Part shown: positions 1 to 64,000 of the stretch, in pieces | Numbering within the stretch: the stretch's first letter is position 1 | How the letters are laid out: every line of letters starts with the position of its first letter | NCBI GenBank assembly: GCA_965140415.1 | Contig: OZ223209.1 | Coordinates: 5,120,001 to 5,184,000 of the forward strand | Origin: Myxococcota bacterium | Lineage (GTDB): Bacteria; Myxococcota_A; SURF-8 | Length of the DNA stretch: 64,000 nt | Direction of reading: 5' to 3' | Program-made: the position numbers and the translations under genes | Notes under the pieces: model-generated | What the model saw: the letters and a program-made list of their open reading frames with translations, nothing else | Databases searched by the model: none | Told to the model about the DNA's origin: nothing

Positions 1-33
1 AAACTTCAAAGCGAAGGATAGAGCAGATTTCAT

Positions 34-158
34 TCATTTCTGACCATCGAGTAATCGAGATGTGCCATGGTCTCACGGAATGGAAATTCCGGGAGGCCGT
101 GTCTAACTTATTGAAGACACACAGCCTTCCACTATCTTCGATCGCGTAAGACTATGGC
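34..158 (+). repeat. ~130-bp dispersed intergenic repeat, copy 1 of 3
   Basis: ccatcgagtaatcgagatgtgccatggtctcacggaatggaaattccggg...cacacagccttccactatcttcgatcgcgtaag recurs at 8018-8146 (minus) and 26603-26737 (plus). Confidence 0.9.
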
Positions 159-197
159 CGGAACCTGTGGCTAAAAATGATTAATAGAGCTTCTATC

Positions 198-797
198 TCA
201 CAGCACATTCCAGCGACGCTGAATCACCCGCGATACCAGATACAGCAGCAGTCCCACCACCACCACCAATAACAACGAATACGGGTGCTGGGGAAGATAA
301 CCCAGCGGCATCAATAGCGGTGCAAAGGAAACCAGCGAAGCCACCGCCACCGCCATGGCAATCAGGCGCGAAGCAAGTGCGGAATCGCGAATGTGCGCCA
401 GGGCGATCGTCCCGGAGATCAGCGCCAGCGTAATGCAGAACAGGTTGCCGCGCTGCTGCCAGGGATCGAACTCCGAAATGGGAACGTTATGGTAGGCGGC
501 ATACGCCCGCAGACTGGCAAAGCGATACACGAACGCCGCCGATGAAAGCAATAACGCCAGCATCAGCTTCCAACTGAAACGGCGTCCCTGGATCAGCGGA
601 TAGCGTTTCCCGCGCAAGGTCACGGTAGGCGGATGCTCCATCGTGCGCATAAAAATCCCCAACGCGCAGAACAGAAAAATGGCCAGAGTCGCTTCCTGCG
701 CCTGCAACAGCCACTGCCAGTATGGAGCGGGAAGACGCTTGGCCAACCCCAGCATCAAGAATGTGGCGGTTGCGCTTCCCAACATGACATACAGCAT
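198..797 (-). CDS. Hypothetical integral membrane protein
   Basis: 199-aa ORF with about 6 hydrophobic segments, co-oriented downstream of the cyclase gene. Start uncertain. Confidence 0.65.
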   Translation of the reverse strand: MLYVMLGSATATFLMLGLAKRLPAPYWQWLLQAQEATLAIFLFCALGIFMRTMEHPPTVTLRGKRYPLIQGRRFSWKLMLALLLSSAAFVYRFASLRAYAAYHNVPISEFDPWQQRGNLFCITLALISGTIALAHIRDSALASRLIAMAVAVASLVSFAPLLMPLGYLPQHPYSLLLVVVVGLLLYLVSRVIQRRWNVL

Positions 798-867
798 ACA
801 CTTCTCCGTGGGCCATCTACCCGGTTCTTCAAGTACGGTGACCTCTTCTCGTCACCGCCTGCGTTTC

Positions 868-3015
868 TTACATCCGGCTGAACACCGTCACCCGGTTTCG
901 GCCCGTTCGTTTAGAGTGATACAAGGCGCTGTCCGCCTTTTCGAGCAGCTCATCCTCGTTTCTCGAATCGTAGGGGAATAAGGCGATACCGATGGAAATC
1001 GACACCTGAAATTCTCCCATCTCCGTATCGAATACGAGTTCCGAAACTTTCTCGCGCAGTTCCTCGCCCTTGGCCACCGCCGCACTCTCGCCGGTCGCAT
1101 CCAGCAGCACCACGAACTCTTCGCCGCCGTAACGCGCCACCAGATCGATTTTACGCATGGACTCCCGCAACGTACGCGCCACCTGCTTCAACACCAGATC
1201 CCCAACCGGATGGCCATAGGTATCGTTGACCCGCTTGAAATGGTCGATGTCCATCATCAACAGCGACATGGCGTCGTCGTGCCGCTCGGCGCGCGAGAGC
1301 AGTTCGTCGATACGCTGCTGGAAGTGGCGCTTGTTGTACAGATTCGTCAAACCGTCGGTAATGGCCATGCGCTCGACCTTCTGATAGTTCTGCGCATTCT
1401 CCATACTGACGGCGATCTGGTTGGAGAGAATCTCGTAAATGTGCCGAAGATCGGTGGTAAAGAAATCCTGCTCCGAACTGATCAGCGCCAACGCGCCTAC
1501 GGTCTGTGCAGCCACGTTCAACGGCACGATCAACAGCGAAGCGACTTCGGCCAGTTTTTCCTCGCGCGTGAAGATGGTGGGGCGGCGCGGCAGGGAGTTG
1601 AAATCCTGGTAAACCAGCGTTTGGTTTTTACGCACGACCCAGTTGATCAGGTTGTTACCGGCGTCGAAAGTCACTCCCAATAGCCCGTTATTTTCCGGCC
1701 AACTGGCCACCACTTCATATTCCTGCTCGCTTTGCCCGACCATCACGATCGTACCCATATCGTACGGCGCAATATCGTGGGTGGTTTTCAGCGCGACTTT
1801 GAGTACGTCGGCGGCGTCCAGGGTTTTCGACAACGCCTTGGAGGCGGCGGCCAGGTGGAAATATTCGTTCTGACTCTTCTCCAGACCGCGCAGAATGTTT
1901 TCGTTGATCATGGCGCGCCGGATCTGCTGCGAACCGATGCGGATCGTCTCCGCTTCCGTTTCGCTGAATTCCCGCTCGACCTGTCGATCCACGGCCAATA
2001 CGCCCAGCAGCTTGTCATCGTGGCGGATCGGCACCCCGCAGAAGGCGTACAAGTCCTGCTGCGTGCGATAGTAGCCGATCTGGTTGCGCGTCCATTCCGA
2101 GCAGGTCAGACGCACCGGCACGGTGGAAGTCAATACACCATGCAGCACCCCGGAACCAGCATCGAACTCATCGTGATTGATCGTGCGCGAACTGGCCGTG
2201 TAGGCTTCCACCACACGCAAGGTGTTGCGCTTGGCGTCGTACCACAGCGCCACGGCGGTATGAGCTTCGTGCGAGATCCCCAGAAAGCGCAGCAGATCCT
2301 GCAACACATCGTGGATTTCGAAATAGGCGGACAGATCGTGCCTGCGCTCGCTTTCCGGGTTGGACTGTCCCAGGCTTTCGATGCCCAACTGACGAAAGTG
2401 GCGCGCTTCGCGCTCGATATCGCCCAGCATGTAAGCCACCTGCTGGCGTGCCTTTTCGGTTGCGGCTCCACCTCCAAAGCGCGTAAGCACCCGGCTGAGC
2501 GAAGCGAAAAGCAACAGAAAGAACACATGGGAAACAATCACCGCCAGGTTCTGCATCAACAGATCGGTGAATAGCGGCACCGTCACTTCAAATAACAACG
2601 CCAGCGCCAAATAAATCAGCGCCGCTTTGCGCGTGTGAATGGTGCACAACACCGCCATGGCCAGATAGACCAGCGGTACAAAGGGAGAAGTGGGACCGCC
2701 GGTGATCGTAACCTGCAAATACAGAAACGCAATCGCCAGCACACCGCTTTCGATGGATCGCAGCGGTCCCAGTTGCTGTTTGCGTTCGTGAATGTAGGCG
2801 TAACCCAAATAGGCCAGCCGTCCGACGAAATAGAATGTCAGCGCCAATGCCAGCAGCAGGCTGACATAGCCCGTTTGCAGCGGCGTGCTGATCGCTCCGG
2901 TGGCCAGCAAGACGTACAGAACCAGCACCAGTACGAAAGAAGCGGTGCGCTCCGCCCATATCAATGCTTTTCTTGCCGGGGGGACAGACTCGTTTCGACT
3001 CATCGCGGCGCTCAT
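868..3015 (-). CDS. Membrane-anchored GAF-GAF-GGDEF diguanylate cyclase
   Basis: N-terminal TM helices, two GAF-like regions, TDGLTNLYNKR, DIDHFKRVNDTYGH, RKID I-site and YGGEEF. Start placed at 3015, an ATGA overlap with the upstream stop. Confidence 0.92.
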   Translation of the reverse strand: MSAAMSRNESVPPARKALIWAERTASFVLVLVLYVLLATGAISTPLQTGYVSLLLALALTFYFVGRLAYLGYAYIHERKQQLGPLRSIESGVLAIAFLYLQVTITGGPTSPFVPLVYLAMAVLCTIHTRKAALIYLALALLFEVTVPLFTDLLMQNLAVIVSHVFFLLLFASLSRVLTRFGGGAATEKARQQVAYMLGDIEREARHFRQLGIESLGQSNPESERRHDLSAYFEIHDVLQDLLRFLGISHEAHTAVALWYDAKRNTLRVVEAYTASSRTINHDEFDAGSGVLHGVLTSTVPVRLTCSEWTRNQIGYYRTQQDLYAFCGVPIRHDDKLLGVLAVDRQVEREFSETEAETIRIGSQQIRRAMINENILRGLEKSQNEYFHLAAASKALSKTLDAADVLKVALKTTHDIAPYDMGTIVMVGQSEQEYEVVASWPENNGLLGVTFDAGNNLINWVVRKNQTLVYQDFNSLPRRPTIFTREEKLAEVASLLIVPLNVAAQTVGALALISSEQDFFTTDLRHIYEILSNQIAVSMENAQNYQKVERMAITDGLTNLYNKRHFQQRIDELLSRAERHDDAMSLLMMDIDHFKRVNDTYGHPVGDLVLKQVARTLRESMRKIDLVARYGGEEFVVLLDATGESAAVAKGEELREKVSELVFDTEMGEFQVSISIGIALFPYDSRNEDELLEKADSALYHSKRTGRNRVTVFSRM

Positions 3016-3821
3016 CGAACGAAACGTGCCGCCAGATATCCAACGACGTAATCGGTGCGCCCCGAAACTTCGGCACTGGTCGTATAGCCAACCTGTTCGG
3101 CGCGACTGGCTCCCAATAGCTTGGCGGTCTCGATGGCCACAGCGGTCGGGATATAACCGCACATGGTGATACTATGCTGCTGTACCGCCTGATACAACCC
3201 TTCCGCATTCATCCCCAATACCTGTTCGCGCGCCAGCGTGTCGTTGGTGCGCACCCGCTCCGGGTCGGATTCGTGGCTCATATCGGTACTGGCGACAATC
3301 AGGGTTTTGCGTGAGTCCGTGCGGATGGCCTCTGCCAATGTCTTGGAGAATTCGCGCGCCTCCTCAAGCGACAGGTGCCCCAGTCGAATAGGTACCAGTT
3401 CGGCGTTGGGATTGCGGAACTGAATGAAAGGCAATTGGATTTCGATGGCGTGCTCCAGACTGTGACCCTCGTAGTCCTCCTGCAAGAATTCACTTTTCTC
3501 AAGAAGACTCTTACAGAACGCGCTATCCACCGGCATGTCTCCAAGCGGCGTCGTCCAGTGGCCTTCGGCCCAGATTCCGGCCTTGCCTCCTCCCGCATGA
3601 TGCGTCGGGCAAAGCACTACCACCCGCGGTGGAACCTCGACTTCGCCGTACAGTTTTCCCGCCGTCGCTCCCGAAAAGACCCAGCCTGCATGCGGAACGA
3701 TCACCGCCAGAGCATCCTTTGGCAACCGATCCGACTCGATGTATCGCTCAAGCGACCGAGTCACCTGCTCTTTACTGCTAGGATACCATCCCTGGAAAGC
3801 AAATATGGGTTCACGCTTCAT
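3012..3821 (-). CDS. MEMO1-family protein (AmmeMemoRadiSam protein B)
   Basis: IVPHAGWVFSG, EHAIEIQLPF, ASTDMSH, ITMCG and VVGY motifs. GGAGG RBS precedes ATG 3821. Confidence 0.9.
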   Translation of the reverse strand: MKREPIFAFQGWYPSSKEQVTRSLERYIESDRLPKDALAVIVPHAGWVFSGATAGKLYGEVEVPPRVVVLCPTHHAGGGKAGIWAEGHWTTPLGDMPVDSAFCKSLLEKSEFLQEDYEGHSLEHAIEIQLPFIQFRNPNAELVPIRLGHLSLEEAREFSKTLAEAIRTDSRKTLIVASTDMSHESDPERVRTNDTLAREQVLGMNAEGLYQAVQQHSITMCGYIPTAVAIETAKLLGASRAEQVGYTTSAEVSGRTDYVVGYLAARFVR

Positions 3822-3837
3822 GATCACCAGCCTCCGA

Positions 3838-4248
3838 TCAATTCTCTTGTGTCGCAATCGCCAGTTTGGAAAAACCGGCGTTTTTTGCAATATCCATCAC
3901 TTTTACCACCAATCCGTGAAAGACCTCCTGGTCCGCCTGGACGATAACGGTGGCATTGGGGTTATCGGCTTGCGCCGCCTCAAGTAATGCAGACAATTCC
4001 TGCTCGCTGACTTTTTTGTGCCGGAATACGATCTCGCCCTCTTCGTCAACTGCAATCGTAACATCCGAAGGCTGCGCCTGGGTGTCGCTGCTACTGGCCT
4101 TGGGCAGATCCACTTCCAAACCGGGACTGTTGACAAAAGTTGTTGTAATCATAAAGAATATCAACAGCAAAAAAACCACGTCGATCAGCGGCGTCACATC
4201 CACAATCACGTCGATTCGGCGACGATTCTGTTCGGGATGAAAGTTCAC
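3838..4248 (-). CDS. exbD: Biopolymer transporter ExbD/TolR
   Basis: DVTPLIDVVFLLLIFFM TM motif; follows an ExbB-like gene. Confidence 0.88.
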   Translation of the reverse strand: MNFHPEQNRRRIDVIVDVTPLIDVVFLLLIFFMITTTFVNSPGLEVDLPKASSSDTQAQPSDVTIAVDEEGEIVFRHKKVSEQELSALLEAAQADNPNATVIVQADQEVFHGLVVKVMDIAKNAGFSKLAIATQEN

Positions 4249-4252
4249 GTCA

Positions 4253-4855
4253 TCACTCCTTGGCCATCTCGTCGGCGGCCTGAAGCGAGATTTCCTCCAT
4301 CTCCAACACCAAACGATCCACCCGCCCCAGCAGGTAACGATACCCGACGTAGGCCGGAATCGCTACCACCAATCCGGCGGCGGTGGTGATCAACGCTTCC
4401 CAGATACCCGAAGCCAATACGCGCGGATCGCCCACGCCTTCGGTGGTGACTTTCTGGAAAACCTCGATCATACCGGTCACGGTGCCCAGCAGGCCCATCA
4501 ACGGACTGATCGCCGCGATGGTGCCCATGGCATTGACATAGCGCTCCAAACTCGCGGTAACGCTTTTGCCGGTTTCCTCCATCAATTCCTTGATCTGCTC
4601 GCGAGTTTTACCCGCATTGCGCACCCCGGTCAACAGCACCACTGAAATAGCCGAGCGACTCTGTTCGCACAGCACCGCTGCTTCGGAGTATTTGTGATTG
4701 GAAATCTGCTCGCGTACGGCATTGAGCAAGCGCTGCGGTACAACCTTTTCCCGGCGCAGGGATACCAATCGTTCCAGAAAAATCGCCAGCGCCAGAACGC
4801 CCGCCGCCGCGATAAACGCCATCAACGGGCCACCCTTCATTAAAATCTCCAACAT
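4253..4855 (-). CDS. exbB: MotA/TolQ/ExbB proton channel protein
   Basis: ISPLMGLLGTVTGMI and GIWEALITTAAGLVVAIPA motifs. Confidence 0.88.
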   Translation of the reverse strand: MLEILMKGGPLMAFIAAAGVLALAIFLERLVSLRREKVVPQRLLNAVREQISNHKYSEAAVLCEQSRSAISVVLLTGVRNAGKTREQIKELMEETGKSVTASLERYVNAMGTIAAISPLMGLLGTVTGMIEVFQKVTTEGVGDPRVLASGIWEALITTAAGLVVAIPAYVGYRYLLGRVDRLVLEMEEISLQAADEMAKE

Positions 4856-4879
4856 ACGGCTACTCCTGTTTGCCGAACG

Positions 4880-5500
4880 TTACGGCTTTGGCAGAGTCTT
4901 GTCCAGTTTCTTATTCAATTCCTTGAAATCCACGTTTCCGGAATAAGCTTCAACCAGGCGACCTTTGGGATCGATTAGTAATTTTGCAGGAATTTCAGTT
5001 ATATACCCCCAAGGAGTTTTACTTTCCCGCGTTTCTCCCGCCGCCAGGTACACATCGTAATCCAAGTCGAAACTCTCTACAAACGCTTCGGTCATCAATC
5101 GTCCCTGCATATCCAGTGAAACCCCGACAACCGTGAACCCACGCGACTTGTACTGATCGTACAACTCCTTTAGCTGCGGCGCATGATAGGCACTTAAGTC
5201 CGCGTAAGTCGTAAAGAAATCAATTAATAACCACTGTCCCTGATAACGACTGAGGTTCACAGGGCGACCTTTCAGGGTCATGACATCCAGTCGGGACGGT
5301 TCGTACACGCGGGGCAGATCGGATTCTTGCCCGCGATTCAGGCGACTGCTGTCTTCCGTCAATCCCAGCCGCGCCGCAAGTTGCTCGGAAGTAGGCGGCG
5401 GCGTCCGTCTGGAACGCTTCGACGGCGCACTTTGACATGCAGAAACTCCCAGCGCCAGTAAAAACACCACCATTGTGCAAACGATCCACATCCGCTGCAT
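4880..5500 (-). CDS. TlpA/ResA-like thioredoxin-fold lipoprotein lacking CxxC
   Basis: Lipobox VSAC; LIDFFTTYADLS, GFTVVGVSLD and IPAKLLIDPKG align to the TlpA fold by eye. Confidence 0.75.
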   Translation of the reverse strand: MQRMWIVCTMVVFLLALGVSACQSAPSKRSRRTPPPTSEQLAARLGLTEDSSRLNRGQESDLPRVYEPSRLDVMTLKGRPVNLSRYQGQWLLIDFFTTYADLSAYHAPQLKELYDQYKSRGFTVVGVSLDMQGRLMTEAFVESFDLDYDVYLAAGETRESKTPWGYITEIPAKLLIDPKGRLVEAYSGNVDFKELNKKLDKTLPKP

Positions 5501-5800
5501 TCAGCGCCTCCCTCATCAATGTCGACGGATTTTAACATAATCCTTCTCGGATGCACGAAAAATCCTGTATGCATTCAAGCCACACGATGAATGCCGCTTT
5601 TGATGCCACCAATCGTTCTTGCCTGAAACGGATAAATATCCATTGATTACATTGGCAACTAGTTCATATTATTATGCTTACAGTATTCTCCTTGACATAA
5701 ACCGAACACTTCCCTTAAGATAGTATGTTATTGGGAGGCCACGTATACCCTTGAAATTCGATCATGCGGTGCGTCATTTCCGGAAGCTGGAGGATTTGTA

Positions 5801-7858
5801 ATGAAAACGAGAGAAGTAGGGATTTCTTTGCTGATCGCCTTGTTGCTGCTGGCTCTGATGGTGAGCTGTAGCGACTCCGAGTCCGATATCCCCGACGGGG
5901 ACGGAAGCGGCGATTGTACGATTACCGGCTGCGATCAAGGTTACACCTGTCGCGATGGAATTTGCATCCAGAGCAGCTGCAACCTGACCGGCTGCGATTT
6001 TGGATACGTCTGCCAGAACAACGTATGCGTTGTAGGTTCCAGCACCGATGGCGACGGCACCGTAGATGGCGACCAGATTATCTGGCCGGATGACGATTCC
6101 ATTGTAGATGGTGACGGCACCGTAGATGGCGATGGCACGGTAGATGGCGACGGCACGGTCGACGGCGATGGCACCGTAGACGGCGACAACGTCGTGGTGG
6201 ATGGCGACATCGACTATGCGGAACCGGATATCGACTTCGGCTACGACATGAAACCCTGCGATAGTAACGCTTCGCTGCAAACCCCGGCAATCGGCGTTAC
6301 GCCAAACCGCGCGGATTTCGGAGCGGTTCCCTTTGGTGAATCCCATACCATCGATTTGTGGGTCTGTAACTCCGGTGGTGTCGACTTGCATATTTCCAGC
6401 TTGCAGTTCTCCGACGGTACCAGCCATGAGTTCTATAAATTCCACGACACGCTTCCTTTAACGATTCCGGGCGGTTATGCTGCGCCGATCCACCTGATGT
6501 ACATTCCCGCCGACTTCGTTGAAGACAGCGGCGAACTGATAATCTTAAGCGACGACCCCAACTCCGCCCATGTGGAAATCCCCTTGATTACGCGCATCAA
6601 ACCGACGCCGCTGATCGAGGTCAATCCACACGTGATGCAGTTTGCCGGTGCCTTGCCCGGCCAGACCGTCACCCGGCTGTTGGAAGTGAAAAACGTTGGC
6701 CTGGCACAGACTTCCGTGCTGGATCTGCAATTCGCCCTGGGAGATCAATCTCCGTTTACGGTAGAAAGTGTCACCAAAGCAGGCGGACAGCCTTCCAGTG
6801 CGCCCTGGGTTTTGCAATCCGAGGAATTTCTAACAGTGACCATCGTCATGCTGATGGGAGATGAACCAGCAGACGATGTCCTAACCGTGCCCTGGACCAC
6901 CGATACCGGAGTTAAGGAAACACGTGTGGATCTGAGTCCCAGTGGAATCGCAATCTGTGCAGTGGCCATTGCGGAACCGGATCAGACCGTGCGTCCTTTG
7001 GATACGGTCTATCTGGATGGTTCGCAATCCTACGATGACAACGGCACAATCGTCGCGTACAAATGGGAATGGGAAACCAAACCCGAAGACGCCTATCGCG
7101 CCATCATCATGGACAGCAACAACAACAACATTCAAGGTCAGTGGACCGACGAAATGCACCCGCATTTCTATGCGGAACTGGCCGGAACCTATGTCGTGCG
7201 CCTGACGGTGCAGGATGAAGACGGCGAAAACTGCACCGGTTTGTACGCCGATACGGTCACGATTGTTGCGGTGCCGGATGAAACCATTCACGTTCAGTTG
7301 ATGTGGTCCACCGGCAATAACGACCACGACCTTCACTTGGTCAAGCCGGGCGGTTTCCACTCCCGTAACTGCTCCGACGGCAACCAGACCGACTGTCACT
7401 GGTGCAACTGCGCCTCTGAAGAATATGCCACCACCAACTGCCCACCGCGTGGCTGTCCGGGTCCGAGCGACGCTCCCGACTGGGGCATCATCGGCCTGCG
7501 CGACGACGACCCGACCCTGGACATCGACGACATCCCCGGTCGCGGACCGGAGAACACCAACTTGTCGATGCCCGAACTGGGCCGCTATCTCGTGTCGGTG
7601 GAGAACTACTCCGGCGGCAGCAGCGTTTCGGTAACGGTGCGTATCTGGCTGTTCGGTGTACTGATGGGCACCTTCCGTTACGGACCTCCGTACACGCCTT
7701 CCGGCTTCCCTTCCGGCAACCACTGGAATGTGTGTAACCTGGTGGTCAACGATCCGACCGATATTACCATCGAGCCGCTGGGCACGGTGGAAGTTTCCTC
7801 CTCGCGCGGCGGTGGCGGCGGCGGTTCGTTCATGGAAGAAGAATTCTACCAGAAGTAA
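5801..7858 (+). CDS. Surface lipoprotein: Cys-rich segment, DGD repeats, Ig-like (choice-of-anchor D/PKD-like) domains, C-terminal myxobacterial-type domain
   Basis: GGAGG RBS, lipobox MVSC, (VDGDGT)n, LDGSQSYDDNGTIVAYKW PKD-like motif, DHDLHL...DIDDIPGRGPEN. Confidence 0.85.
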   Translation: MKTREVGISLLIALLLLALMVSCSDSESDIPDGDGSGDCTITGCDQGYTCRDGICIQSSCNLTGCDFGYVCQNNVCVVGSSTDGDGTVDGDQIIWPDDDSIVDGDGTVDGDGTVDGDGTVDGDGTVDGDNVVVDGDIDYAEPDIDFGYDMKPCDSNASLQTPAIGVTPNRADFGAVPFGESHTIDLWVCNSGGVDLHISSLQFSDGTSHEFYKFHDTLPLTIPGGYAAPIHLMYIPADFVEDSGELIILSDDPNSAHVEIPLITRIKPTPLIEVNPHVMQFAGALPGQTVTRLLEVKNVGLAQTSVLDLQFALGDQSPFTVESVTKAGGQPSSAPWVLQSEEFLTVTIVMLMGDEPADDVLTVPWTTDTGVKETRVDLSPSGIAICAVAIAEPDQTVRPLDTVYLDGSQSYDDNGTIVAYKWEWETKPEDAYRAIIMDSNNNNIQGQWTDEMHPHFYAELAGTYVVRLTVQDEDGENCTGLYADTVTIVAVPDETIHVQLMWSTGNNDHDLHLVKPGGFHSRNCSDGNQTDCHWCNCASEEYATTNCPPRGCPGPSDAPDWGIIGLRDDDPTLDIDDIPGRGPENTNLSMPELGRYLVSVENYSGGSSVSVTVRIWLFGVLMGTFRYGPPYTPSGFPSGNHWNVCNLVVNDPTDITIEPLGTVEVSSSRGGGGGGSFMEEEFYQK

Positions 7859-7880
7859 CCGGTACCATTGCTAACATGGC

Positions 7881-7911
7881 ACGGCCCGTCGAATTCGACG
7901 GGCCGTTTTTT
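7881..7911 (+). terminator. Intrinsic terminator
   Basis: acggcccgtcg-aatt-cgacgggccgt followed by a T-run. Confidence 0.85.
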
Positions 7912-7978
7912 GTGATGCAAGAACTCCGCGCGATGTAACAATGTCGGACAGATATTCTATCCTACATGAATTGGATTG

Positions 7979-8004
7979 TCGGTCAGAAAACCTGACCGAC
8001 CTAC
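7979..8004 (-). repeat. GTAG-type REP-like palindrome
   Basis: gtcggtcag-aaaac-ctgaccgac-ctac, i.e. GTAG plus palindrome on the minus strand. Related to 12091-12152. Confidence 0.6.
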
Positions 8005-8017
8005 AGCTACTAATTTG

Positions 8018-8146
8018 AAGAATGTCTGCCACAGTCTTACGCGATCGAAGATCGTGGAAGGCTGTGTGATTTCTTGTGGTTAGACACGGTCTCCCGGAAT
8101 TTCCATTCCGTGAAACCATGGCACATCTTGATTACTCGATGGACAG
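8018..8146 (-). repeat. ~130-bp dispersed intergenic repeat, copy 2 of 3
   Basis: Reverse complement aligns with 34-158 and 26603-26737. Confidence 0.9.
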
Positions 8147-8175
8147 GCCGGGTAGGGTACAGTGTACCCGACATT

Positions 8176-8514
8176 CTATTCGCCCATGTAAATGTTGTCC
8201 TGGCAATAGGTCGATTCACAGTTCTCGAACTGATGGCAGTTCATGGCATCATAAGCGGCCTCTGCGCATTGCAGGCAAGACTCCGAACGGGTTTTAGGGC
8301 GCACGGAGCCTTTGCCGTGGGCGCATAACAGTACCTGCTCGGTTAGTTCTTCCGGCGTCATGTCGCTGTAGATTTCTTCCAGATCCTCGGACAGTCCGCA
8401 TTCGTCGATCAGCATAAAGCAGTATTTTTCCAGGGGGGTGGGACCGGAAGAGCCACAGGCAACAAAAACGCTGCATAGTATCAGGGTAAGGAGCGACAAC
8501 TGCAATACTCTCAT
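8176..8514 (-). CDS. Small Cys-rich lipoprotein
   Basis: GGAG RBS, lipobox FVAC, several Cys in the mature part. Confidence 0.75.
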   Translation of the reverse strand: MRVLQLSLLTLILCSVFVACGSSGPTPLEKYCFMLIDECGLSEDLEEIYSDMTPEELTEQVLLCAHGKGSVRPKTRSESCLQCAEAAYDAMNCHQFENCESTYCQDNIYMGE

Positions 8515-8772
8515 TGGGTAGTCTCCGCGTGAGGGTCCAGGTTCGTTGCGCCATCATACGCGCTGGCAGATTTCAGTCAAGCGGCGAGAATCTAAAAGCG
8601 AAAAAACACGAACAACACAAAGAATTACCCAACGTGGTTCGGTGATGTTTTGTAAGCAATGATGGGAATGATTGACGGTTCTAGGAGCAGGATGCTAAAA
8701 TAACAGAATGTGTTCAAAGCAGGAAACCCTGTTTCATAACAGTGTGGCTGACACCTCGTTCAGGAGAGACAA

Positions 8773-11700
8773 ATGACAACGTTGACGAACCGGCCAGTAT
8801 GTTTGCGCCGAATGGTTCTTCCTTTTCTTTTGCTGTTAGTATTTGCCGCTACAACATTGCTTGCTGGCTGTGACGACAGCGGAGACGATGCCGCCGATGG
8901 CGACGGCGTGGATGGCGATCAGAGCGGCACGCAGGACGGCTTCGATTTGAAAACGGATTTCGGTCCGGCCAAGCGGGTGGCGATTTACTACGAGCACGAC
9001 GACACCGACCAGTGGAGCCAGGGCAAGCAGTATGCGGTTGAAGTGTACAACCTGGTGGGGCACTTCAACACCTCGGCGCGCATCATCAATGTCGATGATT
9101 ATTCCGAAGGCGATTTGGATAATTACGATGCGGTGATTTACCTGGGTACGCAATACGACTATCCGCTCTCCAATTCCTTCCTGCGCGATGCCTACAACAA
9201 CGAAGACGTTCCCTTCTTCTGGATCAATTCCAACATCTGGCAGTTCTTCTACACCGATGGCTGGGACGCGGAATCGCGTTTCGGCTTCAATTTCATCGAG
9301 ATTGCAGAGGAAGAACCTTTTAATCGCATCGACTATAAAGATGAAACCCTGCGCCGTCACGACGATGATATGTATGTCAACGTCATCGACGTGACCGACA
9401 GCAAATGCAAAACCTGGGCGACCATTAAAAAAAGCAGCGAATCGGGCAGCGACATTCCCTATGCCGTCCAATGCGACAATTTCTTTTATCTGGCGGACAA
9501 TCCCTTTACCTACCTGTTCACCGGCTATCTGGTGTTTGCGGATCTCTTGCACGAACTGTTGGACACCGACACAAAAACCAGTTTGCGGGCGGTCATACGT
9601 TTCGAGGATCTGGCGCCGGGTAACGTGGATAACGACAAGTTGCGCGAGCAGGCGGACAAGTTGCACGAACGCGGGATTCCCTTTTCGATGGGTGTGATTC
9701 CCGTGCACACCGATCCGGAAGGCGTGTGGGGCGATCCGGGCAAGACCGTCAAACTACATGAGGATCAAGATTTTATCGATACGATCAATTACATGATCGA
9801 CAAGGGCGGTGTGGTCAGTCTGCACGGCTACACGCATCAGTATGAAGGCATTACCGGGGTCGATTACGAATTCTGGGACGAAGTGGAAGACGCGCCGGTA
9901 CCGGATGATTCCTACGACTGGGCCTTGCAGCGCGTGGATGATGCCATCAGCGAATACGTTCAGGCCATGGGCGAGGAACCGATGGTCTGGGAGACGCCGC
10001 ACTATTCGGCCTCGCCTTCCGACTACTTCGCCATTGCTTCCCGCTTCAACCTGGTTTTCGAACGGGTGATGACCTTCGATAGCCTGCAAGTCGTCGAGCC
10101 GGGAGAAGCTCCCGATTTCAGCGATGTCACCTACAGTACGCAGGATTTCCCCTATCAGGTGTTCAATTCCTTCTACGGTTTCCGCATTCTACCGGAAAAC
10201 ATGGGTTATCTGGACGATCAGGACGACGTCGGCGAATACGGCATTCTGCCGAACCCGGAAGGTATCGAAACGTACGGCAGAATGTACAGCGTTGTGCGCG
10301 ATTCGGTGGTCTCCTTCTTCTACCATCACTGGCAGCCCTTCGACGATTGCCTGGATGCCATCGACCGACTGGAAGCGCTGGGTTATGAATTCGTGGACAT
10401 TCGCGAAATCGCCAACGAATACCCACCGGGCAGCGATCCGCAAACCAGCACGGATGGTGACACGGACGGGGACACGACAGATGGCGATACGACCGACGGC
10501 GACTTTACCAAGCCGGATGGCGACACCGTCGATGGCGACAGCACAGTCACGGATGGCGATCTTATTTTTCCGACGATTCCGAACAATTACGGCAATGGTA
10601 TAGGCGAAGCCTGTCCCAACGGACCGATCGATTGCCAGTGGACGCTTGGCTGTCATCTGGGTGTTTGCGGGAATTGCACCACTGCGGATGAGTGCCGAGA
10701 ATACGAAGGCTGCCTGGATAGCGGAGCCTGCGGTCGCTGCACCGCGAACAGTCAATGCCCCAGCGATCAAAGCTGCCGCGAAGGTTTCTGCACCGTATCC
10801 GTTCTGCCGCGCTGGGATATCGAAATCGCCCCGGAGGATCTCTCCACGATGCTGAACGACATCTGGGAAGACACCTATTTCCCAATCGTGCTGACGGTTG
10901 ACGGCAAACGCTACGACAACGGCGAGGAAATCCGTCCCTATGGGAATTCCTCGCGCATCTACCCGAAGAAATCATTCCGCATCAAGTTCCCTGAAGATGT
11001 GGATCAGCCCGGCTACTCGCGCAAGATCAATCTGCGCGCCGACTATAACGATCCGAGTTTTATGCGCACCTTCCTGGCGTATGAAACCTATCGACGCTTG
11101 ACCAACGTTCCCGCTCCGCGAGCGCGCTTCATCAAGTTGTACATCAACGGCGACTACCACGGGGTGATGATCGAAACGCAGCGCATCGGACCCAGTTTCC
11201 TGGAGGAGCATGGCCGCAACCGGAGCATGTCGTTGTACGAGGCGGAGGAAATCTACGATCCGGGCGCGATGCTGCCCTTGGACTCTACCGCCGAGTACAT
11301 GACGATCTACAACAAGAAAGCAGGCAACGACGAAGACTACAGCGACGTCAAGAGCCTGGTGGAGGATGTCATCTGGGCGGATTACGAGGATTCGAACTAC
11401 AGTTCGGAGGAAACCGTAACCACGCGCATTCGCAAGAACATCGACGTGCAGATGAAGATCGATTACCTGGCGTTACAGGCGGTAATTCAGAACATCGACC
11501 ACGTCTCGGCGGGTTTCCATTTCTCCTATCAATATGGTCCTCAGCAGACGATGCGCTGGGAATTCTACCCGCACGACGCGGATATCTCCTTTGGCTGTCA
11601 GTATGACGAAGAGGAGTTGAATGGAATCTGCGATGATATGTACGACGACGAATTCTACCTGCCGGGGATCATCCCGGAGGATATGGTGGCTGGTGAGGAA

Positions 11701-11988
11701 AGCGAATTGTGGATCAATCTGCTGATTCACCTGATCTTCCGCGATTCGGAATTGCGGTCTATTTACGATCGTCGTATCTGCGAAATGCTCGACAGCGACT
11801 ACTGGAATGTGGATCTACCCAAGATGATCGATGCCTTTGTGGAAACGCTGGCGGATTCCGTGGTGCTGGATGAAAACGATATGAACGATTCGCGCGCCGA
11901 TTTCGAAGCCGCCGCAGAGGAAATCAAAACCTTCCTTGGCGACCGCAAGGATTTCTTGCAAAACAACTCTTACATCACCTGCCCGTAA
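8773..11988 (+). CDS. Lipoprotein fusion: DUF2334/polysaccharide deacetylase-like + DGD linker + Cys-rich + CotH-family kinase
   Basis: Lipobox LAGC. Deacetylase-like: VIRFEDL, LHGYTHQ, WETPHY, SFFYH. CotH-like: GNSSRIYPKKSFRIKF, LYINGDYHG, WEFYPHDADISFG. Confidence 0.85.
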   Translation: MTTLTNRPVCLRRMVLPFLLLLVFAATTLLAGCDDSGDDAADGDGVDGDQSGTQDGFDLKTDFGPAKRVAIYYEHDDTDQWSQGKQYAVEVYNLVGHFNTSARIINVDDYSEGDLDNYDAVIYLGTQYDYPLSNSFLRDAYNNEDVPFFWINSNIWQFFYTDGWDAESRFGFNFIEIAEEEPFNRIDYKDETLRRHDDDMYVNVIDVTDSKCKTWATIKKSSESGSDIPYAVQCDNFFYLADNPFTYLFTGYLVFADLLHELLDTDTKTSLRAVIRFEDLAPGNVDNDKLREQADKLHERGIPFSMGVIPVHTDPEGVWGDPGKTVKLHEDQDFIDTINYMIDKGGVVSLHGYTHQYEGITGVDYEFWDEVEDAPVPDDSYDWALQRVDDAISEYVQAMGEEPMVWETPHYSASPSDYFAIASRFNLVFERVMTFDSLQVVEPGEAPDFSDVTYSTQDFPYQVFNSFYGFRILPENMGYLDDQDDVGEYGILPNPEGIETYGRMYSVVRDSVVSFFYHHWQPFDDCLDAIDRLEALGYEFVDIREIANEYPPGSDPQTSTDGDTDGDTTDGDTTDGDFTKPDGDTVDGDSTVTDGDLIFPTIPNNYGNGIGEACPNGPIDCQWTLGCHLGVCGNCTTADECREYEGCLDSGACGRCTANSQCPSDQSCREGFCTVSVLPRWDIEIAPEDLSTMLNDIWEDTYFPIVLTVDGKRYDNGEEIRPYGNSSRIYPKKSFRIKFPEDVDQPGYSRKINLRADYNDPSFMRTFLAYETYRRLTNVPAPRARFIKLYINGDYHGVMIETQRIGPSFLEEHGRNRSMSLYEAEEIYDPGAMLPLDSTAEYMTIYNKKAGNDEDYSDVKSLVEDVIWADYEDSNYSSEETVTTRIRKNIDVQMKIDYLALQAVIQNIDHVSAGFHFSYQYGPQQTMRWEFYPHDADISFGCQYDEEELNGICDDMYDDEFYLPGIIPEDMVAGEESELWINLLIHLIFRDSELRSIYDRRICEMLDSDYWNVDLPKMIDAFVETLADSVVLDENDMNDSRADFEAAAEEIKTFLGDRKDFLQNNSYITCP

Positions 11989-12019
11989 GGGTAAGGGGTG
12001 GGGGATTCTTGAACGTGAG

Positions 12020-12045
12020 ACGGGCCGGTCATTTGACCGGCCCGT
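12020..12045. terminator. Hairpin between convergent genes
   Basis: acgggccggtca-tt-tgaccggcccgt. Confidence 0.7.
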
Positions 12046-12090
12046 TGTGTTGTAACCCATTGTGATTTTGGCGATTTATCGGATCATGTT

Positions 12091-12152
12091 GTAGGTTGGG
12101 CAAATGTCTTGCCCGACATTTCCGATCAGCGTCGGGCAAAACTTTGCCCGAC
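12091..12152 (+). repeat. GTAG-type REP doublet
   Basis: GTAG-gttgggcaa..ttgcccgac followed by gtcgggcaa..ttgcccgac. Confidence 0.65.
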
Positions 12153-12164
12153 CTTTGCCTACCC

Positions 12165-13487
12165 CTATTCGCCTTTATTCTGGTTGCGCTCGATGCGCTT
12201 GGTGATGTTCATCGCGCAGAATTTCGGCCCACACATCGAACAGTATTCCGACGATCCGTGCTCTTTCATCTCCAGGCTCTGCTCGCGGAAGTCACGCGCG
12301 CGTTCGGGGTCCATGGCCAGACGGAACTGCTCGGGCCAGTCGAAGCGATAGCGTGCCGCCGAGAGTTTATCGTCCCAGTCGCGAGCACCGGGGCGGCCAT
12401 TGGCGATATCCGCAGCATGCGCCGCGATACGGTAGGCCATAATGCCCTCGCGCACGTCGTTGGGGTCGGGCAGTCCAAGGTGTTCCTTGGGAGTGACGTA
12501 GCAGAGATAGCTTGCCCCGCTCCATGCCGCGATCGAAGCGCCGATGGCGCTGGTGATATGATCGTAACCCGGCGCAACGTCGGTGACGAGCGGTCCCAGT
12601 ACGTAAAAAGGCGCACCCTTGCAGATTTCCTGCTGCATCTGAACGTTGCGCTGAACGTCGTTCATCGGCACGTGGCCCGGTCCTTCGACCATTACCTGAA
12701 CGTCTTTCTTCCAGCAGCGCTGGGTCAGTTCTCCCAGAATTTCCAGCTCTGCAATCTGCGCCTGGTCGGTAGCATCGGCCAGACAGCCGGGGCGCAGGCC
12801 ATCGCCTAACGACATGGTCACATCGTAGCGCGCCGCGATATCCAGGATCTTGTCGAAATGGACGTACAGGGGATTTTCCTGCTTGTGATGCGTCATCCAT
12901 TCGGCCATCAGCGAGCCGCCACGGCTGACGATGCCGGTCACGCGCTGGGCGGCCAACGGCACGAAATCCTTCAACAATCCGCAGTGAATGGTCATGAAAT
13001 CCACGCCCTGCTTGGCCTGCTCTTCAATCACATTCAGCATATGCTCGATGGTCAGTTCTTCGGTTTTATCAACCATTTCAATGGCTTGGTACAGGGGCAC
13101 GGTACCAACCGGCAGCGGGCTATCCTTGATGATCGCCTTGCGGATTTCATTGATGCTCGGACCGGTGGAAAGATCCATTACGGTGTCGGCGCCGTAGCGG
13201 ATGCAGTTGTCTAACTTCGCCAATTCACAGGTGATATCCGAACAGAGCGCACTGTTTCCGATATTGGCGTTGATCTTGACGGTGCAGCAGCGGCCAATGC
13301 CAATCGGTTTCAGGCTTTTATGGTTGATATTGGCGGGGATCACCATCCTTCCGGCGGCTAGTTCCTCGCGGATCTTTTCTGGCGGGAGATTCTCGATCTC
13401 GGCCACGGCGCGCATTTCATCGGTAATGATCCCTTTACGGGCATAGGATAAAAGGGTGTTGTTTTCGCCATTATAACTTCTGGTCAT
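12165..13487 (-). CDS. thiC: Phosphomethylpyrimidine synthase ThiC
   Basis: [64 protein letters not shown] precedes ATG 13487. Confidence 0.95.
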
Positions 13488-13797
13488 CGATCTTCTCCTT
13501 TGTTCCTGTGGCACGCCCAGTAGCGGCCCGGACCTTGTTGTAACGCCAGCGATTCTGCTTGTAAAGGGATTTTGGCAACGGAAATCACATGAAAAAAACC
13601 AACATGTTGAAATCATCGCCTTTCTTGGTGAAATAAGGTATACTAAAAAGGCGATTTTGAATACTCACGTGGAAGAAGCAGTAGGTGAATTTACGGTTGT
13701 GTAAGCAGCACTCTTCCATGTTGGGCCGTCATAAAATTACCGGGTGTGCTTTGCCGAGATCTAGGGCCGGATCTCAGCGAACATATGGGAGGATGTG

Positions 13798-16700
13798 ATG
13801 AAGGGCAGTTTTGTTTGGAAATCGTTTGTATGTTGCGTGCTGATCATCGGATGGACGGCCTCGGCTCAGGCTGTGGATGTGTGCAACACCGACGCGGATT
13901 GCGAAAGCGATCTGTATTGTACCGAAACCTGCGATCCGAGCAATCCGGAAGCAGATGCAAAAGGCTGTGTGTTGGCCGATAGCTGCGACGACAGCATCGA
14001 CTGCACCTACGATTACTGCATCGATGCTTCGATGACCTGTCAGAATCTGCCGGTCGATGCCAACTGCCAGGACGGTCAGTACTGCAACGGCGCAGAGATT
14101 TGCAGCGCGACGCTGGGTTGTATCGATGGTCCCGACCCCTGCTCGGATGCTTATGCCTGCACCGACGATTGCGACGAGGATACCGACACCTGCCCCTATA
14201 CACCCAATGATTCTCTATGCGACGACAGCAACACCTGCACCGCTCCCGATAGCTGCTCGCCCGGTTCGCCCGGCACGGATGCGGATGGCTGCCTGTTTAC
14301 TGCCGTGGAAGATGGCACGAACTGCGAACTCGATGGCGGCGGTTCGGGAGCCTGTTTAGGCGGTGAATGCTTCGATGGCTGTATTAGCGATGCCAACTGC
14401 GACGACGGCATTCCCTGCACGGAAGATCTGTGCAACCTGAATACGTTGACCTGCTACTTTGTAAACTCCGATGCAGCTTGCGATGACGATGTATTCTGTA
14501 ATGGTGCGGAAAGTTGCGAGCCGAGCAATCCCGGTGCGGATGGAAACGGCTGTGTGGCGGGAAGCGATCCCTGCGACGACGGCGCAAGCTGCACGAGCGA
14601 CTCTTGCGAGGAATCGACGGACAGTTGCACCAACACTCCCGACGATGGCGAGTGCGATAACGAAATCTTCTGCGACGGTGAAGAAACCTGCGATCCGACG
14701 AATCCGTCATCGGGTGGTGATGGTTGCGTGGCGGGAAGCAATCCCTGTCTCGATAGCTACGCCTGCACCGTCGATGAGTGCGATGAGGGCAACGATAGTT
14801 GCAGCAACACTCCCAGCGATGCTTACTGTGACAACGAACAAGCCTGCGATGGCGAAGAAACCTGCGATCCGAGCGATCCCAGTGCCGGAGTGGATGGCTG
14901 CCTGGACGGATCGTCACTGAATTGTAACGATGGAATCTCATGCACCGTCGATAGCTGTGACGATGCTTCGGGCTGCATCAATGCGCCCGATCATGCCTTC
15001 TGCGATGATTTGGACCCTTGTACAACGGACTCCTGCGATACCGTGTTGAACTGCGTGAATACACCGCTTGCAGATGGCTCACGCTGCGAAGCGCCGGAGC
15101 AGTCGCCCAAGGTCTGCCAGGACGGCGTGTGCGTGGCGGCCTGTACAACCAATCAGGATTGCGATGACGGCATCGCCTGCACCACCGATATCTGCGATGG
15201 AGAAACGCTGCTTTGCTCGCATACCCCAAACAACAATGTCTGTAACAACAGCGATCCCTGCGACGGCGTGGAAGTCTGCAACCCGGACGATCCTGGTTCC
15301 GATGGCAACGGCTGTGTGGCCGGTCAGGATCTGGATTGCGACGATGGCGTGGATTGTACAACGGACAGTTGTACTCCCGGAGTCGGTTGTTCAAACGAAG
15401 CGGACGATTCTTACTGCGACGACAACAACGTGTGCAACGGATCGGAAACCTGCGATGCCGTGCAGGGCTGCCTGGCCGGAACGCCGTTGAATTGTGCCGA
15501 TGCGTTCGATTGCACTGCGGATAGTTGCGATATGGCGTTGGGCTGTCAGCATACGCCAAACGATGCCGTTTGTGACGACCACACGTTCTGCAATGGAGTG
15601 GAAACCTGTAGCGTTTCCCTGGGTTGTGTGAATGGCACTCCCCCGAGCTGCGACGATGGCGTGGCCTGTACCGTGGATAGCTGCAATACTTCCAGCGATA
15701 GCTGCGACAACGAGCCGTCGAATACGTATTGTAACGACGATGCCTATTGCAACGGCGTGGAAACCTGTTCTCCCGAATCGCCGGGAGCCAATGCGCAGGG
15801 TTGTTTGGCGGGCACAGCACCCGATTGCAGCGACAGCATAAGCTGCACCGTCGATAGCTGCGATGAACCCAGTGATACCTGCGTGCATGAGGCGGATCAC
15901 TCCGCCTGCGATAACGGCCTGTATTGCGATGGCTATGAGACCTGCGACGAAACGCTTGGCTGCCAGGACGGCATCGCCGTGTTCTGCTCGGACGATGGTT
16001 TCTCCTGCACCCAGGAGACTTGCGACGAAGAAAGCGACAGATGTATCTCGACGCCTATCGACAGCAGGTGCAACAACAATCAATATTGCGATGGCGAAGA
16101 AACCTGTGATCCAACGAATCCGGCGCATGCCACGAATGGTTGTGTGGCGGGAGAGGACATCGATTGTGCCGACGAGTACAGTTGCACCATCGATGGTTGC
16201 GACGAGCAACTCGATAGCTGCGTACATGCGCCGGACAATAGCGTCTGCAACAACAACCTGTTCTGTGACGGCGTGGAAGTCTGTAACCCGGATGATGGCT
16301 CCGCCGATGGAAACGGGTGCGTAGAGGGCACACCGCCCGATTGCGACGACGGTATCGATTGTACGCTGGATGAATGCAACAACAACATCGGTTTCTGCGT
16401 GTATACGGGGCGAAACGAACTCTGCGACAACGGGCTGGATTGCGATGGCGCGGAAATCTGCGATACCGAATTGGGTTGCGTCGATGGCATCGCGGTGAAC
16501 TGCAATGATGATGTCGGATGTACGCGGGATAGCTGCCAGGAATCGGCCCTGGGACCGAACTGCGTAAACGAGCCCTTCGACTCGGATTGCAGCGACGGGC
16601 AGTACTGCAATGGTCAGGAAACCTGCGATCCGGTGAGGGATTGTCAGGACGGCGAGAGCATTGTCTGCACGGATGGCGTTGCCTGCACGGTGGATGAATG

Positions 16701-19700
16701 CGACGAAGAGCAGGATCAGTGCACGTATACACCCGATGACGGCTTGTGCACGGAAGATCCGGGTGTCTGCCGCACACTGGTCGGCTGCGACCCGGATGAC
16801 GGCTGCATGTTCGCCAATCGCCCGGACGGAGAAACCTGCGATGTAAATCCGGAAGAGCCGGAAATCTGTCAGAACGGAGTGTGCGTGCCCGGCTGTCAGG
16901 CGGCTGAAGACTGCGACGACGGTATCGAATGTACGCTCAATACCTGTGTGGATAACTGGTGCGTGTTCGTGCCGCAGAACGAGTTATGCCAGGATGATAG
17001 CTACTGCAATGGCGCGGAAGTCTGTAGCGCGGTGTCGGGTTGTATCGCCGGTTCGGAGCCGGACTGCGATGACGAATTGGTATGTACGCGCGATCAGTGC
17101 AACGAAGCGATCGATGGATGCGAGCACATTCCCGAAAACAGTTGGTGCAACGACGGGCTGTACTGTAACGGTGTGGAAATCTGCGATCCCCAGGACGTGG
17201 AGCACGATGAAAACGGTTGCGTGCCCGGTACGGCGATCGTGTGCGAAGATGACGGCATCGATTGCACCGAGGAAGAATGCTCCGAAGATTCCCATGCCTG
17301 CGAGCATATTGCAAACGATGAGCTCTGTTCCGACAACCAGTTCTGCACCGGCGTGGAAATCTGCCATCCGGTCGATGGCTGCCAGCCGGGAGCCTTGCCT
17401 AATTGCAGTGATGACGTGGATTGCACGGTGGACAGTTGCGATTCGCAGAGCGATAGCTGCGTACATGAGGCGAGCGATGCCTTGTGCAGCGATAATGTGT
17501 TCTGTAACGGAGTTGAAATCTGCGACGAGCAGACCGGTTGCCAGGACGGACCCGACCCAAGCTGTGAAGACGGTGTGGATTGCACCGTGGATCGCTGCGA
17601 TACGGAAAGCGACACCTGTGCCAATGAACCGGACGACAGCGCCTGTGACGATCTGGATTACTGCACCGGCGTGGAAACCTGCGATGTATCGCAAGGTTGC
17701 GTGAGCGGCACGGCGGTGACTTGTGACGACGGTTTCTCCTGTACGACCGATACCTGTAGCACGGAGCTGGCGCGTTGCGTGTATACCCCGGAAAATAGCG
17801 CCTGCGATAACGACGCGTATTGCGACGGTGTGGAAACCTGCGATCCCGAGAATCCCGGTCACGATGACAATGGCTGCGTTCCCGGTACGGATGTCGTTTG
17901 CGAAGATGCCTTTACCTGTACACAAGATCGCTGCGATGAAGACACGGATCAGTGCGCGTTCGATCCGGTAGACGCCAACTGCGCCAACGCTTTCTATTGC
18001 GATGGTGCGGAAACCTGCGATCCGCAGAATCCCGCTGCGGCGGCTGATGGCTGCGTACCGGGAACGGATCCCTGCGACGATGGCTTCGCTTGTACCGCAG
18101 ACAGTTGCGACGAACCGACGGACGTCTGCACGAATACGCCGCAGGACAGCGCCTGCGACGATACCCTGTATTGCACCGGCGCGGAGAGCTGCGACCCGCA
18201 GAATGGAAGCGCCGACGAATTCGGTTGCGTGGCGGGTACGCCGCCAGATTGCGCCGACGGCATCGCCTGCACAGTGGATGACTGCTCCAACGAATCGTCG
18301 TCTTGTACGCATACACCCGACGATTCCGCCTGCGCGGACGAGTTCTACTGCAACGGCGTTGAAATCTGCGATGCGCAGACCGGCTGTCAGGACGGCCCCG
18401 ACCCGGATTGCTCGGATGCGTTTAGCTGCACCGTGGATAGCTGCGATGAGGCGAACGATGAGTGCGTACATGAGCCGGTCAATTCCTCCTGCGATGACGG
18501 CGTATACTGCAACGGCGATGAAGTCTGCTCGACGACGCAGGGCTGTGTCACCATCCAACGCAACTGCTCCGACGGTGTGGATTGTACCGAGGATAGCTGT
18601 GTAGAGAATGAGCAGCGTTGCGAACACACGCCGCAGGATTCCGAATGCGACGACGACAATCCCTGTACCGCGCCGGATGTCTGCGATTTACAGGAAGATT
18701 GTCAGACGACCGTGTTACAAGATGGCACCACCTGTGACATCGATCCGACGAAGGTTGAAACCTGCCAGCAGGGTGAGTGCGTCCCCAACTGCGTTGAACA
18801 CATCGACTGCGACGATGGTCAGGACTGCACCACGGATACCTGCAATTCCTCCGGCGTGTGCGAGTACCAGCGCAATGATGATCTCTGCAACGAAGGACGC
18901 GCCTTCTGCGATCCGATCTACGAATGTAAGCCCTTTACCGGCTGCGTGGCGGGCGATCCGCCGGACTGCAACGATGACATCGCCTGCACCATCGATGAGT
19001 GCGATACGCAGCAGCAGGCTTGCGTACATACACCAGACGATACCGCCTGTGATGACGGCAAGGTCTGCACCGTGGACAGCTGCGATGACGTCGATGACTG
19101 CCAGCATGATCCGGTTGCGGACGATACCCCCTGCGATGTCGATCCCACCCGCGTGGAAAGCTGTCAGAACGGTCTATGCGTGGCGGATTGCCTGGAAGAT
19201 GAGGATTGCGACGACGAGCAGGAATGCACCACGGATAGCTGCTCGGCGCAAGGCGTTTGCGAATTCGAACCGGATCACGATTCGTGTAACGAAGGCTTGA
19301 CCGCCTGCGATACGCCGTATGTCTGCATTGCGTTTGAGGGCTGCGTGGAAAGCGATCCGATCGATTGCGACGACGATGAACCCTGCACCACCGATACCTG
19401 CGACGATACGCTGGGCTGTCAGTACGAGGCGCTGCCGGATGGCACCATCTGTGATGATGGCTGGGTATGCGATGCGGGCGTGTGCGTGGAAGCCTCGCTA
19501 GACGGCGACCTGGAAATGGATATCGACTTGCCACCGGATGGCGATATGGAACGCGATTCGGAAGGCGAACAACCACCGGATGGCGACGAAGATCTGGATC
19601 ATGATACAGAACTTGATATCCAGCCGGATGGCGATGCGGATGCCATTGAAGAACCGGAAAAGGATGTGGTCGTTGTCGACGGTGACGAGGAGCAAGCGGG

Positions 19701-19944
19701 CGATATCGATGCGGTTGTCGATGGCGATGAAATCCCCGCCGATAGCGATTTTACAATCGACGGCGATGAAGATGCGTCCATCGATGGCGATACGGAAAGC
19801 ACCGTGGACGGCGATGACAATGGCGATGGTGGCGGTTGCAGTTGCAACGGCTCGGCCTCGACGCCGCAGGGCTTATTGCTTATGGCATTGGCCTTACTGG
19901 CAGCCTGGATGCGTCGCCGAATGCACGGACGCTTAGGTGAATAA
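13798..19944 (+). CDS. Giant Cys-rich repeat surface protein with DGD stalk and MYXO-CTERM-like anchor
   Basis: Signal peptide (ASAQA); dozens of CDDGxxCTxDxC and CNGxExC units; DGD tract; GGGCSC + hydrophobic helix + RRR tail. Confidence 0.9.
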
Positions 19945-20000
19945 GGTTGCAATTTCGGGGTAAGAATTACCCCAAGCTGTTTCCGCGAAACGATACTCAC

Positions 20001-20035
20001 GCAAGAGCAGGGCTTTCGTCCTGCTCTTGCCTTTT
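20001..20035 (+). terminator. Intrinsic terminator
   Basis: gcaagagcagg...cctgctcttgc followed by ctttt. Confidence 0.8.
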
Positions 20036-20094
20036 GTCTTCAAAGGATTCACTTTTTTATTTCCCCTTACTCGCCCTTTTCCCACACCACGAAC

Positions 20095-21954
20095 TTACGG
20101 TCGCACGCAGCGTACCTGCGAAAGCGCTTCGTCCTTTTTATCCGAATCGATGGCCCCGGCGTAAAAACCGACGAACCAGGCGTTCTCCGTCGTCGTGTTG
20201 ACTTCGGAATTCGACCAGGTATTGTCGTTGCAGCCGCCTAGCAACATCGGATCCCAGTAGCAGTGGTTCTGGCTGTCGTCGCAACCTTCGCAGGCGGAGT
20301 TCATACAGGTATCCGCCAAACAGCCATCGCGCACGTTGCAGGCCCCGGCGCTTTCCGTATTCGAACAATCACGAATCAGGCTGCGCAGTTCGGTCAGGCT
20401 CGGCAAGCGCCAGTCGCTGAAACCCGCCCAGCTTAAGGTATTGCAATAACTCTGCGCGGAACTGAAGCCGCGCGTCGCGGCGAGTGTCGGATCCTGCCAG
20501 GTCAGGTTGGTATTGGCATCCGTGCAGGCGCGTTCGCTGGGCACACCGGTACAGCTCATGCTGCTCTGCATCGCTTCCTCTTCCAGCTCCATCAGGTCAG
20601 CATCCAAATCGCCATCGGGTGCAGGAAGATCGTCGTCGCCGGGGAGTTCGCCATCGCCATCGGGAGGCAACTCCGCATCCTGATCGCCATCTGCGGCCAG
20701 ACAACGCATGCAACGCGCCAGGAATGCACTATCTTTCGACGAAGAATTGATCGCCCCGGCGTAGAAGCCAACGAACCAGGCGTTTTCATTTGTCGTACTG
20801 ACTTCGGAATCCGACCAGGTATTCTCGTTGCAGCCACCTTGCAAAGCCTCGTCCCAATAGCAGCTTCCCGTACCGGCAGTACAGCCGTCGCAGTCGCCAC
20901 TGTCGAAACAGGTATCTGCCAAACAGGCATCGTGAACGCCGCAGGCGCCGCCGCTTTCGGTTTCCGAGCAATTCACGATCAGGCTGCGCAACTGCGAAAT
21001 CGTCGGCAGGCACCAGTCGTCGTAACCGTTCCAGCTTAAATTCTCGCAGTAGCTCTGCGCCTGGGCAAAGGAACGCTCGGTTTCGGCTGGTGGGTCTTGC
21101 CACACGTAGCCGGTCGCCAGATCTTCACAAACGCGCTCGCTGATCGTCCCCTGGCAGTGCATGGTGGCGCTGGAATCCGGGTCGCTATCGCCATCGGGAA
21201 CATCACCGTCAACGCTGTCACCATCGGGGGCATCTCCGTCGCTGCTATCGCCATCAACATTGTCGCCATCGGTAATATCGCCATCCGATGCATCGCCATC
21301 CGGCACGTCGCCGTCACCCGTGTCGCCATCGGCGGGCGTATCGTCATCGCCATCGGGAGTGGAAGATTCACCAACCACACAACGCACGCGCAGTTCGCTT
21401 TCCTTGGGATTGCTGTTCAAGCCGGCAGAGTAAAAACCGATGAACCAGGCGGTGGTGGGAGCGTCCGTCACTTCCGAAGCGGACCACAGATCGATTTCGC
21501 AATCGCTGCCCAGCGCTTCGTCCCAATAGCAGCGTCCCGCCGAGCAGCCGGAGCAGTCGTTGCTCAAGCAGGAGGCGGTCAGGCAACCGTCGGTGATGCC
21601 ACACTCGCCGCCGGTGGCGGTGTGGTCGCAATCGCGCACCATCGAACGCAACTCGGAGATCGTCGGCAGCCGCCAGTCGTCGCGACCACCATAGCTGAAT
21701 TGCTCGCAGTAATCGATAGCCGCCTGCCAGTTGTACCGTTGCTCCGATATCGGCTGCGCCCAGCGCAAGTCGCTTTCAGAATCGCTGCACAGCGAGTCCC
21801 CGTTGACATCCTCGCATAGTACTTCGCCGTTGCCGGACGTGTCGCCATCGGTCGAGGAATCGCCGCTATCGTCGGAGCAGCCGAGCTGCACCAGCAGACC
21901 GGCGAGTAGTGACAGCAACACTGGTCCTATATTCAGACAACGCTTGCGCTTCAT
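20095..21954 (-). CDS. Lipoprotein with three DUF1566 (Lcl C-terminal-like) domains separated by DGD linkers
   Basis: Lipobox QLGC; three copies of WQ...YC..L/F...G..DW.LP...(E/Q)LRS and W....AWF.GFY...RC. Confidence 0.88.
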   Translation of the reverse strand: MKRKRCLNIGPVLLSLLAGLLVQLGCSDDSGDSSTDGDTSGNGEVLCEDVNGDSLCSDSESDLRWAQPISEQRYNWQAAIDYCEQFSYGGRDDWRLPTISELRSMVRDCDHTATGGECGITDGCLTASCLSNDCSGCSAGRCYWDEALGSDCEIDLWSASEVTDAPTTAWFIGFYSAGLNSNPKESELRVRCVVGESSTPDGDDDTPADGDTGDGDVPDGDASDGDITDGDNVDGDSSDGDAPDGDSVDGDVPDGDSDPDSSATMHCQGTISERVCEDLATGYVWQDPPAETERSFAQAQSYCENLSWNGYDDWCLPTISQLRSLIVNCSETESGGACGVHDACLADTCFDSGDCDGCTAGTGSCYWDEALQGGCNENTWSDSEVSTTNENAWFVGFYAGAINSSSKDSAFLARCMRCLAADGDQDAELPPDGDGELPGDDDLPAPDGDLDADLMELEEEAMQSSMSCTGVPSERACTDANTNLTWQDPTLAATRGFSSAQSYCNTLSWAGFSDWRLPSLTELRSLIRDCSNTESAGACNVRDGCLADTCMNSACEGCDDSQNHCYWDPMLLGGCNDNTWSNSEVNTTTENAWFVGFYAGAIDSDKKDEALSQVRCVRP

Positions 21955-22185
21955 GACGCCCTCCTGTCGGTTGTGAAACGTTCTGATGCCCTAGACTACC
22001 CCATGTCGCGACATGGAGCAACGAGGAAATGAAGACCCAGGCCGGAAACCGTACATCACTACCCACAGCCTTACACTTTTCAAAAGCGACAAAACGACTT
22101 GATCTTTTCTCGTTGCGGATGATACTAAATAGGGTGGTCAATGGGGGACACATCAACCGGATATCGCTCGAATGGAGTTCAGTAC

Positions 22186-23979
22186 ATGCACCCCGCGTTA
22201 AAACAACAGTACACACTTATTGGGCTGCTTTTTGCTCTGCTGCTTGTTCTGCCCTCTGGTTGCGGAGACCAGAACGATTCTCAAGACAATCTGACGGATA
22301 CCGATCTCGCGGTTACAGACGGCGATTCAGAAACAGACGGCGACAACGTCGTTGCAGATGGCGATGCGGATGCGGATCGCGACAAAGACAGCGACACCGA
22401 GCAGGAAACGTCTTCGGAAGTTCGCTTTACGATTCTGCACACGAACGACGTGCACGCCCATATCGAAGAATTCGACTCCTACGGCGGCTCCTGCGACGAG
22501 GCGGAATCGCAGGCGGGGGAATGCTTTGGCGGAGTGGCGCGACACGCCACCTACATCGCAAACGTGCGCGCTCAGGCAGACGATGTGCTGCTACTGGATG
22601 CGGGTGACCGTTTTCAGGGTTCGCTGTACTACAGCCTGTATAAAGGCGAGGAAACCTACACCTTCATGAACATGCAGGCTTTCGATGCGATGGTGCTTGG
22701 CAATCACGAATTCGATAATGGCCTGGACGTGCTGGCGAGTTTCCTTGGGCATGTAAGCTTTCCCGTGATCAGCGCCAATGTCGCGTTTACGCAAAACCCG
22801 GCGATGGACGAACAGGTGCTTCCCTACGTGCTGAAAAACATTCAGGGAAGGCAGGTTGCCATTATCGGATTGACTTCCGAATCCACCCCGACCTTATCCA
22901 GTCCGGGAGACACGGTGCGCTTCGACGACCTCGTCACGTCGGCTCAGTCTGTCATCGATAGCCTGCAAACGCAGGGCGTACATATTGTCGTGTTGCTCAC
23001 CCACATCGGCTTGAATCACGACGAGCAACTCGCCACAGCGCTCTCCGACGTCGATGTCATTATCGGGGGACATTCGCACAGCCTGCTTTCCAATTCGGAT
23101 TCCGCCGATGGCGTAAGCGGTCCTTATCCGCTGATCACGCACGATGTGCAGGGCGATCCGGTGTTGATCGCCACGGTCGGGCAATACGGAGAATACGTCG
23201 GTCGCTTGAATCTGCTTTTCGACACACAGGGAAAGGTGCAGGTTGATTCCTCCAATGGCGAAGCGGTGCATATGGATGCGACGATCGCCCAGGAGCCCCG
23301 AACGTTAGCGCGTGTTACGGAAATGTCGACGGCCTTGGATTCGTATACGTCAACGGTGATCGGGCAGAATTCTGTCGAATTAAATGGCGATGCGGGCGTC
23401 TGCCGCTTTTACGAATGCACCATGGGCGATCTGGTATCCGACGCCATGCAGTGGCAAACCTCCGACGACGAGGTGGAAATCGCCGTCTTCAATGCGGGAG
23501 GCATTCGCGCCAGTATCGATCCGGGAGACATCGATTTGGCCGAAGTGTATAACGCCCTGCCCTTCGGCAATTCCATTTCCACCTTTCAACTAAGCGGGCA
23601 ATCACTGTTGAAGATGCTGGAGCATTCCGTCAGTGTGGCGGAAGATCCAGAAAACGACGGCACCGGGCGCTTTCTGCAAGTCTCCGGCCTGCGTTTGATC
23701 TGGAATCCCGCAAAGCCAGTGGGCGAGCGGCTGGAAACCGTGGAGATCGGTTCGCATGATACTGGTTTTACGCCGCTGAATGCGTCCACCCTGTATCGCA
23801 TCGCCACCAACAATTACATCCGCCAGGGCGGCGACGGCTACAATATGCTTGCCGAAGAGGCCGTCGCACCTTACGATTACGGCATGCTTATCACGGAAGC
23901 CGTTACAGCCTATGTAAGCGCCTACTCGCCCGTCACGGTACTGCTTGAAAACCGCATCCTACGAAGCGGGGAAGAGTGA
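22186..23979 (+). CDS. 5'-nucleotidase/UDP-sugar hydrolase family lipoprotein with DGD linker
   Basis: ILHTNDVH, LLDAGD, LGNHEFD, IIGGHSH, NAGGIR, PFGN, GGDGY; lipobox PSGC. Confidence 0.92.
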   Translation: MHPALKQQYTLIGLLFALLLVLPSGCGDQNDSQDNLTDTDLAVTDGDSETDGDNVVADGDADADRDKDSDTEQETSSEVRFTILHTNDVHAHIEEFDSYGGSCDEAESQAGECFGGVARHATYIANVRAQADDVLLLDAGDRFQGSLYYSLYKGEETYTFMNMQAFDAMVLGNHEFDNGLDVLASFLGHVSFPVISANVAFTQNPAMDEQVLPYVLKNIQGRQVAIIGLTSESTPTLSSPGDTVRFDDLVTSAQSVIDSLQTQGVHIVVLLTHIGLNHDEQLATALSDVDVIIGGHSHSLLSNSDSADGVSGPYPLITHDVQGDPVLIATVGQYGEYVGRLNLLFDTQGKVQVDSSNGEAVHMDATIAQEPRTLARVTEMSTALDSYTSTVIGQNSVELNGDAGVCRFYECTMGDLVSDAMQWQTSDDEVEIAVFNAGGIRASIDPGDIDLAEVYNALPFGNSISTFQLSGQSLLKMLEHSVSVAEDPENDGTGRFLQVSGLRLIWNPAKPVGERLETVEIGSHDTGFTPLNASTLYRIATNNYIRQGGDGYNMLAEEAVAPYDYGMLITEAVTAYVSAYSPVTVLLENRILRSGEE

Positions 23980-24086
23980 ATCAATTTTGATCGGGAATGA
24001 ATTCCCTTCGGTCAGACTGCTTTGAACTTGCAAAAAACGCCATAGATCGAAAAATTTGCCGACCGAATTCTATGGGTTATTAAATA

Positions 24087-25256
24087 CTAGCCTTCTCCGA
24101 TTTCTGAATCGGAATCATTCAAGTTGTCTGTTTCAATCTCTTTTGGCTCAAGCCAATCACTATCTGGTCGACATACAAGACGAGCATTACTATATGCCCA
24201 GTCAAGAGTCAAAACAGTATGCCCTAAATAGTTGCCAGAACACGTTTTTTCAACCGCTAAGGCTAGATCAACATGATTGTCATCCACTAAACATAACGGG
24301 AGTAACAACTGAAGCTTCTTTACTCGTGGATAGTATTGTGGCACTGCCGTTTTAAAGTTCCATGACACACGTTTAATTGACAATTCAACGGCGTCCTTAA
24401 CTCGGTTCATTATTCGCCGATATACTCGAGGATCATCCTCAACAGCTTTTCCTAACTCTTTTGAATATTTCTCTTTCTCATCACTATTTAAGTTTCGAGG
24501 GTCTTTCAAAGAAAAATCTCTAGGACTATTATCTTCAAGAAATTCCATTGGATATCTATCTAGCCGATCGATAATTATGTGTTTGAAATCGAGCTCGGGA
24601 TCTCCTTGGCGAACGTCGTATATAAGGTCCGTTGGTTCGTCAAAGTAGTGAGCAGATTCAGGCAATGGATTAAAGTAGCGAACCAAATCCTGCCCAGCAG
24701 CTTTTTCACCAGCAATACAAAACTCAATAATTTTCCATTGAGGTTGATCGTAAGTGTTTCTATTGAAAATAGCGTAGATTGTTTCATACCTAGAATCAAC
24801 AAGTCCGGTATTGAATGCGGCAAATTGACCGTCATCACTGTATTTAATTTTATCTTCCAACATTAACCTAGTGAAGGTTTGAAGAAGGTAACTGTATAGG
24901 ATCGGGAATGGTTTTTCAGGATCAATGCCTTGATTCTTGAACTCCCAGCGTTCATCTATCGCAATATCTTCAAGTTGTCGAATTGTATCAGGAATTTGCC
25001 CGAGATACGCCCATCCTAAAAGCTTGGAGACCTTTTTAGCTGAATTCTTAGAATTAGTGAGGTTGATCCTCGTAATCTGTTTCGCACAAGGTCCTCTTTG
25101 ATTTTCCCCAATCTCAAAATCTATAAGATCTCCTTCTTGTATCAATGAATCTTGACGATCCGTTACATCTGAAATGTGAAAAAACAAATTGCTTTCCAGC
25201 TGTTCAGAAGAAATAAAACCATATCCATCACCAAATTTTAAAATCTTACCTTGCAT
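24087..25256 (-). CDS. Cold-shock domain + DUF3825-like protein (AT-rich)
   Basis: GYGFI and LFFHISD RNP motifs; AAFNTGL, WNFKTAVPQYY, LQLLLPLCL, TVLTLDWAYSNARL. Confidence 0.82.
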   Translation of the reverse strand: MQGKILKFGDGYGFISSEQLESNLFFHISDVTDRQDSLIQEGDLIDFEIGENQRGPCAKQITRINLTNSKNSAKKVSKLLGWAYLGQIPDTIRQLEDIAIDERWEFKNQGIDPEKPFPILYSYLLQTFTRLMLEDKIKYSDDGQFAAFNTGLVDSRYETIYAIFNRNTYDQPQWKIIEFCIAGEKAAGQDLVRYFNPLPESAHYFDEPTDLIYDVRQGDPELDFKHIIIDRLDRYPMEFLEDNSPRDFSLKDPRNLNSDEKEKYSKELGKAVEDDPRVYRRIMNRVKDAVELSIKRVSWNFKTAVPQYYPRVKKLQLLLPLCLVDDNHVDLALAVEKTCSGNYLGHTVLTLDWAYSNARLVCRPDSDWLEPKEIETDNLNDSDSEIGEG

Positions 25257-25316
25257 ATTATATCCTTATTTGTATTTATTGTAGCTCAACTCCACAATAC
25301 TCCTTCGGAGTAACAA

Positions 25317-25571
25317 TTACGCTTTCGAGTATAACCAGTGATTATCAGATTTCTTTCTTGATTGCAACTTGTATTTCTTTAAAGCTATAAGATGAAATTC
25401 CTTACCCATTGTCAGTTTTTCCTTTTTCGTCAGTAGTTTCCATTCCTCTCTCCCAAAAATTTCAGCTAAAAGTTTCTCTTCTCCTTGCTTCATGTCTTGA
25501 ACCCCATTAGATATTCTCTCTAATTGCATATTTGTCATTTTAAAATCTCCATATTGTCTTCTCAATCTCAT
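25317..25571 (-). CDS. Small basic protein, DUF1413-like (AT-rich)
   Basis: LAEIFGREEW...MGKEF...KKSDNHWLYSK pattern. True start may be an internal Met. Confidence 0.55.
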   Translation of the reverse strand: MRLRRQYGDFKMTNMQLERISNGVQDMKQGEEKLLAEIFGREEWKLLTKKEKLTMGKEFHLIALKKYKLQSRKKSDNHWLYSKA

Positions 25572-25987
25572 TGCTCAAATTCTATCGTTCGAGTCTCGCC
25601 ACTTTGGTATTTTATCTTGATCAACATAATTAGGCAAGACCAATTCAGACGACAGGACGGAAATCCGGCTCAATCGAGAGGTGCCTTGTTCGTATAATTT
25701 CTTGCTCGCTCCAGGCCACAAAATCGACTTTTTCGGGGAGACGTTTACACTTGCTGCCGGACGGCTTTTCGCCGCGATTCGGCAGATTCGGCCGCAAACG
25801 CCCGTAAACGAGCACGATCTGACCGCATTAGACACGTAAACCCACACTACAAATGACAGAAAAATCGAAATTCGAGCCACTTTGAGCCTTCATGGGCCCC
25901 TATGCATACCTAATTGAGGCATACCTTATAGATGGTACTGCTCGTTTACGGTCATCTAGTGTCGTTTTAGTGTACGTCTGCGGTCCG

Positions 25988-26530
25988 TTACTGTCCGACC
26001 TTTTCCTCGGATAGAAGATCCAACCCGTCTTTTTCCGCCAATTTGCGTATCGCCGTCTCATCGAAACGAAACAGCGTCCATTCCGATAACGGCTCGGCTC
26101 CCAGTTTGCGATACAGGCGAGTGGCATTCTCGTTCCAATTCAAAGCCGCCAGATCCAGGCGTGGGCACTCGCGTTGATAGGCAATTCGGGCGAGTTCAGT
26201 TAAGATCGCGCGCCCATAACCTCGCCCGCGCTGTTCGGGATTCAGATAAATATCTTCCAAATACAATCCCGGCTTTCCGGTAAAGGTACTGAAATTCATG
26301 AAGTAAACGGCAAAGCCGGCCGGTTTTCCATCGATCTCGGCCAATAACGCCTCGGCACTGGGATGCTCGGAAAAAAGAGCTTGTTGCAGGCTGTTTTCGG
26401 TGGCCTGCACCTGATCGGCCAGGTCTTCGAAGGCGGCAATCTCACGAATAAACTGAATAATCCTGGGCACATCGGATTCAACAGCCTTGCGCAGATGCAA
26501 TGCAGAAGAGTTAGAATGAGGGGATTTCAT
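25988..26530 (-). CDS. GNAT N-acetyltransferase (diamine acetyltransferase-like)
   Basis: NFSTFTGKPGLYLEDIY, RGRGYG, LNWNENA..LY.KLGA. Confidence 0.9.
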   Translation of the reverse strand: MKSPHSNSSALHLRKAVESDVPRIIQFIREIAAFEDLADQVQATENSLQQALFSEHPSAEALLAEIDGKPAGFAVYFMNFSTFTGKPGLYLEDIYLNPEQRGRGYGRAILTELARIAYQRECPRLDLAALNWNENATRLYRKLGAEPLSEWTLFRFDETAIRKLAEKDGLDLLSEEKVGQ

Positions 26531-26602
26531 AAAGTTTCCTTGGCGGCACATGGTTAATGGAATTCACGCATTTTGCTTTCTGGCTAGTATAGGCACTATT
26601 AC

Positions 26603-26737
26603 TCATTTCTGTCCATCGAGTAATCGAAATGTGCCATGGTCTCACGGAATGAAAATCCTGGGAGAACGTGTATAACCTATTGATTTCACACAGCCTTCCA
26701 CGATCTTCGATCGCGTAAGTCGATGGCACACATTCTT
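26603..26737 (+). repeat. ~130-bp dispersed intergenic repeat, copy 3 of 3
   Basis: Aligns with the other two copies; contains TAACCTATTGATT (26673-26685), an IHF-consensus match. Confidence 0.9.
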
Positions 26738-26826
26738 GGAATCGGCGGCTAAATATAACGAATACTCCACGAAGAAAGAAGCAAGGGGGAGCCAGTGCAA
26801 AAACCAAAAACGGTAGAAAAAAAGGC

Positions 26827-26854
26827 TTGACATATAGTTTAGCTACTATACAAT
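26827..26854 (+). promoter_or_regulatory. Sigma70 promoter overlapped by a putative MarR operator
   Basis: TTGACA-16 bp-TACAAT; the imperfect palindrome GTTTAG-cta-CTATAC lies at 26837-26851. Confidence 0.7.
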
Positions 26855-26860
26855 AACACC

Positions 26861-27358
26861 ATGACTGACGAACAGAAAAAATTCGATTACCTTTTGGACC
26901 TCATTTCAACGACGATGAATCGTATGGATTCGCTGGAATCCTTTCCTTACGATTTCGGAACGGGCGTCAAGATGTACCGCACCGAAATCCATACGCTGTC
27001 TGCCATCGCTCGCGATCCGGGAATCAATCTCACCCGTTTGGCAGAGGTAATGGGTGTCACCAAAGGCGCGGCCAGCCAGACGGTCAGCAAGCTGGTGAAA
27101 AAGGGAATGTTGGAAAAGGCGCACTCCAGCAGTAACGACAAAGAAATCCGGCTGCTTTTAACGGAACTCGGTAAAAAAGCGGATCGGGGTCATACGTACA
27201 TGCATCGTTATATGAGCACCGTGGTGCGTGAAGTCTTTGCCGAGAAGTTCGAAGAGAAGACGGCGAATCTTTTACAGGTCATGCAGGATATGAATCGAGT
27301 GTTCGACCATTTCGAGCGAAGTATGCCCGAAGTGATGAAGAAGATCGAGGAGCTTTGA
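26861..27358 (+). CDS. MarR-family transcriptional regulator
   Basis: NLTRLAEVMGVTKGAASQTVSKLVKKG wHTH; LTELG. Confidence 0.92.
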   Translation: MTDEQKKFDYLLDLISTTMNRMDSLESFPYDFGTGVKMYRTEIHTLSAIARDPGINLTRLAEVMGVTKGAASQTVSKLVKKGMLEKAHSSSNDKEIRLLLTELGKKADRGHTYMHRYMSTVVREVFAEKFEEKTANLLQVMQDMNRVFDHFERSMPEVMKKIEEL

Positions 27359-27374
27359 TTTTTTTTACACAAAC

Positions 27375-27391
27375 GGTTTAGCACCTAAACC
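27375..27391. promoter_or_regulatory. Putative MarR operator
   Basis: Perfect GGTTTAG-cac-CTAAACC palindrome matching the site in the marR promoter. Confidence 0.7.
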
Positions 27392-27409
27392 ACCCGCAAG
27401 GAGGATTCC

Positions 27410-27997
27410 ATGTCTGAAGTCATCGCCAAAACCCAATTCGACGAAAACGAAAATCATGTCTGCCCGCCGGGAATGATTCGCAGGTTCGATAATTTCCTGC
27501 GCCCGCTGGTTCATCCTCCACACAAGGTCTTCGGCCCGCACGTCAAAAATGGCATGTGCGTTTTGGATGTTGGCTGCGGCGGCGGTTTTTCAACGGTGAA
27601 TATGGCGCAACTGGTCGGCGAAAACGGCGAAATCGTGGCAGTGGATCTGCAACAGGAAATGTTGGATATGACGGCGGCTAGAGCTGAAAAGCTGGGCCTG
27701 AGCGAGCGCATCCATTTTCATCGTTGCCAACAAGATCGGCTCGGTGTTATCGGCTTGTTCGATTTCGCCCTGGCCTTCTGGATGCTTCATGAAACGCCGG
27801 ACCCGCAAGCTTTTTTAAAAGAAGTTTACAGCCTTTTGAAGCCGGGAGGACGGATACTGATCGTGGAACCGAAGTTTCATGTAAGTCGTGCCTTGTTGAA
27901 TCAGGAAGTCGATAGAGCGGCTGGATTCGGCTTCAGGTTGGTCGAGCGCCCCAAAATTCGCCTGTCTCATACGGCACTGCTGGAGAAAACGGCCTAG
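27410..27997 (+). CDS. Class I SAM-dependent methyltransferase
   Basis: VLDVGCGGG, AVDLQ, LKPGG; AAGGAGG RBS. Confidence 0.92.
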   Translation: MSEVIAKTQFDENENHVCPPGMIRRFDNFLRPLVHPPHKVFGPHVKNGMCVLDVGCGGGFSTVNMAQLVGENGEIVAVDLQQEMLDMTAARAEKLGLSERIHFHRCQQDRLGVIGLFDFALAFWMLHETPDPQAFLKEVYSLLKPGGRILIVEPKFHVSRALLNQEVDRAAGFGFRLVERPKIRLSHTALLEKTA

Positions 27998-28049
27998 CAA
28001 ATGGGCAAAGGAATAGATTCTCTGTATTTAGCAAGCAATCTTGAAACTT

Positions 28050-28117
28050 GTCATGCCCGACTTGATGCGGGATCTCTTTACGATCGTATCGAGATCCTGC
28101 TTCAAGTGCGGGATGAC
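28050..28117. repeat. CGTC/TGTC-type REP-like long hairpin
   Basis: gtcatgcccgacttgatgcgggatctc pairs imperfectly with gagatcctgcttcaagtgcgggatgac. Confidence 0.65.
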
Positions 28118-28288
28118 GGATAAAACCATCACCAAAATCACATAAGAACCAAGTAGCGCCTGCACTTAATCCCGCCCATCTTAACCTGATTTTACTATTT
28201 TCTTAACAAACCGGCGCAGCTTGACTATGATGGGCTCCGGCATGGGCCAACGTTAATAACTGCTCGATAGCTGTACAAAGGTGATGTG

Positions 28289-29275
28289 ATGAAATCGACT
28301 TACTGTCTTAAAATGATTGTCGTTTTGCTCTTACTGATTCTCGCTGCCTGGGGCTGCTCGGATGATTCGAATGATCCCATTGTAGACGGCGATGGCGAAA
28401 ACGGCGACGGGGATGTGGATGGTGATTTCGACTTGGAAGCAGATGCGCTGCCTTCCGAAACGACATTGAACATCATGACCTACAACGTGCTTTGCTCCTT
28501 CTGCAACGCCACTTACGAGCCCTGGGAAGATCGTTTGCCGCATTTTACGGATATCTTCACCCGGCATGAAGTCGATATCGTCGGCACACAGGAATTATTC
28601 ACCGCAGATGAAGTGAATGAAATTCTGGCGCTCAATCCCAATTTCGAGGCGCTGTATTACATCGACGATCCCGACGATGGCCTGGGCTATCTGGAAGCCT
28701 ACCCGGACGAGGCGATTCTATACCGCACGGATCGCTTCGAAGTAATCGAACACGGCAACTACTGGCTTAGCGAAACCCCGGACGTTCCCTGGGCCGGTGG
28801 CTGGGCGCAAAACAATTTCTGGCGCCTGGTCGGCTGGGCGCATTTCCGGCAGATTTCCGATGGCCGCGAGTTCGTCTTTGTCAACACACACTTCGACAAC
28901 AACGTGCCCAACCAGGAAAACAGCGCGCCCTTATTCATCAGTCGCATCGAGCCCTGGGCGGAAACACTGCCGGTCATCGCCGTCGGCGATTTCAATTCCA
29001 AGCCGGACAGCCCCGCCTATGCCATTTTAACCGAAGGCATCGATGGCGAAGGCTTTGCGCTGGTCAACTCCTTCGATATCGCCGAGAACTGGCGCGTACA
29101 ACACAACCAGGCGCAGGAACCCGACTACGACCCGATTCATCGCATCGACCACATTTTCCTGGCCGGTCCGGTGGAATGGACCGTGTCCGACTGGGTGGTC
29201 GATCTAACGGTTTACGGGCCGCAGGATCAATATCCTTCCGACCATTATCCCATCGCCACAACACTGACCTTCTGA
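28289..29275 (+). CDS. Endonuclease/exonuclease/phosphatase-family lipoprotein with DGD linker
   Basis: IMTYNV, GTQE, NTHFD, GDFN, RIDHIF, SDHYP; lipobox AWGC. Confidence 0.92.
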   Translation: MKSTYCLKMIVVLLLLILAAWGCSDDSNDPIVDGDGENGDGDVDGDFDLEADALPSETTLNIMTYNVLCSFCNATYEPWEDRLPHFTDIFTRHEVDIVGTQELFTADEVNEILALNPNFEALYYIDDPDDGLGYLEAYPDEAILYRTDRFEVIEHGNYWLSETPDVPWAGGWAQNNFWRLVGWAHFRQISDGREFVFVNTHFDNNVPNQENSAPLFISRIEPWAETLPVIAVGDFNSKPDSPAYAILTEGIDGEGFALVNSFDIAENWRVQHNQAQEPDYDPIHRIDHIFLAGPVEWTVSDWVVDLTVYGPQDQYPSDHYPIATTLTF

Positions 29276-29294
29276 TTTTCTGTTGAACGCAAAC

Positions 29295-29326
29295 AAAAGG
29301 CGCGAGGCCAAAAGCCCCGCGCCTTT
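29295..29326. terminator. Bidirectional terminator
   Basis: aaaggcgcgaggc...gccccgcgccttt; near-identical stem at 30029-30055. Confidence 0.8.
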
Positions 29327-29388
29327 ATCTTTTCCGCAAACCGTTTCGATGCGCCTAAAATAAAGCGCAATCGAAAAAGAGACTCGAC

Positions 29389-29661
29389 CTACAGGTCGCC
29401 GTCAGTGGCCATATCGCCATCAACCGTGATGTCGCCGTCTACGGTGATGTCGCCATCAACCGTGATGTCGCCGTCCACGGTCACATCGCCGTCCACGGTC
29501 ACGTCGCCATCTACTGTCACATCGCCGTCGGTGGTGCCGTCGCCGTCCACGGTGACGTCGCCATCGGTGGTGGTGTCATCATCGTCATCGCAGCCAACCA
29601 TAACCAACTGCAAACTGAACACGATTACCAGAACTAAGAAAAACAGGTGCTTGGCTTTCAT
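29389..29661 (-). CDS. Lipoprotein consisting only of DGD hexapeptide repeats (90 aa)
   Basis: GGAGGAG RBS; MKAKHLFFLVL...MVGC followed by DDDDD and (DGDVTV/DGDITV)n. Confidence 0.85.
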   Translation of the reverse strand: MKAKHLFFLVLVIVFSLQLVMVGCDDDDDTTTDGDVTVDGDGTTDGDVTVDGDVTVDGDVTVDGDITVDGDITVDGDITVDGDMATDGDL

Positions 29662-29913
29662 CTCGCTCTCCTCCACGATTAAAATCTCACAACAAAATAC
29701 GCACAACGCGTAAAACAACTTCAGGGCGGTGATTGTGTATTGGAATTGCCGACATGTTTTAAAAAACGGAAGATTGCTGGGGATGTCATGGTTTGCGGAA
29801 TACGGATTTCATCTCAGCAGATTCCAGACGGCCAACTCCAACACGCTGTTTCCGAATGCGACAGACATTCGCTTCGCCCATAAAACCCCATGAAACAACA
29901 AATACGGGGCGCG

Positions 29914-29941
29914 ATTATACGGAAACTCGAAAAAGAATCAA
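29914..29941 (-). promoter_or_regulatory. Putative sigma70 promoter
   Basis: TTGATT-16 bp-TATAAT followed by GC-rich cgcgcccc, about 250 nt upstream of ATG 29661. Confidence 0.5.
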
Positions 29942-30028
29942 CAAAAGAATTGTATAGACTGCTGATTTTCTTAATTTACAACAGGATGTAGCCTACGATC
30001 ACCCACTCATTGTACGCCTGAAAACGAC

Positions 30029-30055
30029 AGGCGCGAGGCGAAATGCCCCGCGCCT
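30029..30055 (-). terminator. Terminator-like hairpin after the larger DGD lipoprotein gene
   Basis: aggcgcggggc...gcctcgcgcct on the minus strand with a G-U pair; same stem as 29295-29326. Confidence 0.7.
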
Positions 30056-30081
30056 TGTAAAACGTTTGACTATCGTTGGGA

Positions 30082-30645
30082 TTATTTACCCATTTCGACC
30101 AAGTCAACTTCCGCCAGATCGAATTCAGCCAGGTCAATTTCGAACATGTCGAAATCGCCGTCTGTGACCGCATCACCGTCAACAACTACATCGCCGTCAA
30201 CCACATCGCCGTCAACCACATCGCCGTCAACAACGACATCGCCGTCAACCGCATCACCATCAACAACGACATCGCCGTCAACCATGTCGCCGTCAACCAT
30301 GTCGCCGTCGGTCATGTCGCCGTCGGTCATGTCGCCGTCAACCATGTCACCGTCGGTGGTGTCGCCATCAGTGGTGTCGCCATCAACCGTGTCGCCGTCA
30401 ACCGTGTCGCCGTCAACCGTGTCGCCGTCAACCGTGTCGCCGTCAACCGTGTCGCCGTCGGTGGTGTCGCCGTCTGTGGTGTCGCCGTCTGTGGTGTCGC
30501 CATCAGCGTTGTCGCCATCAGCCATGTCGCCATCAGCCGTGTCACCGTCGACCGGGTCGTCGTCGTCATCACAGCCGACCATCGCCAACTGCATGCTGAA
30601 GACCAGAATCAGAACCAGGAAAAACAGGTGTTTACTTCTTTTCAT
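30082..30645 (-). CDS. Lipoprotein consisting almost only of DGD pentapeptide repeats (187 aa)
   Basis: GGAGGAG RBS; signal peptide paralogous to the 29661 gene; (DGDTT/DGDTV/DGDMT/DGDVV)n; short EFDLA-type tail. Confidence 0.87.
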   Translation of the reverse strand: MKRSKHLFFLVLILVFSMQLAMVGCDDDDDPVDGDTADGDMADGDNADGDTTDGDTTDGDTTDGDTVDGDTVDGDTVDGDTVDGDTVDGDTTDGDTTDGDMVDGDMTDGDMTDGDMVDGDMVDGDVVVDGDAVDGDVVVDGDVVDGDVVDGDVVVDGDAVTDGDFDMFEIDLAEFDLAEVDLVEMGK

Positions 30646-30924
30646 CTCAATCTCCTCCCGTGTTGTGTTGGATGAAATCAGGTTACGCAGAATGCGCAAG
30701 GTATGCCCAGTAAATCGGAATCAAGCAAAGGATAGCCCGGTCCCCGAAGGAAGAGGCTTCTTCCTTTTGTATTTTCTGCACCGTCGCCAGGTGCATTCTC
30801 GATTGTAAGTCGATACGCAACATCACGTTCTCGTATACGTCCTTGGTTATAAAGGAACTATGTCGCCAGTTTTGTCCACGTCACCCTCCCAAGCACATAA
30901 GGCTTTAGGTGAGCAGTTTACTTC

Positions 30925-30941
30925 TGCAAATGTAATGCCAA
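30925..30941 (-). promoter_or_regulatory. Putative sigma54 (-24/-12) promoter
   Basis: TTGGCATTACATTTGCA gives GG-N10-GC with TGGCA and TTGCA; an AT-rich tract lies just upstream. Confidence 0.6.
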
Positions 30942-31275
30942 CCATCCTGTTACAATTTAATTATTCAGAATAATTAGATATTTTTCCATTTTCGGAACAC
31001 GAATAACAACAACCTGTGTACCCTGAGATTGAAAACCCGATCCGAATCTCGGACAAATATGTCAGGCTGTCAGGCAAACTTGCCCCCCAATTTGGAATGC
31101 CTCAAAAGAAAAGCAGATCGGAGGCTTCGGCAAGCAGCTTGCTCTTGACGACCACACATACAATGGAATATACTTAATAAATTGAATAGGTTCAGCGAAC
31201 TTTCGTTGAAAGCATCAGACGATCAGGGTTGTGGGTTAGGCTTTTTTTTCGACCCGTCAGGAAAAGAGCAGGCGC

Positions 31276-32406
31276 GTGACGACAAGCATTCATATCCCGC
31301 TTTCCCGCCCCTTCATGGGAGAGGAAGAAGTGGAAGCGGTTCGGCAAACTCTGCAATCCGGCTGGATTGCCGGGCAAGGTCCGGCCTGCGCGCGCGTGGA
31401 ACGCAAAATTCAAGACGATATGAAAACCCCCTATGCGGCGGTGATATCCAGTTGCACGGCAGCCTTGCATCTGGCGTTGCAAGTTTCCGGAATCGGCAAA
31501 GGCGACGAGGTCTTGGTCAGCGACTATTCCTTCCCCGCCACCGGTCACGCCGTGTTGTACGTGGGAGCGACTCCGGTTTTCGTTGATGTAGATCCCGCCA
31601 CGGGAAACGCTTCCGTTGAAACCTTGCAAGCCGCCCTGACAGAACGAACACGCGCAATCCTGCTCGTGCATACGTTCGGTCTGATGGCCGATATGGAGCC
31701 TATCGCCGAATTCGCCCGCGAACACGGCCTGCTGCTCATCGAAGACGCCGCCTGCGCCTACGGTGCGCTGGATGCACAGCAACAACCGCCAGGCAGGCAT
31801 TCCGATATCGCCTGCTTCTCTTTTCATGCGCGAAAGAATGCGACTTCCGGCGAAGGCGGCGGCCTGATTACGACACAACAGACCATTTACGACAAGGTGA
31901 AATCTCTTACTTTCTTCGGTGTGCGCTCCGCCTTGCAGCGCCGCGACGCCGAAAGCTTCCAGCTACCGGAGTTTGGCGAGCTTGGATATAATTACAAGCT
32001 ATCGGATATTCAGGCCTCCGTTCTGTCGGTTCAATTGGAACGACTGCCGCAGATGCTCAAAGAGCGTCGCAAGCTGGCGGCGCACTACTATGCGCTGCTT
32101 TCCGATACGCCCGGAGTCACGCTGCGCCTGGTTGCCGATGGTGCGCTGCCAAGCTGGCAGAGTTTCGTGGTGACGTTAGCCGACGGCATCGACCGCAACC
32201 GGGTGATCGTTATGATGCGCGAGCGCGGGATCGAATGTCAGATCGGCACCTACGCCATGCACCTGCAACCGGTCTATGAAAGTCGCTGCTTATGCCCTCA
32301 GTCCGCGCGGCTGTTTCGCCAGGATCTGGCGCTGCCGTTGTTCGTCGGGCTTACGGAATCGCAACAGCAAGAAGTCGTAGACGCGCTTCAAGCCTGCTTG
32401 AAATAA
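31276..32406 (+). CDS. DegT/DnrJ/EryC1/StrS PLP-dependent sugar aminotransferase
   Basis: SSCTAALHLAL, IEDAAC, FSFHARKNATSGEGG, GYNYKLSD. Confidence 0.93.
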   Translation: MTTSIHIPLSRPFMGEEEVEAVRQTLQSGWIAGQGPACARVERKIQDDMKTPYAAVISSCTAALHLALQVSGIGKGDEVLVSDYSFPATGHAVLYVGATPVFVDVDPATGNASVETLQAALTERTRAILLVHTFGLMADMEPIAEFAREHGLLLIEDAACAYGALDAQQQPPGRHSDIACFSFHARKNATSGEGGGLITTQQTIYDKVKSLTFFGVRSALQRRDAESFQLPEFGELGYNYKLSDIQASVLSVQLERLPQMLKERRKLAAHYYALLSDTPGVTLRLVADGALPSWQSFVVTLADGIDRNRVIVMMRERGIECQIGTYAMHLQPVYESRCLCPQSARLFRQDLALPLFVGLTESQQQEVVDALQACLK

Positions 32407-32416
32407 GGATCGATCG

Positions 32417-33388
32417 ATGGATTTCGAAGGCAAACGCATTCTGGTTACTGGGGGAGCAGGCTTTATCGGCAGCCATCTTGTTGATGGTCTGATCGAACAG
32501 CGACCCGAAGCACTGGGTGTCATCGACAATCTGTTCCTTGGAAAAGAGCGCAACCTCAATCACGCGCGGCAGCATTTCCCGGATCTGAAATTCTACCCGG
32601 AGTCGGTGGCCGATGAACGCGCCTTCGAACATGTGCTGCGCGACTTTAAACCGCAGCTCGTTTTCAACCTGGCGACGATTCCGCTACCGACCAGTCTGGA
32701 GCGCCCGCGCTGGGCCTATGCCGAAAATATCGCCATCGGTTTGAATGCCCTGGAATTCCGACGGCTGGGACTGTTCGAACACCTGGTTCATTTCAGCACC
32801 TCCGAAGTCTACGGCAGCGCATTGACAGACGCGATCAGCGAAGAGCACCCGCGCGATTCTCACACGCCCTATGCATCATCCAAAGCCGCCAACGACAACC
32901 TGATCGCGGCGTATGAAAAAACCTTCGGCATCAAGACCTTGATTCTGCGGCCTTTCAACAACTACGGCCCCAGGCAGAACGAAGGTTCCTATGCGGGGGT
33001 GATTCCGAAAACGATCAAAGCGCTACTGGAAGGAAAACCGGCGCTGTTGTATGGCGACGGCGAACAGACACGCGACTTTATTTTCGTGAAGGATTGCGTA
33101 GGCCTGACCATCGAGGCGGCCAAACGCCTGGAGCTCTACGGCTCGGATTACAATCTCGGCTCGGGTCGGGAAGTGAAAATCGGCTGCCTGATTCGCGAAA
33201 TCTGCCGCCAACTCGACCAGCCGGACAACGTCGTAGAAGAGCCGGCGCGAGCGGGCGACGTGCGCCGCCATATGGCGGACATGTCGAAGCTATACGGCAA
33301 ACTCGGCTTGAAACCCGAAACCGATTTCGAAAATGGATTGCGGCAAACCATCGACTGGTATCGACGCCGCTTGCAAGAAGACTCCTAA
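32417..33388 (+). CDS. NAD-dependent nucleotide-sugar epimerase/dehydratase
   Basis: VTGGAGFIGS, STSEVYG, PYASSK, RPFNNYGPRQ, GDGEQTRDF. Confidence 0.93.
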   Translation: MDFEGKRILVTGGAGFIGSHLVDGLIEQRPEALGVIDNLFLGKERNLNHARQHFPDLKFYPESVADERAFEHVLRDFKPQLVFNLATIPLPTSLERPRWAYAENIAIGLNALEFRRLGLFEHLVHFSTSEVYGSALTDAISEEHPRDSHTPYASSKAANDNLIAAYEKTFGIKTLILRPFNNYGPRQNEGSYAGVIPKTIKALLEGKPALLYGDGEQTRDFIFVKDCVGLTIEAAKRLELYGSDYNLGSGREVKIGCLIREICRQLDQPDNVVEEPARAGDVRRHMADMSKLYGKLGLKPETDFENGLRQTIDWYRRRLQEDS

Positions 33389-33401
33389 ACTGAGGGCACA
33401 C

Positions 33402-34034
33402 ATGCACAGCGAGAAGACGTTCATTCATCCAACGGCGGAAGTTTCCGAGCAGTCGCAGATCGGCGATGGCTGCCGAATCTGGAACGGCGCGAAAGTACGC
33501 GAACAGGCAAACATTGGAAACGGCTGCACCATCGGCCAGAACGTCTACATCGATACGCAGGTTTGTATCGGCGAGCAGAGCAAGATTCAAAACGGCACCA
33601 GCGTATATCGCGGCGTGTCGATCGGCGCGCGTGTGTTCGTGGGACCGATGACGGTGTTCACCAACGACCGCTATCCGCGCGCGGAGATCTGGAACGACGA
33701 GCGGCTGGGATACACCGTGCTGGAAGACGGCTGCTCCATCGGCGGCGGGGCGGTCATCGTTTGCGGTAGCGAGTCACAGCCTCGGCGCATCGGCGCATAC
33801 GCGTTGGTGGCGGCGGGAGCGGTCGTCACCCGCGACGTTCCCGCTCATGCGCTGGTAGCCGGTAATCCGGCGCGCATAACGGCTTTTGTAACACGCGAAG
33901 GCTTTCCGGCAACGGAAGTGGTGAGCCAAAATGAACATGCGGTGCAACTTAAGGCGTCGCAGTCTGAAGATGCGGTGTCTATCGATCGGGTGTTGTACGA
34001 ACGATGGCTGAATGAAAGGGTGAAACATGGATAA
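33402..34034 (+). CDS. Hexapeptide-repeat N-acetyltransferase (WbpD/WlbB-like)
   Basis: FIHPTAEV, SKIQN, VFTND..PR, GAGAVV-like and VAGNPAR motifs. Confidence 0.88.
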   Translation: MHSEKTFIHPTAEVSEQSQIGDGCRIWNGAKVREQANIGNGCTIGQNVYIDTQVCIGEQSKIQNGTSVYRGVSIGARVFVGPMTVFTNDRYPRAEIWNDERLGYTVLEDGCSIGGGAVIVCGSESQPRRIGAYALVAAGAVVTRDVPAHALVAGNPARITAFVTREGFPATEVVSQNEHAVQLKASQSEDAVSIDRVLYERWLNERVKHG

Positions 34035-35052
34035 CGACCTGCGTATCGGCATCATCGGTCTGGGTCAGATGGGCTGCAACCATCTGCGCGTGCTTTCTTC
34101 ACTGCCGCAAGTCAACGAAATCCAGGTGGTGGAATCCGACGACGACAAGCGCGAAAACAACACCGCGAAATACCGCGTGGCCAAGTCTTATAAGCACCTG
34201 AGCGATTTTCTGGATTCGGCCACGGTAGACGCCTGCATCATTGCCGTGCAGCCGGAGTACCATTACGAAATCGCCCGGCAGTGCTTTGAACGCTGTATTC
34301 CCGTGCTGCTGGAAAAACCGATCGCCCATTCGCGCGAAGACGCGGCGGCCATCGTACAGGCGGCCAAAGCGAGCGACTGCCTTTGCCTGGTGGGTCATAT
34401 CGAACGCTTCAATCCCGTGGTGCGCAAGGCCAAAACCTTTATCGAAGAGGGGCGCGTGGGTAAGCCCTATCTCTGTAACACGCGTCGGGGCGGCCCCTTC
34501 CCCAAGCGACTTTTAAGCACCAACGTCGGGGTGCTGGTCGATCTGGCGGTACATGATGTCGATATCATCCAGTATTTAAGCAGCTCTCTGATTCGCGACG
34601 TGCAGTCGATGTTCATCAAAGCGGAGGAGCGCGAGATTTTCGCCAAGGCACTGTACCGCTGCGAATGCGATATGGCCGGTTCGATGGAATTTTCCTGGGT
34701 GTCGCCGCAGAAGGTGCGCCGCTTTCAATTGTTCGGCGCACTGGGGTTGATCGAGGGCGACTACATTTCTCAGAGTCTGCACTTTTACGAAAACGCCGAT
34801 ATCAACGCCGAAGACGATCCCTGGGCTACCAAGCATCTGGTCGCGGGGCGCATCGCCTCCGGGCGCATCATCGAGTATCCCGTCTGGCGCTCGGAACCTT
34901 TGCAACTGGAACTGGAACATTTTCTGGCTTGCGTGCGCGGCGAAGCCACGCCGGAAGTAACGCCGCAAATGGCCGCCCAGGTAGTGGATGTGGTACTGGA
35001 CATCAGCGAGAAAGGCGCGAACAGCCCCACCACGATTCGCTGTGAGCTGTGA
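34027..35052 (+). CDS. Gfo/Idh/MocA oxidoreductase (WbpB/WlbA-like)
   Basis: GLGQMG, LLEKPI, VGHIERFNP, DLAVHDVD, EPLQLELEHF. Confidence 0.88.
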   Translation: MDNDLRIGIIGLGQMGCNHLRVLSSLPQVNEIQVVESDDDKRENNTAKYRVAKSYKHLSDFLDSATVDACIIAVQPEYHYEIARQCFERCIPVLLEKPIAHSREDAAAIVQAAKASDCLCLVGHIERFNPVVRKAKTFIEEGRVGKPYLCNTRRGGPFPKRLLSTNVGVLVDLAVHDVDIIQYLSSSLIRDVQSMFIKAEEREIFAKALYRCECDMAGSMEFSWVSPQKVRRFQLFGALGLIEGDYISQSLHFYENADINAEDDPWATKHLVAGRIASGRIIEYPVWRSEPLQLELEHFLACVRGEATPEVTPQMAAQVVDVVLDISEKGANSPTTIRCEL

Positions 35053-35082
35053 TAAGGTTCCCTTATAATCTCTCCAAGCACC

Positions 35083-35171
35083 TGGTTGGGTGGGCTAACC
35101 GTAGGTTGCCCATACGCAAAAGCAAGAACACGGGCAAGCTTCATTTCATTCCGCTTGGCCACGTGCCACCC
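35083..35171 (+). repeat. ~90-bp palindromic repeat, copy A
   Basis: gggctaaccgtaggttgccc...cacgggcaagct...tccgct...gtgccaccc aligns with 44598-44684. Confidence 0.65.
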
Positions 35172-35189
35172 TTTTTTAAGCCACCTATT

Positions 35190-35963
35190 CTACCTACAAT
35201 ACAATCTCTCCAAACACGCCTTCACAGCCTGAAAGAAGGCATTGTCGGGCAGATCGAGGAAGCTGCTGCCGGCCATGTCAGCGCGGCGGATGGCATCTTC
35301 TTCGGGCAACCAGCCCAATAGCGGCAGTTGTTTCGGTAGCGATAGTTCGTCGAGCTCCGATTCCGCATGGATACGATTTAAAATCAGGGACGCGGACTGG
35401 TAGTGAATCGCAGCCTGCGCCACCTCCCAGATATTGCGCGCGGCGGCCAAGCCTTTTACGGACCCATCCGACACCGTGATCAACTGCGTTACGCGCTCCA
35501 TCACACGGCGGTTGACCTGTTCGACACCCGCCTCACCGTCGATGATGACCACATCGAATTCGGCGCTATAGGTCTTGATGAGATCCTTCAACAGCGCGTT
35601 GACCTGACAGTAACAGCCCTCCGTTTCCGGGCGACCAATGGAAAGAAAGGCCAGGTTATCCCGCTCGCGTAGCGCCTGCAACAGGCGGTAGTCCATGCGA
35701 TGCAGGATCTCCTCGCGGTCGGCGTTCAGGCCCTGCTGTAAGTCGGCTATCAGTTCGTTGCGGATCTGATCCACGGTGAGTTTGGCTTCGATCCCCAACG
35801 CAAAGGACAGCCCGGAGGCCGGATCGGCATCGATAGCCAACACGCGCCGATTTGAATCGGCTGTGAGTACGCGCACCAGCGCCGCACTGACGGAGGTCTT
35901 GCCCACGCCGCCTTTACCGCACACCGCGATCAACTGCGGCTCGCGCATTTGGGCATCAGCCAT
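35190..35963 (-). CDS. CooC/AcsF-like nickel-insertion ATPase
   Basis: GKGGVGKT, DADP, EGCYC (CxC), DGEAGVE. Confidence 0.85.
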   Translation of the reverse strand: MADAQMREPQLIAVCGKGGVGKTSVSAALVRVLTADSNRRVLAIDADPASGLSFALGIEAKLTVDQIRNELIADLQQGLNADREEILHRMDYRLLQALRERDNLAFLSIGRPETEGCYCQVNALLKDLIKTYSAEFDVVIIDGEAGVEQVNRRVMERVTQLITVSDGSVKGLAAARNIWEVAQAAIHYQSASLILNRIHAESELDELSLPKQLPLLGWLPEEDAIRRADMAGSSFLDLPDNAFFQAVKACLERLYCR

Positions 35964-36693
35964 GATCGGCCTCCCCGTTACGATGCGCGTGCATGGCGCG
36001 CAGTGCGTCTACCTCGTTGCAGACATCGTTGTATTCGCAACTGTCGCAGTCCAAGGAATATTCCGCCGCGATCCTGTCCATGGCGCGGGTACGTCGCTCG
36101 GCCTGTTTCCCGATTTGCTGCAATGCGCTCACATCCTGGCTACTGCTCGTGACCAGCAGAATTTCCGCCGCCTTAACCAGCGGATGCGAACGATACAGGC
36201 GCAGCCACTCGCCGCCCAGCGCCGCCAGCGTTCCGCCCTGCGCTAACGCCTGTTTGCTTACCCGGCTCCACTCGCGCCCATACTGACTGACCGCGCGCAG
36301 CATATAGCCGGACAGTTCTAGCTCGAATCGCAAGCGGTCCAATTCCCGTTGACGCTCGAAGGCATTGTCGGTAGTGAAATCGGAGACGCCAAGTAATAGC
36401 ACCTTGCCAAATGGAAGCTGCGGCTGATCCATCTCGCTCAATTCGGAACCGAGCAGGCTGACGTGGCCATCGTGAATGATTTCCCTTTGATTACTCCAGA
36501 GCAGAAAGGCCGTCGAGATGGAATCGGGATGTCCCAGTTCTACGGCGGTTTCGCTCTGCATGACGATGCGCCCCTTCTGCCCCTCCGGCCAGGCGGGGAG
36601 ATCTTTCTCCTGGTACTGTCGAAACGGCGTGGCATCCTGCCGTTGTGCGACGAAGTCCCGCACGCCGCTGATGAGATCCTCGTACAATTCCAT
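35956..36693 (-). CDS. Short protein resembling an acetyl-CoA synthase subunit fragment, with C-terminal CX2CX5C
   Basis: TAVELG, DGHVSLLG.EL, LPFG, GYMLRA...REWSRVSK, DCDSCEYNDVC. Confidence 0.65.
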   Translation of the reverse strand: MELYEDLISGVRDFVAQRQDATPFRQYQEKDLPAWPEGQKGRIVMQSETAVELGHPDSISTAFLLWSNQREIIHDGHVSLLGSELSEMDQPQLPFGKVLLLGVSDFTTDNAFERQRELDRLRFELELSGYMLRAVSQYGREWSRVSKQALAQGGTLAALGGEWLRLYRSHPLVKAAEILLVTSSSQDVSALQQIGKQAERRTRAMDRIAAEYSLDCDSCEYNDVCNEVDALRAMHAHRNGEADHG

Positions 36694-36702
36694 TGGGTAT
36701 CC

Positions 36703-37500
36703 TTATGCACTGGCGGCGCGGCTTTGGGTTGCCATGCGTTCGGCAGCGATGCAGGCCGCCCCGAATGCGCCGTTTAACTGCGGCTCGGACAGGCGCACCA
36801 GTTCGACGCCTAACGCTTCGCCCAGCGCCAAGAACATGCCGTCGTTCAAGGCAACCCCACCACTCATCGCGATTGAGGACTCCAAGCCGATGCTCTTTGC
36901 CATGGCCGAGGCGCGCCGAGCCACCGAGCGGTGCAGCGCTTTGATGATATCCGCCGTTTCCTTGCCCTCCGCCACCAACGACAGGATTTCCGTTTCGGCG
37001 AAGATCACGCATTGATTCGACAACTGCAAGTCGCCGCTGGCCTGCTTGGACAGGCTACCTAACTCGCTTAAATCCAGTTCCAGCGCATCGGCTATGATCT
37101 CCAGAAATCGCCCGGTACCCGAGGCGCACTTGTCGTTATACAGATAGCGGGTCACGTTGCCCTGCTCGTCGAAACGCAACGCCTTGGCGTCCTGCCCGCC
37201 GATATCCACCAGCATGCGCACCTGCGGAGCCTGTTCGATCGCCCCGCGCGCGTGGCAAACGATTTCCGATTCCACCTGCTGGCAAAAGGAAATGCGCTTA
37301 CGACCATAGCCAGTGCCTACACAATATTGCAGCTCCTCCAGCTTTGCGCCGCATTGTTGCAGAGCCTGTTGTAACGCGCCCTGCGCCGATTGTTCCGGGT
37401 CGGTGCCGCAACGCACCACGCCGGTAGCCAACAGCTTGCCATCCTTTAAAATCACCGCCTTGGCGCTTAACGAGCCGACATCACAACCTGCAACCATCAT
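36703..37500 (-). CDS. ATP-dependent activase (HgdC/BcrA-D/BadF-G family)
   Basis: GCDVGS, GTGYGR, DIGGQDAK, NDKCASGTG, CVIFAETE, GGVALN. Confidence 0.92.
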   Translation of the reverse strand: MMVAGCDVGSLSAKAVILKDGKLLATGVVRCGTDPEQSAQGALQQALQQCGAKLEELQYCVGTGYGRKRISFCQQVESEIVCHARGAIEQAPQVRMLVDIGGQDAKALRFDEQGNVTRYLYNDKCASGTGRFLEIIADALELDLSELGSLSKQASGDLQLSNQCVIFAETEILSLVAEGKETADIIKALHRSVARRASAMAKSIGLESSIAMSGGVALNDGMFLALGEALGVELVRLSEPQLNGAFGAACIAAERMATQSRAASA

Positions 37501-38288
37501 GCTGCGCCTCCATTTCCCTGTTCCGCCGCCAATAGCGCCGCCCCGATGGCCCCGGCGATCTGCGGATCGTAGCGCCGAATCCGGCGCGTGCGCAGACCGA
37601 GCAGCTTTTCGATTGCCGCCAGTACGCCCTCGTTCTTGGCGACACCGCCTGTCATACAGACCTCGGGTTCGATACCGAGATTATTCACCAAGGTCACAAT
37701 GCGCGAGGCCATGGCGGTGTTGATACCTGCGGCGATATCCTCTACCGCTACGCCGTTATTGAGATGGCGGATGACATCCGCCTGCGCCCAAACGGTGCAG
37801 GCATTGGCAAAGGTCACCGGATTCTTGGATCGGCGCGACATATCGCCCAATTCCTTCAAACCCACGCCGACCACCCCGGCCATCACTTCCAGAAAGCGCC
37901 CCGTACCCGAGGCGCACTTGTCGTTGGCCACGAATTTCCCGATGCTGCCGTCCTCGTTCAGGCGCATCGCCTTGCAATCCTGCCCGCCGACATCGATCAC
38001 CGTTTTCACAGTGGGCGAGAGCCACTTGGCCCCGCGTCCATGGCAGGCGATTTCCGAAATGGCCTCATCCACAAAGGGGAGCTTGTCGCGACCGTATCCG
38101 GTGCCGATGCAGCACTCGATTTGTGCCTGCGTTGCATTGGCCTTTTGCAGGGCCTCGGCCATCACCGCTTCCCCAGACTCCCAGGGCTTGGCTTTCGATT
38201 TGATCACGGCAAAGCTTACGATGCGCCCATTCTTCATCAGCACCGCCTTGCTGGTCAGCGAGCCGACGTCACAGCCTGCAACCATCAT
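37497..38288 (-). CDS. ATP-dependent activase (HgdC/BcrA-D/BadF-G family), second paralog
   Basis: GCDVGS, GTGYGR, DVGGQDCK, NDKCASGTG, CTVWAQ, GGVAKN. Confidence 0.92.
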   Translation of the reverse strand: MMVAGCDVGSLTSKAVLMKNGRIVSFAVIKSKAKPWESGEAVMAEALQKANATQAQIECCIGTGYGRDKLPFVDEAISEIACHGRGAKWLSPTVKTVIDVGGQDCKAMRLNEDGSIGKFVANDKCASGTGRFLEVMAGVVGVGLKELGDMSRRSKNPVTFANACTVWAQADVIRHLNNGVAVEDIAAGINTAMASRIVTLVNNLGIEPEVCMTGGVAKNEGVLAAIEKLLGLRTRRIRRYDPQIAGAIGAALLAAEQGNGGAA

Positions 38289-39694
38289 GGCAACAACCTC
38301 CTGACCGAAAGAAATTCCTCGAAACGTTCGCGCGTCGCCTCCCAGGATTCCACCCGGTCGTCAAAGGCGTCCGCGTACATGATGTGTGTGGGATAACCGG
38401 CCCGTTCGGTATCGCGGGCGAAAAGCTTTAGCATTCCCCAGGTGTTGCGGCAACCGGGCGTGCCGTTGTATACAATCAGATCCGCGCTGTACATCTTGGC
38501 CAGCGCAAGCGAATCTTCCAGCCACATGTCGCGGGCGTCGTAAGGACCGCGAATCGACTTGACCATCGGCATACGCGAATTCAACCGCGCCAGGCTGTCG
38601 ATCATACGATCCAGATCGCCCATGTCGATGCTGTAGGTGGCGTCTTCCCTGCCTGTTTCGACGGCATAGGCGGAATGAGGCGCCCAATGCTTGCTTAAAA
38701 TGTTTCCCTGTGAGGCGATACCCAATTCGTCCAGCATCTTCCACAATTTCAGATGCTGGGTGTAATGATCGATGTAACAGAAAAACGCCCGCAGGTTTTC
38801 CTTGCCATGCTTCAAGCCGCACAGGTTGTGCTCCGCGTTGTGCTTGGCCACTTTTAACATCGACTCCAGCAGCGTGGTGCATTCCTTCATCCCGGCAAAG
38901 AGAAAGCGCGCGACGTACATCATGAAATTAAAGGTCACCGGCAGCGGCGTTGGCACCAGCCGCGCGAATTCCTCCAGCTCCATGATGATTTCATCCTGGT
39001 ACTGCACTTCCTCCAGGATTCCTTTCAACCGGTCGGCATCCAGCTTTTTGCCGGTGTTCTCTTCCAGAAAACGGATCAGCGCCCGGTAATCCTCGCGGTG
39101 ATACTCGTCGTTGCGCTCGCCGATCAACTCCGGGGGAAAATCGAGTTGGAAAAAGGGTTTCTTTAAATACGCGGCGGTAAAGGAAAAGGCGTTGGCGTTG
39201 GTGTCGCACACGCCGGGTGTATCGGTGACGATCATGTCGATTTCATGCCCGATGCCTGCCAGATAGCCGCCCAGTGCGCCGCGCTGCGAGGAGCAGGAGG
39301 TTTCCGTAAAACCCAATTCGTTGCAGTAATCCAGAAATTCCGCCGTGCCGCGCGGGTAGGTAAGCGTCATGACGCCGCTCATAACTTCCAGGCAGACCGG
39401 TACGATATCCATGGCGTATAATAAGGAAGGCGAAAAGCAGAAGGTGGTGATGGCGCGCTTCTGGCCTCTTTCGTGGGCGAACACGATGTTCTCGAAATAT
39501 TTTGCGCAGACATCGATGAACTTCTGCCCCGGCTCGCCGGTATCGAAGACGGCTTCAATGATGCCTCGGAAGTAGGGCAGGTATTTCAACGACGTCTGAT
39601 ACTCCTTCAAGGAGCCGCTCTTTAAGCGTGCGCCCGCCGCGAAGGTGGAATAGAGCATCCAGTCGAAGGGATATTCCCGAGTTGCATTTCTCAT
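38285..39694 (-). CDS. 2-hydroxyacyl-CoA dehydratase/benzoyl-CoA reductase family subunit (large)
   Basis: ETSCSSQ, GVCD, FLEENTGKKLD, GCRN; ATGA-type overlaps with neighbours. Confidence 0.85.
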   Translation of the reverse strand: MRNATREYPFDWMLYSTFAAGARLKSGSLKEYQTSLKYLPYFRGIIEAVFDTGEPGQKFIDVCAKYFENIVFAHERGQKRAITTFCFSPSLLYAMDIVPVCLEVMSGVMTLTYPRGTAEFLDYCNELGFTETSCSSQRGALGGYLAGIGHEIDMIVTDTPGVCDTNANAFSFTAAYLKKPFFQLDFPPELIGERNDEYHREDYRALIRFLEENTGKKLDADRLKGILEEVQYQDEIIMELEEFARLVPTPLPVTFNFMMYVARFLFAGMKECTTLLESMLKVAKHNAEHNLCGLKHGKENLRAFFCYIDHYTQHLKLWKMLDELGIASQGNILSKHWAPHSAYAVETGREDATYSIDMGDLDRMIDSLARLNSRMPMVKSIRGPYDARDMWLEDSLALAKMYSADLIVYNGTPGCRNTWGMLKLFARDTERAGYPTHIMYADAFDDRVESWEATRERFEEFLSVRRLLP

Positions 39695-40845
39695 GAGCGT
39701 CCCTCCCGATGTTTTGCGATCTTTTCCAAAAAGGCGTCGAGACGAATTTTCAGCCGTCCCTTTTCCACCAGCGGCCCGTACTCGCGCTCGATGCGTAGGC
39801 AGGGGATGCCCTCCGCCTCCAGGTCGCGGTCGAACAGGCCGTTTTCCGCGCCGTGAATGTCGCAGAAACGGATATTCTGCAACACCACGCCTTCCACCGC
39901 ACCGCGCCGGATCTTTTCGCGCAGCAATTCCAATCGGTTTTCATATTGCCCGTACATACGCGGGCATTCGTTTTTGGCCAGGTAGTGACTGGCCAGGGTC
40001 TGCACCGGATCGTCTGATACATCTACCGCTTGTAATTGGGAACGCGGTCCGAAGCAGAGGTTATCCGCCACGACCCGCGCGCTTTCGCCTTCAACCAGCC
40101 GCACCAGCTCGACATCATCGTTGGCGCTGCCCACCAGCATCAGGCGAATGCGCCCGTCCTTCGTTTCCTTGCGATTTTCAAATTCTTTCAGTAGCGCCGC
40201 CAGCCGTTCGTTGTAGGCCTCGCGCGGCATCGTCGATGCCGCCAGCACCACAGCCAGCGCCGTTGCGCCGTCGATGGGAGCATCCGGGGAAAGGCGCAGT
40301 TCGTCGAACTGTCGCAGCAATTCCCGTCCCCGGTTGTACAGCTCGATCGACTTCAGCAGTTTGTCATCGGTAAGCGTGACGCCGAAATGCGTTTGCAGTG
40401 CATCGATCAGGCGATGAATTTCATCGCTGAACCATTTCAGGGTGTAGTCGGAGAACTTGTGCGGTACGCCGAAATGAAAGAAGAATCGCGGTACGATACC
40501 GTCGATGTCATCTCCCGCCTTGCGCCAGCATTCATCCAGCCGCCGCATGGAGTCGCAACCGGGAGTGATGATCGCGCCGTCCAAAAAGCTCAGGCGGCCT
40601 TCCCCGGCCAGTTGCAGGAAATGCTTGGGCATGCTGCAAATGAAGGGACCGAAGTAGGTGTCGCCGATGCTGCACTCCTGCGCCTCATGCCCACGCAGGC
40701 GGTACGGCAGGATTCCGGCGGCGTGAAAGATTTCATCCGGCAGATACGAGCAGGTGTAGCCGACGATCTTTTTGCCTGCGCTCTTCCACTCGTCGAGAAA
40801 GGGATTGTGCAGCCGGTTGGCGCTGTGTATCCAGTCGTGAGTCAT
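39691..40845 (-). CDS. 2-hydroxyacyl-CoA dehydratase/benzoyl-CoA reductase family subunit (small)
   Basis: GYTCSYLP.EI.HAAG, CDSMRR, DNLCFG, FCDIH, RLDAFLE. Confidence 0.88.
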   Translation of the reverse strand: MTHDWIHSANRLHNPFLDEWKSAGKKIVGYTCSYLPDEIFHAAGILPYRLRGHEAQECSIGDTYFGPFICSMPKHFLQLAGEGRLSFLDGAIITPGCDSMRRLDECWRKAGDDIDGIVPRFFFHFGVPHKFSDYTLKWFSDEIHRLIDALQTHFGVTLTDDKLLKSIELYNRGRELLRQFDELRLSPDAPIDGATALAVVLAASTMPREAYNERLAALLKEFENRKETKDGRIRLMLVGSANDDVELVRLVEGESARVVADNLCFGPRSQLQAVDVSDDPVQTLASHYLAKNECPRMYGQYENRLELLREKIRRGAVEGVVLQNIRFCDIHGAENGLFDRDLEAEGIPCLRIEREYGPLVEKGRLKIRLDAFLEKIAKHREGRS

Positions 40846-42317
40846 GCCGCTTCCTCCGTCGTCGCCAAAGCCCGGCGCAATTGATCAAGCGCCTCGGTCA
40901 ATTCCCCGTTTTCCCGTTCCTTTGCCTGCCGGATCGACTGCGCCAGCGTGTGGACCAGCGGCGGCAGCAGATCGGCGGCAAGCGGTTCAATGGCGCGGTT
41001 GAATTCTTCGCCCAGCGTGCGCAACAGCTCTGCCAGTTCCATCGGATCGAGGGCGTTAACAAACTGTCCCAGCGTTTCATTCAATAATTCCGGCTGCCGT
41101 TCGCGCATGCGGTTTAGGAGCGACATGGCGCGATTGAGCGTGTCCGCAGCCTGCTGCGGGTCGATACCATCCATTCCCTGTTGAATCTGCTGCGCCAGTT
41201 CGTCATCGGAGAAGCAGCGCTCCAGGCTGTCGATGCGCCTTGCCATGCGGCGCGCGCCGATACTCTGCCTTTTAAAGCGCGCCTCGATTTCTTCCTGCAA
41301 CAACTCCGGGTGAGTTTCCATTTGCTCATCTAACAGTTGCTCCAGCCGTTCGCCCTGTTCACGTAACAGGCCACGCACCTTCACCAGCAGTGTGACATCC
41401 ATTTCCGCCAGCATGCGTTCGAACAGGCCGGAAGCGTCCTGTACCAGCTTGGAGTTACCGGGCTTGCTGATCAGTTCGCTGCCCGTGCTCAGTTTGCGCA
41501 ACAGTTCAAGGACTTCGTTTGCGAGCTTACCGACATGCTCCGCATCAAGTTCGCGTAACAACTCCGAAAGCACATCCGCCGCCAGATCGGGTGGAAGCTG
41601 ATTGATCGGAATCAGGGTCTGCTCCAGGCTTTTGATTCCGGTATTGACCGCCACCGGCAGTGTGGAAAAGAGACAGATCATCTTTGCCGGATAGCGCCAG
41701 AGTTGTTCGTTGACCGTTTTGGTCAGATCGACCAGGTCGTCACCTGTTTGCTCGGCGCGTTGCTTGAGCTCACCGTAATCGACGTGCCCGATCCAGTTTT
41801 CGATGGCGGGTTTCAGCTTTTCCGAGAGCGGTGATTCCGTGTTTTGATGCATGCTGTTGGCTTGTTGCAGAATGTCGCTAAGAAGCGTTCCCGCCCGCGC
41901 CGTATCAATGCGCGAGAGCAGATCACTGAAGCCGGTGGTCTTTTTGCCATCGGCGACATTCCCTTCGTGCAGTGCCTGCGCGGCCTCAAGCCCACTGTTG
42001 ATCCATAACGGGATTCCCTGCATCAGCTGCTGTGCATGCTCGGGTTGACGCAACACCTCCTGCACCGCCGGGGCGGAGAAATCCTTTTCCGGCTTGAACA
42101 GCAGGGTCAAGAACCAACTCAGCAGTGTGGCGATGGCACCTTTCACGCGCCCGTCGCCAGCCCAGTCATGCAGCATGGCAAGCAAGGTTTCCCGCAGACG
42201 CCGGTTGACTTCGCGCGTGCGCAATAAGGCCGCCAGCAGATCGGGCTGCTCCTCTTTGCTGCCGGCTGCGGCTTTATCCTGCCCGGGAATGCGGTTCGTT
42301 CTCTGGCTCGATTCCAT
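40842..42317 (-). CDS. Hypothetical, probably all-helical protein
   Basis: 491-aa ORF with GGGAG RBS, overlapping the start of the next gene. Confidence 0.8.
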   Translation of the reverse strand: MESSQRTNRIPGQDKAAAGSKEEQPDLLAALLRTREVNRRLRETLLAMLHDWAGDGRVKGAIATLLSWFLTLLFKPEKDFSAPAVQEVLRQPEHAQQLMQGIPLWINSGLEAAQALHEGNVADGKKTTGFSDLLSRIDTARAGTLLSDILQQANSMHQNTESPLSEKLKPAIENWIGHVDYGELKQRAEQTGDDLVDLTKTVNEQLWRYPAKMICLFSTLPVAVNTGIKSLEQTLIPINQLPPDLAADVLSELLRELDAEHVGKLANEVLELLRKLSTGSELISKPGNSKLVQDASGLFERMLAEMDVTLLVKVRGLLREQGERLEQLLDEQMETHPELLQEEIEARFKRQSIGARRMARRIDSLERCFSDDELAQQIQQGMDGIDPQQAADTLNRAMSLLNRMRERQPELLNETLGQFVNALDPMELAELLRTLGEEFNRAIEPLAADLLPPLVHTLAQSIRQAKERENGELTEALDQLRRALATTEEAA

Positions 42318-42399
42318 CGGATACTCCCTTATTCGTCGTCACTTATTCTCGGCAATCCATGTTGCCACCCTTATGGGTGGCCGGTTTCTTTAAGCTTTT

Positions 42400-42424
42400 C
42401 GGCGGGCTCACACCTCGCCGCTAC
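42400..42424 (-). repeat. GTAG-type REP-like palindrome
   Basis: GTAG-cggcg...cgccg on the minus strand; similar element at 44719-44743. Confidence 0.55.
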
Positions 42425-42463
42425 AAAAAGGCATCTGCTTTGCCATCCATATAATTAGCTGCT

Positions 42464-43051
42464 CTACGCGGATTTTGTTTTTTCACTGTTCTGCTCACTG
42501 TCCGCCATCAATAACGGTGCAATCGCCTTCAAGCGTTCCACGGCGGTGGCGAAGGAAAAACGCCCCGGCGTCAACATGCTGTGAACGGTTGCACCCAGCA
42601 GATAAATGAAAACCATCTCCGCCTCTTCGCGTCCCACGCTCAGGCTATCGATAATCGTTTCCTTGAAGGCTTCGCCGTAACCGAACAGCACGTCCTCTGA
42701 AGCGTGCGGACTGTTGCGCAGCAGATCCAGGCTCAGCGCCAGGTGGCTTAGATAGTCCTGCTGGCTGCGCTGTAAAAACGCGGTCATGCGATCCAGCTTT
42801 TCCGGTAACACCACATCCTCCGGCGTGGTTTTGTGGTATTCGCCGATGTTGCGCTCCGCCGCCCAGGCGAACATCTGCTCCAGAATGGTGATCTTGTTCG
42901 GGAAGTAATGATACAGCGTGCCGGTGGACACGCCGATGGTCTTGGCGATTTCCCGCATCGTCACATTGCTGTAGCCCTTGCTGCAAAACAGCGCGAAACA
43001 GCTTTCCAGTAATTCTTTGCGGTATTCATCGTGATCGACGGTCTTGGGCAT
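42464..43051 (-). CDS. TetR/AcrR-family regulator
   Basis: GYSNVTMREIAKTIGVSTGTLYHYFPNK. Confidence 0.93.
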   Translation of the reverse strand: MPKTVDHDEYRKELLESCFALFCSKGYSNVTMREIAKTIGVSTGTLYHYFPNKITILEQMFAWAAERNIGEYHKTTPEDVVLPEKLDRMTAFLQRSQQDYLSHLALSLDLLRNSPHASEDVLFGYGEAFKETIIDSLSVGREEAEMVFIYLLGATVHSMLTPGRFSFATAVERLKAIAPLLMADSEQNSEKTKSA

Positions 43052-43075
43052 CGTGCTACTCCCTGCGTTAGCAAT

Positions 43076-44437
43076 TTATTCCGTCGCCTGTACTGCGGCC
43101 TGCATCGGCTGCACCCGATTTTCCATGCTGCTGGAAACGCCGTCTTGGGCCATCAAATGCCGCCCCAGGTATTTTCCCAAACTCAAAATGGCCATGGTCG
43201 GCGGCAGTCCCCAGGCTTCGGGAATGACAGAGCAGTCGCAGACGTAGAGGTTGTCGAAGCGGGTTTGCAGCCTGGCATCAACGATCTCCCCAATTTTCGC
43301 CGTACCACCGGGATGGGCGGCGAAGGTCCAGGTCTTGTAGATGCTGCTCGCTCCTGCGGCTTTCAATACCTTCTTGGCATTCTCATAGCCGTGCAACAGC
43401 TTGTCTTTGTCTTCTTTGATCAGCTTCTTGCGCACACCGCCGCCATCGGTCAGATATCCGCCCAGGGTATCCTTGGCCTTGATCATGATGCGCGCCGTAT
43501 GACCGAAAGCGAACATCTTGTCGAAGCGCAGCACCTGCGCCGAAAAGAGCAGATGCGTCATGGGCTTGACCGGCATGTCGGTCATCAGATAGCCCTCGTC
43601 CTGCATGTGCAATCCTGCCGACATCGGGATCTCGTTGGCCTGCGTGCGCACATCTTTAATGGTGCCGCAAACAGTGATCAGCGGATCGAAAAAGAAATTG
43701 CGCCCTGCTTCTTCTATGCCGGACTGGCGCAGGATAACCGGCGTGCCGATGCCTCCGGCGGCCAGCACGATACGCTCGGCATTAACGGTATAGGTTTCCC
43801 CCTTGCGCTGAAATTCCACCCCGACTGCCTGCTCGCCTTCCACCAACACCCGCAGCACTTTGGCGTGATTCAGCAGCACGGCCCCATTGGCGACGGCTTC
43901 TTCCACAAACAGGCGCGCCGTCCACTTGACGCGATTGGGATCTCCGTAGTAGCCGAAGGGGAATTCCGGCTGCCAGCGATCCTGATCCATGAATTTCTTT
44001 AGCTTGCTCCAACCGAAACCGGCCTCTTGCGCCGCATCCATCAGGCGGCTGGCCATCGGCGTCATCATTTCGTCTTTGAGTTCTCCGATGGGCAGTTCGG
44101 CTTGCGCGCGCCGGAGATCGTCTGCCAGCTCGACTCCGTACTTGCGGAACATCTCCATGGGAGGTTCAAAGCAGGTGCCGTAATAAAACACCGAGCTGCC
44201 GCCGGTGGTGATGCCGCGCACCATGGCCAGCAGTTGGCGAGTCAACAGCAGGCTTTTACCGGGAATCAGCAGCTGCGTCAGGTAGTTGTAAACGCGGGAC
44301 TTGTGATCGTCGGGCGGGCCCCACTCCAGCATCAAGACGCGCTTTCCGGCTTTGGCCATGTCCTTGGCGACACTCGCCCCGCCGGGACCGGTACCCACTA
44401 CAATCAGGTCTACCCCGCTGAAATCATTAAGATTCAT
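43076..44437 (-). CDS. GMC-family FAD oxidoreductase
   Basis: GTGPGG, LAAGGIGTP..L..SGI, AHPGGT, NLYVCDCSVIP, PPT. Start placed at ATG 44437. Confidence 0.88.
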   Translation of the reverse strand: MNLNDFSGVDLIVVGTGPGGASVAKDMAKAGKRVLMLEWGPPDDHKSRVYNYLTQLLIPGKSLLLTRQLLAMVRGITTGGSSVFYYGTCFEPPMEMFRKYGVELADDLRRAQAELPIGELKDEMMTPMASRLMDAAQEAGFGWSKLKKFMDQDRWQPEFPFGYYGDPNRVKWTARLFVEEAVANGAVLLNHAKVLRVLVEGEQAVGVEFQRKGETYTVNAERIVLAAGGIGTPVILRQSGIEEAGRNFFFDPLITVCGTIKDVRTQANEIPMSAGLHMQDEGYLMTDMPVKPMTHLLFSAQVLRFDKMFAFGHTARIMIKAKDTLGGYLTDGGGVRKKLIKEDKDKLLHGYENAKKVLKAAGASSIYKTWTFAAHPGGTAKIGEIVDARLQTRFDNLYVCDCSVIPEAWGLPPTMAILSLGKYLGRHLMAQDGVSSSMENRVQPMQAAVQATE

Positions 44438-44464
44438 CGCTGACCTTCGCTTTCGCAATTATTT

Positions 44465-44512
44465 TATATCGAACGTTCGTTATATATTGCAGCAAGAAAG
44501 GGCAGTTGTCAA
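44465..44512 (-). promoter_or_regulatory. Promoter with putative TetR operator
   Basis: Palindrome TATAT-CGAACGTTCG-TTATA (44465-44484) downstream of a minus-strand TTGACA (44507-44512). Confidence 0.65.
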
Positions 44513-44597
44513 CAGAGAAATTACTTTTTAGTGGAGGAGTGGAATTGTTAATTGGGATCAGGATTTTTGTCGGACTAATACCAGTCTAGTGATTTCA

Positions 44598-44684
44598 GGG
44601 TGGCGCGGGCTAAACCGCAGGTTTGCCCGTGTTCGAGAGTCACATGGGCAAGCTCCGCTTTACTCCGCTCTGCTCATGCTACAC
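44598..44684 (+). repeat. ~90-bp palindromic repeat, copy B
   Basis: gggtggcgcgggctaaaccgcaggtttgcccgtg...catgggcaagct...tccgct aligns with 35083-35171. Confidence 0.65.
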
Positions 44685-44718
44685 GCCGTGTGTAACCTAA
44701 TGAAAAGACAAATAAAAA

Positions 44719-44743
44719 CGGCGGGATTACGCTCCGCCGCTAC
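44719..44743 (-). repeat. GTAG-type REP-like palindrome
   Basis: cggcgggattacgctccgccg-ctac. Confidence 0.55.
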
Positions 44744-44784
44744 AGGAATGACAACGCAATTACAATGCTCAATTCTGCAAACCG

Positions 44785-45279
44785 CTACTTCTTCTTCTTT
44801 GGTACCCAGGCCCAGGTCATTTCACAAATAACCGGCTCCACACCAACGGAATCGGTGAGTGTTACCGGCACGACGACTTCTCCTTTGGGGTCGTTGCGGA
44901 TGGCGGCCAGTTGCTCCTCGCTTAACGTCGCGACGGCTTTGAAATCCCCGGTGGAGCGTTTCACGAAATTGAGCTTCATGCTCTTCATCAACGGCAGCGC
45001 CGAGTCGGGCAGGTTCCAGCCGACGACCAGCCCGGTAGTCGTTTCCGCCAGTAGACACATGGCCGAGGCATGGACTTGTTTCAGGTGATTCTGTGCCTTT
45101 CTACGATTTTTCAGGCTACATTCAACTTTGCGTTCTTCCAGCACGTCGATTGTGACCCCGGCGGTGCTCATGAAGGGCACTTTCAGGCCGAAGGCAAACG
45201 AAAAAGCCGGAACGCGCATGTTCTTGGGCAGAAAGCTGAATTTGTCCAATACACGAGTAAGCTGGTTGGAAAAGGACAC
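44785..45279 (-). CDS. Hotdog-fold thioesterase-like protein (DUF4442-like)
   Basis: QNHLKQVHASAMCLLAETTTG, typical of a PaaI-like hotdog fold; GTG start after AGGAG. Confidence 0.82.
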   Translation of the reverse strand: MSFSNQLTRVLDKFSFLPKNMRVPAFSFAFGLKVPFMSTAGVTIDVLEERKVECSLKNRRKAQNHLKQVHASAMCLLAETTTGLVVGWNLPDSALPLMKSMKLNFVKRSTGDFKAVATLSEEQLAAIRNDPKGEVVVPVTLTDSVGVEPVICEMTWAWVPKKKK

Positions 45280-45408
45280 GGAATCTCTCCTGAGTTGTCG
45301 TGATTTTCAATATCTGATTTCCGCCCTCGAAACTACACCAACTCTGCGAGAGATACAAAAGAAAAAGGAACCTGGTTTGGTTGATCACAAAACTCACAAT
45401 CGTGACAG

Positions 45409-45460
45409 AATATGGACAATTAAAAATAAATAGAAAATAATCTGGAAAAAATATGGAATT
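45409..45460 (+). promoter_or_regulatory. Putative CarH/LitR-type 11-bp direct repeats
   Basis: aatatggacaa (45409), aatctggaaaa (45439), aatatggaatt (45450); same motif at 49951-49972. Confidence 0.5.
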
Positions 45461-45566
45461 TTAAAAACAGAAGAGTTGTCTCTATTCATAACAAACAGAC
45501 GCAGTCGCCTTTTTATGGCGGCGAAATCTTTAAATTGGGACTTGGGAGACGAAAAGGAGAAAGAGT

Positions 45567-48296
45567 ATGAAAAAAACAATAAGATGGATATTGACGCTTC
45601 AGTTGGTTTTGGCACTCGCCATAATGAGCACCGCCACGGGATGTGGAGGTGACGACGAAACCGTTGATGGAGATATCACCGATGGTGATGTGACGGATGG
45701 TGATACTGTCGATGGCGACACCACGGATGGCGACACCACGGATGGCGACACCACGGACGGTGATGTGGACCCCGCCATGAGCCAGATTCGTGCGCTGCAT
45801 CTGTCACCGGATGCACCCACCGTGGATATTCTAGTCAATGATGACCTGCGCGCCATCGAGGATCTGGCGTTTCAAGACAGCTCGGACTATTTGGATGTCG
45901 ATGCGGGAAGTTATGACTTCGACGTGGTCCCGGCGGATGGAACGATTGGCGACAGTGTACTGGGCATCGATGATCTGGAGCTGATGGCGGACAAAGCCTA
46001 TACGGCGGTGGCCTTTGGAACGCTGGCGAATATCGGTGCTTTGGCGCTGGAAGACGATCTGAGCGATCCGGCGACCGGCAGTTTCCGTGTGCGTGCGATT
46101 CATGCCGCCGACGGTGTGGGTGAAGTGGATATCTGGAACGTGACCGAGGGCGTGACTCCGGCGATCATTTATGAAGACTTCGGTTACGGAGATGTCGGCG
46201 CGGCGTTGGAACTTCCTGCGGGTGAATACTCGCTGGGTTTCGATGTGGATGACGACATGACTCCGGATCTGGTTTTCGACACCGGTGCCCTGCCTGCGGG
46301 CGCGATCATCAACCTGTTCGCAGTGAAAGACGGCGAAGCGGTGTACCTGCTGGCGCAACTTTCCGACGGTACGACCTTGCAGATCGACCCGCGCGGAGCC
46401 CCCGCCATGAGCCAGATTCGTGCGCTGCATCTGTCACCGGATGCACCCACCGTGGATATTCTAGTCAATGATGACCTGCGCGCCATCGAGGATCTGGCGT
46501 TTCAAGACAGCTCGGACTATTTGGATGTCGATGCGGGAAGTTATGACTTCGACGTGGTCCCGGCGGATGGAACGATTGGCGACAGTGTACTGGGCATCGA
46601 TGATCTGGAGCTGATGGCGGACAAAGCCTATACGGCGGTGGCCTTTGGAACGCTGGCGAATATCGGTGCTTTGGCGCTGGAAGACGATCTGAGCGATCCG
46701 GCGACCGGCAGTTTCCGTGTGCGTGCGATTCATGCCGCCGACGGTGTGGGTGAAGTGGATATCTGGAACGTGACCGAGGGCGTGACTCCGGCGATCATTT
46801 ATGAAGACTTCGGTTACGGAGATGTCGGCGCGGCGTTGGAACTTCCTGCGGGTGAATACTCGCTGGGTTTCGATGTGGATGACGACATGACTCCGGATCT
46901 GGTTTTCGACACCGGTGCCCTGCCTGCGGGCGCGATCATCAACCTGTTCGCAGTGAAAGACGGCGAAGCGGTGTACCTGCTGGCGCAACTTTCCGACGGT
47001 ACGACCTTGCAGATCGACCCGCGCGGAGCCCCCGCCATGAGCCAGATTCGTGCGCTGCATCTGTCACCGGATGCACCCACCGTGGATATTCTAGTCAATG
47101 ATGACCTGCGCGCCATCGAGGATCTGGCGTTTCAAGACAGCTCGGACTATTTGGATGTCGATGCGGGAAGTTATGACTTCGACGTGGTCCCGGCGGATGG
47201 AACGATTGGCGACAGTGTACTGGGCATCGATGATCTGGAGCTGATGGCGGACAAAGCCTATACGGCGGTGGCCTTTGGAACGCTGGCGAATATCGGTGCT
47301 TTGGCGCTGGAAGACGATCTGAGCGATCCGGCGACCGGCAGTTTCCGTGTGCGTGCGATTCATGCCGCCGACGGTGTGGGTGAAGTGGATATCTGGAACG
47401 TGACCGAGGGCGTGACTCCGGCGATCATTTATGAAGACTTCGGTTACGGAGATGTCGGCGCGGCGTTGGAACTTCCTGCGGGTGAATACTCGCTGGGTTT
47501 CGATGTGGATGACGACATGACGCCGGATCTGGTTTTCGACACCGGTGCCTTGCCTGCGGGCGCGATTATCAACCTGTTCGCAGTGAAAGACGGCGAAGCG
47601 GTGTACCTGCTGGCGCAGTTGTCTGACGGTACGACCTTGCAGATCGACCCGCGCGGAGCCCCCGCCATGAGCCAGATTCGTGCGCTGCATGTGTCACCGG
47701 ATGCACCCGCCGTGGATATTCTAGTCAATGATGACCTGCGCGCCATCGAGGATCTGGCGTTTCAAGACAGCTCGGACTATCTGGATGTCGATGCGGGAAG
47801 TTATGACTTCGACGTGGTCCCGGCGGATGGAACGATTGGCGACAGTGTACTGGGCATCGATGATCTGGAGCTGATGGCGGACAAAGCCTATACGGCGGTG
47901 GCCTTTGGAACGCTGGCGAATATCGGTGCTTTGGCGCTGGAAGACGATCTGAGCGATCCGGCGACCGGCAGTTTCCGTGTGCGTGCGATTCATGCCGCCG
48001 ACGGTGTGGGTGAAGTGGATATCTGGAACGTGACCGAGGGCGTGACTCCGGCGATCATTTATGAAGACTTCGGTTACGGAGATGTCGGCGCGGCGTTGGA
48101 ACTTCCTGCGGGTGAATACTCGCTGGGTTTCGATGTGGATGACGACATGACGCCGGATCTGGTTTTCGACACCGGTGCCTTGCCTGCGGGCGCGATTATC
48201 AACCTGTTCGCAGTGAAAGACGGCGAAGCGGTGTACCTGCTGGCGCAGTTGTCTGACGGTACGACCTTGCAGATCGACCCGCGCGGAGATATGTAA
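45567..48296 (+). CDS. Lipoprotein with DGD linker and four tandem 210-aa DUF4397-like units
   Basis: AAGGAG RBS, lipobox ATGC, IRALHLSPDAPTVDI and VRAIHAA...VDI motifs in each unit. Confidence 0.88.
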   Translation: MKKTIRWILTLQLVLALAIMSTATGCGGDDETVDGDITDGDVTDGDTVDGDTTDGDTTDGDTTDGDVDPAMSQIRALHLSPDAPTVDILVNDDLRAIEDLAFQDSSDYLDVDAGSYDFDVVPADGTIGDSVLGIDDLELMADKAYTAVAFGTLANIGALALEDDLSDPATGSFRVRAIHAADGVGEVDIWNVTEGVTPAIIYEDFGYGDVGAALELPAGEYSLGFDVDDDMTPDLVFDTGALPAGAIINLFAVKDGEAVYLLAQLSDGTTLQIDPRGAPAMSQIRALHLSPDAPTVDILVNDDLRAIEDLAFQDSSDYLDVDAGSYDFDVVPADGTIGDSVLGIDDLELMADKAYTAVAFGTLANIGALALEDDLSDPATGSFRVRAIHAADGVGEVDIWNVTEGVTPAIIYEDFGYGDVGAALELPAGEYSLGFDVDDDMTPDLVFDTGALPAGAIINLFAVKDGEAVYLLAQLSDGTTLQIDPRGAPAMSQIRALHLSPDAPTVDILVNDDLRAIEDLAFQDSSDYLDVDAGSYDFDVVPADGTIGDSVLGIDDLELMADKAYTAVAFGTLANIGALALEDDLSDPATGSFRVRAIHAADGVGEVDIWNVTEGVTPAIIYEDFGYGDVGAALELPAGEYSLGFDVDDDMTPDLVFDTGALPAGAIINLFAVKDGEAVYLLAQLSDGTTLQIDPRGAPAMSQIRALHVSPDAPAVDILVNDDLRAIEDLAFQDSSDYLDVDAGSYDFDVVPADGTIGDSVLGIDDLELMADKAYTAVAFGTLANIGALALEDDLSDPATGSFRVRAIHAADGVGEVDIWNVTEGVTPAIIYEDFGYGDVGAALELPAGEYSLGFDVDDDMTPDLVFDTGALPAGAIINLFAVKDGEAVYLLAQLSDGTTLQIDPRGDM
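45771..48288 (+). repeat. Four near-identical 630-bp tandem repeats
   Basis: Units begin cccgccatgagccagattcg at 45771, 46401, 47031 and 47661. Confidence 0.97.
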
Positions 48297-48403
48297 AACA
48301 TGGGTTGGCCTGCACGTCGACGTAGTGTTGGTGTGCAGGTCAACCTGAATGAAATCGATCTTTGACAAGAGATTAAACAAAAACAGGTGGAAAGGGTTTA
48401 AAC

Positions 48404-48730
48404 GTTCCGATGGGATCACTGGCCGATTCTCTCCGGAATGACACGTTCATTTCGTTTTTGCTGGCAGTTGTTTGCTCCTGCCGCAACGAGACTATTGCAT
48501 CGGCTCGGCCCCCCCCGTCCCATTGATGCGTCTCCTCTCCTAACGTTCCTAAACTGATCCGGTCAACGGATTAAGTTGAGCGTTCTGCCGTTGCAGGCTC
48601 TGGGCGGCGGGCATTGTCGTCCTGCACTACAGCGATTCAAAACGAGTTGTCTTTCCGGACTCCTCCCACCTGGCGGCCAAAGCCAATCGGAACAACGTGC
48701 GTCCCATTATGGGGCGCACGTATTTTTTTT
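48404..48730 (+). ncRNA. Candidate structured non-coding RNA or structured 3' UTR
   Basis: Nested long-range pairings from 48404/48693 inward, several internal hairpins with G-U pairs on the plus strand, and an intrinsic terminator directly after. Confidence 0.55.
48695..48730 (+). terminator. Intrinsic terminator
   Basis: acgtgcgtccc-attat-ggggcgcacgt then aTTTTTTTT. Confidence 0.88.
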
Positions 48731-48856
48731 GAGAACTTAGTTTGGTGACGGGGAACGGATTGTTTCATGTTACACTGTATACATACGATATGGGAGGAGC
48801 GCTTTCGTGTGGGAACCGATCGTAGCTGACGTGTCGTTGGATTGTTTAGTGAGAGT

Positions 48857-49825
48857 TCACCCCGACGGCCAGCGCTTGAGCGCACGTTCGAATTCTTCGA
48901 ATTGTGAAAACAGGCGCATTTTGGGGATATTCTGAAGTTGCTTTGCCAGTGTTTCCGGCAGACCGACCCAGACTTCAATTTCCGCAGCCAGTCTTTGTAA
49001 ACCACGAAGCAAATCGATGTAATCTTCATCTTGCTCGGGAAGGACGAGACTTAGTACAAGAACGTCGGCTTCTCGCGATCTGATGGAAAAAAGCAAATCC
49101 TCGAAGGGAATATTCGGTCCCAGGTAAATCGGTTCGAACCCGGCCATGGAACCAAGCACGGCGGCGATCAATGCGCCGAGTTCATGGTGCTGACCCGGCG
49201 GCGTCGAAAAGAGCATCCGGGGACCTTCGGGAGCGGGCGTAACGGATTGCAGCAGGATGAGAAGCCTGCGTTTGACCTGTTCGCTGACCAGATGTTCCTG
49301 CGAGACATTCAGTATGGAAGACGCCCAGCGTTCTCCAACTTCATGCAGCAACGGCAGGAAAATCTTATAAATGAGCTCGCGCGGTGAATACAACAGGGAG
49401 GCGCGTGCCAGAAGTCGCTCGGCCTGCGATGCATTGAAATGTTCAATGTATCCGAGGTAGCGCTGGATCAGTCGTTCTTGTTCGCGCTGTGGGTGCTCCA
49501 AAAGAGTGTCTTCCACAGGTTCCTGCGTTTTTGAAGGCGGTACTTTCTTTTCATCTACTTCATCGACGAGTTGCTGTAATTGCGAAAGTGTTTGTTCTGC
49601 AATACTGCCGATGCGATAGCCCTGCTTTGTGGCTTGGGCAAGCAGTTGCAGGCGTTGGACATCCTGCTGGGAATACATGCGGGTATTGCCTTCGGTGCGC
49701 TGAGGATGGATCGCATGATAACGCCGTTCCCAAACGCGAATCGTGTCTGCCGTAAGACCGGTCATCCGAGTGACGAGGCGCATCGGATACATCGCGTTAT
49801 TGCATCTTTTTTCTTCTGATTGCAT
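48857..49825 (-). CDS. MerR-family B12-binding regulator (CarH/LitR-like)
   Basis: MerR HTH (TIRVWERRY..I.P.RTEGNTRMYS), W-x9-EH (WASSILNVSQEH), GQHHELG, YLGPNIP. Confidence 0.88.
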   Translation of the reverse strand: MQSEEKRCNNAMYPMRLVTRMTGLTADTIRVWERRYHAIHPQRTEGNTRMYSQQDVQRLQLLAQATKQGYRIGSIAEQTLSQLQQLVDEVDEKKVPPSKTQEPVEDTLLEHPQREQERLIQRYLGYIEHFNASQAERLLARASLLYSPRELIYKIFLPLLHEVGERWASSILNVSQEHLVSEQVKRRLLILLQSVTPAPEGPRMLFSTPPGQHHELGALIAAVLGSMAGFEPIYLGPNIPFEDLLFSIRSREADVLVLSLVLPEQDEDYIDLLRGLQRLAAEIEVWVGLPETLAKQLQNIPKMRLFSQFEEFERALKRWPSG

Positions 49826-49950
49826 TCTGCTTTCCTGTTTCTGATCCAGAATCGATTGTAACTCAAAATCTGGAAAGTTCCAGTTCTAAAAAGATAGATG
49901 GAATGATTGTCTATAAAAATTCTAAGAAAAAAATATAAAATAATTAATAT

Positions 49951-49972
49951 TATCTGGAATAGATATGGACAC
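49951..49972 (+). promoter_or_regulatory. Putative CarH/LitR-type 11-bp direct repeats
   Basis: Tandem tatctggaata/gatatggacac; the second matches nAnnTnnACAn. Confidence 0.55.
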
Positions 49973-50054
49973 TATCATGTCTAATATACAGAACGACGAA
50001 TTTGAAGCCAAAAAGGCTTCCATGAAATAACAAACTGATCGAAAGGAAAGAGCC

Positions 50055-50216
50055 ATGAAAAACACTCATAAAGCCGCCTCGCCGATGATCTGGATTCGTG
50101 ACACCAAAGGTGAAACCTATGTTTGCCCGGTCGGGGCCGTGAAAGATCCCAAAAATCCCACAGAGGACGAGCTCAAGCTTTGCGTGAACGAGTCCTTCAA
50201 TCCCCAAAACGACTAA
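50055..50216 (+). CDS. 53-aa small protein absent from the ORF track
   Basis: AAGGAAAG RBS; MKNTHKAASPMIWIRDTKGETYVCPVGAVKDPKNPTEDELKLCVNESFNPQND; terminator follows. Confidence 0.75.
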   Translation: MKNTHKAASPMIWIRDTKGETYVCPVGAVKDPKNPTEDELKLCVNESFNPQND

Positions 50217-50236
50217 CCCCATCTCCCCCATCCACA

Positions 50237-50266
50237 AAAAGGCCGTCGGGATTCCGACGGCCTTTT
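50237..50266. terminator. Bidirectional intrinsic terminator
   Basis: aaaa-ggccgtcgg-gatt-ccgacggcc-tttt. Confidence 0.88.
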
Positions 50267-50299
50267 ATCTTGCAATTTGAATCAACTACAACAAATCTC

Positions 50300-51598
50300 T
50301 CATGACTTCAACAGAAAACCGTCCGCCTGGCGTTTAGCCTGGAAACCGCTGTACAGCACCTTATCCGAACTGCGCCGGGCCTTGGTGGCCGAATCGTTCT
50401 GGTAATAGCCCGAAAAGAGTTGCAAGCCACTGAAGCAGAGCTGTCCATCGTTTTGTTCTGCGACTTCCGCTCCCGCCTGGCCATCTGCCGCCATGGCTTC
50501 CCGCACGGAGGCGGCGCAGACCGGCATACTTTCGAATGGCGTTTGATTATCCACGGCGCAGGCGCACAGTCCCGCCGTTTCCGACAGTGCGAGGCCGTAG
50601 CCTGCTATAGCGGCGAACGTCTTTAAATTCTCCGTAAAATCAGGATCTTGTGGTACGGAAAGACAGCATGCCGTCTGGACATGTAGGTCTTTTTTGGAGT
50701 TCCACAGGGTTTCAAGTTGCTCCGGCAACAGTAGCAACGTGTCAACGGCATACTTTTCTATGGCCGCTGCATCGAAGCTCGGCAGCAGTACTGCGGTTTT
50801 TCCCCAGAAAACTGCGCTGGTGATGTGGAGCAACAGGCTCAATCCGCACGGCAATGGCGTGGCCAGCAGGCGGGAATTCTGTTGCAGGCCCAGTGCAGAG
50901 CCGAGATTCATATTCTGACAGCTAATGGCCTGATGTGAAAGCTGTGCGATGCGAGGCGTACCGTTTTCGATATCGACGTACACGGCCAGTGCCGGGTCTT
51001 CCTCGTCCAGTTCCATGCCGCGCATCGTGAAGGTGTTCAGGATTTCGGAGTCCATCCCTTTGGCGTGCTCGCTGCGGGCAAAGTCGCGCGCGCCTTCGAT
51101 AAAGCTCGCTCCGTTTTCCGCAGCGGCGAAGGAGGACGCGTCTGCCCCGAACTGCAACCAGCTTCTTACGCAGGGCAACGAAGACGCATCGAAGGTGGGG
51201 GAAGCGCTGAAAGCGAAGGCTTTGGCCTGCATGTGCTCGATAGCCTGCCGCATGGCTTCGGCGTCCATTTCGGGATCGAGTTCCAGCATGAGCGCACCGA
51301 TTTTCAGGCAGCCGTAATAGAGCAGCACATGCTCGGGGATCATCGGAAGCGCGGTGGCGAAGACGTCGCCTTTTTCAAAGCCCATGTCCAGTAATTTCAC
51401 GGCGATGGCCGTTGTGGCCTGCTCGAACTGCTCCCAGGTGATTTCGTTTCCGTTCTCGGCGGAGATTAACGCCGTATCACCGGCTTTTTCTTCCGCCCAG
51501 TTGGCCAGGGCTTCATCCAGCAAATGTCGATCAGAGAAGTCGCGCTCGTAGTCGTCCGCCGTAAGCTGGGGAATGGGAAATGCTTTAAATTCCGACAT
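50300..51598 (-). CDS. Degenerate AMP-binding (acyl-CoA synthetase-like) protein
   Basis: N-terminal fold and GYGLALSETAG-like motif recognisable; P-loop signature eroded; C-terminal domain missing. Confidence 0.7.
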   Translation of the reverse strand: MSEFKAFPIPQLTADDYERDFSDRHLLDEALANWAEEKAGDTALISAENGNEITWEQFEQATTAIAVKLLDMGFEKGDVFATALPMIPEHVLLYYGCLKIGALMLELDPEMDAEAMRQAIEHMQAKAFAFSASPTFDASSLPCVRSWLQFGADASSFAAAENGASFIEGARDFARSEHAKGMDSEILNTFTMRGMELDEEDPALAVYVDIENGTPRIAQLSHQAISCQNMNLGSALGLQQNSRLLATPLPCGLSLLLHITSAVFWGKTAVLLPSFDAAAIEKYAVDTLLLLPEQLETLWNSKKDLHVQTACCLSVPQDPDFTENLKTFAAIAGYGLALSETAGLCACAVDNQTPFESMPVCAASVREAMAADGQAGAEVAEQNDGQLCFSGLQLFSGYYQNDSATKARRSSDKVLYSGFQAKRQADGFLLKS

Positions 51599-51619
51599 TT
51601 GTTTCCTCCTTCTATCTAT

Positions 51620-52489
51620 TTACCGGGATGACATCCCGGGTTCATCATCCGTTTCCTCTTCCTGATCTCGTTCTGCGTCCAGGGCCAGCCGGTAACCCTG
51701 CTTGCGTGTCAGTCCAAGTCGGCTGGAAAGCTCTTCCGCCAGGCTGCGACCATGCAGTCCCTGCTGCAACAGTTCCTGCACGAGCGCCTGCTGATCCGCT
51801 TCGGTTAGTGTTTCCTCTTCCGCACCTGCGACGAGCAGTACCAGTTCGCCTTTAACCGGCTGCTCTGCCAGTTGCGCTGCCAGATCTTCCACCGTGGCAG
51901 AGGTGAATTCTTCATGCAGTTTGGTCAGTTCGCGCCCCAAAACCGCCGGACGTTCACCGAAATGACGCGCCATGTGTTCGAGTTGACGCGCAGCCTTGTG
52001 CGGCGACAGGTAGAAGATTCCCGTATACGGCAATGGCGCGGCTTCCACGAAAAAACGCTCCCGTTTGCCTTTGGCCTCTGGCGGGAAACCATGAAAAACA
52101 AAGCGGTCGGTGGGAAGACCGGAGGCGCAAAGAGCGGTAATCGCTGCCGAAGCTCCGGGAATCGGAACCACATCTAGTCCCTCTTCCCTGCAAGCGCGCA
52201 CCAACGCGAAACCGGGATCGGAAATGGCCGGAGTTCCGGCATCGGAAATCAGTATCACTTTCTGACCTTGCCGGACGGCGTCGAGTACGCGCATCTGGCG
52301 GTTGCGCTCGTTATGTTCATGGAAGGAAAGCAGCGGCTTTTTGACGCCCAGATGTTGCAGTAACTTACCGGAATGACGGGTATCTTCGCAGCAGATCAGC
52401 TCCGCTTCGTTCAAAACGCGGATGGCACGCAGGGTGATATCCTCCAGATTGCCGATGGGAGTTGCTACAAGATACAGCACGCCGCTCAC
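51620..52489 (-). CDS. rsmI: 16S rRNA (cytidine(1402)-2'-O)-methyltransferase
   Basis: LYLVATPIGNLEDITLRA, CEDTRHS, SDAGTPAISDPG, RELTKLHEE. Confidence 0.96.
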   Translation of the reverse strand: MSGVLYLVATPIGNLEDITLRAIRVLNEAELICCEDTRHSGKLLQHLGVKKPLLSFHEHNERNRQMRVLDAVRQGQKVILISDAGTPAISDPGFALVRACREEGLDVVPIPGASAAITALCASGLPTDRFVFHGFPPEAKGKRERFFVEAAPLPYTGIFYLSPHKAARQLEHMARHFGERPAVLGRELTKLHEEFTSATVEDLAAQLAEQPVKGELVLLVAGAEEETLTEADQQALVQELLQQGLHGRSLAEELSSRLGLTRKQGYRLALDAERDQEEETDDEPGMSSR

Positions 52490-52515
52490 GAGAGTTCTCC
52501 TTACCTATGAAATAA

Positions 52516-52929
52516 TTAGCGAAATCCGATTTGCTCGAATGCGCCGGGGATATGTTGAATTTCGAAACCATGCTCGCCCAGCACCACCCCGACCGCATCG
52601 AAGCGCACGGCAAGGTGTTCCAGGCGTTTCAATTGCAGGTAATGCATGGCGGTTTTCAAGAGTTTACGCTGCTTGGGCCCGGTGATGGTCGCCAGCGCTT
52701 CGTCTGGACTACCTCCGCGCTTGGTGCGTACTTCCACGAAACAGAGCGTGTCGCCTTCCTGCATCACCAGATCCAGTTCCCCGTACATCGAGTGCCAGTT
52801 GCGCTCCACAAACGTCATGCCCTGCTTTTCAAGGTAGCGCAGCGCTTCCCGCTCGCCGGCCTCTCCCAACGCCTTTTTAAGACGGTCTTGCCCGGAATTC
52901 CTGGACTCTTTCGCCTTATGGATTGACAT
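52516..52929 (-). CDS. yraN: YraN-family (UPF0102) protein
   Basis: LGEAGE..A..YL, GELDLV, FVEVRT, RFDAV; adjacent to rsmI. Confidence 0.9.
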   Translation of the reverse strand: MSIHKAKESRNSGQDRLKKALGEAGEREALRYLEKQGMTFVERNWHSMYGELDLVMQEGDTLCFVEVRTKRGGSPDEALATITGPKQRKLLKTAMHYLQLKRLEHLAVRFDAVGVVLGEHGFEIQHIPGAFEQIGFR

Positions 52930-53007
52930 GTACCTGCCCTGTGCTACAATCCGAGCCAATTGAAACGAAGGGGACAACACCCCGGATTTACTGGGTGGCA
53001 GGAGACC

Positions 53008-54792
53008 ATGAGCAGCGACGATTACCCGATTCTACCGGACGATTACCTGGTCATCAAAGTGACCATGGAAGACGTTCGTACCGAAGATATCAAGTCAGCA
53101 GCCGAGCTGTTGGACATCCTGATCGACGATGACGATACCATATCGGCCCACGAGGGGAAACTCTTTTTCGATGTGAGCGAACTCTCCGAAGATGATCGAG
53201 AGCCGAGTGAAATCGAGGAAGTACGCGACTGGTTTGCCCAGTTGGACCGCGCCTATCCGTATTTGCCTTTTTTCCTTACCAGCGAAGTCGGGCTCGCCCA
53301 GATTCCGCTGTATACCTCGTTTCTCGTCTCCTACGACCATGAAGGGGATGGAATCCGATTCAATCGGCAGAAGCTCGAACAATTCGCCGTGGAACGAATC
53401 AAGGCGGTGGTGGCCTTTTGCGGGGAGCATCAACTGGACCCGCGCGAAAGCGTGCGTCTGTTCTGCGAGCGGCTGCATTTGCAGGTCTTGGAAGAAATGA
53501 AGGAAGAGAAAGGACCGTATCCTTTCGAACCGGAAAAGATTACCTCGCCGTTTTTAATCGATTTCTTCGAGACCGGCTATTATTTCCACACGATCGACGC
53601 CTCCGACGAACCGGTGCTGTTCGCTCTGGTGGATGAGCCGAAAGCGGCGTATTACGCCCCGGTGGACGTGCATATCGACCTGTTCAATTCCTCGCGTTAC
53701 CCGGTGATCGTGTTGGATATGACGGTGCATGACATTCCGGAAACACCGTTGAAAATGAGCTTCGTTTATAACGTCGATCTGGAGCGGCACCGGGAGGAGT
53801 TGTACGCCTATACCGAGATGTCGTTTATTTCGACGAACTTCCTGTTCAAACAACAGGACGATCTCTTCTATGGTTTTACCCGCGCCATCGATTTGTCCGG
53901 CGAATTGCGGGAGCGTATTCGTAGCCTGATTCTGGATGCATCCAATCTGCTGCGCACCATTCCGCCGGAAGCGCGCGATTTCCCAAGCGCCGTGGAGGAA
54001 ATGTTCAGCCAGGCCGAAAAGCCGCTTTCGACCAACGATACCCTGGTGACCTCCGAGGAAGAGCAAAACAGCGAGCCGTTCTCCGATGATGCGCAAGGTG
54101 ACTTGGAAACGGAGCCATTGGCTGCGGATGAAGAAGAGCGCACCGTGGCGGATGTGTCGGACGATGCGCAGGAAGAAGAGACCGAGCAGGACTCTTCCGA
54201 AGCAATAGAAGAGACTGAAGACGCAAGTGCAATCGATGACAACGAAGTCGTCATTTCCGAATCGGAAGGGGTGGTTGAATTTTCGGAAGAATCGGATGAG
54301 CAAACGGAAGATGCCTCCGAATTCGATGAACCCAAGCAGGTTAGCGAAAACGCTGAGGATGATGAAAGCATCGAAATCCTCGATGAAATAGACATGGACG
54401 AAAACAAGCCGAGTCCCGATGACGGTTCGGAAGCGATCCAGCAGCAGCAGGTTCGCGGGCGTATCGGTGCGGAGAGCGGTATTCCCACATCGGTGCTGCC
54501 GGAATCCATCCAGCGTATCACCAAGGCGCTTTCCAAGCCCATTCGAAGACCACAGCGCAGTGTCACCGAGGAACTTGCCATCCAGCCCGCTCCCAAGCGC
54601 GTGATCATGCGCGACGAAGATCAACTGGAGCGCCTGTCGCGCCGGCTGGTGATCATGCAGAATAACCTGGAGCGGACGCAGCGCGAGAACATGCGCCTGC
54701 ATGGCGATCTGCAAAACGCCAACGAGGAAATCGAGCGTTTGCGACGGGACAACCTGGATCTTGAAAGCCGCTGGTGGAAATTCTGGAAGTAG
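53008..54792 (+). CDS. Hypothetical protein: CRR6/DUF1817-like N-terminus, acidic linker, C-terminal coiled coil ending RWWKFWK
   Basis: DDREPSEIEEVRDWFAQLDRAYPYLPFFL; AGGAG RBS precedes ATG 53008. Confidence 0.75.
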   Translation: MSSDDYPILPDDYLVIKVTMEDVRTEDIKSAAELLDILIDDDDTISAHEGKLFFDVSELSEDDREPSEIEEVRDWFAQLDRAYPYLPFFLTSEVGLAQIPLYTSFLVSYDHEGDGIRFNRQKLEQFAVERIKAVVAFCGEHQLDPRESVRLFCERLHLQVLEEMKEEKGPYPFEPEKITSPFLIDFFETGYYFHTIDASDEPVLFALVDEPKAAYYAPVDVHIDLFNSSRYPVIVLDMTVHDIPETPLKMSFVYNVDLERHREELYAYTEMSFISTNFLFKQQDDLFYGFTRAIDLSGELRERIRSLILDASNLLRTIPPEARDFPSAVEEMFSQAEKPLSTNDTLVTSEEEQNSEPFSDDAQGDLETEPLAADEEERTVADVSDDAQEEETEQDSSEAIEETEDASAIDDNEVVISESEGVVEFSEESDEQTEDASEFDEPKQVSENAEDDESIEILDEIDMDENKPSPDDGSEAIQQQQVRGRIGAESGIPTSVLPESIQRITKALSKPIRRPQRSVTEELAIQPAPKRVIMRDEDQLERLSRRLVIMQNNLERTQRENMRLHGDLQNANEEIERLRRDNLDLESRWWKFWK

Positions 54793-54818
54793 CGGCTGGA
54801 AAATTGGAAAGAGGTATC

Positions 54819-56438
54819 ATGGTTCGCGGCTTGCTTGCCAAACTCGCCTGGGGTTTCTGGTTGTTGATGCTTGCCGGTTGCCAGGCCTCCGAAACCCTGC
54901 CGCTTCCACAGATATCTCACGTACAGGTAGAACAGGCGCAGGTGCGCGGCGTCGTGGCGGTTTCCTACCGACTGGCCGACACGAGCGGCTTTCCATTGCA
55001 AATCAACGTGGAATATAAACTGGATAACGAAGCCTGGGCGCCGGCCAGTTCCGCCGGCGGCAGTGGAGACGGTGTCGGCGTGCTGGCCGATGGTGAGCGC
55101 AGGCAGATGACGTTTCTGTGGGATTCCTACCGCGATGCCGGGACGCGCGGCGTAGCCGCCAGATTGCGCGTGACGGCCATCAACCCGGAAAAGCAGGCCT
55201 ATTCCGAAAGCGGCAACTTTTGGTTAGCCAACGACAACTTACCGCCGCAACTGGCTTTCGTGCCGGTAGAGGCGTTGGAAGAGGGCGAATTGCCGGTAAC
55301 CATCGCGTTGGTGGATGCAGAATCCGAACCGGTTTCATTGGAGTTGCATTATAGCTACGATGGCGGTGAGCATTACCTGCCTGCAACGGTGGATGGTCAA
55401 CTGGCGGAAATTGAAACGACACCCAACGCCGGTCTGCATACGTTGAGTTGGCAGGCGGGAACGGATCTGGGATGGCTGGATCAGGGAAACGTGCGCCTGC
55501 GCGCGGTGGCGGCGGACGCGCTGGGGCAGGGCAATGCCGTGTATTCCGATGCGCTTTCCATTTCCTTTTCGTTACAGCCGGGTTTGAAGCTGTCGCCCTT
55601 ACCACGTACACTACGTGAGGAAGTCGCCGTGGTGCTGTATGTGACCGGCCTGCCTGGCGACAACTACCAGGCACAGCTGGAATACGCCTATGAGGACGAC
55701 GAATACCTTCCCTGCACCTTGAAACGCAGTGGTGTAAATCAAAGCATTCTGCTCGATGCCTCGCCGGAAGGTGCGGCGAATGCCTTGTTGTGGCAGACCC
55801 GCGAGGATTTCGAGGAAAGCATCGTGCGCGGCTTGACGTTGCGTGCGACTTTGTTAGATGAGGACGGCAGCGAGCTTGACGAGCCGCTAGTCGTTATGCA
55901 GCAGGACTTGGGCATTAACAACGAACCGCTGGTAGAACAACTGCTGATCAGCGAAATTTACGAGGGCTTGCAAAAGAGCGACGGCTTTTTCGAAATTGCC
56001 GGGCCGCCGGGAACGAGTTTGGACGGCATCCGTATTTCGGGTATTCGTCGTAACGGCAGCCTGGATGCCTTGATCGATCTGGACGGCTACAGTTTGAATG
56101 ACGACGGTGTTTTCGTATTGTCGGGTCCGCAGGGGCCGCCGGGCGATCTGGTGATGGAGAATTTCGAGTCGTTCTTTTTCCTTGAGCATACCCAGCGCAG
56201 CATTGTGCTAAGCCGTGTGGAACCGGACAACGTAGAGGAATACTACGGGATCGATGCCGTGGGCTATGGCGATTTCACCGGTTATTCTTTCCGTGGCGAG
56301 GGCGATCCCGCGCCGCAGATTCCATCCGGTCTTTCCCTGACGCGCGAATTCGCCAACACCGACAAGGGTGATAATTCGCTGGATTTCGTTCTCAGTGAAC
56401 CGACTCCCGGCGAAGCCCGTTTCTGGAGTGCGGAATAA
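54819..56438 (+). CDS. Lipoprotein with repeated beta-sandwich domains and lamin-tail-like C-terminus
   Basis: Lipobox LAGC; LLISEIY..FFEI, DAVGYG, DTD-like NTDKGDNSLDF and PTPG ending. Confidence 0.75.
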   Translation: MVRGLLAKLAWGFWLLMLAGCQASETLPLPQISHVQVEQAQVRGVVAVSYRLADTSGFPLQINVEYKLDNEAWAPASSAGGSGDGVGVLADGERRQMTFLWDSYRDAGTRGVAARLRVTAINPEKQAYSESGNFWLANDNLPPQLAFVPVEALEEGELPVTIALVDAESEPVSLELHYSYDGGEHYLPATVDGQLAEIETTPNAGLHTLSWQAGTDLGWLDQGNVRLRAVAADALGQGNAVYSDALSISFSLQPGLKLSPLPRTLREEVAVVLYVTGLPGDNYQAQLEYAYEDDEYLPCTLKRSGVNQSILLDASPEGAANALLWQTREDFEESIVRGLTLRATLLDEDGSELDEPLVVMQQDLGINNEPLVEQLLISEIYEGLQKSDGFFEIAGPPGTSLDGIRISGIRRNGSLDALIDLDGYSLNDDGVFVLSGPQGPPGDLVMENFESFFFLEHTQRSIVLSRVEPDNVEEYYGIDAVGYGDFTGYSFRGEGDPAPQIPSGLSLTREFANTDKGDNSLDFVLSEPTPGEARFWSAE

Positions 56439-56460
56439 TCATTTAGAGCGCAGCCTTCCT

Positions 56461-57678
56461 TTATGAAACTCCATACAACTTCATGTGGCGATCGAGATAG
56501 AGCTGCCGATCGTATTCTCTAACGGCCAGCTCTCGCGCCTGCCTGCTTAGAGTCTGACGTTGCGGGTCATTGTCCAATAGCTCGGCAATGGCTTTCGCCA
56601 GTGCATCGGCATCGGCGTAATCGACCGCCACGCCCCCTTCCGGCGCGTGGATGACTTCCTCTACCGACGTGGTTTTAAAGGTGATAACCGGAACGCCGCA
56701 AGCCATCGCTTCCAGCGCCATCATACCGAAGCTTTCCGCCATCGATGGCATCAGGAACAGATCCGAAGCGCTCAGCGCATCCACCAGGGCGTCCTGGTTT
56801 TTCAGCCAGCCCAATTGGATTACCTGGTATTTTGAGGAGAGGTGTTTAAAATCCCCGGTCTTGTCGATGGTCAACAGTACCGTGGGGCGTTTGGGTTGCA
56901 TTTTCAAAAGAGCCTGCTGTAATACCGGCCAGCCTTTGTAAGGTTCATCTTCACCGCGATAGCGATAGAACAGCACCTGTGCATCCTGGGCAATACCGAG
57001 ATGCTCGCGGCATTCACACCGGTTTTTAGGTTGGAATACATCCAGATCCACTCCGAATGGAATGATGGTGTAAGGCAGATGCGAAAGGATCGGACTTTGT
57101 TGCAGGTGGCGCTCCATCCATTTACTGGAGATAACCAGTTCGATGTCGGAGCGATGCATCAACCAGTGTTTCAGTTGCCACTGGAATGCGGTCGTGTCGC
57201 GTTTTATCGGGAAAGTGCGGTTTAGATCCGGACATTCTCCGCAACCATGCTGCCAGCGGTGGCAGTCCATCGGATGCAGACAGTGCCCGGTCATGATGAA
57301 GGGATCGTGCAGGGTCCAGATCACGCGTTTGAGCCTGGCTAGCACGGGAAGATGCAATAAGCTCAGGAAGGATGACGAATACACGAGTTGCAAGTGTAGG
57401 ATGTCTGCATCCCGAAAGTGGGGATTTGCGTACAAGCCAAGTCCCGTCAGTGGTAACAGGGAGTGAACGGACAGCGCCCGCTCTAGCCTGTGCATGATCT
57501 GCGCGTCGAACACACGGCTGATTCGATTGCCGAGTTGAACGATGCCTGCTTCATTGTGTTGTTTCGACAGAACCAGCATGTTCGACGGAACGTGTTTGTT
57601 CATCAATTCCCGGTGCAACTCGTAACCGTTGAATTGCCGCCCGATCTGATCCCAGGTTGTGAGTTGAAGTACGTTCAT
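56461..57678 (-). CDS. GT4 glycosyltransferase (WcaC-like)
   Basis: VIWTLHD..TGHC, KG, PSMAESFGMMALEAMACGVPV. Confidence 0.92.
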   Translation of the reverse strand: MNVLQLTTWDQIGRQFNGYELHRELMNKHVPSNMLVLSKQHNEAGIVQLGNRISRVFDAQIMHRLERALSVHSLLPLTGLGLYANPHFRDADILHLQLVYSSSFLSLLHLPVLARLKRVIWTLHDPFIMTGHCLHPMDCHRWQHGCGECPDLNRTFPIKRDTTAFQWQLKHWLMHRSDIELVISSKWMERHLQQSPILSHLPYTIIPFGVDLDVFQPKNRCECREHLGIAQDAQVLFYRYRGEDEPYKGWPVLQQALLKMQPKRPTVLLTIDKTGDFKHLSSKYQVIQLGWLKNQDALVDALSASDLFLMPSMAESFGMMALEAMACGVPVITFKTTSVEEVIHAPEGGVAVDYADADALAKAIAELLDNDPQRQTLSRQARELAVREYDRQLYLDRHMKLYGVS

Positions 57679-58015
57679 TCACTTGCTTGTCTATGTAATG
57701 ATTTCGAGGATCAGCCCCGTTTACTTTTCGTTGTTGAAATGGATTTCTATGTTCCGGTTTCATTATTTACTCTAACCGTGTTCGGGATTCTACCCTGAAT
57801 TCATCATAAGGGCAACGAATCGAGAAGATTGCGCAAGGTAACCACGTTGGTATTCTAGCGATCGTTCAGCATCGAGCCGGGGAGTTTCCTGATTTTTCTT
57901 GACTTCCCCACGGGTTAAGGCCAATCTTAACGGGCTGATAACAAGGTGCTACGCCGTTTATGGTGTGGAATTCCCAGCATTCTACTCGAAACCCTCGATC
58001 AAACCAGGAGACGAA

Positions 58016-58852
58016 ATGCAGTTTGTCAAGTATGTCGTTACGGGTTGTATTCTGCTCGTTGCCTTTCTGATTTCGACGCCTTACAGCTTTGCGCAAACGC
58101 AGGAAAATGCAGTGGAACCTGCCACTGAGCCTGCAACGGCGGAACCGGTTGCAGCAGAGCCTGCAACAGAGGAAGCTGCTGCTGAGGAGCCGGTCATCGG
58201 CGAGCCGGTGGTTTCCGGCGAAGAACAAGAAGCGGAAGCGGAGCATAGTCCCTGGCTTGGAGGTCGCGGACGTCACGAGGGGCTGCACCTGCGCTTGTCT
58301 GTCGGTGCGGGATATTCATATTTCAGCGCAACCTATTCAGATCCGACTACCGGGCGCGATACCGATCTGACCATGAGTGGCGCGGCGGTGATTCCCGAAG
58401 CGGCCATCGGATACTACGTTATGGAAAACCTGGATCTGCATCTGGCCGTCAAGGTGCCGGTGAATGTCGAGCCGGATCTGGAACTGGATGTCGATCCCGC
58501 CGATGCCGCCACGATCAACGAAGCCGGGGATATCGAATACCGCGCCCTGATGATCGGTGCCGGTTTCACCTACTATTTCATGCCCATCAACATGTTTATC
58601 GGCGCGACCGGTAACGTGCTGGTGCCGCAGTTCCGCTTGAACGAGAGCGACCTGTCCAAAGCTGCCAATAACGCCGTAACAGACTACAAAATCGGTGGCT
58701 CGGCGGAATTGCACTTCGGTAAGGAATGGCGCATGGACGACTTCGCCAGCCTGGGCTTGGAAGTAATGTACATTTTCAGCGCTTATCCGGGTGACGATGC
58801 AAGCTGGTACGGCCACACCGCCGGGGTGCTGTTCACTGCGACCTACAACTAA
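58016..58852 (+). CDS. Outer-membrane beta-barrel protein with acidic Pro/Ala N-terminal linker
   Basis: Signal peptide (SFA-Q), EPAT repeats, amphipathic strands, ends ATYN; AGGAG RBS. Confidence 0.78.
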   Translation: MQFVKYVVTGCILLVAFLISTPYSFAQTQENAVEPATEPATAEPVAAEPATEEAAAEEPVIGEPVVSGEEQEAEAEHSPWLGGRGRHEGLHLRLSVGAGYSYFSATYSDPTTGRDTDLTMSGAAVIPEAAIGYYVMENLDLHLAVKVPVNVEPDLELDVDPADAATINEAGDIEYRALMIGAGFTYYFMPINMFIGATGNVLVPQFRLNESDLSKAANNAVTDYKIGGSAELHFGKEWRMDDFASLGLEVMYIFSAYPGDDASWYGHTAGVLFTATYN

Positions 58853-58885
58853 ATCGAACACCTCGAAACAAACAAGATGACACGC

Positions 58886-58914
58886 CGCCCGGTTGCCAAG
58901 CAGCCGGGCGGTTT
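58886..58914 (+). terminator. Terminator-like hairpin
   Basis: ccgcccggttgc-caa-gcagccgggcgg-ttt. Confidence 0.7.
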
Positions 58915-59206
58915 GGCTTTATGAAGAGCAAAGCAGAAGGGCTCTGTACGTTGGAGCAGCGGCTCCCTGTGTTGGAGCAATGGCTCCTGCCTTGCTCCAA
59001 GCGTTTGTCTTTATAGTCGGGAAAGAAATACTGAGTGAAAAAAATGGTTCAAATCTTCCGGATGGTTTGGCGTGGTTGGAAGAAAAGAAACATACCGAAT
59101 TCAACCGCATTATTTGTGATGTACAAAATATGAATTTGTGGTAAACTCCTCACGTTAATTCAGCCAATCGGAAGCTGTCGGAGATCCTGCGAGGGGAGGT
59201 ACTGTT

Positions 59207-62020
59207 ATGCCTGGTTCCGATCTAACGAAGCTCGGTTTCCATGTTGCCAAGCCTATTTCAGTTTGGAATAAGAAACTCAAATTCGACACAAAAACGATGT
59301 TTGTGTCTTTGGCCAAGGCTACAACCGCCGGCCTCACACAGAAATGGTCGGATCTACCTCCACATCTTTACGATGTACTTTCCTCGATAAATTTGAAAAA
59401 ATCACCAGGAGAGTGGGCTTGGCTGCTCGTGCAACGTGCCACCTTGCGTGCGCTATATGAACTGGTCAAGGAACAGGCCGCGTGGTTAAAACCGGATAAA
59501 CTTTCAAAATCCGAGGCTCTTGCAAATAGCCTTGATTATGCATTTGAGAAGCGGAAAATCGAGATCAACACGTCATTTTTCGATAATCCGGGTAGTTTTC
59601 CCTCCTTGAAATATGTAGAAAAAACCTTCACTCAATGGCTCGTAAAAGTTGGCATCAAGAAAGTTCGAGCGCAGACGATTGCAGCTCGTCTGCCAGCCTT
59701 TTTTACACTCGCACTGCATCACGAATGGTCTGAGAATGCGGCAGACTACGCCGTAATCACTGATAATCTGGATACTCCTTTCCTTAAGGCTGCGAAACAC
59801 GAATTCGAATGGCGGAAATATTCAGCCAAATTGAATAGGCAAGTGAACGAAGCATTGCTTGATGAAGGTTTCGGGCTTTGCGATATCTATGTTCGACTCC
59901 GGGCTTATTACCTAGAAAAAATGGAATTGGAAGAAGGCGATCACAATAAACCTTCCAATGAAGATGTGCTTCCACCTATGGATAAAGAACAGACTTGTAA
60001 ACACGTGGTCGATCTGCATTCGGCAATCAACGAATGGCTCGATAGGTACGAACGAACGGACGGGCTTCGCATAGTAAGTGGAGGGCCAGGAAGTGGAAAA
60101 TCATCATTCGCCAAAATGCTGGCAGCCGAACTTGTCCACGAAGGTAAGCGCTTGCTCTATATACCCTTAAATCATTTCAACCTTAAAGACAGCATCGAGG
60201 AAGCCACGGGGGAGTTTATGCGCCTTCGAGATGAATTCTCGGAGAATCCAACGGAAAAAGAGTATTCCACCCCCTTGATTCTCCTGTTTGATGGATTGGA
60301 TGAATTGGCCGAGCGTGGTACAGCGGGACAGGAAGCAGCCAAGCGTTTTCTCGATCAACTGACTCGCTTTGTCGAAATTGCTAACAACAAATCCTGCCGA
60401 GTTCAGGCATTGGTGTTGGGTCGCGAACTATCCATACAATCGATCGAATACATCCTTAAATCGAAGGACCGCATTTTTTATCTATTGCCTCTTTACTTGA
60501 CAAAGCAGGAAATAAGGAAACGAGAAGAAGACTCTTCTACCAACGAATGGATTGACCCAGACAATCTATTGGAACATGACCAACGCGAGGACTGGTGGGA
60601 GAAGTACAGGAAAGCTTTCGGTGACAAAAGAAAAAAATTACCTGGAGAACTAAAAACCAAAGATCTGGATGAACTGACAGCCGAACCCCTTTTGATTTAC
60701 TTGGTCGTAATTTCTTTTGAAAGTGGGAAGATCGATTTTACAGCATCTGTCACCTTGAACGAAGTCTACCATGTCATGATCAGACATGTATGGGAGCGTG
60801 GATACGAAGATCACAGACATCGAAGCGTAGAGGAACTCGAACTGGAATTCTCGGACTTCGAAAAGGTAATGGAAGAAATCGCCATTGCCGCTTGGCATGG
60901 TAACGGGCGTAAAGCGGGAATCACGGCTATTAAAAACCGATGTACAGGCAAATTGAAGAGTCGACTTGAAAAATTCTCCGAGAAAGCCGAAAAAGGAATA
61001 CTTCGTTTGCTAACGGCTTTTTATTTCCGCAAGGCAGCCTATACGGCCGAGGATGGTGAGGATGTATTTGAGTTTACTCACAAAAGCTTTGGTGAATTTC
61101 TTGTCGCCCGGCACTTGATCCGCAAACTGGAAACAATGATCCGACTGATCAAGCAACACGATACTTCTGAAGATGAAGAATACGGATGGAATCTAGCCCA
61201 GGCTTGGAAGCATTGGATCGAACTCACCGGAGCTACAGCTTTGGATGACTACATTTACAGTTTTTTCCGGCGTGAAGTCGAAAGAAAAAATAAAGAAGCG
61301 GATATAGCTGAATGGCAACAGATCATTATTCGGTTGATGACGTATGCCATTGCGCACGGTATGCCCATGCAAGAGTTGCCAAGGGAACGATTTAGCGAAG
61401 AAAACCGTAAAGCTCGCAACGCAGAAGAAACGATGCTCTCTGTTCACTATGCTTGCGCAGTATTGACCGAAAACGTAGGAAAAATCAAGTGGCCACATGA
61501 AATGGCCGCTGGGGAGTGGTTGAGTCACCTTCAACCGCAACGAAAAGGAGGCTGGAATTCAATTTCATATCAATGTTTAGGATATTTAGATTTTTCATCA
61601 CAACGATTGGATATTCATGATCTTTACGGAGCAAACTTTGAAAATAGTTTTTTCCAGAACTCAAGTTTTTACTATGGATGTTTGGTAAAAGCAAATTTGA
61701 GAAAGACAAACTTTAAAGATGCAATGTTGTTTTGGGCCAACCTAGAAAGGGCCAACCTAGAAGGGGCCAGACTCAGAGGGGCCAGACTCGAATGGGCCAA
61801 CCTAAAAAGGGCCAACCTCGAAGGGGCCAACCTCGAAGGGGCCAACCTAGAAAGGGCCAACCTAGAAGGGGCCAGACTCAGAGGGGCCAGACTCGAATGG
61901 GCCAACCTAAAAAGGGCCAACCTAGAAGGGGCCAGACTCGAAGGGACACTGTTGGAAGGTGAAATTGATTCTCCCCCCCCCGCTCGGAAATCCAAAGGTA
62001 AAAGGAAAAAAAGCGAATAG
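59207..62020 (+). CDS. NACHT-family NTPase with C-terminal pentapeptide repeats (AT-rich)
   Basis: GGPGSGKSS Walker [11 protein letters not shown] Walker [17 protein letters not shown], (A[N/R]L[E/R/K]x)n; GGAGG RBS. Confidence 0.9.
61733..61946 (+). repeat. 15-bp tandem repeats (pentapeptide), with a 105-bp higher-order duplication
   Basis: gggccaacctagaa/gggccagactc units; [30 protein letters not shown] occurs twice, 35 aa apart. Confidence 0.93.
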
Positions 62021-62141
62021 CCCTAGGCAATAGTTGACAATAGCAAAGACTACAGATTCGTTTCCGTACTTGCCCTACCGACCCGGCTTCGGGTATGATG
62101 CGCCCACGACATTTCGGTATTCTGTTACAGAAAGGACGATC

Positions 62142-63632
62142 ATGGCCAGCGCACACGCCAACGGCGGATTCATGGGATTATTGAAACGCTATCCGAAAAC
62201 GTTCTGGGTCGCCAACGTGATGGAGTTGTTCGAACGCTGGGCCTATTACGGCATGTTCGGCGTGCTCTCTTTATACCTGACCGATCCGGTCAGTAAAGGC
62301 GGTTTGGGGTTCAGCCAGGAGCAGCGTGGCGCGCTGCAAGGCGTCGTAACGGCCATCATGTACGTGCTGCCGATTCTGGGAGGCGCCATCGCCGACCGCT
62401 TCGGTTTCCGAAAAGTATTGATCGCCGCCTTTTCCATTTTGACTGTGGCCTACTTCATGATGGGTCAGTTCACCAGCTACACCGGCATCTGGCTCGCCTT
62501 CCTGCTTGTCGCCGTGGGAGCGGCGATTTTCAAGCCGGTGATTTCCGGCACCGTCGCTAAAACCACCGACGACAAGACCGCCTCGGTGGGCTTCGGCATT
62601 TTCTACATGATGGTCAATATCGGTGGCTTTGTCGGTCCCTTTGTCGCCGGAGTGCTGCGCAAACTCGACTGGTCCTATGTGTTCATCATGAGCACCGTTG
62701 TCATTGCATTCAACCTGATTCCAACCTTGTTGATCTATCGTGAACCGGGACGCGAAGAGGGCGAGCGGCCCCCCCTGCTGCAATCGCTGGTCGAAATCTG
62801 GCAGAAAACGTTGAGCGTATTCAAAGACTGGAAGTTCATGCTCTTTCTGCTGATCTTCTCCGGGTTCTGGACCATGTTCATTCAGATTTTCATTACGCTG
62901 CCGGTGTTTATCGAGCAATGGGTGGACACCACGGTGCTCTATGATGCCGTAAACAGCATCTGGCCCGCTCTGGCGGAAACGCTGGGTAAAGCGGACGAGC
63001 GCACGATCAATCCCGAAATGATGATCAACCTGGATGCCGGCGCGATCATCTTCTTCCAACTATTGGTCAGCTATGCCGTGATGCGCATGCGCCCCATTTC
63101 CTCGATGGTGCTGGGTATCGCGATTGCCTCCATCGGAACGGCCATGGCCGGACTTTCCAGCAGCGGCTGGATGTGTGTAGCGGCGATTCTGGTTTTTGCT
63201 TTCGGCGAAATGGCTTCTTCTCCCAAAATGACGGAATACGTGGGACGTATTGCGCCCAAGGGCAAAACGGCCTTGTATATGGGCTACGCTTTTCTGCCGG
63301 TGGCCTTTGGTAACCTGCTGGGTGGTGTGCTTTCCGGTGGATTGTACGGAGCCTACAGCGACAAGTTCGTCATTGCGGCGGACTACCTGAAGAGCCAGGG
63401 CATGGCTGCCGAAAAGGTGCAGAACCTGTTGCAGTCGCAACCCCTGGAGTTATGGAATCAGGCGGTGCAGAGTGCCGGAGGCAATGCCGTGCAGGCGCGA
63501 GAAATGCTGTGGCAGAGCTATCACCCGCAACAGGTGTGGTTCTGGTTCATGGGGTTGGGAATATTGACCGGCGTGTTGCTGTTCATCTACGACCGCGTGA
63601 TTTTACCCACCGCCAAACCGGAAGAGGACTAG
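62142..63632 (+). CDS. POT/PTR-family MFS peptide transporter
   Basis: ELFERWAYYG (ExxERxxYY), GGAIADR, FKP, GFGIFYMMVNIG; AAGGA RBS. Confidence 0.92.
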   Translation: MASAHANGGFMGLLKRYPKTFWVANVMELFERWAYYGMFGVLSLYLTDPVSKGGLGFSQEQRGALQGVVTAIMYVLPILGGAIADRFGFRKVLIAAFSILTVAYFMMGQFTSYTGIWLAFLLVAVGAAIFKPVISGTVAKTTDDKTASVGFGIFYMMVNIGGFVGPFVAGVLRKLDWSYVFIMSTVVIAFNLIPTLLIYREPGREEGERPPLLQSLVEIWQKTLSVFKDWKFMLFLLIFSGFWTMFIQIFITLPVFIEQWVDTTVLYDAVNSIWPALAETLGKADERTINPEMMINLDAGAIIFFQLLVSYAVMRMRPISSMVLGIAIASIGTAMAGLSSSGWMCVAAILVFAFGEMASSPKMTEYVGRIAPKGKTALYMGYAFLPVAFGNLLGGVLSGGLYGAYSDKFVIAADYLKSQGMAAEKVQNLLQSQPLELWNQAVQSAGGNAVQAREMLWQSYHPQQVWFWFMGLGILTGVLLFIYDRVILPTAKPEED

Positions 63633-63641
63633 GACAGGCGA

Positions 63642-64000
63642 CTAGAACTGCACGAGCAGACCCAACCCGCCTTGTTTGTCTTCCACCGAGACCTGAGGGG
63701 TCAGGTTTACGATTGGTGGCTGTTTAACTTGCTGTAAAACCAGGCGTGTTTCGGGAGGCTCGGCAGGGTCCAGGCTGGCCGAATACTGCCGATAGGGCTG
63801 TAATTGCTTAACCGTGCCGGTATCCAACAGGGTTGCCGGAGCCCACCTGCTGGTCATAATCGATCCGGCGATGCCCATCGGCAATCCGGCTCCTACAAGA
63901 ATGCCGCCTGAAATGCCGGTTCCCGTTACAGCCTTTTTTGAAATGCCTTTTCCCGACAAGACGCCGCAGGTGATCAGCAACGCGGTTCCAAATGAGAACA
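63642..64000 (-). CDS. 3' end of a hypothetical protein (runs off the window)
   Basis: Open frame with Gly-rich hydrophobic segments, ending GGLGLLVQF. Confidence 0.65.
   Translation of the reverse strand, partial: FSFGTALLITCGVLSGKGISKKAVTGTGISGGILVGAGLPMGIAGSIMTSRWAPATLLDTGTVKQLQPYRQYSASLDPAEPPETRLVLQQVKQPPIVNLTPQVSVEDKQGGLGLLVQF

Follow-up and report, generated by a model that had tools for sequence, protein, structure and literature searches.

Putative headless stalk lipoproteins built from a DGD repeat that is the standard anchor-proximal module of a Myxococcota genome

Two tandem genes of an uncultured Myxococcota bacterium (here genes A and B) encode predicted lipoproteins that consist of little more than a signal peptide and an array of DGD units, and the same repeat is the standard anchor-proximal stalk in this genome and its family, not a peculiarity of these two genes. 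They lie in the window analysed here, a stretch of 64,000 nucleotides (contig OZ223209.1 of assembly GCA_965140415.1, positions 5,120,001 to 5,184,000; coordinates below are those of the window unless another genome position is named), which belongs to a single-contig genome of 5.98 Mb (G000). Our preferred interpretation, to which we give about an even chance, is that A and B are independently transcribed, stalk-only lipoproteins that form a polyanionic, cation-binding brush in the cell envelope.

Results

Architecture of the gene pair

The initial annotation, made from the sequence alone, had described two paralogous lipoprotein genes here; both were recovered on the minus strand, and their signal peptides are 79% identical over 28 aa. 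The features of the locus are as follows.

29389..29661, minus strand: gene A, predicted prolipoprotein of 90 aa (translation from the ORF list); signal peptide, CDDDDD and 10 DGD units of 6 aa each (DGD[VI]TV)
29590..29661, minus strand: gene A signal peptide and lipobox by sequence pattern, MKAKHLFFLVLVIVFSLQLVMVG before the Cys (full stretch KHLFFLVLVIVFSLQLVMVGC, then DDDDD)
29392..29589, minus strand: gene A mature acidic tract, net charge -25 over 67 aa (composition, charge-hydropathy)
29668..29674, minus strand: gene A Shine-Dalgarno sequence GGAGGAG, 6 nt before the ATG
29698..29713, minus strand: gene A 5' box, TTACGCGTTGTGCGTA, a small hairpin in minimum-energy and centroid folds
29296..29326, minus strand: gene A predicted intrinsic terminator, fold z-score -4.4
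30082..30645, minus strand: gene B, predicted prolipoprotein of 187 aa; signal peptide, CDDDDD, 26 DGD units of mostly 5 aa and a 23-aa tail
30571..30645, minus strand: gene B signal peptide and lipobox by sequence pattern, MKRSKHLFFLVLILVFSMQLAMVG before the Cys (full stretch KHLFFLVLILVFSMQLAMVGC, then DDDDD)
30154..30570, minus strand: gene B acidic DGD tract; net charge of the mature protein -64 over 163 aa
30085..30153, minus strand: gene B C-terminal tail, FDMFEIDLAEFDLAEVDLVEMGK, DGD-free, 23 aa, with a degenerate 5-residue E-x-D-L-x rhythm
30652..30658, minus strand: gene B Shine-Dalgarno sequence GGAGGAG, 6 nt before the ATG
30684..30699, minus strand: gene B 5' box, TTGCGCATTCTGCGTA, a small hairpin in minimum-energy and centroid folds
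30029..30055, minus strand: gene B predicted intrinsic terminator, fold z-score -4.3
28286..29275, plus strand: neighbouring endonuclease/exonuclease/phosphatase (EEP) lipoprotein with a short DGD tether, an example of stalk plus head
31276..35052, plus strand: amino-sugar nucleotide cassette of four genes, divergent from gene B (DegT aminotransferase, NAD epimerase/dehydratase, hexapeptide acetyltransferase, Gfo/Idh/MocA oxidoreductase)

Substrates of signal peptidase II have a basic N-terminal region, a hydrophobic core and a lipobox [LVI][ASTVI][GAS]C near residues 15-35, and both N-termini match by this pattern (MKAKH..LVMVG before Cys24 in A; MKRSKH..LAMVG before Cys25 in B). Tandem Repeats Finder returned repeat periods of 18 bp for gene A and 15 bp for gene B, in agreement with the mainly six-residue and mainly five-residue periods reported at first. 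Every spacer between the units of A has three residues (VTV, ITV, GTT, MAT) and the chain ends in Leu, whereas B has 21 two-residue and four three-residue spacers and ends in a tail whose terminal Lys is the single basic residue in the mature protein; the AlphaFold2 model of this tail contains neither helix nor strand. Lys, Arg and Pro are all absent from both arrays. Short-read contigs break within the repeat of gene B. Contigs from three runs of one study reproduce the sequence of the locus with zero differences, and a search for runs that contain positions 28200-31300 returned no RNA run. Two open reading frames on the opposite strand (30076-30675 and 30146-30808) are by-products of this repeat.

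The view that neither protein has a folded passenger domain was upheld by Pfam and NCBIfam searches, in which A and B gave no domain above cut-off; a linker leading to a folded domain is not found in either, and the proteins end after the tract. A precursor of a RiPP or other lipidated peptide was rejected as a candidate, as no maturase-like gene lies beside A or B and the tract is free of Cys, and the one row from the search for RNA families in the repeat, a sub-threshold mir-598 match, was taken as spurious.

Duplication of a complete short transcription unit

The whole transcription unit has been duplicated, with the 5' hairpin box, ribosome-binding site, signal peptide and terminator common to A and B. 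Among 682 candidate lipoprotein N-termini (a crude set selected by regular expression, with no trained predictor), the two signal peptides are each other's best match, followed by that of a 1006-aa FG-GAP lipoprotein. Only six of the 682 starts carry the GGAGGAG heptamer, consistent with the strong ribosome-binding sites noted earlier. The near-identical terminator stems are likewise real (GGCGCGGGGC and GCCTCGCGCC) and occur nowhere else in the 5.98-Mb genome, and the 5' box has exactly two genomic occurrences, one at each gene. Since box and terminator are found solely at A and B, the ancestral unit must already have been a short, terminated gene. The terminator of A sits between convergent genes and may thus also serve the EEP gene.

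Across 26 codons of the signal peptides, a small basis for such an estimate, we counted 11.5 differences that are synonymous and 4.5 that are not (pS 0.73, pN 0.07), so that synonymous sites are near saturation while the amino acids are kept. All 36 DGD units of the two genes are intact although Asp codons (GAC/GAT) and Gly codons (GGC/GGT) are mixed. Both the signal peptide and the DGD motif thus appear to be under purifying selection, as the initial annotation had proposed for the peptide on the strength of codon variation between repeats. That variation is present in the Asp and Gly codons, but it does not extend throughout the arrays, in which runs of identical units (5 x ACGGTT) point to recent slippage. 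The open frame as such is weak evidence, because the repeat units are multiples of 3 and stay open in several frames.

The DGD tract as a genome-wide stalk

DGD repeats are abundant in this genome, in which 307 ORFs contain at least four DGD motifs. Among the 682 candidate lipoproteins, 336 have at least one DGD (35 have at least 10) within the first 80 mature residues; in 311 the tract starts no more than 40 aa from the Cys, and in 18 of these it reaches at least 100 aa, with a maximum of 195. The surroundings of the Cys are acidic as well, with an Asp frequency of 19-24% at positions +3 to +6 and at least three acidic residues in positions +2 to +9 of 232/682 candidates. Unrelated Pfam domains were detected on nine of 20 scanned tether-bearing lipoproteins, namely FGE-sulfatase (2), trypsin, LDLa, VWA, FG-GAP (2), C11 peptidase and PQQ propeller. 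The tract also accompanies the other kind of anchor, since 14 of 18 MYXO-CTERM proteins have at least three DGD within the 150 aa preceding the tag. Genome-wide, its spacers are made of T, V, P and I (Thr amounts to 18%) with very little Lys (0.7%) or Arg (0.3%). As the tract is attached to unrelated domains and stands beside both kinds of anchor, A and B can be regarded as stalks without a head.

At the DNA level, the pattern (DGDxx)x3 has 971 matches in this genome and 546, 198, 101, 57, 24 and 8 in G001, G002, G003, G008, G004 and G005, respectively, versus 0-6 in each of the remaining 194 genomes of the phylum. The backward pattern, used as a control, gave 0-2 matches across genomes and none in G000, which indicates that the DGD repeats far exceed chance. 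The tethers are not fixed in sequence: orthologues of the neighbouring EEP lipoprotein in G001, G003, G004 and G005 have acidic tethers that differ in length and sequence. A full-text search found no paper on a 'DGD repeat', and the parts of the Myxococcota and MYXO-CTERM literature available to us contain no mention of the tract.

A third headless protein is encoded elsewhere in the genome (G000 1377978-1378694), with a signal peptide, 24 DGD and a C-terminal MYXO-CTERM anchor (ending CGCS..FCLLLLAGLFFLRRRNVLD) whose assignment is borderline, as TIGR03901 scores 20.0 bits in the genome search and 18.0 when trimmed against a cut-off of 20 bits. MYXO-CTERM is a cell-surface sorting tag (PMC11980579). 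This genome therefore has three headless DGD stalk proteins on two anchor types.

Structure predictions for the DGD arrays

A beta-solenoid had been among the forms suggested for the tract, and the models lend this weak support for A and none for B. The single-sequence AlphaFold2 model of A has a mean pLDDT of 76.2 (78-86 in the repeat) and ten strands of 3-4 residues at a 6-residue period, whereas the model of B (mean 54.5, about 50 in the tract) shows secondary structure nowhere beyond the signal peptide. For repeats, AlphaFold2 is known to predict beta-solenoids too readily, so that an artefact is a risk for A, and in the charge-hydropathy plot both mature proteins fall on the unfolded side of the boundary (net charge of A, -0.37 per residue).

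It may be asked whether A, and possibly B at its Pro-free, Val-rich end, could form a cation-dependent beta-solenoid with a Val/Ile core, Thr and Asp outside and Gly-Asp turns, in which Ca2+ would neutralise ladders of Asp as in RTX beta-rolls and which would act as a rigid rod or as an interaction or mineral-nucleating face. The 6-residue period of A, its small turn Gly, its Val/Ile pattern and the absence of Pro from both tracts would suit such a fold, and the unit V-D-G-D-V-T fits the hexapeptide rule [LIV]-[GAED]-x2-[STAV]-x. The sub-threshold Pfam matches are also to beta-helix families (bactofilin, FapA, MinC_C); bactofilin PF04519 scores 23.7 bits for A and 10.6 for B against a cut-off of 27.9, although bactofilin is a cytoplasmic polymer and A and B are predicted to be exported. 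When the model of A was compared with the PDB by Foldseek, mostly beta-helices were listed, such as bactofilin, ice-binding proteins and MinC, but none reached E <= 0.001, the best being bactofilin 6ria (E 0.43, TM 0.38). The ESM Atlas returned unnamed clusters with top scores of 0.80-0.81, below the level at which they would count as more than a lead. No family cut-off was reached by either protein. At E <= 1, neither A nor B matched the Hexapep profile PF00132, to which the neighbouring acetyltransferase scored 77.7 bits with the same library; no match was seen to RTX PF00353 or thrombospondin type 3 repeats either, and DGD at a period of 5-6 gives no DxDxDG. The pentapeptide repeat PF00805, whose consensus is an A(D/N)LXX-type unit centred on Leu or Phe, had no match to B at E <= 1, the centre of the unit in B being Gly or Asp. 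Furthermore, A would lie on the unfolded side without counter-ions, and 47 of the 114 long arrays in the genome are free of Pro like those of A and B and yet are ordinary tethers. On balance, we consider a solenoid unlikely, and an extended stalk remains our preferred reading.

Orthologue searches and genomic context

Searches of five other genomes of the family (by protein, DNA and synteny) and of two protein collections recovered no orthologue of A or B; G000 was the sole representative of its genus in the set compared. The protein query P0002 gave solely tract matches to longer genes in 21 related genomes, and the five shortest matches fetched from relatives all carry a C-terminal domain. 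A search with the DNA of the 5' end of B returned gene A as the sole match. The homologous-protein search yielded 8 'near'-range and 26 'longer'-range matches, all domain-bearing or fragments, and phmmer against 1.84 billion representatives gave 1377 matches at E <= 1e-3, of which the 14 short ones examined were domain-bearing or unrelated low-complexity repeats. A search of genome contigs for related loci produced one chance locus in Streptomyces, and neither the EEP orthologues in G001, G003, G004 and G005 nor the DegT orthologue of G004 have a DGD-only ORF next to them.

These results bear on the possibility that A and B are functionless by-products of evolution, that is, the 5' remains of lipoprotein genes, with a signal peptide and a tether, that have persisted as open frames because the repeat is hard to break. 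The missing orthologues, the arrays that are open in several frames, the origin of the next-best signal peptide in a large FG-GAP lipoprotein and the break in synteny at the locus (in G004, the orthologues of EEP and DegT lie on separate contigs) would all agree with this. However, the terminator and the 5' box were duplicated along with the gene, which must therefore have been short before the duplication; the amino acids of the signal peptide have been conserved in spite of synonymous near-saturation, both genes have an unusually strong Shine-Dalgarno sequence, and a third, independently anchored headless stalk exists. The initial annotation had considered that A and B might prove to be truncations if their orthologues carried C-terminal domains, but there was no orthologue to compare, and no remnant of a domain follows either gene: with blastx, the 420 nt downstream of B had no match at E <= 1, and the sequence downstream of A had only chance rows of 17-25 aa. 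A short unit that was duplicated together with its terminator and has no downstream relic argues against recent truncation, and we regard a by-product origin as improbable.

Gene B is indeed divergent from a nucleotide-sugar operon, as first described, but a tie between this operon and the DGD pair was not supported, since in G004 genes one to three of the cassette stand without an adjoining DGD gene and the flanks of the locus lie on different contigs. This also weakens the idea that the Thr-rich spacers are an O-glycosylated, mucin-like scaffold, comparable to the GlcNAc-modified staphylococcal Ser-Asp repeats, with the divergent cassette supplying the sugar. The nature of the four cassette enzymes and the share of Thr in the spacers would be in keeping with such a scaffold, and the Bacteroidetes-type glycosylation sequon D-[ST]-[AILVMT] is approached by D-[ST]-[AILVT], which accounts for at least 259 of 1262 period-5 spacers; at that frequency, though, the sequon does not define the DGD tract. 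In many tracts Asp is followed by neither Ser nor Thr (VV, VI, MP, MV), the Thr of A lies in V-T-V, and neither a glycosyltransferase nor an oligosaccharyltransferase was present in the cassette or beside A and B. Glycosylation as the purpose of the tract therefore seems distinctly improbable.

Discussion

Relation to known anchor-proximal segments

In E. coli, disordered linkers behind the lipid anchor are known to be important for the sorting of lipoproteins. Like the disordered N-terminal linkers of the Gram-negative outer-membrane lipoproteins RcsF, NlpD and Pal (El Rayes et al., bioRxiv 10.1101/2021.01.05.425367), the DGD tract directly follows the predicted lipidated Cys, lacks predicted structure in B, has unrelated domains attached and varies in length and sequence between orthologues (here the EEP tethers, G000 2155353 versus its G001 counterpart). 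Unlike them, it is a strict tandem of DGD-x2-3, extends to at most 195 residues, recurs in hundreds of proteins and is also placed before C-terminal anchors, and in A and B nothing comes after the linker. Another acidic low-complexity repeat beside an anchor is the staphylococcal Ser-Asp 'R region' of ClfA, ClfB, SdrC and SdrD, which is extended and disordered and projects the head domain (PMC9881980, PMC3794999). DGD tracts weakly match the NCBIfam SD regions with E down to 1e-14, but the SD-repeat MSCRAMM models score 13.9-53 bits against cut-offs of 999-2500, in the repeat region only, and the matches thus reflect composition, not homology. Moreover, the host here is Gram-negative, the anchor is a lipid or MYXO-CTERM instead of LPXTG, the unit has 5-6 residues instead of two, and no SdgA/B-like modification is known for the DGD tract.

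The CDDDDD of A and B also resembles the lipoprotein export signals of Bacteroidetes, in which an acidic run follows directly after the +1 Cys (K-(D/E)2 in C. canimorsus and SDDDD in B. fragilis; PMC5080379), but these belong to another phylum, and nothing indicates that a signal of this kind is read by Myxococcota. The sorting signals described for M. xanthus in the portion available are only a Lys at +2 (inner membrane) and an Ala at +7 (matrix); Asp at +2 causes inner-membrane retention in E. coli, for which M. xanthus instead uses Lys at +2 (PMC3222651). A disordered segment directly before a surface anchor has been described for TraA, next to its MYXO-CTERM (PMC11980579), and is comparable to the 14 of 18 proteins found here, but the part of that account available describes no repeat composition, and the headless protein at G000 1377978-1378694 has no TraA-like domain.

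The ribosome-binding site and terminator of E. coli lpp are both strong, and Braun's lipoprotein (Lpp) shares with B such expression signals, a small, domain-less product and a terminal Lys. In a tie of this sort, B would be held in the outer membrane by its lipid and joined by its C-terminal Lys to peptidoglycan as a long entropic spring, and the absence of an Lpp homologue (PF04728) from the genome would be in keeping with it. Such a tie is hardly credible and was rejected, because YkuD (PF03734) and hence an L,D-transpeptidase was not found in this single-contig genome by a search that was positive in 7/14 control genomes, the genome has no match to the LPP family, A ends in Leu, and both proteins lack any sequence relation to Lpp and its coiled coil.

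A polyanionic envelope brush

Returning to the preferred reading of A and B as stalk-only lipoproteins, the precursors would comprise a signal peptide for Sec and signal peptidase II, a lipobox Cys, five Asp and an unbroken DGD-x2-3 array. Most likely, the products are abundant, receive their lipid and are transported to the outer membrane or the cell surface. There they would make up a brush of extended, polyanionic chains (A with a charge of -25, B with one of -64) that holds divalent cations and water and would resist the cell's own Arg/Lys-directed proteases, and their role would be that of a material rather than of an enzyme. The sequence shows the anatomy of the genes, the duplication of the whole unit, purifying selection on signal peptide and DGD, the ubiquity of the tract beside the anchors and, for B, the lack of predicted structure; that the proteins are expressed and lipidated, where they finally reside, and that they bind cations and act as a brush, we infer. 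Among the functions proposed in the initial annotation, a polyanionic coat or cation binder would fit best. A more specific version, in which headless DGD stalks constitute a class of surface 'cation sponges' that capture Ca2+ or other divalent metals with disordered chains of about 25-65 carboxylates each, and the Pro-free, Val/Thr-rich form in A switches to a beta-solenoid on binding, has in our opinion a slim chance of being correct; if true, it would mean that a tunable charged or mineral-nucleating coat is made from the same module as the stalk.

Known post-anchor linkers are usually short and unremarkable and differ from protein to protein, whereas a standard repeat of DGD plus 2-3 residues is used here throughout a family, beside both kinds of anchor, and has been expanded about 970-fold at the level of the DNA pattern in this genome. 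For the annotation of uncultured Myxococcota, this implies that hundreds of 'hypothetical' proteins have an apparent homology that consists of the tract only. The existence of linker-only genes, retained as a pair of old duplicates whose signals for expression are strong, suggests that the stalk is useful as a material in its own right, with surface charge, cation storage, spacing and protease resistance as candidate uses, and A and B represent the simplest possible constructs with which the function of the stalk could be tested.

Two lipoprotein genes consisting of DGD repeats

The initial annotation had described two paralogous lipoprotein genes (here A and B) with repeat periods of mainly six and mainly five residues, respectively, and without a folded passenger domain. 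This description was borne out by the unit counts and by profile searches, in which neither protein matched any Pfam or NCBIfam family at cut-off.

Features at the A/B locus (window positions)
28286..29275, EEP (endonuclease/exonuclease/phosphatase) lipoprotein, an ordinary example of a DGD tether, adjoining gene A
29389..29661, minus strand, gene A, 90 aa (from translation)
29698-29713, minus strand, 5' box of A (16-nt motif and hairpin)
30082..30645, minus strand, gene B, 187 aa (from translation)
30684-30699, minus strand, 5' box of B (16-nt motif and hairpin)

The N-termini of A and B are alike in plan, with a basic start, a hydrophobic core, a lipobox (MVG, then C), DDDDD, and then the DGD units. 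Gene A has 10 units separated by three-residue spacers throughout (VTV, ITV, GTT, and MAT), and gene B has 26, with two-residue spacers in 21 and three-residue spacers in 4; the periods of 18 bp (A) and 15 bp (B) detected by Tandem Repeats Finder agree with the protein units. B ends in a 23-residue C-terminal tail, FDMFEIDLAEFDLAEVDLVEMGK, with a five-residue rhythm E-x-D-L-x. The net charge of the mature chain is -25 over 67 aa in A and -64 over 163 aa in B, and the single Lys or Arg in the two mature chains is the final Lys of B. Public contigs confirmed the window sequence at A and B. Long open frames that run opposite gene B on the plus strand (30076-30675 and 30146-30808, with VAVNH.. and SPSTT.. 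repeats) were rejected as genes, being repeat by-products that might be mis-called, and a mir-598 match at 29530-29586 was spurious (27 bits vs a gathering score of 69).

Duplication and selection

The signal peptides of A and B are 79% identical and are reciprocal best matches among the N-termini of 682 candidate lipoproteins, which were identified in this genome by a crude lipobox pattern search. GGAGGAG lies 6 nt upstream of the ATG in both genes, a motif found at 6 of the 682 candidate starts (GGAGG at 74), and both genes end in strong terminator hairpins with the stems GGCGCGGGGC/GCCTCGCGCC (z-scores -4.4 for A and -4.3 for B), in agreement with the near-identical signal peptides, strong ribosome-binding sites, and common terminator stems noted initially. 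About 30 nt 5' of each ribosome-binding site is a 16-nt box, TT[AG]CGC[AG]TT[CG]TGCGTA, which folds as a 5-7-bp hairpin with one stem position varying between A and B (A-U vs G-U) and may serve as an operator or as a hairpin at the mRNA 5' end. The whole genome (a single contig of 5.98 Mb, 52% G+C) contains just two copies of the box and two of the terminator, those at A and B, and no alignment is found any longer between the remaining intergenic DNA of the two genes. A and B are one transcription unit that was duplicated; the uniqueness of box and terminator, the unalignable intergenic DNA, and the codon differences show that the duplication is old and that what was copied was a gene already short and already equipped with a terminator.

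Among the 26 signal-peptide codons that can be aligned, a small sample, synonymous differences number 11.5 and non-synonymous ones 4.5 (pS 0.73, pN 0.07), which indicates purifying selection on the export signal in both copies. This selection and the strong expression signals, together with the duplication of a complete short unit, support reading A and B as stalks in their own right, and we consider it unlikely that they are neutral gene remnants. The proposal that codon variation between repeats reflects selection on the peptide holds in part: all DGD units are intact, with Asp encoded by a mixture of GAC and GAT and Gly in B by 22 GGC and 4 GGT, but stretches in which one unit is repeated unchanged (5 x ACGGTT) indicate that slippage has been at work as well.

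When gene B was compared with 1.84 billion representative proteins, 1377 matches had E <= 1e-3, of which 23 reached E <= 1e-30. Short matches in relatives and protein collections were rejected as orthologues of A or B because a small domain was present in each or the repeats were unrelated, and a DNA search with the 5' end of B returned A as the sole match. No DGD-only ORF was found beside the orthologues of the EEP gene in four genomes of the same family (G001, G003, G004, and G005) or beside that of DegT (the first gene of an amino-sugar cassette divergent from B) in G004; in G004 these two orthologues lie on separate contigs. Truncation of longer genes, which orthologues with C-terminal domains would imply, thus gained no support, as the searches yielded no orthologue and no coding-domain relic was found downstream of A or B.

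The DGD tract across the genome and the phylum

The DGD tract is a genome-wide module. At least four DGD are present in 307 stop-to-stop ORFs, and within the first 80 mature residues 336 of the 682 candidate lipoproteins have at least one, 261 at least two, and 35 at least 10. In 311 candidates the tract begins no more than 40 residues from the Cys. Its far end lies 50 residues or more from the Cys in 47 candidates, 100 or more in 18, and 150 or more in 7 (maximum 195); its share of the mature chain is highest in A and B (82% and 80%). Periods of 5 (1262 intervals) and 6 (878) are commonest, spacers are composed of T (18%), V (18%), P (13%), I (9.5%), K (0.7%), and R (0.3%) among others, and of 114 long arrays, 47 lack Pro, as those of A and B do. 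Pfam was run on 20 lipoproteins with a tether, of which 19 were a random draw from the 76 that qualified and one had the third-best signal-peptide match; 9 carry unrelated domains (FGE-sulfatase twice, trypsin, LDL-receptor A, VWA, FG-GAP twice, peptidase C11, and PQQ propeller) and 11 have no Pfam domain at E <= 1e-5. The acidic tethers of the EEP orthologues in four related genomes differ in length and sequence.

Several further DGD proteins were observed. The window also encodes an exported, DGD-bearing Lcl_C-domain protein (20095-21954, minus strand) and a lipoprotein of 909 aa in which a DGD tether precedes four DUF4397 repeats (45567-48296, plus strand). In giant proteins the tract is also placed between domains; a 2500-aa lipoprotein ORF (G000:C1:4995804-5003312) has 119 DGD in several separate arrays, up to residue 2103. 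Three small lipoproteins (L060-L062; G000:C1:1071684-1072391, 2041877-2042434, and 3321063-3321599) have in common a lipobox, a DGD tract, and a C-terminal module of ~50 aa (..Y.L.F.[FL]AP..L......[YF].L..), which matches no Pfam or NCBIfam family and may be an unnamed mini-domain.

DGD load is a lineage trait that has been expanded very unevenly. The DNA pattern (DGDxx)x3 occurs 971 times in the genome studied here (G000) and 546, 198, 101, 24, and 8 times in its family members G001 to G005; outside the family, G008 (same order) has 57 matches and the remaining 194 sampled genomes of the phylum 0-6. Any match was found in 21 of 201 genomes, and a backward-pattern control gave 0-2. G004 has the closest EEP and DegT orthologues among the relatives (62% and 70% identity), yet only 24 matches, whereas the more distant G001 has 546; tract load is fast-changing and does not simply follow phylogeny.

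A third headless protein on a different anchor

MYXO-CTERM tags, which direct proteins to the cell surface via myxosortase (PMC11980579), score above the NCBIfam cut-off in 18 proteins of this genome and in none of 14 control genomes. This count, together with the source names of protein matches, is the basis for placing the genome in its phylum. At least three DGD lie within the 150 residues ahead of the tag in 14 of the 18, often abutting it, so the tract is a general anchor-adjoining stalk, beyond its role as a lipoprotein tether. One of the 18 has no head domain.

Third headless protein
G000:C1:1377978-1378694 (locus L059:479-1126), minus strand, MYXO-CTERM protein

Behind a type-I-like signal peptide it has 24 DGD units, most of them DGDTPx, followed by the tag, whose score is right at the NCBIfam cut-off (20.0 bits in the genome search and 18.0 bits in a separate search). 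Disordered linkers or stalks adjoining a membrane anchor are already known, and the MYXO-CTERM tag of TraA is adjoined by a disordered region (same source). However, a literature search of the main texts of papers returned no description of the strict DGD-x2-3 unit, of a DGD tract beside both anchor kinds, of a ~970-fold DGD expansion in one genome, or of genes coding a stalk alone.

Predicted structure and possible function

AlphaFold2 models built with no alignment differ between the two proteins: B is predicted to lack secondary structure past the signal peptide (pLDDT 54.5), and A is modelled as ten short strands with a six-residue period (pLDDT 76.2, repeat 78-86). A Ca2+-dependent beta-solenoid for A is nevertheless improbable in our view, and AlphaFold2 is known to assign this fold too readily to repeats. 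Foldseek with the A model gave no match at E <= 0.001 and weak beta-helix look-alikes only (best, bactofilin, E 0.43, TM 0.38), and the Pfam rows below threshold included bactofilin and TrAA12. Both proteins fall on the unfolded side in the charge-hydropathy comparison (mean hydropathy 0.45 for A and 0.43 for B vs boundaries of 0.55); to fold at all, A would require counter-ions.

It is still less probable that A and B form a glycosylated scaffold. The cassette of DegT aminotransferase, epimerase/dehydratase, hexapeptide acetyltransferase, and Gfo/Idh/MocA oxidoreductase is indeed divergent from B, as the initial annotation stated of a nucleotide-sugar operon, but a link to sugar metabolism is unsupported because the first three cassette genes are also present in G004, where no DGD genes accompany them. 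Elsewhere in the window, a minus-strand cluster (35956-42317) of two BcrAD/BadFG-type ATPases, two HGD-D subunits (2-hydroxyacyl-CoA dehydratase or benzoyl-CoA reductase-like), and two ORFs without Pfam match fits an anaerobic lifestyle, and a cold-shock domain is joined to DUF3825 in one protein (24087-25256, minus strand). An Lpp-like peptidoglycan tie through the terminal Lys of B is very improbable, because neither a YkuD transpeptidase nor Lpp was found in the genome.

The acidic residues that follow the Cys are reminiscent of SDDDD, a surface-export signal of Bacteroidetes (PMC5080379), and Asp makes up 19-24% at +3 to +6 across the candidate lipoproteins. However, nothing indicates that Myxococcota recognize a signal of this kind; the only sorting residues described for M. 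xanthus in PMC3222651 are a Lys at position +2 and an Ala at position +7.

A and B are best read as stand-alone copies of the acidic stalk of this lineage. This reading is further supported by the third headless protein, which sits on a surface anchor, and by the behaviour of analogous stalks: staphylococcal Ser-Asp repeats are described as disordered and highly extended (PMC9881980), and disordered linkers as required for E. coli lipoprotein trafficking (10.1101/2021.01.05.425367). We infer that A and B would be expressed, exported, and lipidated, and would be displayed as extended polyanionic chains that may bind divalent cations and water and would offer no sites for Arg/Lys-directed proteases. 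A and B thus share with the MYXO-CTERM protein an anchor-plus-stalk design without a head, which is present in this genome on two unrelated anchors.

Follow-up and report, generated by a model that had tools for sequence, protein, structure and literature searches.

A CarH/LitR-type regulator gene and a predicted DUF4397 lipoprotein gene with shared candidate 11-bp operators in a Myxococcota bacterium

CarH and LitR proteins serve as the models for B12 photoreceptors and are in wide use as optogenetic parts. To our knowledge, their natural outputs are almost only carotenoid and photolyase genes. The available part of a report on myxobacterial CarH (PMC9304148) describes the operators as tandem 11-bp nnnnTnnACAn repeats, together with pseudo-repeats, that overlap the -35 or -10 element; it also lists the RxWERRY recognition helix among the class features and uses the Wx9EH motif to distinguish CarH from the B12-independent CarA. 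The same part of that report makes no mention of lipoproteins, photolyase or other targets for myxobacterial CarH. In Thermus, a DUF4397 gene, TTHB089 (TT_P0044), is located 9 kb from carH, in a neighbourhood of photolyase, UV endonuclease and carotenoid genes. According to the accessible part of a second report (PMC7662524), LdrP (TTHB099) binds a site upstream of TTHB089 with a KD of 3.3 nM, and TTHB089 expression is lower in a TTHB099 mutant. Thermus ldrP is co-transcribed with carH.

We analysed a 64,000-nucleotide window from a Myxococcota bacterium, to which all coordinates refer. A preliminary description of the locus had reported a MerR-B12 regulator carrying W-x9-EH and the B12-ligand His, with the canonical ExH reading QHH; this regulator and the other elements described were present at the positions given. 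The carH/litR-like gene (48857..49825, minus strand) encodes 322 residues that comprise a MerR helix-turn-helix, a four-helix bundle with an intact W-x9-EH and a Rossmann B12-binding domain. Pfam matches (MerR_1, 1.2e-14; B12-binding_2, 6.8e-11; B12-binding, 5.4e-9) agreed with this architecture, and the protein was the sole B12-binding_2 match of the whole genome. In particular, the N-terminal MerR-type domain had an RxWERRY recognition helix (RVWERRY at residue 30), followed by W167-x9-E177-H178 and Q212-H-H214-E-L-G. The closest solved structure was TtCarH (PDB 5c8d, E 3e-32), in which W131, E141, H142 and H177 align with W167, E177, H178 and H214 of the regulator. These four residues were invariant in 8/8 DUF4397-linked homologues, and W-x9-EH was kept in 123 of 124 regulator homologues. 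The Rossmann motif read Q212-x-H214-x2-G-x41-S259-x-V-x26-G288-L; compared with D/ExHx2G/P-x41-SxT/V-x22-27-GG, the His, Gly, Ser and first Gly were kept, whereas the acid was replaced by Gln and the second Gly by Leu. Position 212 varied among Q, M, H and E in the eight DUF4397-linked homologues. The regulator scored 136 bits against the NCBIfam CarH equivalog NF052513, below the cut-off of 400, although NF052513 was still the best family. By its domain and motif content, the protein belongs to the class I LitR/CarH type.

The preliminary description had also located AT(A/C)TGGA units with 11-bp spacing near both the regulator and the DUF4397 gene. We found ATATGGA units beginning at 45410, 45451 and 49963 and ATCTGGA units beginning at 45440, 49868 and 49952. 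The single 7-mer AT[AC]TGGA was common: the window has 40 copies where 12.9 would be expected, and many of these lie within repeated coding sequence. The lone ATCTGGA unit at 49868..49874 (plus strand), which lies within a CTGGAA/TTCCAG palindrome in the regulator leader, was present as described but therefore carries no weight. The tandem form, in contrast, was specific to two promoter regions. The pair ATCTGGAA-N3-ATATGGA, with 11-bp spacing, occurred twice in the window at 0 mismatches against 0.05 expected, and the genome-wide motif scan that had been suggested, run over the two strands of the entire 5,975,757-bp sequence, returned exactly two matches to AT[AC]TGGA-N4-AT[AC]TGGA. Both lay in the window, 4.5 kb apart, one 5' of the DUF4397 gene and the other in the divergent promoter region of the regulator. 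The 11-bp-spaced pair in the window is not a product of chance. In four relatives, a looser pattern matched 0-3 times per genome.

Upstream of the DUF4397 gene, candidate operator pair 1 (45398..45419, plus strand) consisted of two tandem 11-bp units, the second of which (45409-45419) was a full TnnACA repeat containing a -35-like TGGACA. The 29-nt stretch 45398-45426 was a direct repeat of 45439-45467 with 76% identity, and it added a second two-unit pair that the preliminary description had not contained. Pair 2 (45439..45460, plus strand) was made up of two tandem 11-bp pseudo-repeats (ATCTGGAA / ATATGGAA); it was identical in 17 of 18 bases to a site 5' of the DUF4397 gene of a relative, G008, amid otherwise diverged DNA, and the TATGG core of pair 1 was kept in the same genome at the same 30-bp spacing. 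The candidate operator in the divergent promoter region (49951..49972, plus strand) was a pseudo-repeat followed by a full TnnACA repeat (49962-49972). When all tandem pairs of the genome were scored with a position weight matrix (PWM) built from relatives, pair 1, pair 2 and the divergent operator ranked 6, 4 and 10, respectively; pairs with equally high scores also occurred inside genes, and a PWM from the G383 and G358 units alone placed the window sites outside the genome top 15. The fit to the CarH consensus that had been claimed held for two units, those at 45409-45419 and 49962-49972, but the other window units were pseudo-repeats. With one full TnnACA per region, the sites are weak against the published consensus, which counts against CarH control. 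No triple of >=12/15 was present among the window sites in a 5-position scan. In 24.6 kb of Thermus sequence, the repeat scanner returned the known operator as its only match of >=11/12.

The tandem units overlapped promoter candidates in both regions of the window. The sigma-70-like candidate of the DUF4397 gene (45413..45441, plus strand; TGGACA-17-AATAAT) was the best promoter match in 45250-50350, at 10/12; this candidate overlaps with pair 1 and directly adjoins pair 2. The candidate promoter of the regulator gene (49949..49978, minus strand; ATGATA-18-GATAAT) had its spacer filled by the two units of the divergent operator. A shared layout was found in the DUF4397-carH promoters of G358 and G383, where the -35 element is followed by TGTCCA twice at 11-bp spacing and then by the -10 element. 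The RNA evidence consisted of metatranscriptome contigs, which cannot show regulation.

The sole DUF4397 gene of the genome (45567..48296, plus strand) encodes 909 residues and matched PF14344 above the gathering score (6.6e-136, 446.6 bits, four stretches; seven rows in one frame). Its product had a putative signal peptide, Cys26 within TATGC, a 42-residue acidic TDGD linker and four 210-residue units, each of two Ig-like beta-sandwiches. TATGC fits a relaxed lipobox pattern but not the strict [LVI][ASTVI][GAS]C; a Cys with an acidic stretch after it is likewise present in the G001 and G008 orthologues. The AF2 model had a pLDDT of 95 and matched the fold of the PepT1/2 extracellular domain (TMq 0.63). 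The four 630-bp repeats of the gene differed by 0-12 bases, and the unit was present in 1, 2, 4 or at least 9 copies in different genomes. The protein is a predicted envelope lipoprotein of tandem Ig-like sandwiches, and we would guess at a protective or ligand-binding surface layer as its role.

Synteny in relatives, which had been named as a check, supported the association. Of 45 related (foreign) loci, 8 had a DUF4397 gene next to a carH homologue; the same adjacency was seen in 7 of 11 additional loci from a single genus and in 3 of the 80 loci drawn from wider taxa, Ignavibacteriales among them. In four genomes (G008, G358, G383 and G024), the carH-adjacent DUF4397 gene was the only one. 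On the regulator tree, the adjacency required at least four changes and was clustered, and none of 500 shuffles was as low. In G383, G358, G024 and G039 and at loci L069 and L071, canonical TnnACA 11-bp repeats covered the promoter hexamers or lay between them, and a third unit upstream of the G008 DUF4397 gene was a perfect repeat containing the -35 element TTGACA. G001 and G003 kept the DUF4397 gene and lacked both the regulator and the motif. The operator and the carH-DUF4397 gene pair are conserved in relatives; the pairing appears to recur in several bacterial phyla and not to have been pointed out previously. The earlier proposal that the lipoprotein gene is a target of the regulator gains from this conservation, and a direct effect of the regulator on this gene is credible.

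The two further targets that had been proposed fared less well. The 53-residue protein gene (50055..50216, plus strand), divergent from the regulator gene, has two conserved Cys residues and is followed by a hairpin and a T-run, read directly from the sequence, at about 50240-50266 (plus strand). Its homologue in G001 was 73% identical, with 14, 9 and 27 differences at the three codon positions and 19 synonymous against 15 non-synonymous codon changes; the family comprised 96 clusters with near-invariant C24 and C43. As judged from its sequence, it is a real gene, but its adjacency to the regulator is lineage-specific: relatives of the gene elsewhere do not adjoin carH, so its membership of the regulon would be genome-specific and would depend on one shared operator. 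The 3' UTR or RNA of about 440 nt after the lipoprotein stop codon (48297..48740, plus strand) contained a 20-bp hairpin and closed with a terminator (48695-48721 plus T8). Its folding energy gave a z-score of -5.3 for the whole stretch, and its middle part gave -2.9 on the plus strand and -0.66 on the minus strand. No Rfam family matched this stretch and no homologue was found in 20 relatives; downstream position is its sole tie to the regulator.

Taken together, these data make it probable that the regulator is a class I LitR/CarH-type repressor that uses adenosylcobalamin (AdoCbl) as a light-sensitive cofactor and acts on its own promoter and that of the DUF4397 gene; we infer that it binds AdoCbl and DNA and responds to light, and likewise where transcription starts. 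In the dark, an AdoCbl-loaded oligomer would bind the tandem 11-bp repeats at two places: at the regulator's own promoter, where the same operator would cover the -35 region of the divergent 53-residue gene, and, 4.5 kb away, at the promoter of the single DUF4397 gene. Light would cleave the Co-C bond, the oligomer would fall apart and both promoters would be released; AdoCbl shortage would be expected to have the same effect. For cofactor supply, the genome has two cobalamin riboswitches and one PduO-type adenosyltransferase. The low NF052513 score, the Gln in place of the acid of D/ExH and an Ala in place of the His beside the Trp count against this reading. A search of the single-contig genome for SQS_PSY (phytoene/squalene synthase, PF00494), which gave matches in control genomes, was empty. 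The preliminary description had proposed a regulon without carotenoid genes, and this genome cannot make carotenoids.

The regulator might instead serve mainly as a sensor of B12 availability in a dark habitat, with cofactor scarcity allowing expression of the lipoprotein, maybe for surface corrinoid capture, and light being incidental. In the published CarH mechanism, as covered by the available part of its source, DNA binding needs AdoCbl, and B12 scarcity would therefore derepress as light does. The two riboswitches and the adenosyltransferase also fit this reading, the organism's DNA matches a wetland sample, and the target is a predicted exported lipoprotein with Ig/CBM-like folds of a ligand-binding type. 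This explanation is nonetheless unlikely, given the near-universal retention of the photoreceptor mark Wx9EH among the homologues and the light-related surroundings of the Thermus DUF4397 gene. Moreover, B12 uptake genes are normally controlled by riboswitches, which this genome possesses, and no B12 transporter or riboswitch lay beside any DUF4397 gene in the neighbourhoods searched.

A different reading concerns the units themselves, as the GGAAT-bearing unit also fits the -35 element of a GGAAT-N18-GTCT promoter, which counts against a pure operator reading. The ATMTGGAAT units would then belong to an alternative-sigma promoter, perhaps of an oxidative-stress ECF type, driving the DUF4397 and 53-residue genes, and the regulator would bind only full TGGACA repeats or its own promoter. 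GGAAT-N18-GTCT[AC] occurred 15 times in the genome; all four crudely intergenic copies lay 40-110 bp upstream of genes, namely DUF4397, the 53-residue gene, sufCB and an iscR-like/cysK pair. G001, which has no regulator, retains GGAAT and GTCTA with unchanged spacing in front of its 53-residue gene and has lost the neighbouring full repeat. We consider this quite unlikely as a replacement for CarH control, since it leaves unexplained the second unit exactly 11 bp away at both sites, and likewise the retention of the pair in G008, where the promoter reads TTGACA-16-TATGAT and has no GTCT. Most copies of the pattern in G001 and G004 were inside genes, so its enrichment over a reversed control may reflect codon bias. 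It is also compatible with the operator reading, as published CarH operators embed the -35 element in a repeat (PMC9304148, available part). That the motif coincidence is mere chance and the true targets lie elsewhere is very improbable: the intergenic regions are AT-rich, the 7-mer is common and PWM matches of similar score exist elsewhere, but the two tandem matches of the genome lie no more than 4.5 kb apart at the regulator, G008 has kept the site, and conservation of the gene pair extends over families and phyla.

With repression by a CarH-type photoreceptor as the preferred reading, DUF4397, a domain family of unknown function, is repeatedly wired to CarH and is sometimes its sole visible target. 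The family thereby gains a first testable physiological context, a response to light and/or B12, and the pairing suggests an envelope function, protective against light or responsive to it, that does not rely on pigment. More tentatively, DUF4397 tandem-Ig lipoproteins could possibly be a conserved cross-phylum output of B12 photoreceptors (CarH in Myxococcota and Ignavibacteriota, LdrP in Thermus) and the main light defence where carotenoids are lacking; the envelope layer might bind or shield against a photosensitiser or corrinoid, with the copy number of the 210-residue unit tuned by recent repeat expansion.

Among described systems, the class II LitR proteins of Pseudomonas (PplR/PmlR; PMC9758184) likewise control a non-carotenoid light regulon, which includes photolyase, a furan fatty-acid synthase, folE and genes of unknown function. 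They have no Rossmann B12 domain and rely on a LOV protein, whereas the regulator described here has both B12 domains and is therefore placed in class I. Myxobacterial CarH (Myxococcus, Cystobacter and Sorangiineae; PMC9304148, available part) has the same Wx9EH and RxWERRY and is placed in the same phylum, as judged from the regulator tree, where same-phylum homologues are intermixed with named Polyangiaceae records. The Sorangiineae operators, with one full repeat flanked by pseudo-repeats, resemble the sites found here; the described myxobacterial regulons are carotenogenic (PMC9304148, available part), whereas the proposed target here is DUF4397. Thermus thermophilus CarH (LitR, TTHB100 / TT_P0056; PDB 5C8D-F) shares the three-part architecture, the aligned W-x9-EH and lower-ligand His, and a divergent promoter with tandem 11-bp repeats that would be autoregulated here as it is there. 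The two proteins are only about 30-35% identical, however; the upper-ligand His that acts after photolysis in Thermus, next to the Trp, is Ala here, and the Glu of ExH is Gln. The Thermus operator has three full repeats, compared with two units per site, mostly pseudo-repeats, in the window, and Thermus CarH controls crtB, a gene that this genome lacks. The output had been called unrecognised, but the DUF4397 gene of the Thermus carH/ldrP light cluster is a partial precedent. There it is reached via LdrP and not a CarH operator, and no repeat was found in the TTHB089 upstream region. TTHB089/TT_P0044 offers an easy model in Thermus, where genetics, CarH tools and expression data exist.

The region opens on the left with a DUF4442 gene on the minus strand, followed by a 290-bp AT-rich gap and the DUF4397 gene (45567-48296, plus strand), which encodes a 909-aa putative lipoprotein with four DUF4397 matches in Pfam. 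A 560-bp non-coding stretch (48297-48856) separates it from the convergent gene of a 322-aa regulator (48857-49825, minus strand; Pfam MerR_1, B12-binding_2 and B12-binding). A further AT-rich gap of 229 bp lies between the regulator gene and the gene of a 53-aa protein (50055-50216, plus strand), to the right of which stands an acyl-CoA-ligase-like gene on the minus strand. The window's genome is a single contig of 5.98 Mb with 52% G+C.

The closest solved relative of the regulator was Thermus thermophilus CarH (TtCarH; 5C8D, E 3e-32). TtCarH Trp131, Glu141, His142 and the cobalt ligand His177 aligned with W167, E177, H178 and H214 of the regulator, whereas TtCarH His132 and Glu175 were replaced by Ala and Gln in the printed alignment. 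A script located RVWERRY at 30, W-x9-EH at 167 and Q-H-H-E-L-G-x41-S-L-V-x26-G-L from 212; the accessible part of PMC9304148 gives RxWERRY as the DNA-recognition motif and Wx9EH as the feature that tells CarH from B12-independent CarA. The preliminary description of a MerR-B12 regulator with W-x9-EH, the B12-ligand His and QHH was thus confirmed in every element. W-x9-EH was present in 123 of the 124 regulator homologues gathered. When eight DUF4397-linked homologues were aligned, W167, E177, H178, H214, S259 and G288 proved invariant, and the 'acidic' position was occupied by Q, M, H or E. The NCBIfam CarH model was the top match for the regulator, yet it scored 136 bits against an equivalog cut-off of 400. 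The window's genome contains two cobalamin riboswitches and one PduO-type adenosyltransferase, so a supply of AdoCbl is possible. No SQS_PSY gene was found in the whole single-contig genome, which therefore has no CrtB-type carotenoid pathway, as the earlier wording "without carotenoid genes" had it. The regulator is also the sole B12-binding_2 protein of this genome, and B12-dependent methionine synthase may be absent from it; in three of five same-family genomes (loci L144-L146), B12-binding_2 sits in a frame of ~1160 aa, the size of MetH.

The 7-mer ATMTGGA is frequent on its own, with 40 occurrences in the window, but the 11-bp-spaced pair is not; it matched twice, against 0.05 expected. 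Genome-wide, the pair again had exactly two matches, at 45440 and 49952, and a looser pattern, which gave 0-3 matches per relative's genome, recovered only the same two in the window's genome. The tandem pair is therefore specific to the two promoter regions, and the objection that the motif occurs at background frequency fails for the spaced pair. A repeat search aligned 45398-45426 with 45439-45467 as a 29-nt direct repeat of 76% identity, so the region upstream of the DUF4397 gene holds two two-unit pairs (45398-45419 and 45439-45460) that lie 41 bp apart; this two-pair arrangement is an addition to the preliminary description. By the published consensus nnnnTnnACAn, 45409-45419 and 49962-49972 are full repeats (TggACA), the 45398-45408 unit keeps ACA without the T, and the ATCTGGAA and ATATGGAA units are pseudo-repeats. 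The claimed fit to the CarH consensus thus stands for two units and is partial for the others. Three further candidates from a PWM scan of the genome were rejected: 3540409 falls at a gene 3' end, and 3600623 and 5054980 lie within frames of 908 and 703 aa, respectively.

A consensus scan placed the best promoter candidate of the region upstream of the DUF4397 gene at 45413-45441 (plus strand; TGGACA-17-AATAAT, 10/12), where it is overlapped by the first pair and abutted by the second. The same scan placed a candidate that would drive the regulator gene at 49978-49949 (minus strand; ATGATA-18-GATAAT), the spacer of which is filled by the two operator units at 49951-49972.

The motif could also be read as an alternative-sigma promoter of the oxidative-stress type, GGAAT-N18-GTCT, with its -35 element embedded in the CarH pseudo-repeat. 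This pattern fits both promoters and the copy of the 53-aa gene in the relative G001, and four crudely intergenic copies of GGAAT-N18-GTCT[AC] in the window's genome (window 45455-45482 and 49956-49983; contig C1 3565885-3565912 and 348369-348396, both minus strand) precede the DUF4397 gene, the 53-aa gene, sufCB and an iscR-like/cysK pair. Matches exceeded those of a reversed control in G001 (19 versus 1) and in G004 (11 versus 1), but there was no enrichment in G008 (7 versus 8), and the copies are mostly intragenic. Because these statistics are weak, the alternative-sigma promoter is retained as a competing reading and as a lead. The available text of PMC9304148 offers a parallel to it, as published CarH operators have TTGACA embedded in the repeat. 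A sigma-54 reading was rejected by eye, since GC is absent at -12.

Further evidence for a CarH-type operator came from the relatives. G008 belongs to the same taxonomic order as the window's organism; its regulator is 41% identical to that of the window and its sister in the tree, and the gene immediately upstream, on the same strand, encodes a one-unit DUF4397 lipoprotein. Approximately 255 bp ahead of this gene, G008 carries ATCTGGAAAAAACATGGA, in which 17 of 18 bases are as in the window's site. When the two upstream regions were aligned with each other, no conserved block was longer than the one at ATCTGGAAAAAACATGGA, and the TATGG core recurs at an equal 30-bp distance in both. In G008, the 11-mer that follows matches the repeat perfectly and includes a TTGACA -35 element, with TATGAT 16 bp further. 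Upstream of the DUF4397 genes of G383 and G358, a -35 hexamer is followed by two to three TGTCCA at 11-bp spacing and then a -10 element, a layout that matches the window's minus-strand promoter, and G024 and G039 have three repeats beginning at -10. A three-unit repeat scan recovered these sites and nothing else in the ~94 kb of the loci concerned. The same-family relatives G001 and G003 have retained DUF4397 orthologues, with two and four units, respectively; CarH is absent from G001 (no B12-binding_2 match) and from G003 (the only match lies in a 1164-aa frame), no tandem motif was found upstream of these orthologues, and a comparison of the DUF4397 loci of G001, G003 and the window's genome detected no flanking synteny.

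Synteny in relatives had been proposed as a check, and the gene pair did recur. DUF4397 was present in 8 of 45 foreign loci around regulator homologues (1.5-kb flanks), upstream on the same strand in six and divergent in two, and was divergent in 7 of 11 further paralogue loci of the genus g23. Among named genomes with 6-kb flanks, it was found in 3 of 80 loci, namely one Myxococcota MAG and two Ignavibacteriales, with tandem TnnACA units in the intergenic regions. In G008, G358, G383 and G024, the genome has no DUF4397 gene other than the regulator's neighbor, and the window's genome likewise has a single one. Of 401 sampled phylum genomes, 62 had the regulator (E up to 1e-35), 104 had DUF4397 and 28 had both, an odds ratio of 2.8 with kinship ignored. 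The adjacency is clustered and needs at least four changes on a maximum-likelihood tree of 124 regulators built by a quick search. Other small exported or membrane proteins accompany the DUF4397 gene in distant divergent loci (L069 4530-5021; L071 and L094, in the stretch that separates regulator and DUF4397 gene). One of these proteins reads by eye like a fasciclin domain, and the Ignavibacteriales loci have a small hydrophobic frame immediately upstream.

The lipoprotein consists of a putative signal sequence, Cys26, a 42-residue linker with 17 Asp and four 210-aa units. The acidic TDGD linker (45666-45764) is encoded by tandem repeats of 15 bp, and its length differs between strains: one 15-nt unit, at 45711, is missing from an RNA-library contig that comes from a near-identical organism. 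Elsewhere in the genome, a 171-aa putative lipoprotein without DUF4397 (C1 3540390-3540905, minus strand) begins with a similar Cys-Gly-Asp-rich TDGD linker. The DNA of the four units differs by 0-12 of 630 bases, and a short-read assembly merged the unit into one 629-nt contig at ~3-4x the flanking depth. Relatives contain frames of one (G008), two (G001) and four units (G003, as in the window's genome) and a 1927-aa frame (G023); frames were located at L049 425-6208, L147 1667-4396 and L138 1283-2751. The near-identical copies in the window's genome point to recent, repeated expansion of the unit. One unit was predicted to fold with high confidence (pLDDT 95) into two beta-sandwiches resembling the two-Ig ectodomain of PepT1/2 (TMq 0.63) and AlgF domains. 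A fold search returned only generic two-Ig-domain matches (PepT ectodomain, AlgF, CBM41), and a PDB sequence search with DUF4397 gave no match; the predicted resemblance is one of scaffold, not function.

The plus strand of the 48297-48856 spacer folds better than shuffled sequences (z -5.3 overall, -2.9 without the end hairpins; minus strand, z -0.66) and is closed by a strong terminator. The ~440-nt plus-strand stretch after the lipoprotein gene (48297-48740) includes a 20-bp hairpin. Rfam gave nothing credible, either for the whole window at the gathering threshold or for 48250-48900 at E up to 10, and a DNA search of 20 relatives found the spacer only in the window's own genome. The spacer could be an extended 3' UTR; no feature singles it out as a target of its own, and the structured RNA is not supported as part of the proposed regulon.

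The 53-aa ORF is a genuine gene: a copy in G001 (L137 1495-1659, minus strand) is 73% identical, and the two differ mostly at the third position of codons (14/9/27), through 19 synonymous and 15 non-synonymous codon changes. No Pfam or NCBIfam match was found, a word-indexed search found only the protein itself, and an atlas search returned only unnamed clusters with scores below 0.9. A profile search (E up to 1e-3) collected 96 clusters of roughly 55-aa proteins. W13, G19, C24, L40 and C43 are nearly invariant among them, and many of the sequences close with NPQN. The family occurs in 4 of the 401 phylum genomes and beside the regulator only in the window's; in G001, which has no CarH, the gene follows what by eye is a thioredoxin-reductase-like gene. 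The 53-aa gene is thus not a regular CarH partner. The two-Cys protein proposed as a target holds up as a conserved gene, and the shared operator at 49951-49972 plausibly controls it, as a trait specific to this genome. All four sequencing runs were available as contigs only, in which uncovered parts carry no meaning. Contigs of the RNA run X4 cover 45659-45874, 47814-47977, 48921-49069 and 50010-50213 and are uninformative on starts, strand and regulation; the last, from a wetland-sample RNA library, is a weak hint of 53-aa gene expression.

Taken together, the regulator is best read as a B12 photoreceptor repressor of the CarH type, the output of which is unusual and conserved. By family knowledge of the mechanism, it would act as an AdoCbl-based repressor on the DUF4397 promoter via the tandem 11-bp units. 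The lipoprotein gene stands as a predicted target on motif uniqueness and on the conservation of operator and gene pair in relatives. In the non-subscription literature searched, none of the papers listed for DUF4397 concerned light or B12, and DUF4397 was not named as a target in the accessible parts of work on CarH/LitR operators and regulons, including PMC9304148 and PMC9758184.

A parallel is found in Thermus, where a tblastn search of plasmids matched one DUF4397 unit to the megaplasmid pTT27 (33% identity over 95% of the unit). In HB27, the DUF4397 gene lies 9.3 kb from carH and heads a gene run that ends in uvsE, ldrP, carH, crtB and phr. Takano et al. reportedly described in 2014 an LdrP-dependent light-inducible cluster on pTT27. 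A four-position repeat scan recovered the known carH-crtB operator as the only match of at least 11/12 in 24.6 kb. In HB8, the DUF4397 gene (79721-80386) corresponds by coordinates to TTHB089, which the accessible part of PMC7662524 labels a hypothetical protein without drawing the DUF4397 link. The repeat scan found no CarH-type repeat upstream of TTHB089, and the Thermus link would therefore run through LdrP. The orthologue of LdrP is TTHB099, in the litR operon with TTHB100; according to the same part of PMC7662524, TTHB099 has a binding site (KD 3.3 nM) 78 bp upstream of TTHB089, and TTHB089 expression is lower in the TTHB099 mutant (logFC -0.78, p 0.045).

Follow-up and report, generated by a model that had tools for sequence, protein, structure and literature searches.

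A plus-strand element in the 64,000-nucleotide stretch of DNA analyzed here (hereafter the window) may be transcribed as a non-coding RNA, either as the 3' trailer of the mRNA of a DUF4397 lipoprotein or as a small RNA (sRNA) cut or started from that trailer, with pyrimidine tracts that could pair with ribosome-binding sites (RBS) of mRNAs. We give this reading a probability of roughly 40%, and from the sequence we infer the transcription of the element, its 5' end, its processing, and its pairing with targets. Four features set the element apart, namely its GC content without a coding signal, a motif present on the plus strand only, a distant terminator, and its single genomic copy, and it is a reasonable candidate for a lineage-specific regulatory RNA or a long 3' trailer. 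It is placed in no known family, and we describe it as a candidate sRNA or 3'-UTR element with seeds complementary to the Shine-Dalgarno sequence (anti-SD seeds). A gap of 560 nt (48297-48856) between two convergent genes holds the element, and the features of the locus are as follows:

45567-48296, plus strand: lipoprotein gene, an ORF of 909 aa (Pfam DUF4397, E 6.6e-136, four stretches)
48303-48345, plus strand: stable hairpin directly 3' of the stop codon, with a ~20-bp stem in the 434-nt fold
48346-48403, plus strand: A/T-rich spacer, with TTGACA at 48362-48367 and CAGGTGG at 48384-48390
48404-48693, plus strand: structured core, 290 nt (minimum free energy (MFE) -107.4, z -3.47, GC 0.56)
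48427-48434, plus strand: pyrimidine tract 1, UUCUCUCC, in an internal loop (mean P(unpaired) 0.64-0.67)
48509-48516, plus strand: pyrimidine tract 2, C8, in the apical loop of the second hairpin (mean P(unpaired) 0.75-0.76)
48531-48541, plus strand: pyrimidine tract 3, UCUCCUCUCCU, in a junction linker (mean P(unpaired) 0.61-0.64)
48660-48667, plus strand: pyrimidine tract 4, CUCCUCCC (mean P(unpaired) 0.76 for an RNA starting at 48404)
48695-48730, plus strand: intrinsic terminator with a 12-bp stem (8 G-C pairs, one G-U pair), a 3-nt loop, and T8
48857-49825, minus strand: MerR-type regulator gene, convergent (Pfam MerR_1, B12-binding_2, B12-binding)

The predicted fold was compared with those of shuffled sequences on both strands. 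On the plus strand, the whole 327 nt from 48404 to 48730 folds at -131.1 kcal/mol (z -4.81) and none of 100 shuffles was as good, nor was any of 200 shuffles as good as the 290-nt core without the terminator (z -3.47). The minus strand folds less well, with a z of -3.2 when the terminator is included and of -2.25 for the core (4 of 200 shuffles as good), and its core fold is one long irregular rod. In the plus-strand core, an interrupted rod, P1-P4, is built from the 5' arm (48404-48458) and the 3' arm (48639-48693); it encloses a multibranch centre whose hairpins lie at ~48459-48486, 48488-48534, 48542-48586, and 48597-48626; the MFE and centroid structures of 48404-48730 both contain the P1-P4 rod and three inner hairpins. 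The arms pair over ~33 Watson-Crick pairs. A first-pass annotation, made from the letters and the ORFs alone, had read this region as an extensively paired RNA of ~290 nt closed by nested helices, and four of these, gttccgat 48404/atcggaac 48686, tggccg 48420/cggcca 48674, tccggaa-t-gaca 48432/tgtc-t-ttccgga 48648, and tcgtttt 48452/aaaacga 48639, lie where it had placed them, all pairs in the listed long-range helices being Watson-Crick. The letters of a fifth, gcaacg 48483/cgttgc 48589, are present as well, but this helix is never favored, its pair probability being at most 0.03 in every context.

Whether the rod is predicted to form also hinges on the 5' end. RNAs that begin at 48395 or later pair in the rod with a mean probability of ~0.95; this drops to ~0.2 for read-through RNA beginning between 48297 and 48384 and to 0.01 for a start at 48250, which takes in the last part of the coding region. 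The sequence CAGGTGG (48384-48390) pairs with CCACCTG (48666-48672) and competes with the rod; with upstream sequence included, the MFE structure closes by CAGGUGG 48384/CCACCUG 48666 and the 5' arm is rearranged. For pyrimidine tract 4, the mean P(unpaired) is 0.38 in a read-through transcript.

We also placed the fold against the background of this genome. The central 290 nt of 60 random gaps out of 598 were folded on both strands, the gaps being at least 330 nt long and without an ORF of 110 codons, and each z, resting on 15 shuffles, is noisy. In 14 of the 60 sampled long gaps the z of the better strand was -3.1 or lower, and no Rfam family or tRNA was found in those 14. The 55-nt arms of the rod form a duplex of -41.3 kcal/mol, and 17 of 88 comparably sized gaps hold an arm pair at least as good; a second, equally good arm pair exists inside the element's own gap. 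The fold statistic of the element is thus ordinary for the long gaps of this genome, about one quarter of which fold at least 3 SD beyond their shuffles without being a known RNA. Because such well-folding gaps are common, z-scores alone should not nominate RNAs in this genome. Of the extensively paired ~290-nt RNA, then, the part that holds is that it folds better than its shuffles, but the rod is dependent on the start and 14 of 60 gaps fold as well.

The T8 run of the terminator lies at 48723-48730, behind the 12-bp stem, and the terminator hairpin has a stability of -22.5 kcal/mol, which bears out the earlier claim that the element has its own terminator. The T-run is 426 nt from the stop codon of the upstream lipoprotein gene. 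In a crude census of terminators in this genome (T6 or longer, a hairpin of -14 kcal/mol or better, and a co-oriented upstream ORF; n = 125), the median distance from stop codon to T-run was 55 nt and the distance was at least 300 nt in nine; the hairpin of the element is the most stable among those nine distant terminators. The hairpin at 48303-48345, directly behind the lipoprotein stop codon, has no U-run, as had been noted before, and is not among the terminator-like sites of our scan; it could be either a weak terminator or a protector of the 3' end. Because a strong plus-strand terminator lies 426 nt downstream and this hairpin lacks U residues, we take plus-strand RNA to cross the element. 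The lipoprotein gene, whose four DUF4397 units are 99-100% identical with a spacing of 630 nt, supplies the likeliest origin of such RNA. On terminator, z-scores, and strand-specific motif alike, the plus strand is favored, in agreement with the first-pass annotation.

The composition of the core is unusual for a gap of this genome. Its 91 C, 72 G, 77 T, and 50 A residues give a GC content of 0.56, which is reached by only one of the 60 sampled long-gap windows (mean 0.465), and promoter-bearing intergenic regions nearby have GC contents of 0.36-0.38. This is not accompanied by a coding signal, the best codon log-odds of the six frames being 0.10, a value that 46% of gaps equal or exceed and that is usual for non-coding gaps; for real genes the mean is 0.40 and the 5th percentile 0.105. 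The possibility of a decayed gene was considered and rejected, as a tblastx comparison between the gap and the complete genome gave no similarity (best E 0.12) and the best match at the loci of relatives had an E of 0.83.

The plus strand of the element contains eight anti-SD-like 5-mers and the minus strand none. At least eight such 5-mers occur in 0.33% of 1196 gap-strand windows of this genome and in 2.6% of 2000 sequences obtained by mononucleotide shuffling of the element; because the enrichment over its own shuffles is modest, it is partly just a matter of high C content. Among the 13 gap-strands with at least eight anti-SD 5-mers, the element alone has a T-run terminator on the same strand. 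The 16S rRNA of this genome ends in GGAUCACCUCCUUUCU, and tract 4 includes CCUCC, the anti-SD core of that 3' end. The element thus carries more than one unpaired, SD-complementary C-rich motif (four tracts, eight 5-mers), so that the pyrimidine tracts reported at first pass are real, confined to the plus strand, and largely unpaired in both folding contexts, tract 4 in read-through RNA excepted.

From these features we propose the following course of events. The region 48346-48730 would be transcribed on the plus strand as non-coding RNA ending at the T8 terminator, and this transcript would most likely be a long structured 3' trailer of the DUF4397 lipoprotein mRNA that crosses the U-less hairpin at 48303-48345. 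A shorter species of ~330 nt (~48395-48730) might be released by processing in the A/U-rich spacer, or might alternatively start within the spacer from an unrecognised promoter, and only this shorter species would adopt the end-to-end rod. The tracts UUCUCUCC, C8, UCUCCUCUCCU, and CUCCUCCC could then pair with GGAGG-type ribosome-binding sites of mRNAs and curb their translation, in the way that the C-rich UCCC seeds of RsaE/RoxS and LhrC act. The RNA might have a start of its own, for which no support was found, or might equally be cut within the single-stranded A/U-rich spacer. A promoter scan found no sigma-70-like promoter for the element on the plus strand: the TTGACA at 48362-48367 is perfect, and an acceptable -10 hexamer is absent downstream of it. 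The spacing from this TTGACA would put a start near 48397, which is where the rod turns dominant.

Searches for relatives of the element returned only the element itself. By BLASTN (word size 7) and tblastx it is single-copy in its 5.98-Mb single-contig genome, all BLASTN matches other than self having an E of at least 0.78, and the many genomic copies by which a miniature mobile element (MITE) might have been recognized were not seen. No Rfam 15 family (6S, RNase P, tmRNA, SRP, cobalamin riboswitch, CsrB/Rsm, RsaE, HEARO, and others) matched the window at gathering score, consistent with the earlier statement that the element bears no tmRNA, RNase P, SRP, 6S, or cobalamin-riboswitch signature; with E up to 10, both strands of 48250-48900 gave only the chance-level matches snR77 (18.8 bits against a threshold of 50) and Glutamine-II (10.3 against 33). 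A 6S RNA identity was also rejected, as RF00013 matches elsewhere in the genome (G000:C1:1786401-1786581, 73.8 bits). In the 40 nearest related genomes, BLASTN turned up nothing beyond chance matches of 17-51 nt with an E of at least 0.012. We then used a covariance model built from the single sequence of the full-length core (R1; 290 positions, 84 pairs), which found one match in its own genome, the element itself, and no homologue in 60 relatives (best 14.9 bits), in the nearest 12 genomes with laxer filters (best 11.3 bits), or at 30 loci beside DUF4397 or MerR genes. A metagenome scan by way of the MerR protein gave eight loci, all with at most 40% identity and none from a close relative, and a search of plasmids and phages for the element gave no match. 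The related genomes compared include five of the same family and none of the same genus, so that the absence of the element reads as a lack of conservation beyond the genus. Such a lack is common for sRNAs and is equally expected for junk, and we treat the absence of homologues as weak evidence either way.

The locus is present in contigs of three sequencing runs from one organism and one study: one run (X2) spans the element, another (X3) covers it but leaves out 48289-48398 and 48577-48668, and the listed pieces of the remaining one (X1) end at 48288, upstream of the element. No differing letter is listed within the element. The sole metatranscriptome contig at this locus, of 149 nt (48921-49069), lies within the MerR gene and outside the element.

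The most serious rival holds that the element is a functionless, lineage-specific spacer left by a local rearrangement, in which the fold is incidental and the T8 hairpin is simply a distant terminator of the lipoprotein gene; we consider this unlikely, with a real chance of being right. It accords with the failure to find the element in 60 relatives (the nearest 40 by BLASTN, all by covariance model), with a fold z and an arm duplex energy that fall inside the span seen in other long gaps, and with the dependence of the rod on its context. The gene order of relatives accords with it as well. The relatives of the DUF4397 protein are named Myxococcota, Myxococcales, Bradymonadia, or Deltaproteobacteria, and the linkage of the DUF4397 gene with a B12/light-sensing MerR regulator is found at the level of the order. 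In a genome of the same order (G008), a single-unit DUF4397 gene is followed after ~127 nt by a MerR/B12 gene on the same strand, which implies that the two genes are a linked pair and that the MerR gene has the opposite orientation in the present genome. In two genomes of the same family (G001 and G003), a hairpin lies 15-30 nt behind the DUF4397 stop codon, followed by a T-rich tail in G001 and preceded by an A-run in G003, and the intergenic stretch is only ~220 nt; these short trailers imply that the long trailer is special to this genome. The gene past DUF4397 in G001 and G003 is unrelated to the AMP-binding gene of our window. Behind the MerR/B12 orthologues of G008, G034, and G023, genes follow directly. 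A 164-aa ORF upstream was considered as the counterpart of the 164-aa ORF behind the MerR gene of G008, and it is not its counterpart. As for scars of an inversion, the inverted repeats across the MerR gene are only 13-15 nt, a size expected by chance. Against a mere spacer stand the GC content of 0.56 without coding signal or tblastx similarity, in a genome whose random spacers are A/T-rich, and the strong strand asymmetry of the pyrimidine motif.

A plus-strand non-coding RNA made as, or from, the lipoprotein trailer remains our preferred reading. The first-pass proposal of a new sRNA or 3'-UTR-derived regulator keeps its footing as a reasonable hypothesis in that the element matches no Rfam family, folds better than its shuffles, and is single-copy, but neither a homologue in the genomes searched nor a sigma-70-like plus-strand promoter was found for it, and its fold is ordinary for the long gaps of this genome. 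A more specific version, in which a genus-specific RNA of ~330 nt in Bradymonadia-like Myxococcota, derived from the 3' end of the DUF4397 gene or made beside it, folds as a rod with four anti-SD seeds that could sequester several ribosome-binding sites, is doubtful. If true, this would be a first for the lineage, and the RNA would greatly exceed the C-rich sRNAs of Firmicutes in size.

Overlapping convergent 3' UTRs offer another, improbable, explanation, by which the MerR/B12 and lipoprotein mRNAs would form a duplex of ~400 bp with mutual effects on stability. The architecture of the MerR/B12 gene suggests a CarH/LitR-like regulator, and a scan of the minus strand found no convincing terminator for it: the only site behind its stop codon, at 48706-48688, has 7 pairs and a poor tail, ATTGGCTTTG; the 12-bp terminator hairpin has an A-C mismatch and no U-run when seen from the minus strand; and the hairpin at 48345-48303 is followed on that strand by CAUGUUUUAC. 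The DUF4397 and MerR/B12 genes adjoin in G008 too, a further point in its favor. This explanation would leave unaccounted for the G-U pairs of the internal hairpins, which favor the plus strand only, and the weaker minus-strand fold (z -2.25).

That the element is a Rho-loading (rut) zone, in which a C-rich, G-poor stretch backs up termination behind the lipoprotein gene, is quite improbable. Such stretches of ~78 nt are a known hallmark of rut sites, and a 78-nt window from 48477 contains 33 C and 14 G. Partial pairing is predicted for this zone, whereas rut sites as a rule lack structure, and a strong intrinsic terminator follows anyway. Very improbable is a relic of a non-autonomous, MITE-like mobile element whose 55-nt arms would be decayed terminal inverted repeats: the closing helices, all Watson-Crick, would serve equally well as inverted repeats of DNA, and AAC occurs on both flanks as a weak 3-nt repeat, but the element is single-copy by BLASTN and tblastx, its covariance model matches only itself, and plasmids and phages gave no match.

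It is highly improbable that the element acts from the minus strand as a CsrB/RsmZ-like sponge RNA that binds CsrA by its GGA motifs. The minus-strand core does contain 12 GGA (top 0.6% of 1196 windows) and 6 AGGA (top 0.25%), and the genome encodes CsrA, but its csrA adjoins fliW (Pfam FliW, E 1.5e-40) and for CsrA of the FliW type the antagonist is FliW, not a sponge RNA; moreover, the terminator serves the plus strand, the minus strand folds into one rod in place of a series of short hairpins with GGA loops, and no Rfam CsrB/Rsm family matches. A small-protein or type I toxin gene with a highly structured mRNA, which the first-pass annotation had offered as an alternative, we find scarcely credible: ORFs of 30-54 codons do exist on both strands, among them one of 38 codons (48410-48526) with the hydrophobic run FISFLLAVVCSC, but none of them looks real by codon score or protein lookup, as no frame has a codon signal, the eight small ORFs looked up are absent from a collection of 15 billion proteins, no Shine-Dalgarno sequence precedes the ATG starts, the two longest plus-strand ORFs begin with TTG and run through the terminator, and the hydrophobic run has only 12 residues where type I toxins carry a transmembrane helix of ~18-20.

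Literature searches, supplementary files aside, found no report on sRNAs of Bradymonadales, and the combination of Myxococcota, 'small RNA', and noncoding returned only unrelated work. A real RNA at this locus would offer a first entry point to post-transcriptional control in a predatory lineage that has been little studied.

Three groups of known RNAs invite comparison. Ms1 is an RNA-polymerase-binding rod of ~300 nt, and, like 6S RNA and Ms1, the element has a long interrupted helix that joins its 5' and 3' ends, with a size near that of Ms1; unlike them, its centre is multibranched and does not resemble an open-promoter bubble, and it has no Rfam match. The 3'-UTR-derived sRNAs of enterobacteria (CpxQ, SroC, and DapZ type) are 50-100 nt long and use the mRNA's own terminator near the stop codon. 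The element resembles them in lying directly behind a coding gene, on the same strand and with its terminator in common with that gene, and in having no recognisable promoter of its own, and it differs in that its terminator is ~430 nt from the stop codon and its processing is only predicted. The sRNAs of the RsaE/RoxS/LhrC type are ~100 nt, and the element, at 290-330 nt, is three times longer. RsaE/RoxS, other Rsa RNAs of Staphylococcus, and LhrC of Listeria are described as C-rich regulatory RNAs with UCCC motifs (PMC2790875, PMC4132741). The element shares with these RNAs several exposed C/U-rich, SD-complementary motifs, a Rho-independent terminator at the 3' end, and the lack of coding capacity, and differs from them in carrying its motifs in internal loops and linkers besides an apical loop. 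Its host is Myxococcota-like, whereas theirs are Firmicutes, and it has no similarity to them by sequence or Rfam model. If the RNA is real, the multi-seed anti-Shine-Dalgarno strategy of Firmicutes would have arisen elsewhere, on a much larger scaffold.

The gap between the DUF4397 lipoprotein gene and the MerR/B12-binding regulator gene lies within a gene pair that recurs in a related genome, and we describe the pair and the sequences around it together with comparable gaps elsewhere in the genome. The features concerned are as follows (window coordinates).

45567-49825: DUF4397-MerR/B12 gene pair (454-2472 in L018, the extracted locus of G008)
48807-48935: 42-codon ORF with a GTG start, overlapping the 3' end of the MerR gene in antisense
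49830-49877: 28-nt imperfect palindrome upstream of the MerR gene
50055-50216: 53-codon ORF upstream of the MerR gene
50237-50266: perfect hairpin of 13 bp with A4 on one side and T4 on the other, upstream of the MerR gene

The lipoprotein gene is made up of four tandem units of 630 nt each (45777-48296), and because these units share 99-100% identity at the protein level, their sequences point to a very recent expansion. The contigs from three sequencing runs of one organism (X1-X3) are interrupted at 48288, and their loose ends continue into the start of a DUF4397 unit, implying that the copy number may vary or may have been collapsed in the short-read assemblies. Among the relatives, G008 has one unit, G001 has two, and G003 has four, which are diverged. 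The DUF4397 lipoprotein and MerR/B12-binding (CarH/LitR-like) regulator genes are also adjacent in G008, a member of the same order, where they run in the same direction with a spacing of ~127 nt. This recurring adjacency hints at an envelope protein that would be under light or B12 control.

A metatranscriptome of a wetland (X4) contains a 154-nt contig that aligns to the MerR gene at 48921-49069 with one difference. The source organism, or a very close one, may be active in that wetland. Upstream of this gene, 470 nt (49826-50299) are A/T-rich, with a GC content of 0.36-0.38. There, the palindrome is a possible operator, the hairpin is likely a two-way terminator, and the 53-codon ORF had no match in a Pfam search. 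GGGAGGAG lies 7 nt upstream of the GTG of the 42-codon ORF that runs opposite the 3' end of the gene (region 48792-48935). The same GGGAGGAG, located beyond the terminator of the structured RNA candidate, is the exact complement of its pyrimidine tract 4 (48660-48667).

Strong folding was found in 14 of 60 sampled long gaps of the genome (z ≤ -3.1), the lowest values for the two strands being -8.7 and -7.7. These gaps (G000:C1:719161-719711, L083, and 13 others, L084-L096) contained no Rfam families or tRNA (0/14) and may represent palindromic repeats or unknown RNAs. Eight more strong terminators lie 300-794 nt past the nearest co-oriented ORF of at least 110 codons (G000:C1 392821, 2155145, 5323550, 4635053, 3542964, 2839171, 2722466, and 5901022), and these places could harbour small genes or sRNAs.

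In the csrA locus (L045 843-2670, G000:C1:762246-764073), csrA encodes a 102-aa product; a PilZ-domain gene precedes csrA, which overlaps fliW downstream. The lineage is not known for flagella. The csrA-fliW locus is a FliW-type CsrA module.
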